Origin: Rhynchopus sp. YZ270_cl-10
Taxonomy: Eukaryota
Length of the DNA stretch: 64,000 nucleotides
Reading direction: 5' to 3'
Assembly (NCBI GenBank): GCA_964035575.1
Contig: OZ037840.1
Location: 930,001-994,000, forward strand
The translations under genes were made by a program, and so were the position numbers. Positions within the stretch are counted from its first letter, which is position 1, and each line of letters begins with the position of its first letter. Below the pieces are notes generated by a model, which was not told the origin of the DNA, searched no databases, and saw only the letters and a list, made by a program, of their open reading frames with translations. This document shows, piece by piece, positions 1-64,000 of this stretch.

Positions 1-277
1 CAGCAGTGCTGAATTTTTGGGCAGCTGACCCCGATCTTGAAATCTGGATTCCTGCCTGGACAAGACACTAGTTTTCCACACACAAAAACAATGACTGACC
101 TCACACAAAACCACCGTTTTGGTGGGTGCTGGCTATATAAAACCCTGCACACAACCACGCGAAAAACCAAGAAAAAGGGGGTTTCCCACATATTTCCCCC
201 TTTACTGCACCACCACCACCCCTATATACATTACTGTACGCCACTACACAAAAAAAAAAAAAAAATCTTTCCATTTA

Positions 278-870
278 CAGTAGGACAAGAAACTTGGCGA
301 CCAAAAAAAAAAAAATTTGTTAGCCAAATAATATTGGCGGGTTTTGGGGGTTTTCTTGGTAGGATAGGTGGTTCTTGAGTCACATTGGTTGAGAAGTAGC
401 TTTTTATTTTTTTTCGCAATTTTGGGCAGGCTCTCCGCTAGGATTTCCGATTTTGAAAATATTCTGTTGATGGTCCACGTTGGTGGGGTACATGCTTGCG
501 CCGCAGGCGCACGGTACGCAACTTTTTTTTTTTACCAACGCCCGATTTTGACTTTTTTGGGACGTTTGAGCACTCACCTCTCCATATCTTCTTCTCCTGA
601 GCTTTTTTGACAAGTAGAACGGGTCTGAACCACTTAGCAGAACTTTTTTTTTTTTTCTTTTTTTCCCCATTTTCAAAAAGTTCTGTTGACAATCAACAGA
701 ACTTTAGTACCTAGCGGAGTGCCTGATTTTGGGTACCATTTTTGTGCCTCCCTTCGACTCTCCATGTGTACTTTTGGGTGCCTGCATGAGTGCCGACCAA
801 AAAATATTGGCGGATTTTGGAGGTTTTCTTGCAATTGGATATTTTTTTGGTCGCCAATATTGTCCTACTG
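278..870. mobile_element. Non-autonomous TIR element (Tc1/mariner-like MITE)
   Basis: Imperfect TIRs CAGTAGGACAA..TTGGCGACC (278-302) and GGTCGCCAA..TTGTCCTACTG (849-870), with TA on both sides (276-277, 871-872). An exact reverse-complement copy of the left TIR recurs at 51750-51774. Confidence 0.7.
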
Positions 871-1708
871 TAATACAAACAACTTTCGTGAGGAGTGATG
901 CAATGATGTGCAGATCCCGACTCGCGTTAGGTTGATTGTTGCAAACAAAAGAACACTGTCTATACCTTCCGTAGTACAAAGGCTTCGGCCCACAGGACAA
1001 AACCCCTAAGTTCCCCAAGCGGGTCCTTAGGCGATTGTCGACACAACAAAAAATAAAAATATTAACATTCTGCCTTTACAACCCTCAAACCCTATAGTAT
1101 ATAGTATACTTCCCCCCCTCCCCTAGTTTTGACAGTGCAACCTTTCCCCATGTATTTGCATGGGAAACAATATGACAAACAGGTGCAGGGTGGTTCCGTG
1201 CATATCATAGAACCCGGCACCTTGTGTGTCTCCCAAAAACAAAAAGCGTGGACCTGTTACACGCAGCATCCCCCCCCATTGTAAAGAAACTGCGCACCCA
1301 CTGGTTAAAATAACTTTTTTGTGGCCTCAAATCCCTTCCTCTTTTCCTGTAAGTTTAAAAAAAGCCCTCCGTTTTTTTAAAATGGAAAGTAACCAGCACA
1401 AACCACCCCAAATCAATTTGGTTTCCCCTTTCTCACCCCCCTCCCTTCCCCCCCTTTTTTTAAAAAAATATTTTAAGATGTTGTGCATGATGTACCTCCA
1501 TCTCGCGACCGCCAGTTGCCTAAATGTTTTTTTCTCTTTTGCTTTGAAAAGAAAAGAAAATAAAGCAAAAATGAAATAAACACAGAGTACCAAAAAAAGG
1601 GGGGGATGGGGAGGTTACCAGCGACACGGCATCCATAAGCCCTTACTAAGGGATATGAGCTCCACCTCTTAATTTTTTAGGCCCTCATTTTAGGATCAGC
1701 TAAAATTA

Positions 1709-2132
1709 CTGGGGGGGGGCTAATACAAGAGGTACTGCTAATACAAGAGGTATGCCTAATACAAGAGGTACTTTGAAATCGGGATTTTCACGATTTTTTA
1801 CCGGCTAATACAAGAGGTACTTTATTCTTTCCTTTATTTGACTTGATCACTTTTTTTCAAAAAAATAAATCGATGGTGTCAAATGAAAGGTTTGCTCAAA
1901 ATCTTTCAATTGCGGCCAGGTACGATCAAAAAGTTGAAAAATTTCCCGTGTTACTGGTTGGCGAGAGTAAAAATCCAGAAAAAAAATTAGCAAAAATCCA
2001 GAAAAAAAAAGCTAATACAAGAGGTACCTCTTGTATTAGACTTCCACCTAAAAAAAATTTTTTTAGGCGTAAATTCTTACGCCTAATAGAAGAGGTACCT
2101 CTTGTATTAGCCCCCCCCCCCCCCCCCCCCCC
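1709..2132. mobile_element. MITE with TA-CTG(9) end and repeated CTAATACAAGAGGTAC motif; right end disrupted
   Basis: Starts TA|CTGGGGGGGGG-CTAATACAAGAGGTAC and ends GTACCTCTTGTATTAG-C22. The motif is repeated several times in both orientations. Same architecture as the intact element at 7412-7857. Confidence 0.65.
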
Positions 2133-2134
2133 TA

Positions 2135-2353
2135 GGCATAGTGTGCAGACGAACAAAATGTTCGTCGATGTTCGTCGTGGGGGGGAAAAAAAAAATTGTT
2201 CGTCGATGTTCGTCGTTGTTCGTCGTGGGTTGCCCTTGTGGCAGGGACCTGTTCGTCGATGTTCGTCGATGTTCGTCGACGAACATCGACGAACAAAACC
2301 GACGAACATTTTGTTCGTCGACGAACCAAAAACGTTCGTCTGCACACTATGCC
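2135..2353. mobile_element. 219-bp MITE
   Basis: Perfect 20-bp TIRs GGCATAGTGTGCAGACGAAC/GTTCGTCTGCACACTATGCC, each flanked by TA within CCTAGG. The interior is built from TGTTCGTCGA repeats. Confidence 0.8.
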
Positions 2354-3931
2354 TAGGGGGTCCGACTCCCTAGTAAAATTTTGTCCGGTTTTCGTTTTTT
2401 TCAACATTCGGCCATTTCCCGGGCACCTCCGGGTGAATCCTGCCCCCAAAATAGGGTTTCTGGGCCCTGTGGGGCTAAATTCACCCTCTAGGTACCCCAA
2501 AATATGAAAAAAATTGAAAAATATGGTGAAAAATCGGGTTTTTGGCCTTTTGGGCACTATGTCCAGTTTTGACTAAATTTCCAAAAAAAAATCAAAAAAA
2601 GCCCCAAAAATAGACGAAAAAAGGAGTCTCTGGCCACAATTTCGGCCCAAAAATGTGTTTTGAGTCCATTGCAAACGGTTTTTCGCCTTTTCGCCACTTT
2701 TTTTGATGATTTTTTGGTGTTTTTAGGTGCAAAAACAACCCCAGAACAACCCCAGAACACTTTTCCACCACATTCTGGACCAATTTCTAGCCGAACTTTT
2801 TGCTGAAAACCGCCAAAAAACCACCCCTGTAAGTCAGATTATACCGAATGTTGCTCCAATTCCCACAATAACACCCAAATCTACGTCAGAAAATCGGAGA
2901 AAAAAAACACACTTTTTTCAAAAGGTCGTCAGGCAGGGTTCCACCCCAGAACAACCCCAGAACACTTTTCCACCACATTCTGGACCAATTTCTAGCCGAA
3001 CTTTTTGCTGAAAACCGCCGAAAAACCACCCCTGTGAGTCAGATTATACCGAATGGTGCTCCAATTCCCACAATAACACCCAAATCTACGGCAGAAAATC
3101 GGGGGGAAAAACACACTTTTTTCAAAAAGCTCATTATGGAACCCTGCCTGACGACCTTCTGAAAAAAGTGTGTTTTTCCCCCCCGATTTTCTGCCGTAGA
3201 TTTGGGTGTTATTGTGGGAATTGGAGCACCATTCGGTATAATCTGACTCACAGGGGTGGTTTTTCGGCGGTTTTCAGCAAAAAGTTCGGCCAGATATTGG
3301 TCCAGAATGTGGTGAAAAAGTGTTCTGGGGTTGTTCTGGGGTGGAACCCTGCCTGACGACCTTTTGAAAAAAGTGTGTTTTTTTTCTCCGATTTTCTGAC
3401 GTAGATTTGGGTGTTATTGTGGGAATTGGAGCAACATTCGGTATAATCTGACTTACAGGGGTGGTTTTTTGGCGGTTTTCAGCAAAAAGTTCGGCTAGAA
3501 ATTGGTCCAGAATGTGGTGGAAAAGTGTTCTGGGGTTGTTCTGGGGTTGTTTTTGCACCTAAAAACACCAAAAAATCATCAAAAAAAGTGGCGAAAAGGC
3601 GAAAAACCGTTTGCAATGGACTCAAAACACATTTTTGGGCCGAAATTGTGGCCAGAGACTCCTTTTTTCGTCTATTTTTGGGGCTTTTTTTGATTTTTTT
3701 TTGGAAATTTAGTCAAAACTGGACATAGTGCCCAAAAGGCCAAAAACCCGATTTTTCACCATATTTTTCAATTTTTTTCATATTTTGGGGTACCTAGAGG
3801 GTGAATTTAGCCCCACAGGGCCCAGAAACCCTATTTTGGGGGCAGGATTCACCCGGAGGTGCCCGGGAAATGGCCGAATGTTGAAAAAAACGAAAACCGG
3901 ACAAAATTTTACTAGGGAGTCGGACCCCCTA
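2354..3931. mobile_element. 1.58-kb near-perfect palindromic TIR element with TAGGGGG termini
   Basis: Arms of about 770 bp (2354-~3124 and ~3160-3931) are near-exact reverse complements; ORFs 2557..2760(-) and 3525..3728(+) are identical mirrors. Each arm has a ~190-bp internal tandem duplication. Flanked by C runs. Confidence 0.85.
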
Positions 3932-5115
3932 CCCCCCCCCCCCCCTATAGGGGCTATCAAATGCTGTATAATTTTGTGGCGCTTTTCTCCTACTCATGGG
4001 GGGCCCATAGGGGTGCCCAATGAGGGGGCCCAAGTTTGTGCGCCAAATCGGCAACAAATATGGATGGAAACTGAGCCAAGCTGCAAACCTGACACCGCAG
4101 TATGATTTCCTCAGCGGGGAAGTTAAGAAGGGCACCTTATACGTTGTTGGCGGCAATGCTATGAAGGTATTTTGCCCCAGCCTCTAAACCAGCACTTTCA
4201 GCTGCGTCAGTGGTGTATCTGTGGTGGTACCTCTCCTCCGTGAAATTATTGAAGTGCGATAAAAACCAAGAAGGTGAGTTGTCGGCTTCTGAAGCACGTC
4301 CCCACCTCTCCACGTTAAAGAGTTGGCTAACTACATTGTCAAATTTATAAGCAACTCCAAACTCCCACCTTGGTTCCCTGAATCCTACGTGTCCAGCATC
4401 AACTGCACACTGAAGCCAGCCCAACAGACACAGTGTGCCGTAATAATGTTCGACCTTTTCAGGATTTTATTGGAAGTTCGACCTTTTTTACGGTCGAACA
4501 TATTTACGATGGCGGTACTAAGGGCTTAAGAAATTATTACGGATGCCGTGCAGAGAGTAAACGAGTACTCTTAATAGCCCCCCCCCTCCACCTTCCACAC
4601 CCCCTCCACCGCACACTTCTCCGACCCCCCCTTTTTTTAACGTTTACGATTCACAGGCGTCTCAGTGTTTGTTGAAACATTGGTCATATGACAAGACCTC
4701 CGCCCATTAGTGCAGTGCTGTTAGCTTGCCTTATGTTCGAGGGGTGTGTTTCCTGAGCTTTCACAAAAAGGGCGTTTTTTTTTACTTTTTTTTTTTTTTT
4801 ACTTTTTTTACTTTTTTGAAACACCATTGTGTCTCATCTCCTAGGAAGAAGAGATACTCCAAAAAAAAAAAAAATGCAGAAAAAAAAAAAAGGAAGGTTG
4901 TACGTGTTACACCCTTTAGTGCTTACTGTTTGTGTTATAAATAGTAAGTATATGAATGTACTTTTTTACTTTCATAATTGGTGTGAAAGTAAGAGTTTGT
5001 TTCAAAGGTCAAACGAAACTTCTCATTTCCACACCAATTCATAGCTTTTATTTAAGGTGGCTAAGCACGAGAGGCTTAGGATCATCTTATAATTTTTTCT
5101 TTATTTTTTATTTTC

Positions 5116-7388
5116 TATGTTTTTCACTTTTCTATTTTTTACTTTTATTTTATTTCTCTTTCTTGTGTGTTTGCTGAGGTTTTCTATCTGATACACAGAC
5201 AGGATGTGTTGGTATTTGTTTGGATTGGTAGCAATTATTGCACGGAATACTTTACGTATACACGGCAGCCATCAAGACCAAGACTCTTTAGGTTACTCTT
5301 CCTCCTGGTGATCAAACATTACATCCAGTAAGGACAGAGAAAGGAATAAGAAAAAAGAAAAAAAAAACTTTTGTATTTTGTGTATTCCCGAAACAAAAAA
5401 CTGAAGTAGAAGGTACCAAATGTTCACACGAACATCGGTTTCACGATATTCACCCACCATTTAAAGGGAAATCACTGAAGATGTCCACCCTTTTGAATAC
5501 AACTGTATGATTCTTAGGACTGAAACAGGGTTAATATCAGAAACCAATCTACTGAAGTTTCAACTTGTGCACGAAGCATTTTACTTTTCTTTTCTACGTT
5601 TTGCAAAACACACACCATAAAAAGAAAGATGGGACCATTTTTGTTGATCCCTCACCATATACTATCAATTTATTGATTGCATATGATGAAAATACTTTTT
5701 ATTTACAAGTGCCTCCAGACATGCTGTGAAAAACTGAGCCTCGCTTAGAGTATGTTGCGGAATGGTCTCTAGTACATTAGCCCTAAAAAGCTAAACACAT
5801 AGTGCAAACTAGTTTATATTTATAGATATATTCTACTGCTGCACTATGCTTTGTTTACTCATAATTACAAAGGAGTTAACAGAAAGTCGAAGCACACAAT
5901 ACAGCTGTCCTGTGAACTTCGCACTACACCCCACCCCCTCCCTACCTCTTTGAAACAGTCAAAAAAGAAATCAAAATAAAAAAAAAAAAAAAAAAAAAAC
6001 AGCAGAAAAAGAGACCAAAAAAAAAAATGATATAATAACAAGGGAGAGCAAGTAGGTTATTTAAAGTAGGTTGACGACACCGAAACCCCAATAAAAAAAA
6101 ATGTGTCCGTTTATGGTGTCAACGTTAAAGACTACCAGAAGCAGCTCAGTGCATTCTGAAAAAAATAAGCGAGCGATTCTAGGCTATATATGTTCATGAA
6201 GCCAATGAATCTAGATAAAGGTCCTATTTCAAAGAATTCCCACAAACAAACACCACTTTTATTTTTACTTTTTTTCAACAAACCAAATAAAAAGAAAAAA
6301 AAAACTCTTTTTCACCACTGGAAGGGACTAGACCTCGTACTTGACCCTTTCAGTGAGACGTCAGACCAATGTATTACATTGCCACACCCTGGGTAAGCTG
6401 TGCAGTCTGTAGGCCTACTACAAAAACCGCAAAACTTTGGAAAAAAAAAAGAACGAAGATAATAGGTATATCGCAGTAGTAATTTGGTCGTGGTTTACCA
6501 ATGGTAATGTCCACGACGCAGTTTATATGGTTGTACTCAACGCGTACTATGTCACTAGTGATGAGTATTTTTCTCGCAGGAGCGATTTGGTCTTGGTGGG
6601 CATCTTAGCTTTCCCATTTTTAAAGGGACAATAGCCTTGAGACTAAGACTCCAGGACACATATTAAATTGTTTGCAATGCACGTTTTGCTATCTCTTTGT
6701 ACTACTCTAGTCTTTGTGTAGGTGTTTCAATACAATGGACAATGGATGATTAAACTGGTTTTAATCATTGCTTGGACGGCGAACTACTAAGTCCAGAAAA
6801 TTCAGTATGTTTTTCACTTTTCTATTTTTTACTTTTATTTTATTTCTCTTTCTTGTGTGTTTGCTGAGGTTTTCTATCTGATACACAGACAGGATGTGTT
6901 GGTATTTGTTTGGATTGGTAGCAATTATTGCACGGAATACTTTACGTATACACGGCAGCCATCAAGACCAAGACTCTTTAGGTTACTCTTCCTCCTGGTG
7001 ATCAAACATTACATCCAGTAAGGACAGAGAAAGGAATAAGAAAAAAGAAAAAAAAAACTTTTGTATTTTGTGTATTCCCGAAACAAAAAACTGAAGTAGA
7101 AGGTACCAAATGTTCACACGAACATCGGTTTCACGATATTCACCCACCATTTAAAGGGAAATCACTGAAGATGTCCACCCTTTTGAATACAACTGTATGA
7201 TTCTTAGGACTGAAACAGGGTTAATATCAGAAACCAATCTACTGAAGTTTCAACTTGTGCACGAAGCATTTTACTTTTCTTTTCTACGTTTTGCAAAACA
7301 CACACCATAAAAAGAAAGATGGGACCATTTTTGTTGATCCCTCACCATATACTATCAATTTATTGATTGCATATGATGAAAATACTTT
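5116..7388. repeat. ~583-bp direct repeat pair (5116-5698 and 6806-7388)
   Basis: Apparently identical sequence at offset 1690. Diverged partial copies at ~10880-11045 and ~19110-19368. Confidence 0.85.
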
Positions 7389-7411
7389 ATTTTTTTGTCC
7401 CCCATCTTTTA

Positions 7412-7857
7412 CTGGGGGGGGCCGAATAAACGAGGTAATTCGAATAAAGCACGTACGTCGAATAAAGCACGCATTTGAAAAATGGGTTTTTTGCTTTTTT
7501 TTGCGTCGAATAAAGCACGTACGTGTTTTATTCGACTTTTTGAACTTTTCCTGTGTTGTGACAAGGTAGTTCGTATTTTGTGAAAATTTAAGTCGCTGAA
7601 ATTTTGTCCATTTTTCCGTATATCCCCCACCACAAGCCGGGATTGGCTCGGAAATGCAGCAAAATCACCTCTTGGGCGAAAAAAAAATCGAAAAAAAATT
7701 GTGACTGGAAAAACTTTCCAAAAAGTTCAAAAAGGCGAATAAAGCACGTACGTGCTATATTCGCCTTTTCGAACTTTTTTTTTTTTTTTAAACCTCAGGA
7801 TCTGAAGTGTAGGGACGCCTAATAAAACACGTACGTGCTTTATTCGACCCCCCCCAG
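7412..7857. mobile_element. TA-flanked MITE (Tc1/pogo-like)
   Basis: TA|CTGGGGGGGG..CGAATAAA ... TTTATTCGA-C8-AG|TA, with internal repeats of CGAATAAAGCACGTACGT. Confidence 0.75.
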
Positions 7858-8321
7858 TAAGCGTCATCGTTTTTATTGTTGTTTTGCGTTTCCCGCGTCC
7901 CCTCACCCCCCGGAAAAAAATTAGTCAAACATACCAAACCGGTTCACCCCCTACTCCCATCTTCACCTTTTCCTCCCGCTGTTTTCGCCGTTTTTTCATA
8001 TTGCATTGCGGTCTAAAAAAGGACTCTGGCACCTCCTACTGCAAAGCGCTCCTTCTATTTCCTCTCTTTTAAGGATCCTGTGAAGAAAAACCGTGGCTAT
8101 TATCTAGTGATAGTAGTCTATAATCAAACAAAATGTTACATTGCGGTCCGTTCTTTCGTGACAAAGCAGTGCTGGCATGCCACGTCTCTCCTTCAGGAGG
8201 CCGCTCGGTAGGTCATTTGGCACCATTTACATGGGAGAGGAAGGAGCGTCGTGCGCTCTGTACATGAGTGTGATGGTAAACGAGACAATCACTTTATACA
8301 CATTCAGGATACACAGACAAA

Positions 8322-10490
8322 ATGGGGTGGCTTGAGAGCGTGCTGTCGCTGGATGGGACGCTTGACAAGAATGAGCGTAAGAAGCGGACGCTGTTTTTGC
8401 TGTTCATGTCTGTGTCGTCGGTATTTTTCCTGGTGTATATGGCGTTGTTCATCTATGTCAGCTACAGTACTGAGCTGCGTGGGATCGCGATGGGTGCGCT
8501 CTTCATCGAGATAGTGGTCACCATATACGTCATGATTCAGGTCTTTTGCAAACGTCCGCTTGTGGAGCGACTCGTTCTGTGGATAGGCCTGAGCCTCTCA
8601 TTAACAGTGTTCTGCATCGACCTGACGGCAAGGAGCATATCTCAAACCTCGTGGCCTGCTCTTGTGCTTGTGGTGGACTTCTTCCTTGTGATGCAGGTGA
8701 ATGATCGGATTGTATCCATACTCGTGGTGACGACCATATGCTACCTTGTCGTCATGGCGTTCGAAGACGTCTTCAGGTTCGGAATCTTCGATCTGCCAGG
8801 CCTCATCCCACAGGAGGGTGCGTTAGGGAGGAAGGAACACCTGCGTAGGATGACAGACTGCTCGACCCCTCCCTGTGCCGTGCCGGCGAACCTGGCCGCT
8901 GAGAATCTTCTGTCCTCGGTAGTGGTATTTGTTCTGGACTTCATCGCAACGAGAGGCTTCGCTCGCACCCTCCTAAAAGAGCAGGCAGCAATGGAGAGAA
9001 CGATCAGTGTGGTGCAGGAGATTGCGAGTCTGCTTGCCAAGTACGATGTGGAAGGTGTGGCGGAGATGCTGAAGGTGCAAAGGGACGAGCTCCCAGAGGA
9101 GATGCACGCAACACTGCGGAGGATGGAGGAGAACCTGCGGAAGTACCGTCCCTACCTCCCTGCAGCGCTGTTTGAGGAGGAGGGTGGTGTGCCAAGCGCG
9201 TCTGTGCCGCCACCTGTGCTTGAGAACGATGTGGGAACGATTGTCTTTACAGACATCCGTTCGTCGACGTCGATCTGGGAGTGTGCGCCAGAAGGGATGT
9301 GTGCTGCGTTGAAGATCCACAACGCTGTGATGCGTGAGGTGATGCAGGTGTTTGGTGGGTACGAAGTGAAGACAATCGGCGACGCCTTCATGGTTGCCTT
9401 CGCATCAACAGCTGACGGTGTGAACTTTGGCCTGAAGGTGCAGGAACGTCTTCGTGAAGCAAACTGGCCTGCGTCGCTGCTTGAGGAGGCACCGATCTGT
9501 GCTGAACAGGGCTCACTTTGGGGTGGACTGACTGTGCGCATTGGTGTGAACAGTGGTCCTGTGACTGTGGAGCAGAACACACTGACGGGACGGACAGACT
9601 ACTTTGGACACACGGTGAACGTTGCGTCACGTCTTGAGAGTGTGTGCACGCCAGGAGCTGTTGCTGTACTTTCTGACCTGTGGACTTCTGTCTGTGGGTT
9701 GTGCAGTGCTGTTGCTAGTGAGGCTGAAGCACTTGACTTGAAGGGTGTGTCACAGCCAATGTTTGTGCGTTGCTTGTGGCCTGCTTCACTTGCGCGTCGA
9801 GCACACAACCCTCTTGCTGATGTGGACATGCGTGCACACTCACTGAGCGTGTCTATCAAGGGACGCAGGATGTCAATAGATAATACACCGCTGTCGTCAT
9901 CACAGGGCTCAGCTGGGTCAGAGTGCGCAACTCCAGCCCTGCTGTCAGAGTGCGCAACTCCCAAGCTGCGCTCACAGCTGGGTCGTCGGGTGACCGGCAC
10001 TGTTGGTGTTGTGGACATTGAAGTGGGTGACGAATCTTCCCTGAAATCACTGTACGCAATGAACGCAGGACTTGCAACACTCACGATTGCACTGGAGCAG
10101 AGCGGTGGGAGCCTGGTGACGCTGCTTGGGAGCTGTGTGTGCGTTGGGTGGAACGTGACCCGTTCGGCACCTGCACACATGGAGAACGCGGTGCGGTTTG
10201 CACAACGGATGATGGCGAAGACTGCGTACTTCAAGGGTGCTGGCGTTGTGAGTGGTCCTGTGCAGCACGGGGACATTGGCAGCCACAAACAACGCTTTGT
10301 GACAGTGTTGGGGCACATTGTGCGACGGAGCTGGACGCTGTGTGAAGAAGCTGTGCGTGAGGGGGGCACATGCCTTTACGAACCCGACAGCACAACACTG
10401 CCGTCTGCACTTGAAGACACTCTTGTGCAACACAAGGGTGGTGGCTACAGAGTGGTTCAGGAGAGCAGGGACAGAGTGGAGTGCATTTGA
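8322..10490 (+). CDS. Multi-pass membrane class III adenylate cyclase, copy 1 (722 aa)
   Basis: Hydrophobic N-terminal helices, then TIVFTDIRSST, YEVKTIGDAFMVAF and DYFGHTVNVASRLES (both metal Asp, ATP-specifying Lys/Asp, and Asn/Arg). A degenerate second cyclase-like domain lies at the C-terminus. Confidence 0.92.
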   Translation: MGWLESVLSLDGTLDKNERKKRTLFLLFMSVSSVFFLVYMALFIYVSYSTELRGIAMGALFIEIVVTIYVMIQVFCKRPLVERLVLWIGLSLSLTVFCIDLTARSISQTSWPALVLVVDFFLVMQVNDRIVSILVVTTICYLVVMAFEDVFRFGIFDLPGLIPQEGALGRKEHLRRMTDCSTPPCAVPANLAAENLLSSVVVFVLDFIATRGFARTLLKEQAAMERTISVVQEIASLLAKYDVEGVAEMLKVQRDELPEEMHATLRRMEENLRKYRPYLPAALFEEEGGVPSASVPPPVLENDVGTIVFTDIRSSTSIWECAPEGMCAALKIHNAVMREVMQVFGGYEVKTIGDAFMVAFASTADGVNFGLKVQERLREANWPASLLEEAPICAEQGSLWGGLTVRIGVNSGPVTVEQNTLTGRTDYFGHTVNVASRLESVCTPGAVAVLSDLWTSVCGLCSAVASEAEALDLKGVSQPMFVRCLWPASLARRAHNPLADVDMRAHSLSVSIKGRRMSIDNTPLSSSQGSAGSECATPALLSECATPKLRSQLGRRVTGTVGVVDIEVGDESSLKSLYAMNAGLATLTIALEQSGGSLVTLLGSCVCVGWNVTRSAPAHMENAVRFAQRMMAKTAYFKGAGVVSGPVQHGDIGSHKQRFVTVLGHIVRRSWTLCEEAVREGGTCLYEPDSTTLPSALEDTLVQHKGGGYRVVQESRDRVECI

Positions 10491-11591
10491 TGACAGTTGC
10501 GATATATCAGTTTGGTTTTGACTAAAGTGTCCCCGATTATCTTTACCCGCAAATAATAGATATTTTCCCAAATAACTGTTTTTTCCCCAGTACATTTTCC
10601 CCCTTTGGAGGCTGCGTTCAATGCAATCATTTGTGCAGAATAGTTAGAAGATGTATATTATTTCCCATGTTCCCCATGTCACTCACACACATTACATACA
10701 CATCAGGAAAATTGTGACTGAGTGTGGGGATGCGTTCACGAATTAAACTCTACCCCTAATCCCCGTGTCGTCTTCAGTTTTCTTTATTCAACGGCAAGTG
10801 GATGCGTAATAATTTTGCTTTTTTTTTATTTTGCTTTTGTTTCTCCTGTTTCTTGCTTCTGTGAAATACTTATTCTGTGTGTGGTGATGTTTTCTATATG
10901 ATACACAACCGGGATGTGACTGGTCTTTGTTTGCATTGGTGGCAATTATTGCACGAATACTTACGTATACACGGCAGCCATCAAGAGTAAGACTCTTTTG
11001 GTGGCCCTTTCTCCTGGTGAGCAGAGACATATCCCGTTAGGACTGCTCCACGTAGCTGCTGCAGCGCTCACATTTCGCATTTCTTGTTTTGAGACTGAGA
11101 GTACATGTTGTGCCACTTTGTAGCGTGGTATGCGTTGTGAATTAATCGTCCCTCCCCATATTTCTTGCAAAAACGGAGGGGGTAAAAAAGTGATCGGGGG
11201 AAAGAAGCGCTGTAATGAGCACTTTTGTTTTCGTGTTCTGTTCTGTTGATGTACCCGAAGAAGATCTGTTTGTCAAAATAGGAACGACGTAAATTGCTGA
11301 CCCCCCCTGCTTTTTTGCACAGTTTGCAAAACTATCTTGCTTGTCGTTATCTTTTGTGGTTAACATAAAACTAAATGCCTTTTTCGGCAAAGAAAAAGAC
11401 AAAATCCAAGAATCAAGAACCGAGGATAAAACCAAAACGGTAATGAAGCTTGCAAAATGATAGTGGAGGTTTTTTCGTAATGTTTTATTCTCCCCGATTT
11501 TTAAAGACCAGGGGATATTAGTATGCCGGTGTGCCGGTGTGGCCACACCGGAAAAGCCGGTGTGGGATTTTGAGGAAAAAAAAGAAAAAGT

Positions 11592-11629
11592 CCAACGATT
11601 TCTAAAGCTACAGTTTCTGTACTTCATTG
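11592..11629 (+). other. Genomic copy (relic) of the euglenozoan spliced-leader exon
   Basis: CCAACGATTTCTAAAGCTACAGTTTCTGTACTTCATTG contains the conserved ACAGTTTCTGTACT core and ATTG end of kinetoplastid/diplonemid SL exons. The 5' part resembles the diplonemid SL as recalled from memory. It is not followed by a GT donor or SL intron. Confidence 0.85.
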
Positions 11630-11713
11630 GGAGGACACAGTGAATCAAGAATTAACCCTGAGCACATCCCAACTGCTCCCCCCCTCCCCCCAAATAAGCC
11701 ACCCCCCTCCACG

Positions 11714-13807
11714 ATGGGGTCCTCTGGACAGCAGACGATGAAGAAGGCTGACGAAGAGGTGGCAGGGGCGATGTGGAGACCCCGGGCTGAGGACTTTCCA
11801 GACAGCCGACTCGCAGCCAACTTGGCTGATTTTAAGAAAAACGGAGGCATCCTGTGGTGCAGCCGTAAGGAAGTGCAGGAAGCGCTGCAGAAGCCGCAGC
11901 ACGCGCACACGGCAGGGGTACTCGTAGCCCCGGCCGACAAACCACAGGGGTTGGCGGCCCCACTGATCTCCCTCGTGACGGTGCGGGGGGAGGAGATGAG
12001 GACGGAGCGCCGGTTCCTGTGCTCAGTCAGCACCGTACAGGCGGTGCACAAGACGGCGGATGCAAAGCAGCACCAGGGGGCATTGCCCCAAACCAAATAC
12101 GTTGTGGTGGAAAGCCGCAACAGCGTGACCCGTGCCGCAGCATGTGCATGGGTGAAGGCACACGGAGGCGAGGTGCAGGCCGCCGTGGAGCTGAAGGCGA
12201 AGAAGGGGAAGCCAGCCGCAAAGACGGCGGCTTTTAAGATTGGAGTAGACGGCGCGCAGGTGAAGGACGTGCTGGCAGGAAGCGGCGATGACGGCTTCTT
12301 CGCCAGGCCGTTCTTCACCAACGGGTCGGGACGGGGTGGCGACCGGGTGACGCCGCTACCGAGCACAGTGAACCTGGAGACGGCGCGGAACCAGGCCACC
12401 GAGCTGAGCGGGCGAGTGGTGCTGCTGTCGCGGGGCGGACTCGGCGTAGCGGTTCCGGAAGGCACCACACAGGAGCAGGCCAGCAAGGTGTTGGGCGAGC
12501 AGGGGAAGACGAACCTCTGGGCAGAGATGTGGGTGGTGGACGGGCTGCCTCTCTCGCTGTCGAAGAACGGAGTGCGGGCAATCCTGAGCGAGCAGCACGC
12601 GTGGGAGCCGGAGTTGGTGAGGACCGGCAAGCACGGCACGCACAGGGTGCTTCTCGTCCGGGGCGCACCGCCGGGGACGCTGAAGCCGGTAGTGGTGGGG
12701 GAGGACGTGCTGACCTTCCGTCGGTACGACCGTACCAAAGAAGGGTGGCTGTTTGACGCCGCAAATAAAAAAGGAAAAGGAAAAGAGGAAGGAAGGGCGG
12801 CACAGCAGGACTACGTGCCCAAGCCCTACGTGGCAGACCCCGCACAGGACGCCGAGGTGGAGAAGATGCGTCGGGAACTCCTGGAGGCGAAGGAGAGAGA
12901 AGATGCACTGCGGGCAGAGAAGGACGAGATGCAGCAGACGCTGCAACACATGGCGAGCCAGCTGGACCAGCTGATGACGGAGATGCGCGACCTAAAGCTA
13001 CAACAGCGACGCACCGAACCGGAAGAAGAAGAAGAAGAAGGAGAAGGCGAGATGCAAATCGATGAGGAGGTGAAGGTGACGGCACCGCCGAAGAAGGAGA
13101 CGAAGGCGAAGAAGGAACCCACGCAAACTCAGGAGCGGAAGCAACAGCAGCAACAACAGCAGCAGCGGCAACAACAGCAGCAGCGGCAGCAACAGCAGCA
13201 GCGGCAGCAACAACAGCAGAGGCAACAACAACAGCAACGCGAACAGAGAGAAGAAGCAGAAGAACGGCTGCAGGCACAGAGGCGGCAGGAAGAGACGGAC
13301 CGCCGCCGTGAATTCGACACTGCAGAGGCGGAGAGGGCAGAAGCGAAGGCACGCGAAGAAGCACAGTGGCAGGAGTATAACGAAATCCTGAAGAAGACAC
13401 GCCAGGAGGAGTTGGCCGAGGAGAAGAGGAGGAACGCATTCGCCTCAGCAGAAGCGAAACGGCTGGCGAAGGAGGCAGTGCTGCAAGAGGCCGAAGCCTC
13501 TTACGAGGCTTTTTTAAAAAAAAAGCGGGAAACAGAGCGAGAGGAGGAGATGGATCTCGCGACAGCGGCAGCACTGGTGCGCCAGGAGGAGGAACGCCAG
13601 CTGAAACGTGCGAGGGACGTCCTCCACGCAGAAGAACGCCGCCTCCGCATGGGCTTGACGCCACCCAAGCAGCTGAACAGGGGGAAGAGAGCGGAGCGGG
13701 ACGAACGTGACCGTGCCACCCCCAAGAACACACGACGGATCTTAGCGACGACGCCCTCCCCCTCGCCAAGGAAAGAGAAAGAGAAGCGCCGCAGCATGCG
13801 GTACTGA
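11714..13807 (+). CDS. LINE ORF1 (~697 aa): globular N-terminal half, coiled coils, poly-Q/(QQQQR) tract, basic C-terminus
   Basis: Long GC-rich ORF directly upstream of the APE region; first ATG at 11714, 84 nt after the SL relic. No CCHC knuckles seen. Confidence 0.75.
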   Translation: MGSSGQQTMKKADEEVAGAMWRPRAEDFPDSRLAANLADFKKNGGILWCSRKEVQEALQKPQHAHTAGVLVAPADKPQGLAAPLISLVTVRGEEMRTERRFLCSVSTVQAVHKTADAKQHQGALPQTKYVVVESRNSVTRAAACAWVKAHGGEVQAAVELKAKKGKPAAKTAAFKIGVDGAQVKDVLAGSGDDGFFARPFFTNGSGRGGDRVTPLPSTVNLETARNQATELSGRVVLLSRGGLGVAVPEGTTQEQASKVLGEQGKTNLWAEMWVVDGLPLSLSKNGVRAILSEQHAWEPELVRTGKHGTHRVLLVRGAPPGTLKPVVVGEDVLTFRRYDRTKEGWLFDAANKKGKGKEEGRAAQQDYVPKPYVADPAQDAEVEKMRRELLEAKEREDALRAEKDEMQQTLQHMASQLDQLMTEMRDLKLQQRRTEPEEEEEEGEGEMQIDEEVKVTAPPKKETKAKKEPTQTQERKQQQQQQQQRQQQQQRQQQQQRQQQQQRQQQQQREQREEAEERLQAQRRQEETDRRREFDTAEAERAEAKAREEAQWQEYNEILKKTRQEELAEEKRRNAFASAEAKRLAKEAVLQEAEASYEAFLKKKRETEREEEMDLATAAALVRQEEERQLKRARDVLHAEERRLRMGLTPPKQLNRGKRAERDERDRATPKNTRRILATTPSPSPRKEKEKRRSMRY

Positions 13808-13915
13808 CTGTTGTGTCTGGTGTTGCTGTTGGTGTGGTTAATGCTGGATAGTGTGCTGCTGCTGCTACTGCCTTTTTTGCTTCCGTACAAGTGGAAGACC
13901 CACGCACACCCAAGG

Positions 13916-14761
13916 ATGACTCATCAACACCACTCAGGTCGACCGAACACCGACCCCACACTCGACAAGACCTCCTCCACCATCAAGAGCAACCAACTGC
14001 TAGAGGACGGCATCGAGCCTGAGCCAGGACCAGAGCCAGAACCAGAGCAAGGACCAAAACCAAGAACCCTTCGCTGCATGAGTTGGAATGCGGGGGGGCT
14101 GACGGGCCCGAAGAAAGGGGAGCTGAAGCAGGTCCTGGAGAAGGAGAAGTACGATGTAGTACACCTCCAAGAACTCATGGCGGCGCAAACGGGCAAGCTG
14201 AACTTTGACGGGTACAGGACTTTCCTGCGGGTGCGAACGGTAGCTCGAAAAAAAGACACCAGCGAGACGCATGGGGGAGGGATTGCGACACTGGTGAAGA
14301 AGAACTTGCGTGCGACAGAACAACCCTTCGAAGCGTGGGAGACCACAGAGAGGCTGGATGTGATTGTGGAGGGCGTGCTCTTCACGAATGTGTACCGGCC
14401 GAGCGGGGTGGGTCTACAGAAGGGGGACCAGAGAGAGGATGACTTCGCAACGCAGGATCTGCCAACGGGAGAGGGCTGCGTGATCGCAGGGGACATCAAC
14501 GCACATCACCAGGCGTGGAGTCAGGCGAAAATCCCCAACCAAACGGGAACTGACCTACACGACTGGGCGTTGGGGAACAACATGCGATGCTGGAACAAGA
14601 AGGAAGCAACGCGGATCCAGCGCGGTACCAAAACGTCACCAGATGTGGTCTTCGCAGACAGAGACTGGGCCGACCCCATATGGCAAACACGGGAAACGCT
14701 CAACTCCGACCACCTGCCGATAGAGTTTGAAGTGCAAGCGAACACCTCCAACACATCCTGA
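13916..14761 (+). CDS. LINE ORF2 part 1: 2A-like motif plus APE endonuclease (start uncertain; frame open from 13808)
   Basis: APE motifs SWNAGGL, VVHLQE, GGGIATLV, NVYRP, IAGDINAHH, SPDVVF and SDHLPI. Ends at TCC-TGA. Confidence 0.85.
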   Translation: MTHQHHSGRPNTDPTLDKTSSTIKSNQLLEDGIEPEPGPEPEPEQGPKPRTLRCMSWNAGGLTGPKKGELKQVLEKEKYDVVHLQELMAAQTGKLNFDGYRTFLRVRTVARKKDTSETHGGGIATLVKKNLRATEQPFEAWETTERLDVIVEGVLFTNVYRPSGVGLQKGDQREDDFATQDLPTGEGCVIAGDINAHHQAWSQAKIPNQTGTDLHDWALGNNMRCWNKKEATRIQRGTKTSPDVVFADRDWADPIWQTRETLNSDHLPIEFEVQANTSNTS

Positions 14762-17700
14762 GGTGAAACTCAAAAAAGAGCTGTGGAACTGGAAGAAGGC
14801 GAACTGGGCAGGCTTCACCAAGGAGATGGAGCGCAGTTCGCCAGACGCAATGAAGTGGGGCTCGATCAGCACCGCAGCAGCCAAGTGGGCAGGGATGGTG
14901 AAGAACATCGCGAGGAGGCACATACCCAGAGGCAAGGCAAGGAAGAAGAAGCGACGCTGGTGCAACGGTGCGGTGAAGAAGGCCCAGAAGCAACGAGACA
15001 GAGAACTCCGCAGACAGCAGAAGGAGGAGACCCTGACCGTGGCCGACGGGGACGCACTCACGGAACTCCGGCGGCAGACGGCCAATGCGATACGGAAGGC
15101 GAAGAGAGAGGTGTGGGAGGACAAGTGCACCAAGGCAGTAGCAACCTCCGGGGCCTTCAGGCTGCTGCGCGAGTTGGACGGACGGGCGGACAAGGCGCAG
15201 TCGTACCCCATAAAAGTGAAAAAAGAGGGACAACAGGAAAAACAACAGCTCTCCACCAACAAGGAGAAGGCGGACGCACTGGGGGAGCACTACTGCAGCG
15301 TGAGTGACGGCACAGGCCTACCGGATGCGGAGCAGCAAACTACGGCAGGATCCCAAGGAGCTGAAGCACCCCTGACACTGGAGGAGCTGGACGCCGCACT
15401 GAACGTCCTAGAAGCAGGAAAGTCACCTGGAGCGGATGGGATACACAACGAGATGTTGATGCACCTCGGACCCGCCGCAAAAAAAGGGCTTCTACATGTG
15501 ATGAACCTCTCGTGGAAGCAGGGGCAACTACCCAAAGAATGGAAGAAGGCCATACTTTTCCCTATCCACAAACAAGGGAAGCCAGAGGAAGACCTCGAAT
15601 CCTACCGGCCGATAGCCCTGACGAGTACCGTGAGTAAGGTGATGGAACACGTGCTAGCGAACAGACTGCTCCAGCTGATGGAAGACCCAAACGAGGCCAC
15701 ACAGAACCTACATCCCAAACAGACAGGATTCAGACGCTTCCGTTCCGCCGTGGACAACTTGGCCTACATCACGCAGCTGGCTAAGGACTCCGCAGCGAAG
15801 AAAGAAGTCCCCATCATTCTGACGCTGGACCTCGACAAGGCCTACGACAAGGTTAAACGGGGGAAAATTCTGGAAAGGCTCCACCAACACCAGGTACCAG
15901 AGCGATACATCAGGTGGCTCACGGATTACCTGAAGCACAGAACGGCAAGGACAACGGTGGAAGGAACACGGAGCGAGGAATACGTGATGCGGGAGGGTGT
16001 TCCCCAGGGCACAGTGCTCTCACCACTGCTGTTCAATCTGGTGATGACGGAGGTGGCAGAGATCCTGGAAGGAACGACGGCCCACTTCTGCATCTTCGCT
16101 GACGACCTGGCCATCATGTGTACGGAGCGCACACTGGAGGAAGCAACAGCGGCGATACAGAAGGTCCTTACACTGCTAGAGGAACACCTCCCCAAACTTG
16201 GATTCACGATATCCCGCAGGAAAACCTTCGTGATGCCAGTGACCGAGAAGGGCGATCGTGCCGACATCAGAAAAGCTAAGTGCGAAGTGAAGTACGCAGA
16301 CGGAGCAGTGGTGAACCGTGCGCAGACGGTCCGTTACCTGGGGGTGGAACTGGATGACGCGCTGACGATGCAACCACAACTAGCGGCGGTGAAGACAAAG
16401 TTCCTCAAAAAACTTTCTCTGATCCAGCTCATGGCTGGACGGGACTGGGGGTGCGATGCCCACATGCTGAGACAGGTGTACATGACGTACGTGCTCCCGA
16501 CCATAACGTATGCACTGGCGGTGTGGGGACCAGCGCTAAATGAGGCAGGCCTTGAAACTCTGGAAGTACTCCACCGAAGGGGGGCGAGGGTCATCACCGG
16601 GTGTAACTACTACACCAAAGCAGAGGACCTACTCTGGGAAGCTCACCTGAGGAAGATACGAGAGCACGTCGAATACGATGCAGCAGCCCTGTACGAACGT
16701 GCACGTCGACAACTGGAGACCCCAGCAGAGTGTGCAATGCATTCAAGCGATACGAAACTGACTTGGTTACGGTCGGCGAAGGACACAGTGGAACAGACGA
16801 AGATGTACCGCCACGACCAACCAGCGATGTCCCAGACACACTACCCGGTGGCACCCTGGCGCTGGAAGGAGGTCCTCCCCAAGGTCGACATCCGGCCCTA
16901 CGTGGCTGGCTTCAAGAAGGGCACGCAGACGGACGCAGAGGCGAGAAGCTTGACAGAGCAGACCATCGCAGAGCTGCCACCAGCGGACCTTCACGTCTAT
17001 ACAGACGGGTCGGTGGAAGGCGGACGAGGCCACGGGGGTGCAGGCATTGTGGTCTACCCGGGAGACAGCGACAAAGAAATAGCGACAGCCAACGTCGGAG
17101 CAGGGCGGATGAGCATATCGTACACCGCCGAGCTGGTGGCCATCAGAGAGGCACTTCCGATGGTGGAGGAACTGCACCGCACAGACCACAAACACAACAC
17201 GGTGGTAATCCTCACAGACAGCCAGTCAGCACTACGTGCGTTGGAGACAGGTCCGGTGAAGGCTACGGGACTTCTCTGCGACGTGTGGTCGGCACTACAC
17301 CGGGCTACAACCAAGGTGCGGGTGATCATGCAGTACATCCCGTCACATGTGGGGGTGAGTGGAAATGAGGAAGCGGACCACGAAGCCAAGTTAGGTACGG
17401 CCACGTACCAAGCAGAACGGGCATCACAAAAAGGCCGCCTACAAGAGGAACCACTCACGCTCCTCGCGTGCAAAGCGGCGATACGCGCAGTCTGCTCCAG
17501 CTACACACCCCAACCGGCGAGCGAACTCTACAGCACGATCACGGCGGACACCCCGAAGGGAGTGGCGCGACCCAAGCTGAGCACACCGGAGCTCACGCGG
17601 CGGGGAGCAGTGCAGATGAGACTGCTGCGGACAGAGCGCCACCCTGCGCTGTTCGACTACATGGGCAGCAACGACGTGGCACGCTGCAACAACTGCACGG

Positions 17701-17894
17701 CAAAAGCAAAGGCGACACTGAAACATATGTTCAAAGTGTGTTCAGCCACCAAGGCACTAAGGACAGACCTACTGCCAAACAAGTCGCTCAAGTTCTTACT
17801 GCTAGAGCAACCCCAGTTGTGCCTGAAGTACATCAGCGCGGCAAAACTGACAGAGGCCAGCCTGCCTGAACTCGTGCGGAGCAACACCTGCTGA
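14760..17894 (+). CDS. LINE ORF2 part 2: reverse transcriptase + RNase H + CCHC finger (+1 frame relative to APE)
   Basis: WNWKKANW linker, KSPGADGI, SYRPIALTS, LDLDKAYD, GVPQGTVLSPLLFN, FADD, YLGV. RNase H motifs VYTDGS, AELVAI, LTDSQSAL, IPSHVGVSGNEEAD. C-terminal CNNC..H..C. Confidence 0.93.
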   Translation, partial: EVKLKKELWNWKKANWAGFTKEMERSSPDAMKWGSISTAAAKWAGMVKNIARRHIPRGKARKKKRRWCNGAVKKAQKQRDRELRRQQKEETLTVADGDALTELRRQTANAIRKAKREVWEDKCTKAVATSGAFRLLRELDGRADKAQSYPIKVKKEGQQEKQQLSTNKEKADALGEHYCSVSDGTGLPDAEQQTTAGSQGAEAPLTLEELDAALNVLEAGKSPGADGIHNEMLMHLGPAAKKGLLHVMNLSWKQGQLPKEWKKAILFPIHKQGKPEEDLESYRPIALTSTVSKVMEHVLANRLLQLMEDPNEATQNLHPKQTGFRRFRSAVDNLAYITQLAKDSAAKKEVPIILTLDLDKAYDKVKRGKILERLHQHQVPERYIRWLTDYLKHRTARTTVEGTRSEEYVMREGVPQGTVLSPLLFNLVMTEVAEILEGTTAHFCIFADDLAIMCTERTLEEATAAIQKVLTLLEEHLPKLGFTISRRKTFVMPVTEKGDRADIRKAKCEVKYADGAVVNRAQTVRYLGVELDDALTMQPQLAAVKTKFLKKLSLIQLMAGRDWGCDAHMLRQVYMTYVLPTITYALAVWGPALNEAGLETLEVLHRRGARVITGCNYYTKAEDLLWEAHLRKIREHVEYDAAALYERARRQLETPAECAMHSSDTKLTWLRSAKDTVEQTKMYRHDQPAMSQTHYPVAPWRWKEVLPKVDIRPYVAGFKKGTQTDAEARSLTEQTIAELPPADLHVYTDGSVEGGRGHGGAGIVVYPGDSDKEIATANVGAGRMSISYTAELVAIREALPMVEELHRTDHKHNTVVILTDSQSALRALETGPVKATGLLCDVWSALHRATTKVRVIMQYIPSHVGVSGNEEADHEAKLGTATYQAERASQKGRLQEEPLTLLACKAAIRAVCSSYTPQPASELYSTITADTPKGVARPKLSTPELTRRGAVQMRLLRTERHPALFDYMGSNDVARCNNCTAKAKATLKHMFKVCSATKALRTDLLPNKSLKFLLLEQPQLCLKYISAAKLTEASLPELVRSNTC

Positions 17895-18081
17895 GGAGAC
17901 GCCGGCCAAAACTTGAAACAATAAAGAAAAGAGAAAAAAAAACCACGAACAAAAAGCAAGCCCAGGACGTACCTGCGGCACCACGACCAGCGCAACTGAC
18001 GGTTGCGAAGACAAAACATGTGCGGAACGCCGTCTTCTACGAAGACGTGTGTTACACTTTCAAACATACTTTTTACTTTTC

Positions 18082-18156
18082 AAAAAAAAACAATAAAAAA
18101 ACAAAAAAAAATCAAAAAAAAAAAAAACAAAAAAAAAAAAAACAAAAAAAAACAAA
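18082..18156 (+). repeat. A-rich 3' tail of the LINE
   Basis: About 75 nt of A runs interrupted by single C/T, ~190 nt after the RT stop codon. Confidence 0.8.
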
Positions 18157-19370
18157 TCATTGCTTTTCCTTTTAATTTATAAAGTGCCCAGGCCCCGGGG
18201 GGCTTGGGTGCACTTTATAAATTTTTTTTTTATCATATTTTCTTTTTCCTTTTGACTCCGTGGTTAACCTCGTGTGAGGTTGCGCGGAGTTCGCAGTCAG
18301 GCCAGGGAGCCACGTAACAAGGCTCGACTGCCACATAGTGGGGGGAGATCTGTGCAGCCTGTATGTTCCCCCCGATTTTCGTGGTAAATGGGAGGCGCTT
18401 CCGTTTAACGGCAACCCACAAGAGTAGAACAACAACCAAACTTTTGAGAAACAGACGCCAATGAGACCTAGAGTCTCTCTTCTTACTTGTGTGCTACAGA
18501 CAAACATGACAACGCTAACCACGACTGCCACGGCAGAGCGGGGTCCCAAACGGTTCACTGGGGGGGATCCACATAGATACAGAAAACAAAAAATACGAAA
18601 GCAAGGAAGAAAACCAGTAAAAAAAAAAAAAAAAAAAAAAAAAAAGTCGGATTTTTGGATTTTTTCTGAATTGTATCTCCTCATACAAGGCTACAACCAA
18701 ATCTGTAGCGGTTTCGTATGTGCATGTGACCCCACCATAAAGACCATTCGGTCCGTTCAATCAAAAGAAATAGATGTTCGCAACTCATAAAAAAGTAGCG
18801 TACCGTGCAGCTAAAAATTACAAGCGGTAGCCCACAGCTCTACCCTACCTATGCCATAGTTTGGCTATAAAAGCGTGCGATTTTATGTCACAATTTTTGA
18901 AATTTTGCGTACCGTGGCTTCGCCAGAAAAGTTTTGGTGCCATATATGGTCAGACAAGGACGCGGAGGGGAAAGAGTTGTGGATGTCTCCGTCGGAAATG
19001 TGTGGGGGGGGAAAAAATCGCCTCACACCGGCTTTTTGGCTCACACCGGCTTTTTTTCAAAATTTCAAACTACTAATGTCCCCTGATAGAATGGAAAACA
19101 AACAAAAAAAAAAAAAACTTTTGTATTTTGTGTATTCCCTTACCAAAAAACTGAAGTAGAAGGTACCAAATGTTCACACGAACATTGATTTCACGACATT
19201 CACCCACCATATAAAGGCAAATCACTGAAGATGTCCACCCTTTCGAATACAACTGTACGATGCGTAATACTGAAACAGGGTTAATGCCAGAAACCCTATC
19301 TACGGAAGTTTCCACTTGTGCATGCAATAATTATTAGTTTAGTTTTCTTTTTCATGTTTTGCAAAACATA

Positions 19371-20204
19371 TCGGCCGCGTACATATGACGTCGCTTTTTG
19401 GGAAGAGCAGGCCCCCAAAAAGGGACCTGCTAAGTACACACCGCACACCGTCAGCGACGCGGAGAAGCGGCAGATGAATGAGGATAAGAAGAGAGGAAGA
19501 CGCTGGTGCTGGCGGAGATGCACGGGTGGGAGAGTGTTGAGAATGACGATGCGGAGCCCGCACGAAGCCCCAAGCGAGCGAAGAAGCGTTGCAAGCAGTG
19601 CGGCCGCTACGGGCACTTGGCGAAGACGTGCTCGCACGATGACTTCACCTTCGAAAATCACGACGCGTTTGCATGTTGCAATCTGTGCCCAATGTAACCT
19701 GATAAAGGCTTCCCATTCCCACTCACCCTTAGCAGCCGTGAAGGGTTTCTGGGATTTCTCTTGGTGTTGGCGTGTTGGCTCTCGGCCCTTATAAGGTTAC
19801 ATTGGGCACAGATTGCAACATGCAAACGCGTCGTGATTTTCGAAGGTGAAGTCATCGTGCGAGCACGTCTTCGCCAAGTGCCCGTAGCGGCCGCACTGCT
19901 TGCAACGCTTCTTCGCTCGCTTGGGGCTTCGTGCGGGCTCCGCTTCGTCATTCTCAACACTCTCCCACCCGTGCATCTCCGCCAGCACCAGCGTCTTCCT
20001 CTCTTCTTATCCTCATTCATCTGCCGCTTCTCCGCGTCGCTGACTTGCTTTCTGTGCTTTGTGTCGCACCAGTGATGTGCCCCAACTGTATTCCATCATG
20101 AGTACCCACCTTTTTTTTCATGAACCTTACGGTGTACTTATTACGTCGCTTTTTGGGTGCCCGCGGCCCCAAATAAGTACGCGACGTCATATTTACGCGG
20201 CCGG
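19371..20204. mobile_element. TA-flanked TIR element (pogo/Fot1-like derivative) with an internal inverted duplication
   Basis: TIRs (T/C)CGGCCGCGTA(C/A)ATATGACGTCGC match 22/24; TA at 19369-19370 and 20205-20206. Internal ~250-bp inverted repeat (19450-19700 / 19794-20044) encodes CKQCGRYGHLAKTC. Confidence 0.75.
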
Positions 20205-20348
20205 TAGTAGTTTGTTAATTACACAGTGCACTATTCGAGTGAAGCTCAAAGCATGCACATAAAATGAATGAAATGTGATCCAAGACATACTACAGTATCT
20301 CCCCTCCCCTCTTTTCCGAACACTCCTTGCTCTTTCTGCCTGCACATG

Positions 20349-20458
20349 GAAGCACCCCAAAAAAAATATTTTTTAAAGCCCTTCAACTTCAACATGGATG
20401 CTGCCGAAACTGAAGCACAATTTTAGGGCTTTAAAAAATATTTTTTTTGGGGTGCTTC
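20349..20458. mobile_element. 110-bp hairpin MITE
   Basis: ~34-bp TIRs GAAGCACCCCAAAAAAAATATTTTTTAAAGCCCT and its reverse complement; TA only on the right side. Confidence 0.7.
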
Positions 20459-20460
20459 TA

Positions 20461-21004
20461 CTCACTCTGAGTGGGTGTGTGATGGATATTCGGGACTATG
20501 TGGGGTCCGGGAGGGGTATTTTGGGGGTTTCAGGCAAAAAAACGAAAAAAATATGACCGTAACAGGGGGTGTGCAAAGTGTCTTGGGGATGTCTTGGGGA
20601 CGTCTTGGGCATTTTTTTGACCTAAAAACACCAAAAAAACACTTCCAAAAGTGTCAAATATGTCCAAAACAGGTTGGAATGGACTCACAGGCCACTTTTG
20701 GGGTATATTTGTGCCAAAGGAGGCTTTGTGATGTCAAAAAATATCCCGGTTTTTGATTTTTTTCTCGAAAAATCGCTATTTTGCCCAAAGTGGCCAAAAC
20801 GTGAAAAAAGCCGTTTTTTCACTATTTTTTTCCATTTTTTTGTATTCTGGGGTGGCTTCTGGGTCGTTTTTCGACCCACAGGCCCCCTGTGACCCACTCT
20901 GAGGGTGTTTTTCACCCGCAGTTGCCTTGGAGATGGCCAGATAATGCCAAATGAATTTTCCGTGCGTTTGGTCCCAGCCAAAATGGCTGGAGTCGTATCC
21001 CCTA
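20461..21004. mobile_element. Partial relative of the TAGGGG-ended palindromic family
   Basis: Shares motifs such as ACCTAAAAACACCAAAAAA and AATGGACTCA with the right arms of 2354-3931 and 22278-23841. Ends CCCCTA next to G12. Confidence 0.5.
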
Positions 21005-21260
21005 GGGGGGGGGGGGAGGGAGGGAAACGAAAAGTGAAAAGTGGAAAAATGGTGACTCTAGTGTCTATGAGGCGGTCCGACGACGCGTCTGCACAAGACT
21101 CCGCAGGCGACTGGCATGCCACGTCTCTCCTTCAGGAGGCCGCTCGGTAGGTCATTTGGCATTATTTACATGGGAGAGGAAGGAGCGTCGTGCGCTCTGT
21201 ACATGAGTGTGATGGTAAACGAGACAATCACTTTATACACATTCAGGATACACAGACAAA

Positions 21261-21820
21261 ATGGGGTGGCTTGAGGGCGTGGTGTCGCTGGATGGGACGC
21301 TTGACAAGAATGAGCGTAAGAAGCGGATGCTGTTTTTGCTGTTCATGTCTGTGTCGTCGGTATTTTTCCTGGTGTATATTGGGTTGTTTGTACATGTCAG
21401 CTACGGCACTGCGGTACGTGCTGTCGCGATGGGTGCGCTCTTCATCGAGATAGTGGTCACCATGTACGTCATACTGCATGTCTGCTGCAAACGTCCGCTT
21501 GTGGAGCGACTCATTCTGTGGATAGGCATTACCATGTCCTTAACAGTGTTCTGCACGGACCTGACGGCGAGGACCGTATCGCAAAGCAGGTGGCCTGCTC
21601 TTGTGCTTGTGGTGGACTTCTTCCTTGTGATGCAGGTGAATGATCGGATTGTATCCATACTCGTGGTGACGACCATATGCTACCTTGTCGTCATGGCGTT
21701 CGAAGACGTCTTCAGGTTCGGAATCTTCGATCTGCCAGGCCTCATCCCACAGGAGGGTGCGTTAGGGAGGAAGGAACACCTGCGTATGATGACAGACTGC
21801 TCGACCCCTCCCTGTGCCGT
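21261..21820 (+). pseudogene. Adenylate cyclase copy 2, truncated within the TM region
   Basis: Homologous to copy 1 up to CSTPPCAV, then joined abruptly to a hairpin element at 21821. No cyclase domain follows. Confidence 0.88.
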
Positions 21821-21910
21821 GAACCATGTTTCAAAAGGGTACCAGTACTTAGTACCTTGGGTGGGAAAACCCTTGGTACGAGTTCCTTGACACTTTTTGA
21901 AACATGGTTC
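21821..21910. mobile_element. 90-bp hairpin MITE
   Basis: 16-bp TIRs GAACCATGTTTCAAAA/TTTTGAAACATGGTTC; TA only on the right side. Confidence 0.65.
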
Positions 21911-22277
21911 TAAGTTCCACCAAGTCCCTCTAAACCCCCCGAAACAGCCTGGGTACCCCTCGGGATAGGTTCTGGGGTGAAAATATGTGGCTTTGGGGCT
22001 TTTCTGGCCCCTGGCTCACACTGAGGCGTGATGGATGTGTGAGTTGCTCTACCTACAGGGGGTGGGCAGGTACAAGTTGTGTGTACATTTTTGAAAAAAG
22101 CAGATACGGGGCTTCTTGAGGCTCAAAACTGCTCAAAACCGGGCGCAGATGGATTTTTGGACATCTGAGGGTGGTATTTTCTGGTTTTGGTCATTTTTTA
22201 GCACTTAGAAACCAAAACTCGATTTTTATCATTTTGTTATCGCTTTTTGGGGGCTTTTGACCCCCCCTACCCCCCCC

Positions 22278-23841
22278 TAGGGGCCGCAGTCCCCTAAGGA
22301 AATTGTGTAAGATTAATTCATTTTGCCACTTTTTGGCGTATAATGGCCACAACCTGCAGGGAACCACCCCAAAATAGGTCAGAAACACCCTGTGAGGCAA
22401 AATTGGGTGAAAATTTGACTCTAGAATGTGAAAAAATGGGAAAAAATAGCAAAAAACTGGCTTTTTGGGGGTTTTGGCCATTTTGACCAAAACCCCGATT
22501 TTTCATGAAAAAAACATAAAAAAACACCAAATTCGATGTTTCAGAGAGTCATTTAAGCCCTATTTTGCCCCAAAAATGTGTCTTGAGTCCATTCTCGCCT
22601 GTTTTTCACATTTTTACGCCTTTTCTTTGGTGAATTTGGCCAAAATTTGGTCAAAATGACCCCCTGTCCACCCCCTGTGTACCCCCTGTCCAAGGCCAGG
22701 ATTTTTCCCCTGGCCATCACATAAAGTAGGGTATGGTTCAAATTTTGGTACGTACCCCCCCAAAAAATGGTCTGCGGACCCAACGGAACCGGTTTTTTAC
22801 CCTTTGGAGGCCTCTGGCGGCCCTAATTTGGCATTTTTTAGCCCAAAACCGACCCTACCCCCCTCTCTGGGGAGGAGGGCAATTTTTGACTCATTTTCCC
22901 TATTTCTAGTGCTTCTAAGTCCTCCAAAGGGTAAAAAACCGGTTCCGTTGGGTCCGCAGACCATTTTTTGGGGGGGTACGTACCAAAATTTGAACCATAC
23001 CCTACTTTATGTGATGGCCAGGGGAAAAATCCTGGCCTTGGACAGGGGGTACAGGGGGTGGACAGGGGGTCATTTTGACCTCAAAACACCAAAAAGCGGC
23101 CAAAAAAAGTACCCAAAGTGTCCAAAACAGGTCGGAATGGACTCACAGGACATCCCTGGGGTAGTTTTGTGTCCAGGCAGCTGTCATGATGTCGAAATTT
23201 TACAAATTTTTTTGAAAATTTGGTCAAAAATGGTCGTTTGTCCCAAAATGGCCCAAATGGCCGATTTGTGCTTCAGGCCTTGGCGAGGCCGACTCGGCCT
23301 CGTTGCATTGTATGAAAAAAGGACACATTTTTGCCATACTATACATATTTTTTTGGTTCCTCCCATTTTTTGTGCAATTTTTCGTGTTTTTTTGCATTTT
23401 TTTTGCATTTTTTTGACCAAAACTTAGCGAAACTTAGTGAAACTTAGCAAAACTTAGTGAAACTGAGTGAAAATTTGCTGAAAATAACCCCAACAAAACC
23501 ATTTCTTGAGCGGAATACCCCCCTGTATGGGTAATTGTGGTTGAAAATAGGTGCCTAGAACATGTTCTGAGTGGTTTTGGGGGTGAAATAGCCCCAAATA
23601 CCCCCACAAAGCAAAAAATATGCCAAAATTGGCCATTTTGCCCCAAATGGCCAAAAGGGCTGAAAATCCTATTTTTTCACACTTTTTTCACTTTCTGAGG
23701 TGCCAAACCATGAAATTCTGGGTCACACTGCCCTGGAAACCTATTTTGGGTGTCAGACACACCCTGAGGTGCCCACTAGATGCCCAAAAAATGGCAAAAT
23801 AATTAATCTTACACGATTTCCTTAGGGGACTGCGGCCCCTA
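22278..23841. mobile_element. TAGGGG-ended TIR element (hAT-like) inserted in a C run
   Basis: TIRs TAGGGGCCGCAGTCCCCTAAGGAAAT../..ATTTCCTTAGGGGACTGCGGCCCCTA, with C8 on the left and C12 on the right. Internal ~160-bp inverted repeat 22649-22810 / 22921-23080. Confidence 0.8.
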
Positions 23842-24339
23842 CCCCCCCCCCCCGCCTTGAAATTGTCCGTCGGGGCAAAATACCGGTTTTTGGGGGGTGG
23901 ACAATTTCACGGGGGAGGGTCGGTAGAAACAATACAAAAGAAGTGCAAAAATTACACTTTATTTTTCGATTTAGCCACACCATTTTGATAATGTTATCAG
24001 TTTTGTTAATTACACAGTGCAACATTTGAGTGAAGCTCAAAGCATGCACATACAGTGAATGAAATGTGATCCAAGACATACTACAGTATTCCCCCTCTCC
24101 TCTTTTCCCAACACTCCTTGCTCTTTCTGCCTGCACATGGCACTTCTGCATAGACCCTGCTGTCACTGTGCTTTCGTGACAAAGCAGTGCTGGCATGCCA
24201 CGTCTCTCCTTCAGGAGGCCGCTCGGTAGGTCATTTGGCATTATTTACATGGGAGAGGAAGGAGCGTCGTGCGCTCTGTACATGAGTGTGATGGTAAACG
24301 AGACAATCACTTTATACACATTCAGGATACACAGACAAA

Positions 24340-26475
24340 ATGGGGTGGCTTGAGGGCGTGGTGTCGCTGGATGGGACGCTTGACAAGAATGAGCGTAAGA
24401 AGCGGACGCTGTTCTTGCTGTTCATGTCTGTGTCGTCGGTATTTTTCCTGGTGTATATGGCGTTGTTCATCTATGTCAGCTACAGTACTGAGCTGCGTGC
24501 GATTCTGATGAGTGCGATCGTTATCGAGATAGTTGTGACCATATACGTCGTGATTCATGTCTGCTGCAAACGTCCGCTTGTGGAGCGACTCATTCTGTGT
24601 ACAGGTATTAGCATGTCCTTAACAGTGTTGTGCTCGGACCTGACGGCGAGGACAATATCGCAAACCAGGTGGCCTGCTCTTGTGCTTGTGGCAGACTTCT
24701 TCCTTGTGATGCAGGTGAATGATCGGATTGTGTCCATACTCGTGGTGACGACCATATGCTACCTTGTCGTCATGGCGTTCGAAGACGTCTTCAGGTTCGG
24801 AATCTTCGATCTGCCAGGCCTCATCCCACAGGAGGGTGCGTTAGGGAGGAAGGAACACCTGCGTAGGATGACAGACTGCTCGACCCCTCCCTGTGCCCTG
24901 TCGGCGACAGAGGCCAGTGAGAACATTCTCTTGTCGCTACTTGTATTTATTGTAGACTTCATCACAACCAGAGGCTTTGCTCGGAGTATCCTGAAGGAGC
25001 AGGCAGCAATGGAGAGAACGATCAGTGTGGTGCAGGAGATTGCGAGTCTGCTTGCCAAGTACGATGTGGAAGGTGTGGCGGAGATGCTGAAGGTGCAAAG
25101 GGACGAGCTCCCAGAGGAGATGCACGCAACACTGCAGAGGATGGAGGAGAACCTGCGGAAGTACCGTCCCTACCTCCCTGCAGCGCTGTTTGAGGAGGAG
25201 GGTGGTGCGCCAAGCGCGTCTGTGCCGCCACCTGTGCTTGAGAACGACACGCGAACGATTGTCTTTACAGACATCCGTTCGTCGACATCGATCTGGGAGT
25301 GTGCGCCAGAAGGGATGTGTGCTGCGTTGAAGATCCACAACGCTGTGCTGCGTGAGGTGATGCAGGTGTTTGGTGGGTACGAAGTGAAGACAATCGGCGA
25401 CGCCTTCATGGTTGCCTTCGCATCAACAGCTGACGGTGTGCACTTTGGCCTGAAGGTGCAGGAACGTCTTCGTGAAGCAAACTGGCCTGCGTCGCTGCTT
25501 GAGGAGGCACCGATCTGTGCTGAACAGGGACCACTTTGGGGTGGACTGACTGTGCGCATTGGTGTGAACAGTGGTCCTGTGACTGTGGAGCAGTGCTCTC
25601 TGACGGGACGGACAGACTACTTCGGACACACTGTGAACGTTGCGTCACGTCTTGAGAGCACATGCACGCCAGGAGCTGTAGCAATACTTTCTGACCTGTG
25701 GACTTCTGTCTGTGGGTTGTGCAGTGCTGTTGCTGGTGAGGTTGAAGCACTTGACTTGAAGGGTGTGTCACAGCCAATGCGTGTGCGTTGCTTGTGGCCT
25801 GCTCCACTTGCGGGGCGAGCACACAACCCTCTTGCTGATGTGGACATGTCTGCACACTCAGTGGCCATGTCTATAGGTGGATGCGGGATGTCAGTGAAGT
25901 CACTTGGGTCATCATCTCGTAGCTCGCAGGGGTCAGAGTGTGCATCTCCCATGCTGCGCACACAGCTGTGCCAAGTGATCGGCACTGTCGGTGTTGTGGA
26001 CATTGAAGTGGGTGACGAATCTGCCCTGAAAGCACTGCACACAATGAACGCAGGACTTGCAACACTCACGATTGCCCTGGAGCAGAGCGGTGGGAGCCTG
26101 GTGACACTGCTTGGGAGCTGTGTGTGCGTTGGGTGGAACGTGACCCGTTCGGCACCTGCACACATGGAGAACGCGGTGCGGTTTGCACAACGGATGATGG
26201 CGAAGACTGCGTACTTCAAGGGTGCTGGTGTTGTGAGTGGTCCTGTGCAGCACGGGGACATTGGCAGCCACAAACAACGCTTTGTGACAGTGTTGGGGCA
26301 CATTGTGCGACGGAGCTGGACGCTGTGTGAAGAAGCTGTGCGTGAGGGGGGCACATGCCTTTACGAACCCGACAGCACAACACTGCCATCTGCACTTGAA
26401 GACACTCTTGTGCAACACAAGAGTGGTGGCTACAGAGTGGTTCAGGAGAGCAGGGACAGAGTGGAGTGCATTTGA
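24340..26475 (+). CDS. Membrane adenylate cyclase copy 3 (711 aa)
   Basis: Same TM + cyclase + degenerate cyclase architecture with intact catalytic motifs. Confidence 0.92.
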   Translation: MGWLEGVVSLDGTLDKNERKKRTLFLLFMSVSSVFFLVYMALFIYVSYSTELRAILMSAIVIEIVVTIYVVIHVCCKRPLVERLILCTGISMSLTVLCSDLTARTISQTRWPALVLVADFFLVMQVNDRIVSILVVTTICYLVVMAFEDVFRFGIFDLPGLIPQEGALGRKEHLRRMTDCSTPPCALSATEASENILLSLLVFIVDFITTRGFARSILKEQAAMERTISVVQEIASLLAKYDVEGVAEMLKVQRDELPEEMHATLQRMEENLRKYRPYLPAALFEEEGGAPSASVPPPVLENDTRTIVFTDIRSSTSIWECAPEGMCAALKIHNAVLREVMQVFGGYEVKTIGDAFMVAFASTADGVHFGLKVQERLREANWPASLLEEAPICAEQGPLWGGLTVRIGVNSGPVTVEQCSLTGRTDYFGHTVNVASRLESTCTPGAVAILSDLWTSVCGLCSAVAGEVEALDLKGVSQPMRVRCLWPAPLAGRAHNPLADVDMSAHSVAMSIGGCGMSVKSLGSSSRSSQGSECASPMLRTQLCQVIGTVGVVDIEVGDESALKALHTMNAGLATLTIALEQSGGSLVTLLGSCVCVGWNVTRSAPAHMENAVRFAQRMMAKTAYFKGAGVVSGPVQHGDIGSHKQRFVTVLGHIVRRSWTLCEEAVREGGTCLYEPDSTTLPSALEDTLVQHKSGGYRVVQESRDRVECI

Positions 26476-26763
26476 TGACAGTTGCACAATATCAGTTTGG
26501 TTTTGATTTTGTTATTTGTCCTCTTTATTACACAGTGCAGCATTTGAGTGAAGCTCAAAGCATGCACATAAAATGAATGGAATAAGCTCCGAGACATACT
26601 CCAGTGTTCCCCCTTCCCTCTTTTCCGAACACTCCTTGCTCTTTCTGCCTGCACATGGGACTTCTTCGTCGACCCTGCTCTGATTGTTCTTTCGTGACAA
26701 AGCAGTACTGTCATACCTAGTAAACGACAATCACTTTATACACATTCAGGATACACAGACAAA

Positions 26764-28890
26764 ATGGGGTGGCTTGAGGGCGTGGTGTCGCTGGATGGGA
26801 CGCTTAACAAGAATGAGCGCAAGAAGCGGATGCTGTTCTTGCTGTTCATGTCTGTGTCATCCGTATTTCTCGTGGTGTACATTGGGATACTGATCAACGA
26901 CAGTGCGGTGCGTGCCTTCACGATGGGCGCGCTCTTCATTCAAATAGTTGTGAGCATATACGTCATCCTCCAGGTCTTTCGCAAACGTCCGCTTGTGGAG
27001 AGACTCATTTTGTGGGTAGGCTTCACCATGTCACTTACACTGCTGTGCACGGACGTGACCGCTAGGACAATATCGCAAACCAGGTGGCCCTGTCTTGTGC
27101 TTGTGGCAGATTTCTTCCTTGTGTTGCAGGTGAATGATCGGATTGTATCCATACTCGTGTTGACTACCATATGCTACCTTGTCGTCATGGCGTTCGAAGA
27201 CGTCTTCAGGTTCGGAATCTTCGATCTGCCAGGCCTCATCCCACAGGAGGGTGCGTCGGGAAGGAAGGAACATCTGCGTAGGATGACAGACTGCTCGACC
27301 CCACCCTGTGCCGTGTCGGCGAACCTGGCCGCTGAGAATCTTATGTTGTCACTTGTTGTTTTTATTGTAGACTTCCTCGCAACCAGAGGCTTCGCTCGGA
27401 GCATCCTGAAGGAGCAGGCAGCAATGGAGAGGACGATCAGTGTGGTGCAGGAGATTGCGAGTCTGCTTGCCAAGTACGATGTGGAGGGTGTGACGGAGAT
27501 GCTGAAGGTGCAAAGGGACGAGCTCCCAGAGGAGATGCACGCAACACTGCAGAGGATGGAGGAGAACCTGCGGAAGTACCGTCCCTACCTCCCTGCAGCG
27601 CTGTTTGAGGAGGAGGGTGGTGCGCCAAGCGCGTCTGTGCCGCCACCTGTGCTTGAGAACGACGTGGGAACGATTGTCTTTACAGACATCCGTTCGTCGA
27701 CGTCGATCTGGGAGTGTGCGCCAGAAGGGATGTGTGCTGGGCTGAAGATCCACAACGCTGTGCTGCGTGAGGTGATGCAGGTGTTTGGTGGGTACGAAGT
27801 GAAGACAATCGGCGACGCCTTCATGGTTGCCTTCGCATCAACAGCTGACGGTGTGAACTTTGGCCTGAAGGTGCAGGAACGTCTTCGTGAAGCAAACTGG
27901 CCTGCGTCGCTGCTTGAGGAGGCACCGATCTGTGCTGAACAGGGCTCACTTTGGGGTGGACTGACTGTGCGCATTGGTGTGAACAGTGGTCCTGTGACTG
28001 TGGAGCAGAACACACTGACGGGACGGACAGACTACTTTGGACACACGGTGAACGTTGCGTCACGTCTTGAGAGCACATGCACGCCAGGAGCTGTAGTAGT
28101 GCCTTGTGACCTGTGGACTTCTGTCTGTGGGTTGTGCACTGCTGTTGCTGGTGAGACTGAAGCACTTGACTTGGTGGGTGTGTCACAGGCAATGCGTGTG
28201 CGTTGCTTGTGGCCTGCTTCACTTGCGCGTCGAGCACACAACCCTCTTGCTGATGTGGACATGCGTGCACACTCAGTGGCCATGTCTATCAAGGGATGCG
28301 GGATGTCAGTGAAGTCACTGGGGTCATCGCCACGGAGCTCGCAGGGGTCAGAGTGCGCATCTCCCATGCTGCGCACACAGCTGTGCCAAGTGATCGGCAC
28401 TGTCGGTGTTGTGGACATTGAAGTGGGTGACGAATCTGCCCTGAAAGCACTGTACACAATGAACGCAGGACTTGCAACACTCACGATTGCCCTGGAGCAG
28501 AGCGGTGGGAGCCTGGTGACACTGCTTGGGAGCTGTGTGTGCGTTGGGTGGAACGTGACCCGTTCGGCACCTGCACACATGGAGAACGCAGTGCGGTTTG
28601 CACAACGGATGATGGCGAAGACTGCGTACTTCAAGGGTGCTGGTGTTGTGAGTGGTCCTGTGCAGCACGGGGACATTGGCAGCCACAAACAACGCTTTGT
28701 GACAGTGTTGGGGCACATTGTGCGACGGAGCTGGACGCTGTGTGAAGAAGCTGTGCGTGAGGGGGGCACATGCCTTTACGAACCCGACAGCACAACACTG
28801 CCATCTGCACTTGAAGACACTCTTGTGCAACACAAGAGTGGTGGCTACAGAGTGGTTCAGGAGAGCAGGGACAGAGTGGAGTGCATTTGA
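26764..28890 (+). CDS. Membrane adenylate cyclase copy 4 (708 aa)
   Basis: As copy 1; intact ORF and catalytic motifs. Confidence 0.92.
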   Translation: MGWLEGVVSLDGTLNKNERKKRMLFLLFMSVSSVFLVVYIGILINDSAVRAFTMGALFIQIVVSIYVILQVFRKRPLVERLILWVGFTMSLTLLCTDVTARTISQTRWPCLVLVADFFLVLQVNDRIVSILVLTTICYLVVMAFEDVFRFGIFDLPGLIPQEGASGRKEHLRRMTDCSTPPCAVSANLAAENLMLSLVVFIVDFLATRGFARSILKEQAAMERTISVVQEIASLLAKYDVEGVTEMLKVQRDELPEEMHATLQRMEENLRKYRPYLPAALFEEEGGAPSASVPPPVLENDVGTIVFTDIRSSTSIWECAPEGMCAGLKIHNAVLREVMQVFGGYEVKTIGDAFMVAFASTADGVNFGLKVQERLREANWPASLLEEAPICAEQGSLWGGLTVRIGVNSGPVTVEQNTLTGRTDYFGHTVNVASRLESTCTPGAVVVPCDLWTSVCGLCTAVAGETEALDLVGVSQAMRVRCLWPASLARRAHNPLADVDMRAHSVAMSIKGCGMSVKSLGSSPRSSQGSECASPMLRTQLCQVIGTVGVVDIEVGDESALKALYTMNAGLATLTIALEQSGGSLVTLLGSCVCVGWNVTRSAPAHMENAVRFAQRMMAKTAYFKGAGVVSGPVQHGDIGSHKQRFVTVLGHIVRRSWTLCEEAVREGGTCLYEPDSTTLPSALEDTLVQHKSGGYRVVQESRDRVECI

Positions 28891-29542
28891 TGGATAGTTG
28901 CACTATATCAGTTTGGTTTTGACTATGTTATTATGGTATTAGTTTTCTTAATTACACAGTCACGTCAGTGAACTATTTGAGTGAAGCTCAAAGCATGCCC
29001 AACTACAGTATTCCCCCTTCCCTCTTTTCCGATCTCTCTTTGCGCTTTCTGCCTGCACATGGCACTTCGTCAGAGACCCTACTGTGGGTTTTCCTTGGTT
29101 CTGAGGCTGTTGTTTGTCCTGGGCTGGACTTTAAATTGCATCCGGGTCCGTTCCTCCAGAAACTCTATGAAGGTGTTGACCGCTCGAACCGATGTCTGCT
29201 ACCTGAGAGAATACAAAACAGGAGGCGAGGAGGGGTATGCGGGGCGTTTTTGTGCCTTCAGGCTATTTTTGATTTTCAGCCACCCCCTCTCTCTTATCAC
29301 CAATGAAGAGCCTTTGTGTTTCTGTTGGGATATTCGGGACTTCCCCTAGTCCTCAGGGTGCTAAACGCCCCTGCCCTCTGTTCTGCTAATTCACCCTGGC
29401 AGGGTATATAGAGGCTGGATCCCAATGCTATGATGGGGTGCTCTCACCGGGAACATAAATGGTCAGGGTCGCTCTGCGGAGTTGCTGTGCCGGCTAGTAA
29501 ACGAGACAATCACTTTATACACATTCAGGATACACAGACAAA

Positions 29543-31666
29543 ATGGGGTGGCTTGAGGGCGTGGTGTCGCTGGATGGGACGCTTGACAAGAATGAGCGTA
29601 AGAAGCGGATGCTGTTCTTGTTGTTCATGTCTGTGTCGTCGACATTTATCCTGCTGTATATAGGGATATTAATCAACCACACTGTGGTGCGTGCGTTCGA
29701 GTTGGGTGCGCTCTTCATCGAGGTAGCTTGGAACATATACGTTGTGATACATGTCTGCTGCAAACGTCCGCTTGTGGAGAGACTCATTTTGTGCACAGGT
29801 ATTAGCATGTCATTTACACTGCTGTGCACGGACCTGACGGCGAGGACAATATCGCAAACCAGGTGGCCCTGTCTTGTGCTTGTGGCAGACTTCTTCCTCG
29901 TGATGCAGGTGAATGATCGGATTGTGTCCATACTTGCGGTGACGACCATATGCTACCTTGTCGTCATGGCGTTCGAAGACGTCTTCAGGTTCGGAATCTT
30001 CGATCTGCCAGGCCTCATCCCACAGGAGGGTGCGTTTGGAAGGAAGGAACACCTGCGTAGGATGACAGACTGCTCGACCCCTCCCTGTGCCGTGTCGGCG
30101 AACGTGGCCTCTGATGAGCTTATGATGTCAGTTGTTGTATTTCTTCTCGACTTTCTCGCAACCAGAGGCTTCGCTCGGAGTATCCTGAAGGAGCAGGCAG
30201 CAATGGAGAGGACGATCAGTGTGGTGCAGGAGATTGCGAGTCTGCTTGCCAAGTACGATGTGGAGGGTGTGGCGGAGATGCTGAAGGTGCAAAGGGACGA
30301 GCTCCCAGAGGAGATGCACGCAACACTGCAGAGGATGGAGGAGAACCTGCGGAAGTACCGTCCCTACCTCCCTGCAGCGCTGTTTGAGGAGGAGGGTGGT
30401 GCGCCAAGCGCGTCTGTGCCGCCACCTGTGCTTGAGAACGACGTGGGAACGATTGTCTTTACAGACATCCGTTCGTCGACATCGATCTGGGAGTGTGCGC
30501 CAGAAGGGATGTGTGCTGGGCTGAAGATCCACAACGCTGTGCTGCGTGAGGTGATGCAGGTGTTTGGTGGGTACGAAGTGAAGACAATCGGCGACGCCTT
30601 CATGGTTGCCTTCGCATCAACAGCTGACGGTGTGAACTTTGGCCTGAAGGTGCAGGAACGTCTTCGTGAAGCAAACTGGCCTGCGTCGCTGCTTGAGGAG
30701 GCACCGATCTGTGCTGAACAGGGACCACTTTGGGGTGGACTGACTGTGCGCATTGGTGTGAACAGTGGTCCTGTGACTGTGGAGCAGAACACACTGACGG
30801 GACGGACAGACTACTTTGGACACACGGTGAACGTTGCGTCACGTCTTGAGAGCACATGCACGCCAGGAGCTGTAGTAGTGCCTTGTGACATGTGGACTTC
30901 TGTCTGTGGGTTGTGCACTGCTGTTGCTAGTGAGGCTGAAGCACTTGACTTGGTGGGTGTGTCACAGGCAATGCGTGTGCGTTGCTTGTGGCCTGCTTCA
31001 CTTGCGGGGCGAGCACACAACCCTCTTGCTGATGTGGACATGCGTGCACACTCAGTGACCATATCTATCAAGGGATGCGGGATGTCAGTGAAGTCACTGG
31101 GGTCATCACCTCGTAGCTCACTGGGGTCAGACACATCTCCCAAGCTGCGCACACAGCTGTGCCAAGTGATCGGCACTGTCGGTGTTGTGGACATTGAAGT
31201 GGGTGACGAATCTGCCCTGAAAGCACTGTACACAATGAACGCAGGACTTGCAACACTCACGATTGCCCTGGAGCAGAGCGGTGGGAGCCTGGTGACACTG
31301 CTTGGGAGCTGTGTGTGCGTTGGGTGGAACGTGACCCGTTCGGCACCTGCACACATGGAGAACGCAGTGCGGTTTGCACAACGGATGATGGCGAAGACTG
31401 CGTACTTCAAGGGTGCTGGTGTTGTGAGTGGTCCTGTGCAGCACGGGGACATTGGCAGCCACAAACAACGCTTTGTGACAGTGTTGGGGCACATTGTGCG
31501 ACGGAGCTGGACGCTGTGTGAAGAAGCTGTGCGTGAGGGGGGCACATGCCTTTACGAACCCGACAGCACAACACTGCCATCTGCACTTGAAGACACTCTT
31601 GTGCAACACAAGAGTGGTGGCTACAGAGTGGTTCAGGAGAGCAGGGACAGAGTGGAGTGCATTTGA
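29543..31666 (+). CDS. Membrane adenylate cyclase copy 5 (707 aa)
   Basis: As copy 1; intact ORF and catalytic motifs. Confidence 0.92.
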   Translation: MGWLEGVVSLDGTLDKNERKKRMLFLLFMSVSSTFILLYIGILINHTVVRAFELGALFIEVAWNIYVVIHVCCKRPLVERLILCTGISMSFTLLCTDLTARTISQTRWPCLVLVADFFLVMQVNDRIVSILAVTTICYLVVMAFEDVFRFGIFDLPGLIPQEGAFGRKEHLRRMTDCSTPPCAVSANVASDELMMSVVVFLLDFLATRGFARSILKEQAAMERTISVVQEIASLLAKYDVEGVAEMLKVQRDELPEEMHATLQRMEENLRKYRPYLPAALFEEEGGAPSASVPPPVLENDVGTIVFTDIRSSTSIWECAPEGMCAGLKIHNAVLREVMQVFGGYEVKTIGDAFMVAFASTADGVNFGLKVQERLREANWPASLLEEAPICAEQGPLWGGLTVRIGVNSGPVTVEQNTLTGRTDYFGHTVNVASRLESTCTPGAVVVPCDMWTSVCGLCTAVASEAEALDLVGVSQAMRVRCLWPASLAGRAHNPLADVDMRAHSVTISIKGCGMSVKSLGSSPRSSLGSDTSPKLRTQLCQVIGTVGVVDIEVGDESALKALYTMNAGLATLTIALEQSGGSLVTLLGSCVCVGWNVTRSAPAHMENAVRFAQRMMAKTAYFKGAGVVSGPVQHGDIGSHKQRFVTVLGHIVRRSWTLCEEAVREGGTCLYEPDSTTLPSALEDTLVQHKSGGYRVVQESRDRVECI

Positions 31667-32795
31667 TGGATAGTTGCACTATATCAGTTTGGTGTTGAGG
31701 TGGACTTCAGCGATAAATGCCCCTTATGCCTCGTACAGGTTACATGACACACACCACCTACTGTAGCACTGCATAACAGTGCACACACCGGCGTTCACTG
31801 CACTACATGCGTCGGCCATCAGCCTCTATGGCAACGGGCTACCCACCTGCTTTGTGCTGCACGGCATTGTGCCCTCCAATGTGAGCAAGTTAACGGTGAA
31901 GGCGGTACAGTCTCTTCTCCTCGATGCCGTCACCACGATCGACACGACCCTCTCAAATCCAGCGGATGTGGCCCCGGCCGTGCACCCTTTTGGGATCTCA
32001 CATTTGCTGTGTCGCTAAACGGGATACCCCACTTGCGCGCTTATGTGACCAATTTGCAACCTAGTTTTTCCTCCAGCTATAGGGAGGCGTTCACTGAAAG
32101 CTTTCCTGTGGTGGGTGATTGCGCCAGAGTGGAGCAAAGAACTCCGCGATGTGTCGTGTGTCGAGCCCGCGGTCGACTTCGAATTGCGCACAAATTTCTT
32201 CCTCGCCAAACAGACCTCTAACATCCGCGAGCGTGGGCGGGCCATGCAAAGGCTCATCGTCAAGGCTAACCGTGCGCCATTCCCTGGTGTGAAGAGGGAT
32301 CGTGTGCACTCCCTCCGTTCCGTCGGCGCCCACTGCTTACAGTTTCGCTGTAAACCACTCCCAAGCGCAACACCGGGTTCGATAACCCGCGGAGTGTCAG
32401 TGCCTGCGTCCCAGAGGCGTTTGCACTGTCAACTTCACTTTTGATTCTGTTATTAGTTCTGTTAATTACACAGTGCAACATTTGAGTGAAGCTCAAAGCA
32501 TGCACATAAAATGAATGAAATGAGATCCAAGACATACTACAGTATCTCCCCTCCCCTCTTTTCCGAACACTCCTTGCTCTTTCTGCCTGCACATGGCACT
32601 TCTGCATAGACCCTGCTGTGTCTGTTCTTTCGTGACAAAGCAGTGCTGGCATGCCACGTCTCTCCTTCAGGAGGCCGCTCGGTAGGTCATTTGGCATTAT
32701 TTACATGGGAGAGGAAGGAGCGTCGTGCGCTCTGTACATGAGTGTGATGGTAAACGAGACAATCACTTTATACACATTCAGGATACACAGACAAA

Positions 32796-34864
32796 ATGGG
32801 GTAGCTTGAGGGCGTGCTGTCGCTGGATGGGACGCTTGACAAGAATGAGCGTAAGAAGCGGATGCTGTTCTTGCTGTTCATCACTAGCACAGCTACGTTC
32901 GCTCTGGTGGCGGTGTGTACTACCTCCAGCGTTGCGCGGGGTCCCTTCGCGATGGCTGCGTTCTTGGTTCAGTTCGTTGTGAGTGTGCACGCGATGCTTC
33001 ACGTCTTCTGCAAACGTCCGCTTGTGGAGAGACTCATTTTGTGGACAGGCATTGGCCTCTCAGTTACAGTGTTGTGCTTGGACCTGACGGCGAGGGGCAT
33101 CTCCGAGAGTATTTGGCCTGCTCTTGTGCTTGTGGCAGACTTCTTCCTTGTGATGCAGGTGAATGATCGGATTGTGTCCATACTCGTGGTGACGACCATA
33201 TGCTACCTTGTCGTCATGGCGTTCGAAGACGTCTTCAGGTTCGGAATCTTCGATCTGCCAGGCCTCATCCCACAGGAGGGTGCGTTAGGGAGGAAGGAAC
33301 ACCTGCGTAGGATGACAGACTGCTCGACCCCTCCCTGTCCCCTGCCGGCGACAGAGGCCAGTGAGAAGTTTCTTATGGCGACCACTATATTCGTTGTGGA
33401 TTTACTCGCAACCAGAGGCTTCGCTCGCACCATTCTAAAAGAGCAGGCAGCAATGGAGAGGACGATCAGTGTGGTGCAGGAGATTGCGAGTCTGCTAGCA
33501 AGGTACGACGTGGAGGGTGTGGCGGAGATGCTGAAGGTGCAAAGGGACGAGCTCCCAGAGGAGATGCACGCAACACTGCAGAGGATGGAGGAGAACCTGC
33601 GGAAGTACCGTCCCTACCTCCCTGCAGCGCTGTTTGAGGAGGAGGGTGGTGCGCCAAGCGCGTCTGTGCCGCCACCTGTGCTTGAGAACGACACGCGAAC
33701 GATTGTCTTTACAGACATCCGTTCGTCGACGTCGATCTGGGAGTGTGCGCCAGAAGGGATGTGTGCTGCGTTGAAGATCCACAACTCTGTGCTGCGTGAG
33801 GTGATGCAGGTGTTTGGTGGGTACGAAGTGAAGACAATCGGCGACGCCTTCATGGTTGCCTTCGCATCAACAGCTGACGGTGTGCACTTTGGCCTGAAGG
33901 TGCAGGAACGTCTTCGTGAAGCAAACTGGCCTGCGTCGCTGCTTGAGGAGGCACCGATCTGTGCTGAACAGGGACCACTTTGGGGTGGACTGACTGTGCG
34001 CATTGGTGTGAACAGTGGTCCTGTGACTGTGGAGCAGAACACACTGACGGGACGGACAGACTACTTCGGACACACTGTGAACGTTGCGTCACGTCTTGAG
34101 AGCACATGCACGCCAGGAGCTGTGGCTGTGCCCTCGGACCTGTGGACTTCTGTCTGTGGGTTGTGCACTGCTGTTGCTGGTGAGGCTGAAGCACTTAGCT
34201 TCAAAGGTGTGCATGACACGATGTTCGTGCGTTGCTTGTGGCCTGCTTCACTTGCGGGGCGAGCACACAACCCTCTTCCCGACGGGGACACATTGTCATG
34301 GAATACTGTACCCTCGCTTGCTTCAGGCATAGGCACTTTATCGTCACGCACTCTCTCAGAAGTTTTGACACCCGCTGTGCGTGAAGTGACCGGCACTGTC
34401 GGTGTTGTGGACATTGAAGTGGGTGACGAATCTGCCCTGAAAGCACTGTACACAATGAACGCAGGACTTGCAACACTCACGATTGCACTGGACCAGAGCG
34501 GTGGGAGCCTGGTGACACTGCTTGGGAGCTGTGTGTGCGTTGGGTGGAACGTGACCCGTTCGGCACCTGCACACATGGAGAACGCAGTGCGGTTTGCACA
34601 ACGGATGATGGCGAAGACTGCGTACTTCAAGGGTGCTGGTGTTGTGAGTGGTCCTGTGCACACGGGGACATTGGCAGCCACAAACAACGCTTTGTGACAG
34701 TGTTGGGGCACATTGTGCGACGGAGCTGGACGCTGTGTGAAGAAGCTGTGCGTGAGGGGGGCACATGCCTTTACGAACCTGACAGCACAACACTGCCGTC
34801 TGCACTTGAAGACACTCTTGTGCAACACAAGAGTGGTGTCTACAGAGTGGTTCAGGAGTGCTAG
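32796..34864 (+). pseudogene. Adenylate cyclase copy 6, probable pseudogene
   Basis: TGG>TAG at codon 3 (32802-32804), a 1-nt deletion at 34660/34661 (CCTGTGCA-CACGG vs CCTGTGCAGCACGG in the paralogues), and an early stop at 34862-34864. Confidence 0.82.
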
Positions 34865-35276
34865 GGACACAGTTGAGTAGACTATTGTTAACGTCATCGC
34901 TACACGAGGCTTAGTAAATGAGGCACATTGTGTTATTCAATTTCCAACTTCTGTTGGTAATATTCTTGTCAGCTTGGTGCTTATGTTGTTCCTGTCGAAA
35001 CCGGCTTTGACATCCGGGACGATCTATGCCAATATATTTCGGCCCCCGCACTTGGTTGCTCGAGGCCACTACAGAATGAATATTTTAGGTACACTGTGAC
35101 GAGAGACCTTTGTATTTCAATGCAAAGCATTTTTCTACTCTTCTTTTGTACGGTCCAGATGAATGCTTTCGAAACCTTTTTGCTCTACAACCTCCTCCCC
35201 TGTACGCTCCCTCCCTTCCACACTACCTACCCATCAAACAGCACTTTCTTGCACCCCTTACCTCTGTGTCTCAACA

Positions 35277-36437
35277 ATGTCTGCACCAGAAACCGACAGC
35301 AACCCGCACTCCCTTAACCCCCGCAGCCGCCCCCAGGGTACAGCCATACCTACACCATACAGCCCCACCCACCGCAGCGCGCAAACCCGCTCCTCGCTTT
35401 CCTCCACTTCTTACTGGGCAGACCTTAACCCGGAACTTAGCGTGGAAGGGGAGTGCATGATGCACACCTATGACGATCTCGATCCTTTCATTGTTTCAGA
35501 AGCGGAGCAGCTTCGTCTCCGAGATTCGTTGGCGCGAGATGGCTACGTTGTGTACCGTCCCCAATGGGAGGACGACGTTATCTCTGCGCTCCGCAAGGGT
35601 GTGCATGCGCTTGATGCGAAGGGCTGGCAGGCGTCGTTTGCTTCAGTATACGACGAAGCGTGGATGGTGGCATATCTTTTACAAGATGTCGTCTCCGCAG
35701 CGACAGGAGGGAAAAAGATTTTCAACCACGACTGGCTCGGATACCTTGTAGAATCTGGCGAGGCAGGCATGCCACCACACCGCGACTTTCCACGCTGCCC
35801 GGAAGACTCATGGCATGACTCCGCAAAAACACTACCAAAAATGGCAACTGTCTGGCTCGCTCTCTCCGATGCGACACCAGAAAACTCTTGTCTCTACTTT
35901 CTCCCTGCGAACAAAGACGAAAAATACCGCTCCAACGACTGCGAATCCGCGCACCATCTTTTCACCAACCCAGAAATGTTTCAAGACATCGTCGCGGTCC
36001 CCTTAAAGGCGGGGGAAGTATTGATCTTTTCTCATAGAGTGTACCATTGGGGCTCCGCGGTAACACCGAATGCTGTAGAACCTAGAGTGGCGCTGGCAAT
36101 GGGTTTTAGTGACCCCGATTATAAGGCACCGCACCTGAGAGGGGAGGTGGGGGTAGCAAATGACTTTCCTCCATTGTCGCATCGGGTAGCGTTGTGTGCG
36201 GCGCAAATGCTTATATACAATAAGCGTCATGCAGGGCCGTGGCCGTTGACGCACAGTATCCAGGCGGATATGGCAACGTTGCTGACACTGCGGAACGTCT
36301 TCCAGGCAGAGGAAGGTGCGGTTCAAGATGAGTACTGCGCGACAGTGCGCAAGTCTCCAATAATACCGCATCTTTTGCAGGCAGAAAAACACTATAAATC
36401 AGGCAGTGTGCACAAAGAGGTGGTTCTAGAGGAGTAG
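35277..36437 (+). CDS. PhyH-like (phytanoyl-CoA dioxygenase family) 2OG/Fe(II) oxygenase
   Basis: LARDGYVV, HxD motif (PPHRD), VWLALSDATPENSCLYFLP, LKAGEVLIFSHRVYHWGS and distal Arg (PRVAL). Start set at the ATG after a pyrimidine-rich stretch; the frame is open from 35163. Confidence 0.82.
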   Translation: MSAPETDSNPHSLNPRSRPQGTAIPTPYSPTHRSAQTRSSLSSTSYWADLNPELSVEGECMMHTYDDLDPFIVSEAEQLRLRDSLARDGYVVYRPQWEDDVISALRKGVHALDAKGWQASFASVYDEAWMVAYLLQDVVSAATGGKKIFNHDWLGYLVESGEAGMPPHRDFPRCPEDSWHDSAKTLPKMATVWLALSDATPENSCLYFLPANKDEKYRSNDCESAHHLFTNPEMFQDIVAVPLKAGEVLIFSHRVYHWGSAVTPNAVEPRVALAMGFSDPDYKAPHLRGEVGVANDFPPLSHRVALCAAQMLIYNKRHAGPWPLTHSIQADMATLLTLRNVFQAEEGAVQDEYCATVRKSPIIPHLLQAEKHYKSGSVHKEVVLEE

Positions 36438-36777
36438 ACCAGCTGATAAAAAGACCCTGGACGGAACGGAATAAAACATTTTTTTTCTTTGAAAGCCAAT
36501 CTGGATTGAGGGTTACAGTTCTGAACCCCCTCATCCATATTAACATTTACGACCCTCATAACAAAAATATTATTCCAAAAAAAGAAAATTGAGAAAATTA
36601 CCCCTTTTTGACCCCCCTCTTTGCACTTTCCCCCACTTTCCCCATTTCTTTACAGGACCATTTTGTATATTTTTGGTAATTTTTTTTTCCATCACATTTT
36701 CCCTCCTCCCCCTCCAAGACACTTTTTTTCACTTTTTTTGTCCCCTTTTTTATAACTTTTCTTCCAACCCCCCTCCA

Positions 36778-38883
36778 ATGGTCAACATAATATGCGATGA
36801 CGGACCTACCTTCGCAGAACTAAAGCAGAATGTGTTCTTCACCGAAAAGCGTCTCGCGTTGCTTCTGGAGTCAAAATTCCACCCCGAGATGGCGCAATGG
36901 GTGAAGGAGAAGATCTTTGTCCGCACGGAGTGCAAAAACGAATGCGTCGTTTGGGTAGAAAAGCTCGAAAAATGCATCACAGGGAAGATGCGCGGGCTGT
37001 GGCACGCGATGAGGATCGTCCAGGCCTTCAACGTCGAGGTGAATTTACAGTCCTTAGTTGGGTCCGAATGGTACGAAATGCCGAAAACCTCTTCCACACA
37101 AGACGCAGCACACCTCATAAACCGCATCCGGGAACTAGGCCTTCTCGTCCCCGGCAATGAATCACGCATTCCACCAGCAGAAGACGTTGCGCGCCTCACC
37201 TCACAATTCAAAGCAATTGACTGGAGCGTTCAAGACATGGAGCGATTTTCAGAGGCGCTGAAGGCAAAAGAACGGTTACTCTTGGAGGTGTCTGAACTGA
37301 CCAAAACCTTGCATGAAGTTGCCTGGGGCTGCTCCATCCACGAAGCGCACAAAGAAGAGCTCAGAAGAAAGGCGCGTGAATCCGAGGAGCACGGTGAGAT
37401 GGATATGTACGCACAGTTCACTCAAGAAGAGATCGATGCGAGCGAAGCGCTCATGCAACTTCTTCTTTTCAAACTTCAGACGACAGAGAGTAGCCAGGCG
37501 GAAAATACGTTAAAAAGAAGGAATAACGTTTCGCAATGGAAGCTGGCTGCTGCGCAGTTGGAGACACTTAAAGAACATAAAGTTGAAAGACAGTCAGAAT
37601 GCCTTCGTGATAAAGAGCGTATCGCAAGGGGTCTGCAGTACGAAGCAAAGCGTGATGAAGATGCGCGGGAAGACTTCAACAAACGGAAGAAACAGTTTGA
37701 AGACCGGCTGGCCTATCTAAACAGAAACCAAGATGAATTAGCTGTCGATTTGGAGGAACTTTGCGAAAAATTTAAGGTCATCGAAGACAAGCTTGCGTCC
37801 CTCACTGGGCATCGTGAGGAGGCGATCAAAGCGAGGGTGGAAATGATCGAGACCGAAATGCAGCGGGTTGCTGACTACCAAGAATTTGTGGAATGCGCCA
37901 AAAAGCATATTTCTTATGTAGATTCGACACAACGCATGGCAGATGAAAGCGCCGCTTTGATTGGCAGCCTTCAACGTTTCCTCATGAACGAACAAGAATA
38001 CGATGGTCACGACTTTCACGAAACAACTAAACTCCTTCACGACACAAAGCAGCAGACCCTCCGCCAGCTCAACGTATGCTATGTAGATTATTGTACGAGG
38101 GTGATGCGAGTTTCCCTTCAGCTTGACGTTCAAATTCGCGAAACCGAACAAGAAGCGAGCCGCTACCAAATGCAAGCAGAGTGCCGCAAGGAAACGCTCA
38201 ACCCCGAGGCAAAGCGCTACGTGGTTGCAGCTAAGGAAGTGCTCCTCAAACGTGAAGCCCTACGCACACAACGCAGTGCCATCCTCTCGAAGCTTGACTT
38301 TGTCAAGAACAACTACCTCAAAAAGGTCAAGGAGGAGCTCCCACAACACGAAATCGTTGAACCCGATCAAGAAATTGAAGAAATGCTTCTCAACCGCAGA
38401 GACGATCTGCTTACCATGCGCGAACAGTTGGTGCACAGTGCAGAACGGCAGATCCTTGATGAGCGTGAGGACATCTTAGCCACCGGAGATAAAATCGCGG
38501 AGGAAAAAGACATCGGAGCGAACCGGCAGGTCAAACGGGAGCGCAAGGTAAACGCCGACACCCTAGTTGATGACGCTTCTGTCCAGGATGGTGTCGAAAG
38601 CGCTGCGGGTGGTCCCCCTAAGGACGACCTCCCCGAAAAGAAGGAGCCCCGACGCGAGCACCGTGGTGTCGCTGCCGCGCACGACGTTCGCATGAAGACC
38701 CTCAGCCTCGCCACAGTGGACCCCGCGGCGACTGAAGCACCCCGTCCAGAGGACACCGACACTCCCGCAAGACGTCTTCTCGTGCACGACCTGGCTGTCA
38801 CCTCAACCCCGAAGACCATTCGTCCATTGGAGGAAAAGTATGGGCAAGGTCTCTTCCCAGCCATCACCGAGGAGGAGAAGTGA
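36778..38883 (+). CDS. Paraflagellar rod (PFR) family coiled-coil protein, divergent
   Basis: Long coiled coil. Segments REEAIKARVEMIETEMQRVADYQEFVECAKKH, ETLNPEAKRY and IVEPDQEIEEMLLNRRDDLLTMREQL align by eye with the PFR1/PFR2 C-terminal half. ATG follows a long polypyrimidine tract. Confidence 0.75.
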   Translation: MVNIICDDGPTFAELKQNVFFTEKRLALLLESKFHPEMAQWVKEKIFVRTECKNECVVWVEKLEKCITGKMRGLWHAMRIVQAFNVEVNLQSLVGSEWYEMPKTSSTQDAAHLINRIRELGLLVPGNESRIPPAEDVARLTSQFKAIDWSVQDMERFSEALKAKERLLLEVSELTKTLHEVAWGCSIHEAHKEELRRKARESEEHGEMDMYAQFTQEEIDASEALMQLLLFKLQTTESSQAENTLKRRNNVSQWKLAAAQLETLKEHKVERQSECLRDKERIARGLQYEAKRDEDAREDFNKRKKQFEDRLAYLNRNQDELAVDLEELCEKFKVIEDKLASLTGHREEAIKARVEMIETEMQRVADYQEFVECAKKHISYVDSTQRMADESAALIGSLQRFLMNEQEYDGHDFHETTKLLHDTKQQTLRQLNVCYVDYCTRVMRVSLQLDVQIRETEQEASRYQMQAECRKETLNPEAKRYVVAAKEVLLKREALRTQRSAILSKLDFVKNNYLKKVKEELPQHEIVEPDQEIEEMLLNRRDDLLTMREQLVHSAERQILDEREDILATGDKIAEEKDIGANRQVKRERKVNADTLVDDASVQDGVESAAGGPPKDDLPEKKEPRREHRGVAAAHDVRMKTLSLATVDPAATEAPRPEDTDTPARRLLVHDLAVTSTPKTIRPLEEKYGQGLFPAITEEEK

Positions 38884-39693
38884 AGAGAAGGGGAAGGAGG
38901 GAGGGGGGAGATCGTAAAAAGGAGGGTGTATTTTTTTTTTTCCAGAAGTGTTTCATTGTGCGGGAGGTTGTGTTCCTCTTTATTTTTAAAGGGGAAACGA
39001 CAAAATGTGGACTCTATAAATGTGGATTACGACAAATCCGGACGAATAGTCCACATTGTCGCATAATGCACATTGTCGTTTCCCCTTTTTGTTAAAGGTT
39101 GGCCTTTTCAGGTTGATTTGTATTGTAGATTCGGTTTAATTTATGTATTTTTTTAAAATGGGAATACTATTCCAATATTTCGTTCTTTGTGCACACCGTT
39201 GCAACGTAATAATATATTAAGAGCAGACTCTGGGAGGGAAGGATGGGGGAGGTTTTATCTTTCAGTCCGCAGACTATCCTTTTTTTTCCCCCCTCAAGGG
39301 ATGCGTTGGTGTGCAAACATTCTTTCGCCCTCCCCTTCCTCTCTTTTCCACCCTTTCCCCACTAATTTGAACACAAAAAAATGCTTTTTCAAGCGTTATC
39401 TTCGCCCTCCTACAAAAAAAACACCCTTTTTCAACAAAAAAGACCACACTTCATTTTTACCCCTATCCCCCCCTCCTCCTCCACCACCTCTTAACTTACA
39501 AAGTTACTACAGTGAAATACAAGGGACGCTGGAAAGGACCCCCAAGCCTGTTCAGCTCAGGAAGTCATGATCCTGAGTTCGAGTGATCCCCGTTCGTTGA
39601 CTTCACGAGTGGAAGCGGGAGGAAGACGTATCAGCGATTTCCAGGAGGGCGGGTCACGTGTATTACTCGTTCGCGGGGATACACGTTGTCATG

Positions 39694-39888
39694 CACGGTG
39701 GCCAATTTGAGTGGGAGAGCGTCAAATTTTTGACGTTTTTTGGGGAGAGCGTACGCTCTCCCAGCGGGAGAGCGTCTGGTAGCCACTGGGTGTGGAGACG
39801 CTCTTCCAGACGCACTCCGGGAGAGCAATTACAAACCTGTATTTTCGTCCACTTTTGACGACTCTCCCACATCAAACTGGCCACCGTG
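39694..39888. mobile_element. 195-bp MITE
   Basis: Imperfect ~33-bp TIRs CACGGTGGCCA(A/G)TTTGA..GTGGGAGAG..CGTCAAA; internal GGGAGAGCGT repeats; flanks TG/TA. Confidence 0.7.
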
Positions 39889-40040
39889 TAGTTTTCAAAA
39901 AACAAAAACAACAACAACTTCAAAACCCCCCCCCCCTCATCTACCCCCCCTTTTCACAGAAAAATAACTTTACCAAACGAGGGGAGCCTCCCCCCCTCCT
40001 CAAACCCCCCCTCCCCTAATCCCCTCCAAGAACAAACACT

Positions 40041-41696
40041 ATGGACTACGACAATCTCCTGCTCTGCGCCATCGGGGCAGGGCTCTTCCTCTTGGTGTCC
40101 ATCATTCTGAAAGCCGCGGTTGTGTCCTTCCAGCAGTTCTTTGCGTACCGTGCGCTGCAGCACTATGAAGGTCCAGATACCCTATGGCCACTAGGCAATG
40201 CAAGGGAACGAAGCAAGCACGCCGGCCGAATGTGCGACATGCATCTAAAAAGCATCGAAAAGTACTGTTCTTCAGACCAGCTCTGCTATAAAATGCTGGG
40301 CCCAGTGTTTTTTCGTGCCTTAGCGGGGACAACCAATGAATTAGTCACAGCAGACCCACGCATTGTGAAGCACGTTATGCACGACCGTTTTGATATTTGG
40401 ACGAAATCTAATTTGAATGGTCGGGTTTTAAACAGTTTAGAAGCATTTCTGGGATATGGGATTTTCGCTATAGATCATGGAGACCATGCGGAGTATCCCT
40501 CATGTGACCGTGGTGCGTTGTGGAGACAGCAACGGTCTGCGGCTGCAACGATGTTCACAAAGTCGCTGTTCAAAAATGCGTACCAAGACGTTTTTGTCAA
40601 AAAAACGCAGCGTCTCGTCGAAGTGCTGCAAACGGAGGTTGGCGAGCGGGGTTTGAAACCTGTCGATTTTCAGTTTTATATGAATGGATTGGTGGTGCAG
40701 TGCTTTTCGAAAATCGCGTTTGGAAAAGAATTCCCTGCGGACATTGGGGAGTCTTTCGACATTGCGAACACTCAGGTTCTTGCTTTTATTCGTCTTCATG
40801 TTAAAGGGCTTCTTTTGTTGGAGCTGCTTCCAGAATGGCTGCGTCCGTTTGTTACAAAAAGGGTGTTGGAGGCGAATTCGTCCTCATTTCAAGACATCAA
40901 AACGCATACCGCGAAAATCCGTGATTTTATCAGAGCAAGCATTGAAGGGAGTAGAGAATTGGAAGACAATGTGGTGTCGATCTTTTCCCGTATTTTGAAG
41001 GATGAATCAGGAGGGGCTGAGGATGAAAAGAAGGTCGAGGATTTTGCGGCGAATTTTATTTTTGCGGGGAGGGATTCGACGGCCACAGCGCTGTCGTGGC
41101 TATTCTATGAGCTTGGCCTGCCGGAGAATAAGGCGACTCTCGAAAAGATTTTTGCTGAAATCGATGCAGTTCTCTCCGGCGCTGCACCGTCAACCGAAGA
41201 CCTTTCGGATCTGCCGCATCTCCGCGGCGCAGTCTGGGAGACCCTACGCCTGCATCCTCCCGTCTATCTGATTATGCTTGCCTCAAAAGCGGATGACATT
41301 TTCCCAGATGGAGTTCACATCCCAAAGGGAACCCGCCTCAGTATTTCTACGTATGCGATGGGAAGAAGCCGTGCATTGTATGGGGAAGATTGTCTGCACT
41401 TCAAACCAGAAAGGTGGATTCCCTTTTCGCAACCGAGTCCGTATGAATTTCCAATGTTTAAAGCAGGGAGGAGGACCTGTCTAGGGAAGGAAATGGCGTT
41501 GACGGAAATTATGACAGTCGCGGTGTTGCTGTTGCAGCGATTTGAGCCTGTGGTCCTGAAGCCGAAGGTGGTGACGTACGGCGCGAAGCTGTCGCTCTCA
41601 GTACACGATAAAGAGGCGAAAAGAGACCAACTAATGATGAGGCTCCTGCCGCGTAAAAAGGTGGGAGAGAAAAAGGAAAAAGGGGTGTTGTGTTAG
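40041..41696 (+). CDS. Cytochrome P450 (551 aa)
   Basis: N-terminal TM anchor, I-helix FAGRDSTA, ExxR (ETLRLHPPV), PERW, and heme motif FKAGRRTCLG. Confidence 0.95.
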   Translation: MDYDNLLLCAIGAGLFLLVSIILKAAVVSFQQFFAYRALQHYEGPDTLWPLGNARERSKHAGRMCDMHLKSIEKYCSSDQLCYKMLGPVFFRALAGTTNELVTADPRIVKHVMHDRFDIWTKSNLNGRVLNSLEAFLGYGIFAIDHGDHAEYPSCDRGALWRQQRSAAATMFTKSLFKNAYQDVFVKKTQRLVEVLQTEVGERGLKPVDFQFYMNGLVVQCFSKIAFGKEFPADIGESFDIANTQVLAFIRLHVKGLLLLELLPEWLRPFVTKRVLEANSSSFQDIKTHTAKIRDFIRASIEGSRELEDNVVSIFSRILKDESGGAEDEKKVEDFAANFIFAGRDSTATALSWLFYELGLPENKATLEKIFAEIDAVLSGAAPSTEDLSDLPHLRGAVWETLRLHPPVYLIMLASKADDIFPDGVHIPKGTRLSISTYAMGRSRALYGEDCLHFKPERWIPFSQPSPYEFPMFKAGRRTCLGKEMALTEIMTVAVLLLQRFEPVVLKPKVVTYGAKLSLSVHDKEAKRDQLMMRLLPRKKVGEKKEKGVLC

Positions 41697-42676
41697 CGGT
41701 AAAAAAAGAGGGTTTCGTCAGTTGCGATTTTCTTTTTTCCAGCAGATGATTAAATGTCGTTTTTATCGGAAAAGGGGGGTGTTTTTTTGGGGGGTGGCTA
41801 GACATTTATTTTTATTTTTATTTTTACGCACCTTTTTTATGAGCTGAAGAAGAAAAGAAAAAAAGCACTTTTTTTTGATCCCTGCCCCGTAAAAACCCTG
41901 AAAAAAATGCGACCAAAAAAACATGACAGTGGAGATTGCACAAACTGTGGCAACACTACCGAGGCAACTACCACTACTCCAACAATTTATCAAAAAAAAG
42001 TTTAAAACAAAAAACCAGAGTTGAGTACGATGTGCGTCCACCTCTGGCGGGCGCACTTCGGCACGTGCCTGTCAGATGCCTTGCCCTGATTGATCTTCCC
42101 AGTAACTAGCGAATGCTGAGTTAAAAAAAACGAACGATAGTGGAGCGTCGTCCTAGGGAGTCAACGTATTATAGAACAATGTTTTCACAGACGAAAAGGA
42201 GAAGGTCCTTTCGCCACTCCTAGTAATATTTTGAGCACAGAAAAACCACCTCCTTGGTGGGGCTTCATCCTGCCTTATCGGTAAGAACAATCAGACGAAG
42301 AATGGTGTCCATTGTTTTCTATTTGTCCCCTCCACCGGAGGTGACTGAGAACGTGGACTTGAGCCTTCTGAGCTTTTCTCTTTTTGTTTCTTTTTTGTTA
42401 TTTATTTTTACGCATGCATAAAATATATTATTGCTTGACTGGACTGCTTTCCTCACAATGTAGCTTTCAACTGCCATGGAAAAAATACAATACAAAAATG
42501 GTGTGGCTCAAACCCCCAAGTGCACCAAAATAATCATAAAAGAAGTACAAAATGCACTTTTGGAGGGTTAAAAAAAAAATCGGGTTTTCTAAGCACATGC
42601 AGTGCTAAGTAAAATAATTGAAAAATGCTCCAGCTAGTTTTTTGCGTTGGAAGCTCGGAACGCAAAAACGTCCGAG

Positions 42677-43475
42677 GTGGGGAGATCCGGGTGCCCGCAA
42701 CAACAATATTCACAAAAAATCACAAAAAATCACAAAAAATCACAACAAATCACAACAAATCACAACAAATCACAACAAATCACACAAAATAAATACAAAA
42801 AATCACAAAAAAAAAATCCTATTCACAACAAATCACAAAAAATCACAAAAATCACAAAAAATCACAAGCAATCACAAAAAAAAAATCCTATTCACAAACA
42901 ATCACAAAAAATCACAAACAAAAAATATTATTCACAAAAAATCACACAAAATCACAAAAAATAAATCCTATTCACAAAAAATCACAAGCAATCACAAAAA
43001 AAAAATCCTATTCACAAACAATCACAAACAATCACAAAAAAATCACAAAAAATCACAAAAAGTGGATGTGATTCTTTTTGATTTTTTGTGATTTTTTGTG
43101 AATAGGATTTTTTTTTTGTGATTACTTGTGATTTTTTGTGAATAGGATTTATTTTTTGTGATTTTGTGTGATTTTTTGTGAATAAGATTTTTTGTTTGTG
43201 ATTTTTTGTGATTGTTTGTGAATAGGATTTTTTTTTTGTGATTGCTTGTGATTTTTTGTGATTTTTTGTGATTGTTCGTGATTTTTTGCGAATAGGATTT
43301 ATTTTTTGTGATTACTTGTGATTTTTTGTGAATAAGATTTTTTGTTTGTGATTTTTTGTGATTGTTTGTGAATAGGATTTTTTTTTTTGTGATTGTTTGT
43401 GATTTTTTGTGAATAGGATTTATTTTTTGTGATTGCTTGTGAATATTGTTGTTGCGGGCACCCGGATCTCCCCAC
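42677..43475. mobile_element. Foldback-type element
   Basis: Perfect ~36-bp termini GTGGGGAGATCCGGGTGCCCGCAACAACAATATTCAC. Each arm is made of ~10-bp AATCACAAAA and ~30-bp modules, inverted about ~43063. Possible GAG duplication at 42674-42676 / 43476-43478. Confidence 0.85.
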
Positions 43476-43788
43476 GAGGGCGATTTTTTTTTTTTCTGGT
43501 TTTGTTGCACCCAAGTACTGCTCATAGAAATCAGGTCAACCTGATTTTTACCTGGATTTTTTCCTGGATTTTCTTCAAACAACAGAGAGGCATCGACCTG
43601 AGTGCCCGAGCAGCCAGTTTTTTTTCCAGTTTCGAGGACTCGAAAGTTCTCGAGTACCGTGTACACCCATACAAAAATTGAAACCGCACCCTACTTTTCC
43701 TTTTTATGTTTTTCCCCCACCCCCGAAAACAATAAAGCAATAAAAACAATAAAGACAAAAGGGAGAGGTTGTGGTGAAACGCACACAC

Positions 43789-44493
43789 ATTTCTTGCGTG
43801 TTCCGACGAGGCCAGTGTGGGGAGGAGAGCGTTCAGGACACCCATGTGCACACGCACCTCGTGGTCCCTGTACCCCCCAGTCGCCCCCGGTTCTGCCGCG
43901 CCGCTGCCGTAACGCTCCCTGAGGGCGCTCCGCATCAGGGTTTGCATCATGGGGGCGGTCATGCGCCTTGCCCATCCCGACAGCAGCACTGGGTCCACAC
44001 CCTCCAGCCCCTCGCTCTCCGCTGCCTCCACTGCGCGACTGCTCTCCGCCACCTTCAACAACCCCTCAATAACGCGTCGGGTGTTGGGGCAGTCGATTCC
44101 CTTCAGCGCATCCCATACGTCAACGGTTGCGTCGACCCCCGCACCGGTCGGCTGATTCGCATTCGGCGCTACCTCCGGCGCAATCTCCCAAGTGTCTTCT
44201 CCGTCACGTAGCAGCACCAAACACAACGGACACACCCAGTCCCTCCCCATGAATCCCGTCGAGCACAACTCCAACGCCCCCACGCAGTCTCGGAGACTGT
44301 CGGTCATGCACGTCTTTGTCGTGCGACACCCGCATTTGGCGCATTCAGAGCTTGATGCGTCTTGGTGCATCACGGTGCACGTCGGGAAGACACAGTCAGG
44401 GATTCCGCTCTTCCTCAATGCCTTCGCCGGAATGGCACCCACCTGCACCTCCTGCCATGGAACCTCTGTCAGCTTGACGTCCGTCCGCAACAT
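43789..44493 (-). other. GC-rich coding-like fragment with a Cys-rich PHD-like finger, between direct repeats
   Basis: ORF from ATG 44493 with CVFPTC..CAKCGCRTTKTC..WVCPLC. Bounded by AGGGAGAGGTTGTG..GTGAAACGCACACAC repeats. Confidence 0.4.
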
Positions 44494-45097
44494 GTTCGGA
44501 AGAGGGAGAGGTTGTGTAAAAATTTGTGGTGAAACGCACACACCTCGACCTGTCGGTGAAATGTGGCTCTACTCCAACCCGCCCCGGATTAGAAAAATGG
44601 AAAAAAGGATGGGAGTAGGGTACGGTGTTCAATTTCCTTTTAGCATTGCATGTAATCATATAAGAAAAAAGAAAACGGGGCAACAGTTAGCAGAGTGTAC
44701 CGTTGGTAAGCAATGGTATTTCAATGATGATATAGGTGAGTGACGACACCTCGCCTGTTTTTCCAGTTGTGTGTGTGCACGTTTAGGAAGGCAACTTCCT
44801 ATTAAGCCCATCGACTCCATTTTCTTGGAGCTTCCAGGACCGTACATGCTCCGTTCACAAGAGGAACGGTAAGAATGTTTACAAGAAAACAAAAACAAGA
44901 TCCCACCCCCAAACCATTTCGACCTCACACAACCCCTCCCTATGTGTTCTTGGATCACTGCAGATGGTGTGTAGCTAGGAGGTGCACAATCATCTTACAA
45001 AAGCAACCTTTGTTCCATTCACTCAAACATCCCCCATCCACCCAGCACACCGACACCCTGCTTCTCCCACCGCCCCCTCTCAGACAGTGACCACACA

Positions 45098-46318
45098 ATG
45101 GAGATATGGTTTGAATGCACAACATCTGGACAACGCTGTGCTGCAGAGGTGGGGGAGGGTTGCAGTGCTGCAGATCTGCAGGAGCGTGCTGTTGCGGTGT
45201 TGTACCCACAGAGCGTGGTGTCGGCCGAGGCAGTGGGGCTGTGTGTGGATGGTGCTGATGGTGAGGTGCTGGCACCGGAGGTTCTGATTGCCCACACCGC
45301 ACTGTGTGCAGGCGGGACTGTCTATGTGAGCAGACGGAAGCAGGACAGCAGTGGTGTGTGGGTGCCGCAGGACTATACTGTGGCAGGCTACCCCCGAGGA
45401 GACATGTGCGAGGACACACTCGTAGTGGGTGGCGAACACGCCGTCGCCATCAACCTCGTCACCACCGAGGTCACACCTCTCCCTCCCATAGGTGAACCTC
45501 GGTGCAGGATGGTTCTCATGCCACACCACATCGTGTACTGCGGTGTGAGCAATGCTGTGCACTTTAGACCACGGGACAGCGGTGCAGAGGTTGTGGTCCG
45601 TATGGCAAGCACGGTTGTGGGACGCACGGTTAAGAGCCTTGTGGCCATGCGGGTCACCGAGGCGGTGCTGATTGGGACCGGTTCACAGATCGTACAGTAC
45701 TCCTGTGAGGGGGTGAAGATGCGCACCATTGATCACTCTGGGTACTCCTTTGCAGTGTCACCCTGCGAGACCCTGCTCTTGACGAACTACCGTGCCGTTG
45801 TGGTGCACCGTCTGGACACCCCTGAGCTGCGTGAGGTGCACCGTGTGGACACAGGGCTGGATGTGTCGTGGTTTTCGCAGCCATCGTTTTCGCCCGACGC
45901 AAGCCTCGCAGTGTTGAGCTGTGGCGAGAAGCACACCGTCCGCACCATTGACATCGTCTCTGGGAAGGCCCTCTGCACACTGCCCAATGGAGAGCATGAT
46001 ATACGTGCTGCCTGCTTCAGTGCGTGCTCGCGATACCTCTTCACGGTTGCTATGAGGACTGTGCAGCGGTGGGACGCACGCAGTGGAGCCCTCATGGGAT
46101 GCACTCACATCGGTTTCGGGTGGTCTGTGCATGCCTCGACAGACGGGTGCAGGCTGGTTGTTGTTGGAAGTGTTACCTCGGTGCTCGACATTGCTGCCAT
46201 TAACATGCAAGTGTCAGAGCAGGACGCCTTGCAACATGGTCCACCTTGTCCCCTTCCCAGTCCCAAACGAACTGTTGTGGCAACGGAGTCACGCTGCAGT
46301 GGGTGTGTGTGTTCGTGA
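45098..46318 (+). CDS. Ubiquitin-like N-domain / WD40-like beta-propeller / CaaX protein, copy 1
   Basis: Propeller-blade signatures FAVSPCET, SFSPDASL, CFSACSRYL, VQRWDARSG and ASTDGCRL; C-terminal CSGCVCS. Confidence 0.75.
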   Translation: MEIWFECTTSGQRCAAEVGEGCSAADLQERAVAVLYPQSVVSAEAVGLCVDGADGEVLAPEVLIAHTALCAGGTVYVSRRKQDSSGVWVPQDYTVAGYPRGDMCEDTLVVGGEHAVAINLVTTEVTPLPPIGEPRCRMVLMPHHIVYCGVSNAVHFRPRDSGAEVVVRMASTVVGRTVKSLVAMRVTEAVLIGTGSQIVQYSCEGVKMRTIDHSGYSFAVSPCETLLLTNYRAVVVHRLDTPELREVHRVDTGLDVSWFSQPSFSPDASLAVLSCGEKHTVRTIDIVSGKALCTLPNGEHDIRAACFSACSRYLFTVAMRTVQRWDARSGALMGCTHIGFGWSVHASTDGCRLVVVGSVTSVLDIAAINMQVSEQDALQHGPPCPLPSPKRTVVATESRCSGCVCS

Positions 46319-47235
46319 AGGGGAGAGTGTGGCGGCATTGGTAGAGGGAGCATGGGCTGACTGCAAGGTGACTCACTCTGCTGCATACGACGCTCCTCAT
46401 GGGGCGAATGGAAAAAGCAGATGACAGAGACACAGGTGCGGGCAGAGACGAGACGGAAGGAGTAGACAACTAACACAGGACAGTGGGGAAACCCATATCA
46501 TCTTGCGGGCGGAAAGCGAAGAAACAGTTTCCCCCAAATGAGGAAAGCTAGACTGTTGAACGAATGGACAGTATCTCCAGCGGGGATAGTCGAGACCTCG
46601 AAAAGAGGATTTTGAAAATTCGAAATTGTATTTCACATTTTGTCGAGACTCGAAAACACCCCAAACCACATGTCGCTCTGCACAAAGATCATCATACCAC
46701 TGTGTGTATCGGTTTGTGTTGTTGCATCTTGCTTTCCCTTTTATGAGGTGACGAAGCACAGAGAGGCTTAGGTTCATCTCAACTCTTCTCTGTGTTACCC
46801 CTTCTCTTGAACATGCAAAGCAAAGGCTTCGGTGAGGCTGCTTACCCAACCAAAGGATGTTGCAGTCATCCTATCTTCTCTCATGGGTCTTGCAGCAGCA
46901 CGGTGCCTCTTTGTTTTAGTCGGGTGTGCACAACATGCACACTCATTTTTCATTCACAGTAAGTACCGACCAAGGTCGGTACTTAGGGTGAATAAGATTT
47001 CCGACACGAGAAGAAAGAAAACAAAACAAAAACAAGATCCCACCCCCAAACCATTTCGACCTCACACAACCCCTCCCTATGTGTTCTTGGATCACTGCAG
47101 ACCGTATTGTAGATAGGAGGTGCACGTTCATCTTACAAAAGCAACCTTTGTTCCATTCACTCAAACATCCCCCATCCACTCAGCACACCGACACCCTGCT
47201 TCTCCCACCGCCCCCTCTCAGACAGTGACCACACA

Positions 47236-48467
47236 ATGGAGATATGGTTTGAATGCACAACATCTGGACAACGCTGTGCTGCAGAGGTGGGGGAGGGTTG
47301 CAGTGCTGCAGATCTGCAGATCTGCAGGAGCGTGCTGTTGCGGTGTTGTACCCACAGAGCGTGGTGTCGGCCGAGGCAGTGGGGCTGTGTGTGGATGGTG
47401 CTGATGGTGAGGTGCTGGCATCGGAGGTTCTGATTGCCCACACCGCACTGTGCGCAGGCGGGACTGTCCATGTGAGCAGACGGAAGCAGGACAGCAGTGG
47501 TGTGTGGGTGCCGCAGGACTATCCTGTGGGAGGTTCCATCGGATGCGTCGGAGACGTATGCGAGGACACAGTCGTAATGTGTGGCGAACACGCCGTCACC
47601 ATCAACCTCGTCACCACCGAGGTCACACCTCTCCCTCCCTTCGACGGAGAACTGCGCAGGATGGTTCTCATGCCGCACCACATCGTCTACTGTAGTGTGA
47701 GTTCACCGAGCAATGCTGTGCACTTTAGACTGCGGGACAACGGTGCAGAGGTTGTGGTCCGTGTGGAATGCAAGGTGCAAAGCCTTGTGGCCATGCGGGT
47801 CACCGAGGCGGTGCTGATTGGGATCAGTTCGCAGATTGTACAGTACTCCTGTGAGGGGGTGAAGATGCGCACCATTGATCAGTATGGGTTCTCCTTTGCA
47901 GTGTCACCCTGCGAGACCCTGCTCTTGACCAACCACCCTGCCGTTGTGGTGCACCGTCTGGACACCCCTGAGCTGCGTGAGGTGCACCGTGTGGACACAG
48001 GGCTGACAGGAGCGTCGCACTTTGTGCAGCCATTATTTTCGCCCGACGCAAGCCTCGCAGTGTTGAGCTGCGGCGAGACGGTCACAAAGCAAACCATCCG
48101 CACCATTGACATCGTCTCTGGGAAGGCCCTCTGCACACTGCCCAATGGAGGATACATTAGCACTGCTGCCTGCTTCAGTGCGTGCTCGCGATACCTCTTC
48201 GTGGTTGCTGGATGGAGTGTGCAGCAGTGGGACGCACGCAGTGGAGCTCCCACGTCCACGTGCACTCACATCGATTGCGCGTGGTCTATGCATGCCTCGA
48301 CAGACGGGTGCAGGCTGGTTGTTGTCGGAAAGGTCACCTCGGTGCTCGACATTGCTGCCATCAACATGCAGGTGTCAGAGCAGGACGCCTTGCAACATGG
48401 TCCACCTCGACCCCTTCCCATTCCCAGTCCCAGGGAGTCATTCTGCAGTGGGTGTGTGTGTTCGTGA
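47236..48467 (+). pseudogene. Beta-propeller/CaaX copy 2, frameshifted
   Basis: An 8-bp tandem duplication (CTGCAGAT, 47306-47321) shifts the frame at about codon 28. The remainder is intact in the other frame. Confidence 0.8.
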
Positions 48468-49598
48468 AGGGGAGGGTGTGGCAGCATTGCTGGAGGCAGG
48501 CTACTTCGTGCAGGTGGCTGCAGGATGCGAGTCGAGAGGGTGTTGCTGCGCAGCAGTCGTGGTGAGTCGTGTTTCTTCGTCATGTGCTTGCTGATGAGAC
48601 CTGTTTGTTGTTGAGTGTGGTTGAGTGGAAAAGGAGAGAAATGTTTGAAGATGTGTTCTGCCTAGTTCCTGTGCAGGGTTTTGTGAGGGGAAAGGGTTAT
48701 GTGTGATACGTTTGGTGACTAATGCCTGCGTGGGGTACTTGCCCCTGACGAGTCTGTGAGGTGTATTTTTTTTTCGAATTATTGGCAACAGGAAATAGAA
48801 GCACATAACAGTTGCTTTGTTTAGCTTTCACACACCACAACCAGCACCGTACAGTTGGATGAAAACACAGCATCTTGCAGGTGGGAAACGAAAAAACCGT
48901 TTCCCCCGACTTGTTTTTCTAAAATGAGGAAAGGTCGACTGTTGAACGAATGGACAGTATATGAAATTGAGAATAGTACTTCTCTCATCATATCCTGAAG
49001 TCAGTTTCTAATATTCTTCTCGAACTTTTTGCACAAGAAAGCTGTACCCACTGTGGTTCAAAGATCTCCAGCGGGGATAGTCGAGACCTCGAAAAAAGAT
49101 TTTGAAAATATCGAAATTGTATTTCACATTTTGTCGAGACTCGAAAACACCCAAAACCACATGTCGCTCTGCACAAAGATCATCATACCACTGTGTGCAT
49201 CGGTTTGTGTTGTTGCATCTTGCTTTCCCTTTTATGAGGTGACGAAGCACAGAGAGGCTTAGGTTCATCTCAACTCTTCTCTGTGTTACCCCTTCTCTTG
49301 AACATGCAAAGCAAAGGCTTCAGTGAGGCTGCTTACCCAACCAAAGGATGTTGCAGCCGTCCTATCTTCTCTCATGGGTCTGAAAAACAAAACAAAAACA
49401 CAGCCCCCCCAAAACATTTCGACCTCACACAACCCCTCCCTATGTGTTCTTGGATCACTGCAGACCGTATTGTAGATAGGAGGTGCACGTTCATCTTACA
49501 AAAGCAACCTTTGTTCCATTCACTCAAACATCCCCCATCCACTCAGCACACCGACACCCTGCTTCTCCCACCGCCCCCTCTCAGACAGTGACCACACA

Positions 49599-50810
49599 AT
49601 GGAGATATGGTTTGAATGCACAACATCTGGACAACGCTGTGCTGCAGAGGTGGGGGAGGGTTGCAGTGCTGCAGATCTGCAGGAGCGTGCTGTTGCGGTG
49701 TTGTACCCACAGAGCGTGGTGTCGGCCGAGGCAGTGGGGCTGTGTGTGGATGGTGCTGATGGTGAGGTGCTGGCACCGGAGGTTCTGATTGCCCACACCG
49801 CACTGTGCGCAGGCGGGACTGTCTATGTGAGCAGACGGAAGCAGGACAGCAGTGGTGTGTGGGTGCCGAAGCGCTATAATGTGAGAGGTTCCATCGGAGA
49901 CGTATGCGAGGACACACTCGTAGTGGGTGGCGAACACGCCGTCACCATCAACCTCGTCACCACCGAGGTCACACCTCTCCCTGCCTTAGGCGAACCTCTG
50001 CACAGGATGGTTCTCATGCCACACCACATCGTCTACTGCAGTTCACCGAGCAATGCTGTGCACTTTAGACTGCGTGACAACGGTGCAGAGGTTGTGGTCC
50101 GTATGGCACGCATGGTTGACAGGATTATGGCCATGCGGGTCACCGAGGCGGTGCTGATTGGTACCAGTTCACAGATCGTACAGTACTCCTGTGAGGGGGT
50201 GAAGATGCGCACCATTGATCAGTGTGGGTGGTCCTTTGCAGTGTCACCCTGCGAGACCCTGCTCTTGACCAACCACCGTGCCATTGTGGTGCACCGTCTG
50301 GACACCCCTGAGCTGCATGAGGTGCACCGTGTGGACACAGGGCTGACAGGAGCGTCGCGCTTTGTACAGCCGTCGTTTTCGCCCGACGGAAGCCTCGCAG
50401 TGTTGAGCTGTGGCGACAAGCACACCGTCCGCACCATTGACATCGTCTCTGGGAAGGCCCTCTGCACACTGCCCAGTGGAGAGGACAAGATACATGCTGC
50501 CTGCTTCAGTGCGTGCTCGCGATACCTCTTCACGGTTACTGTAAGGAGTGTGCAGCAGTGGGACGCACGCAGTGGAGCCCCCATGGGATGCACTCACATC
50601 GATTGCGCGTGGTCTGTGCATGCATCAACAGACGGGTGCAGGCTGGTTGTTGTTGGAAGTATTACCTCGGTGCTCGACATTGCTGCCATCAACATGCAGG
50701 TGTCAGAGCAGGACGCCCTGCTACATGGTCCACCTCGTCCCCTTCCCCTTCCCAGTCCCAAGCGAACTGGTGCGTCAAGGGAGTCACGCTGCAGGTGTGT
50801 GTGTTCGTGA
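49599..50810 (+). CDS. Beta-propeller/CaaX protein, copy 3
   Basis: Paralogue of 45098-46318; ends RCRCVCS. Confidence 0.75.
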   Translation: MEIWFECTTSGQRCAAEVGEGCSAADLQERAVAVLYPQSVVSAEAVGLCVDGADGEVLAPEVLIAHTALCAGGTVYVSRRKQDSSGVWVPKRYNVRGSIGDVCEDTLVVGGEHAVTINLVTTEVTPLPALGEPLHRMVLMPHHIVYCSSPSNAVHFRLRDNGAEVVVRMARMVDRIMAMRVTEAVLIGTSSQIVQYSCEGVKMRTIDQCGWSFAVSPCETLLLTNHRAIVVHRLDTPELHEVHRVDTGLTGASRFVQPSFSPDGSLAVLSCGDKHTVRTIDIVSGKALCTLPSGEDKIHAACFSACSRYLFTVTVRSVQQWDARSGAPMGCTHIDCAWSVHASTDGCRLVVVGSITSVLDIAAINMQVSEQDALLHGPPRPLPLPSPKRTGASRESRCRCVCS

Positions 50811-50885
50811 AGGGGAGGGTGTGGCGGCATTGGTAGAGGGAGCATGGGAAAAACTGGCTATATTTTTTATTTTATCCACCATTCT

Positions 50886-51612
50886 CAGGGATTTTTCTAA
50901 TTCTGGATTGGGATTGGGATTTCGGAAAAATAAAAAAATTCCCTGAAAAAAATTCCCTGTTTTTCCCTACAGCAATTTCAGGTACATTCTACTCCACCGC
51001 ACCCCCAGAGAGTTTCGCCTGTGGGATGCGATCCATCAACGCGATCAAATAACGCGAAAAAAGGGGAAAAGGAAAAAAAAAAAGTCCCGGATTTTTGAGG
51101 AAAAAATTGGCTCTGCAGGCGGTTGCTGTAGTTGTGGGTGCGGATGTTCGCGTCAGTTGCAGGGAAACGTCCAGCATCCGAGACATTTGAGGTTGTGCAC
51201 AAGAAGAAGGAGACGTGTCAATCGCATTCAATTATGAGGGTTGGAAGACGGAGGAGATCTCAAATGTTGCGTACCGTGGCTTCGCCAGGAATCTTTGGGT
51301 GCCATGACTGCCGTTTCTTTCATAAATGTACCGAGGTTACTGATAAGGCTGACACACTACGGATTGTGGTTCACCCTCCCCACCTGCCTACAGGGGAGAA
51401 AGCGCCTCGCCTCCCTGCACTGGCAGCGACAGCTTTTACGGGGGGAAAGCTCGGGACCCCGGCGAGAGCCCTGATGACAATCGGGAAAATTTTTTTTTTC
51501 CCCCACAAAAAAGTCAAAAAACAGCCCAAAAACTATACCAAAAAAACAGGGAATTTTTTGGATTGGGATTTCGGAATTTGGCCAAAAAGGGACGGATTTA
51601 GAGATATCCTTG
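50886..51612. mobile_element. hAT-like MITE with 8-bp TSD
   Basis: TSD ACCATTCT at 50878-50885 and 51613-51620; imperfect TIRs CAGGGATTTTTCTAA / TTAGAGATATCCTTG. Confidence 0.8.
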
Positions 51613-51774
51613 ACCATTCTACAGTTATCCCCCACTACAATTATCCCACCCCCCCTCGGTCCCCCCCTCCCCTTTATATATTGGTACAGAAAACACAAGT
51701 GCACCAAGTGCAGCGTATCTTTCAATATTATTTGGTTGCCAACTTATTTGGTCGCCAAGTTTCTTGTCCTACTG

Positions 51775-52281
51775 TATATGAAATTGAGAATAGTACTTCT
51801 CTCATCATATCCTGAAGTCAGTTTCTAATATTCTTCTCGAACTTTTTGCACAAGAAAGCTGTACCCACTGTGGTTCAAAGATCTCCAGCGGGATAGTCGA
51901 GACCTCGAAAAAAGATTTTGAAAATATCGAAATTGCATGACACATTTTGTCGAGACTCGAAAACACCCAAAACCACATGTCGCTCTGCACAAAGATCATC
52001 ATACCACTGTGTGTATCGGTTTGTGTTGTTGCATCTTGCTTTCCCTTTTATGAGGTGACGAAGCACAGAGAGGCTTAGGTTCATCTCAACTCTTCTCTGT
52101 GTTACCCCTTCTCTTGAACATGCAAAGCAAAGGCTTCGGTGAGGCTGCTTACCCAACCAAAGGATGTTGCAGCCATCCTATCTTCTCTCATGGGTCTTGC
52201 AGCAGCACGGTGCCTCTTTGTTTCAGTCGGGTGTGCACAACATGCACACTCATCTTTCATTCACAGTAAGTCACCGACCAA
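51775..52281 (+). repeat. Extra copy of the propeller-array spacer with no gene following
   Basis: Near-identical to 48958-49380 and 46574-46973. Begins at the TA next to a Tc1-like TIR (51750-51774). Confidence 0.75.
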
Positions 52282-55029
52282 GATGGGTACTTGGTGTGTA
52301 CATGCACATTATGTCTCATACACAGTATCTCACTCTAACTTTCTCCGACCCCATAACCACCCAAGGTGGGTATGGGGTCGGATAAATGCAAATGCGGTGC
52401 TAGTGCATAAAAAAGCTGTCATTCGGTGTGGCTGAAACCCCTACAAGCCCACCACATAGCCATCACACCAGAACAGTGTTCCAGAAAACCATGTCAAGGA
52501 CATGTCAATATAGGTCCCCTCCGGAACACCAAAGAAGTACAAAAAATACACCGTATTTTTTTTTAGTAAACACCTTTGACACGTTTGACAAAATGCTCCA
52601 GACCCTCGTGAAAAGTCGCGCGTTCTGCGTATCCACCTCCCCGCTTGTTTTCCCCCTCTCTTTTCCCCCCTGTGCTCCACAATATTTTCTGTACTTCAGG
52701 CAAACACATTCAAACCGTAAATCTGCGTATTTACCGTTAGGGTAGGCACAATTTTTTTTTTTTGTTTAATGCTCGGTCGGGTCCCAAAAAGTTCCGCGCG
52801 CGCGCGCAGAAAAAAACACACAAAGAAAAAAAAACACACACACAGAGACACAACAAAAATAAAACATCGAAGCCATGGGGGGGTCCGTAAGTTTGTGTAT
52901 TAGTGTGTAAAATTTCCGGCCCTTTTGGGTGAAAAAAAAAAAGGGTGAGGGGAGTTGGGTCCAGTCATAGGGGGTATAGCATATTTTTTGGAAAATTCTT
53001 CAAAAAAGCAAGGATTTTTGCTGAGCACAATGAAATTTTCAGAAAAATCCCAATTTTCGGCCAAATTTGGAGCAAATTAGGGCCCACACACCCCGATTTT
53101 GGGTAAAAAACCGACTTCATTTTTGCTCAGGAGTGCCTACGATTACGTAAACCAGAGGTCCTCTGGATGCATGCATTGATAAACACAACACTGGAAATTG
53201 CAAGGAACAGGTCTGCATGCGTGTTCTCTAGCCACTACAGTCACAGGGTATGCACAAAATGACCGTATTGTGGTTGAATTTTGACTTGCAAATGTTTTTC
53301 ACGAACATGTATTTCTGAGGTTTTTTGGATTCTTTGGGCCATTTTATGACTTCGGGTGCCTACCACGCCCGTTTTTGAGCAATAAAATTCCTTTTGTCTG
53401 GTCAAAAATCGCCTTGTACTTGTGAAAGGAATTGCTAAGGAAATGTGAAATATGCGTGTTTTTGTACACAAAAGTGCGTTTTGGGTGCTTCTGAAGGGTC
53501 AAAACACCAAAATTTTGCGTTTTTTTTGCGTTTTTGGTCTCCCAAGGACACACTATTTTCGGTGAATTTTTTTTTCACCCTTTGCGAAAAAAAACTGAAA
53601 AATCACGGCTATAAGAACGCTAAGGAAAAATCGATATTCATTTTTTGGGCAGAAAAGTGCGTTTTAGGTGCCCACCGATGGTCAAAACATCAATTTTTTT
53701 TGTTTTTGGCATCTTTGGACACCCAAGGACCCACTATCGGGGTGATTTTTTTTGCCTGAGATTTGTCTTTGCCAAAATCGAAAAAAAAAAAAATTGTGAC
53801 AGAATTTGCTAAGGAAAAGTCGAAATTGTGGGCCCCTGTAGTAATGAGGATAATAAGGTGCATAATGCATATGGTTTACGGTTTACCCCCAGATCGTCAA
53901 AACACCCAATTTTTGCGTTTTTTTGCACTTTTTGGTGCCCAAAAACCCAACTCAGGGGTCGAAATCAGGGGAGTTTAAAATGTCGGTTTACCGGTTTCAA
54001 AAACCGAAAAATTCGGTTTGAGGATTTTGAAAAAAAAAAAAAAAAAAGCTATGGAAAATCTGGATTTTTGAAAAAAAAAATTTTTCCTCGTAACAGGGTT
54101 TCTGGCCAGAAAATCTTGTTTTTGCAGATAATGTGACCCCACCATTTGACGGACGGAGCTCGGAGAAGCCAAACATGAGTGAGAGAGGAAGGGGGAAGTG
54201 AGGCCCTGAGGGATAACCCCATCCCTCAAAAATTTCCTTAACACTCTGTGTTAAGGTTTTTAAGGTTGCTTTTGCTACGCACCCTGTACCTACACCCCCC
54301 CATACGGGGTCCACCAAAAATCGACATTTCACGCAGAGGCACCAAAGTGTAAGAATTTTTCGGCGTTGGAAAGATCGGGCCAAAAAAATGAGGTATTTAG
54401 AATACAGTTTTCTGAGAGATTTGTTTTTAATTCCTATTTTCGTGTCGCGAGTTTACGTGGGAAACGCTTTAGAAACGTGCGTTCCTTAAGGCAAAACGGG
54501 CGTTTTTCACCGAAAACCACGAGTTTCAGCCCAAAACCCGTTTTTTTTGGGCCCAGACCCGTGTATGTGGCGCCGGAAACGCACTTGCGGGTACCGAAGG
54601 TGGGCTGCGGTTTGTAACCACTCGTTGCGTTGCTTGGGTTCCGTTCGATGCATTCAGATCGGTTGCGTTGTGTTGGATGCGTTCGTTGTGTTCTGTTCGT
54701 GGGTGCCTGTTCGTTTCTGTTCAGATCTTTGCGTTCATCAACCACCATCAAGAGGGAGCGATGATCAGCAAAACTAAATTCTTGCTATTTACAACCCGCC
54801 TCAAAAATTCACTTTTTGTCAAAAAAATTTTAAAAAGGAACAGAAATCGAAAAAAGTTGTTAAGGGATGAAGGGTGGGGGGTGGGGCCCGTGGGGGGGCG
54901 AGAAAGCTCGGAATTCGCTTTTTTTTGCCCAAACCGATTTTTTACCTCAAACCGATTTTTTTGAAAAAAATCCAAACTTTTAAACTCCCCTGGTCGAAAT
55001 TTTCCCGAAAAAAAAATTTTTTTTTTTGA

Positions 55030-55440
55030 GATTTTTCGATTTTTTGACAAGGCGCTGGCCCATACAAAATGCACTGGTGGTGCAGAAAAATGGCCGGGGA
55101 ATAAACTCTAGATGCTCAAAACAGCTCAATTCATGCTTTTTTTAACTTTTTGGTCCCAGAAGGGTACCCAGGGTGTAGTGAGCAGGCCTCAAAAACACTT
55201 GCGAAAAAAAATTGGGATTTTTTTTTTTTTCGATTTTTCGATTTTTCGACAAGGCGCTGGCCCATACAAAGTGCACTGGTGGTGCAGAAAATGGCCGGGG
55301 AATTAACTCTAGATGCTCAAAACAGCCCAATTCTTGCTTTTTTTGACTTTTTGGTCCCAGAAGGGTGCCAAGGGTGTAGTGAGCAGGCCTCAAAAACACT
55401 TGTGAAAAAAAAATTTGGGATTTTTTTTTTTTTTGAGATT
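55030..55440. repeat. Two-copy ~205-bp tandem repeat
   Basis: GACAAGGCGCTGGCCCATACAAA..TAGTGAGCAGGCCTCAAAAACACTTG occurs twice. A more diverged three-copy ~190-bp array lies at ~53430-53960. Confidence 0.75.

Positions 55441-64000: not shown

Follow-up and report, generated by a model that had tools for sequence, protein, structure and literature searches.

Results

The locus and its features

The window, i.e., the whole 64-kb stretch of DNA analyzed here, contains a LINE-type retrotransposon that is inserted in a short non-autonomous element and is headed by a host spliced-leader (SL) exon. The features of the insertion and its target are as follows, in order of position.

11509..11592, + strand: hAT-like non-autonomous element (MITE), left-hand portion; this is the insertion target; terminal CAGGGG; a second copy is 74% alike
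11585..11592, + strand: left target-site duplication AAAAAGTC, the longest junction-flanking direct repeat
11592..11629, + strand: spliced-leader exon relic; exact match in the SL gene of metagenome locus L085, which has a GT donor
11630..11763, + strand: predicted HDV-like ribozyme, from a descriptor search; predicted cut 5' of G11630
11714..13807, + strand: ORF1, 697 aa, an open reading frame with its ATG inside the predicted ribozyme core
13841..14761, + strand: 5' part of ORF2, APE endonuclease (PF14529, PF03372); 99.3% identical to residues 16-301 of a sibling protein, P0001
14724..17894, + strand: 3' part of ORF2, reverse transcriptase (RT) and RNase H (PF00078, PF00075); 99.7% identical to P0001 residues 303-1352
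18082..18156, + strand: tail of 75 nt, A-rich (89% A) and patterned
18157..18618, + strand: extra segment, 462 nt, beginning with TCATTG, the hexamer that also ends the SL
18619..18645, + strand: pure A27 tail closing the insertion, its last 5 A shared with the right duplication
18641..18648, + strand: right target-site duplication, the same direct repeat
18649..19085, + strand: hAT-like element, right-hand portion, with terminal CCCCTG; its continuation agrees in 12/15 bases with another MITE copy

APE and RT domains, a poly(A) tail and a target-site duplication, i.e., the properties of an APE-type non-LTR insertion, are all found together here.

Identity of the spliced-leader relic

The 38-mer at 11592-11629 is a host SL exon. 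It is unique in the window, where the next-best match has 16 mismatches, and it occurs exactly in the SL gene of locus L085, where AA stands before it and GTATGG, with the GT donor, comes after it. The original prediction that the 38-mer is a spliced leader was thus borne out. Its description of the junction also agreed with the coordinates: the 3' end of the 38-mer is followed by GG, not GT, and the ORF1 ATG (11714) lies 84 nt downstream. Judging from the flanks in L085, the complete SL exon is likely 40 nt long, in which case the relic would retain 38 of the 40, or one fewer (37) should C11592 be part of the duplication, and would lack the first 2-3 bases.

When metagenome loci were scanned with an SL-core pattern, one of the 132 hits had the C variant of this SL; a related SL variant was found at contig ends in 99 matches. 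By eye, about three differences separate the SL from the consensus 'Euglenozoa 14' of PMC3795323. The SL exon had no match near the gathering score in Rfam. In the public run X1, 1200 contigs fell on 11300-12300, with depth concentrated at the 38-mer, many different sequences following it, and a loose end that resembles an adapter; in run X7, the 38-mer continued into G plus TATGG in 17 contigs. From these contig patterns, we infer that X1 is RNA-like and X7 DNA-like.

A separate observation was made in DNA of other origin. Complete related SL exons without a following GT were found in loci L123-L126, all on one IMG/VR contig of 237,777 nt (match at 1501-1525 of each locus), and in L057, L061, L110 and L119; they lie 27-68 nt before an ATG, and an A-run plus (T)TGA motif is located about 15-20 nt upstream of the SL exon in all eight such loci. 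All four SL matches from the viral collection are in the one contig. The motif resembles the early promoter of Mimiviridae, so the host SL may be encoded ahead of the genes of a large virus that infects diplonemid-like organisms. Three proteins downstream of such SL exons had no Pfam family above the cut-off, and no paper on an SL encoded ahead of viral genes was found in the open-access literature.

Boundaries of the insertion, its target and its tails

The inserted DNA is bounded by the 8-bp direct repeat AAAAAGTC, the copies of which enclose the SL, the LINE, the 75-nt A-rich tail, the 462 extra bases and the A27. On its own, the repeat is a 2% event, as GTC follows 7 of the 322 runs of at least five A in the window; since the duplication starts with A5 directly after the A27, the repeat and the pure tail together fit a poly(A)-primed insertion. 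The continuity of the target on the two sides, described below, backs these boundaries. The original prediction had placed the end of the element at an A tail. An A-rich tail is indeed present at 18082-18156; the insertion, however, runs on to the A27, 462 nt further. The same prediction had offered TCATTG as an alternative, short target-site duplication. This motif does recur at 18157-18162, with a chance of 1.8e-4 per position, or about 1e-3 with a few offsets allowed; as the outer duplication it is displaced by AAAAAGTC, and it was kept as part of a rival explanation of two nested insertions (see below).

As the inner tail is patterned and the outer tail pure, the segment between them is likely a 3' transduction, and the inner tail is likely that of the source copy. 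L1 3' transductions resemble this extra segment. Of the first 20 nt of the segment, 12 are T, a content matched by 4.9% of local non-coding 20-mers and by none of 99 SL-exon starts, these being from related organisms, not the host (132 matches minus 33 that were internal, in SL genes, in tandem SLs or too short). A search for an ORF longer than 52 aa in the segment found none. With its T-rich start and no such ORF, it resembles flanking DNA and not an mRNA in its own right. Its source had no match in the JGI contigs, and no other copy lies in the window.

The target was identified by repetition: 11509-11592 matches a second MITE copy at 53966-54046 (74%) and many contigs in X1, X4 and X7, and it also matches the right end of the element (19085) once that end is reverse-complemented. 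We take the element to be hAT-like from its terminal CAGGGG/CCCCTG motif. An 8-bp duplication flanking the MITE itself was looked for and not found. Another MITE copy in X4 allowed a view of the empty site, in that its sequence past the A-tract agrees in 12/15 bases with 18647-18661 and in 4/15 with the SL side. This continuity rules out that the SL pre-existed in the MITE, and it answers the check, proposed earlier, of whether a LINE-free MITE holds the 38-mer: the empty-site copy does not. Residence in an SL gene repeat, the other check of this kind, was also contradicted, as an SL intron was sought downstream of both tails and not found, the flanks being MITE.

The surroundings contain other features. 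The flanks 10870-11043 and 19088-19368 are contiguous in two paralogous spacers (5160-5610 and 6850-7300), which indicates that about 8 kb (11044-19087) is inserted DNA relative to these spacers; of this, 11044-11508 is further, unexplained inserted DNA, with a separate repeat at 11422-11495. A tandem family of membrane proteins of about 700 aa is encoded at 8322-10490, 24340-26475, 26764-28890, 29543-31666 and 32862-34697, the first with an adenylate/guanylate cyclase domain. Long near-perfect inverted repeats (arms of 779, 260 and 141 nt) and an inverted 10-nt tandem array at 2354-3931, 19450-20044, 22673-23058 and 42664-43488 are likely elements of the foldback or MITE type. At 61278-61329 there is another A-rich, patterned tail, preceded by TTTTC as at the LINE 3' end and ending in AAAAAGTC; it is possibly the end of a further retroelement.

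A predicted ribozyme at the spliced-leader junction

A predicted HDV-like ribozyme begins with G11630, the base directly after the SL; its parts, all on the + strand, were assigned by the descriptor as follows.

11630-36/11719-25, +: P1, 7 bp, first pair G.U
11698-703/11758-63, +: P2
11705-07/11716-18, +: P3, with L3 at 11708-15
11726-27, +: P1.1, CC/GG
11729-32/11747-50, +: P4
CGAA with C11752, +: J4/2

The region thus has the double-pseudoknot pairing potential (P1, P1.1, P2, P3, P4) and the J4/2 cytosine of this class. The descriptor, which was composed after the motif had been noticed, matched none of 5000 dinucleotide shuffles of 11630-11930 and nothing in 10 shuffled windows; the real window gave two matches in total, the second (55713) having poorer, AT-rich helices. 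Substitutions listed among near-identical copies of the LINE fall outside the ribozyme helices. The minimum-energy fold of the region lacked P1, the method being unable to show pseudoknots, and Rfam returned no match near the gathering score. The descriptor also found no match in 122 other SL-bearing loci. Overall, 11630-11763 is a predicted HDV-like ribozyme. HDV-like ribozymes of L1Tc/ingi cut 5' of the +1 base (PMC4035085, PMC3185411). The original prediction had set this LINE apart from those elements in a way that implied the lack of a ribozyme, which is contradicted by a predicted one that starts exactly at the SL junction.

Proteins of the LINE and their relatives

A frameshift near 14740, relative to P0001, splits ORF2 of the window copy into its two parts. 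P0001 is a 1353-aa sibling ORF2 with 99.3-99.7% identity to the window copy; its cluster has 30 members, and a length of 1353 aa was recorded for 7 of the 15 members listed. These lengths and identities indicate a young LINE family with intact copies. The closest named relatives of ORF2 among the matches listed were from Rhynchopus humris (37%) and Diplonema ambulator (31%), which makes a diplonemid the likely host, and a named ingi protein was absent among the 120 ORF2 matches listed. The ESM Atlas returned only unnamed APE-RT-RNase H clusters, and the Pfam search assigned ORF1 to no family.

Other copies of the family in public runs

The flank upstream of 11630 was displayed in three runs (X3, X4, X5), and in all three it consisted of an A-run, a C-run and A, never the SL; the three runs are three studies, one of which is perhaps the window's own source. 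The X1 contig reaches 6 letters into this flank. The coverage of X7 and X8 omits 11630-11691, and these two runs carry no weight in the comparison. In X2, with 8 of 22 records displayed, the main contig begins exactly at 11630, which means that at least two upstream forms meet there. Three X2 contigs extend over the ends of the stretch, two of them at the 3' end, there were no loose ends, and the four imperfect contigs are all accounted for; this indirectly implies that one X2 contig matches the SL plus three G exactly, perhaps from the same locus as in the window. The depth of that SL-joined contig is at most about 155 of about 1200 units, depth not being copy number, and the SL form is thus a minority.

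The A/C-run may belong to the element itself, or it may be a target that the copies have in common; in the former case, the ribozyme would not set the end of most copies. It carries, at the junction, an AG acceptor with a C tract, and the G of the acceptor is G1 of the predicted ribozyme. No SL-led LINE was found by tblastn in the 122 SL-bearing metagenome loci, which came from 20 of 64 parts scanned and were mostly up to 1500 nt long (43 of them about 300 nt). One X1 contig joins the SL (11629) to an AG inside ORF1 (11883), with a 21-nt side that was flagged as unreliable; in view of this short side, and of no matching loose end in X2, X5, X7 or X8, the joint was not counted as support. As a separate matter, X5 and X7 contigs depart from the element at 11809, 11835 and 11909 into other upstream sequence, in one case over 255 nt, which suggests that there are subfamilies in which both the 5' end and the start of ORF1 differ.

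Origin of the SL-headed copy

The SL identity, the insertion boundaries, the domain content and the non-SL flank of the other copies, all as described above, are what the sequences show. Several origins compete, and the odds that we attach to these are matters of judgement, not computation. To the reading that we prefer, we give an even chance: this LINE copy came from one insertion event, the template being a read-through RNA that was probably SL trans-spliced and polyadenylated. In favor of this reading, the SL is intact up to the precise end of the exon and short of no more than its first 2-3 nt, the MITE is continuous across the site without the SL, and other copies have an AG acceptor with a C tract at the junction; the duplication, the two tails, the extra segment and the predicted ribozyme, as described above, speak for it too. 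In this scheme, a source LINE copy would have been co-transcribed with its flanks, and host trans-splicing would have added the SL at the AG that adjoins the first G of the ribozyme, while poly(A) would have been added 462 nt beyond the element's own tail. The read-through RNA would have evaded self-cleavage by the ribozyme and been reverse transcribed by the protein of an intact sibling, or by its own before the frameshift, into the A-tract of the MITE, the reverse transcriptase halting 2-3 nt before the capped end. On transcription of the resulting copy, the predicted ribozyme would remove the SL, leaving daughters without it.

Several observations weaken the preferred reading. First of all, the SL-LINE junction in the window has three G, and splicing at the CA|G of other copies would give two, so that one must suppose either a source copy with one more G or slippage by a single base; non-templated bases are common at ribozyme-defined R2 5' junctions (PMC3774820). 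Secondly, the TCATTG after the inner tail becomes a coincidence. Thirdly, the A/C-run in three runs shows that sequence beyond the predicted cut is common, so that the end of most copies may be set by something other than the ribozyme, or they may have a target in common. The caveats on the ribozyme prediction given above count against the reading as well, and an SL-to-element RNA junction was not among the contigs displayed.

Appreciably less probable, and next in order, is the same single event with the SL joined without splicing, either by a switch of the reverse transcriptase to an SL RNA or an SL-capped mRNA, at the ribozyme-cut G11630 or at a TCATTG ending the source flank, or by ligation of the cut RNA to an SL fragment. 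A junction of exactly the complete SL and G1 of the ribozyme is what such joining predicts, and the third G needs no assumption; a source duplication of TCATTG would moreover offer 6 nt of microhomology and account for 18157-18162. When such microhomology is taken away, landing exactly on the end of the SL exon is improbable, and ligation would call for a free, ligatable SL exon, which is not known as a normal RNA species. There are precedents for these routes in two studies, namely, U6/L1 chimeras that arise by both (bioRxiv 2025.02.02.635956) and R2 5' junctions with non-templated bases and a putative template jump (PMC3774820).

Two nested events are an unlikely origin, in which an SL-capped, polyadenylated RNA of 456 nt was copied into the MITE with the AAAAAGTC duplication, and the LINE later entered at the end of the SL relic with TCATTG as a 6-bp duplication. 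The third G and the TCATTG at 18157 are both explained here free of coincidence. However, the LINE would have had to hit one base in about 500, and no preference for the SL is seen in the other copies, which are flanked by the A/C-run. The segment that would be the body of the mRNA is T-rich at its start, as were none of the 99 SL-exon starts from related organisms, and is non-coding; TCATTG lacks an initial A; and it is the outer tail that is the purer.

The original prediction was in essence that the LINE was copied from an SL-capped mRNA, host trans-splicing setting the 5' end. For this one copy, the idea is supported as far as the 38-mer is the SL and lies inside a duplication-bounded insertion, with no SL intron downstream and with none of the SL in the MITE at the empty site; for the family, it is not, given the A/C-run flanks in X3, X4 and X5, and its further step, in which each new copy loses its outron and needs a new acceptor, found no support. 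We therefore consider it highly improbable that trans-splicing sets the 5' end throughout the family with the SL routinely written into new copies: the window copy and the single X1 joint of 11629 to 11883 speak for it, against the three of three runs with a displayed flank that show the A/C-run and never the SL, the unreliability of that joint, and the minor share of depth of the SL-joined X2 contig. Likely, then, the SL-headed copy is an exception and not the family rule. Equally improbable is an assembly chimera or a one-base error at the junction, for although a G-run is error-prone and no displayed contig bridges 11600-11660, the duplication and the MITE continuity suit a real insertion and the X2 contigs indirectly imply one with the SL and exactly three G.

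A further proposal concerns the family at large and is offered tentatively, as its odds are rather poor. The trans-splice acceptor would overlap the predicted ribozyme cut, the G of the CAG being G1 of the ribozyme. Addition of the SL would thus swap G1 for the last G of the SL, capping the RNA for translation of ORF1 and leaving the ribozyme intact, while self-cleavage would strip the SL and restore the exact 5' end; SL-bearing copies would be the leak. If true, the LINE exploits host trans-splicing without losing a base.

Discussion

Comparison with known systems

The closest parallel is with the INGI LINEs (Tbingi, L1Tc; Pr77), which share with the window LINE the APE-RT-RNase H domains, poly(A), a duplication, an HDV-like fold at the first base (here a predicted one) and a euglenozoan host (PMC12278014, PMC4035085, PMC3185411). 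The APE-RT-RNase H order of INGI is indeed present here, and being common to other I-group clades, it is not diagnostic. Unlike INGI, the window LINE has a separate ORF1 (697 aa), and its predicted fold is 134 nt long with a 61-nt J1/2 and starts with G, whereas Pr77 is 77 nt and starts with C. The window LINE also has the SL at its junction, in contrast to an L1Tc RNA described as unspliced and to RIME/ingi cDNAs, 0/19 of which had the SL (PMC1874656). By analogy, the window LINE appears to work like an ingi/L1Tc-type element.

Three other systems share the position of the SL or the chimeric arrangement. Dinoflagellate SL-relict retrogenes are likewise retrocopies that begin, in the DNA, with a trans-spliced leader, and such relics are common there (PMC5585692); those copies, however, are host genes mobilized by an element that is not known, whereas here the passenger is a retrotransposon with its duplication, tail and transduction visible. 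The U6/L1 and mRNA/L1 chimeras of mammals similarly place a cellular RNA 5' of a LINE within a single duplication, the routes being ligation, template switching or, as a proposal, trans-splicing (bioRxiv 2025.02.02.635956); in contrast to these, the window LINE is 5'-complete to the predicted ribozyme cut, and its partner is the SL exon. Retrotransposons of the CRE clade (SLACS, CZAR, CRE1/2) also adjoin SL sequence in euglenozoans. They have a restriction-like endonuclease and are located in SL RNA genes (PMC12278014), whereas the window LINE has APE and lies in a MITE; membership in that clade was rejected on these grounds, the flanks being MITE with no SL intron downstream.

The accessible text of the Diplonema papillatum genome paper (PMC10161547) lists LINE, SLACS and other elements without a junction analysis. 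Searches of the open-access literature found neither an SL-bearing copy of a LINE nor an HDV-like ribozyme from a diplonemid.

Significance

The accepted view of ingi/L1Tc elements in trypanosomes is that they escape trans-splicing and thereby keep their 5' ends, and the SL-headed copy is notable against their RNAs, which are reported to be SL-free. A single frameshifted copy carries little weight alone. Nonetheless, the near-complete SL together with poly(A) and a duplication indicates that copying by the LINE enzyme can come as close as 2-3 bases to a capped end, which is the step needed for SL-tagged retrogenes. The proposed overlap of the AG acceptor with the predicted ribozyme cut, should it hold, would bear on how uncapped, ribozyme-ended LINE RNAs are translated in an organism where every mRNA is SL-capped.
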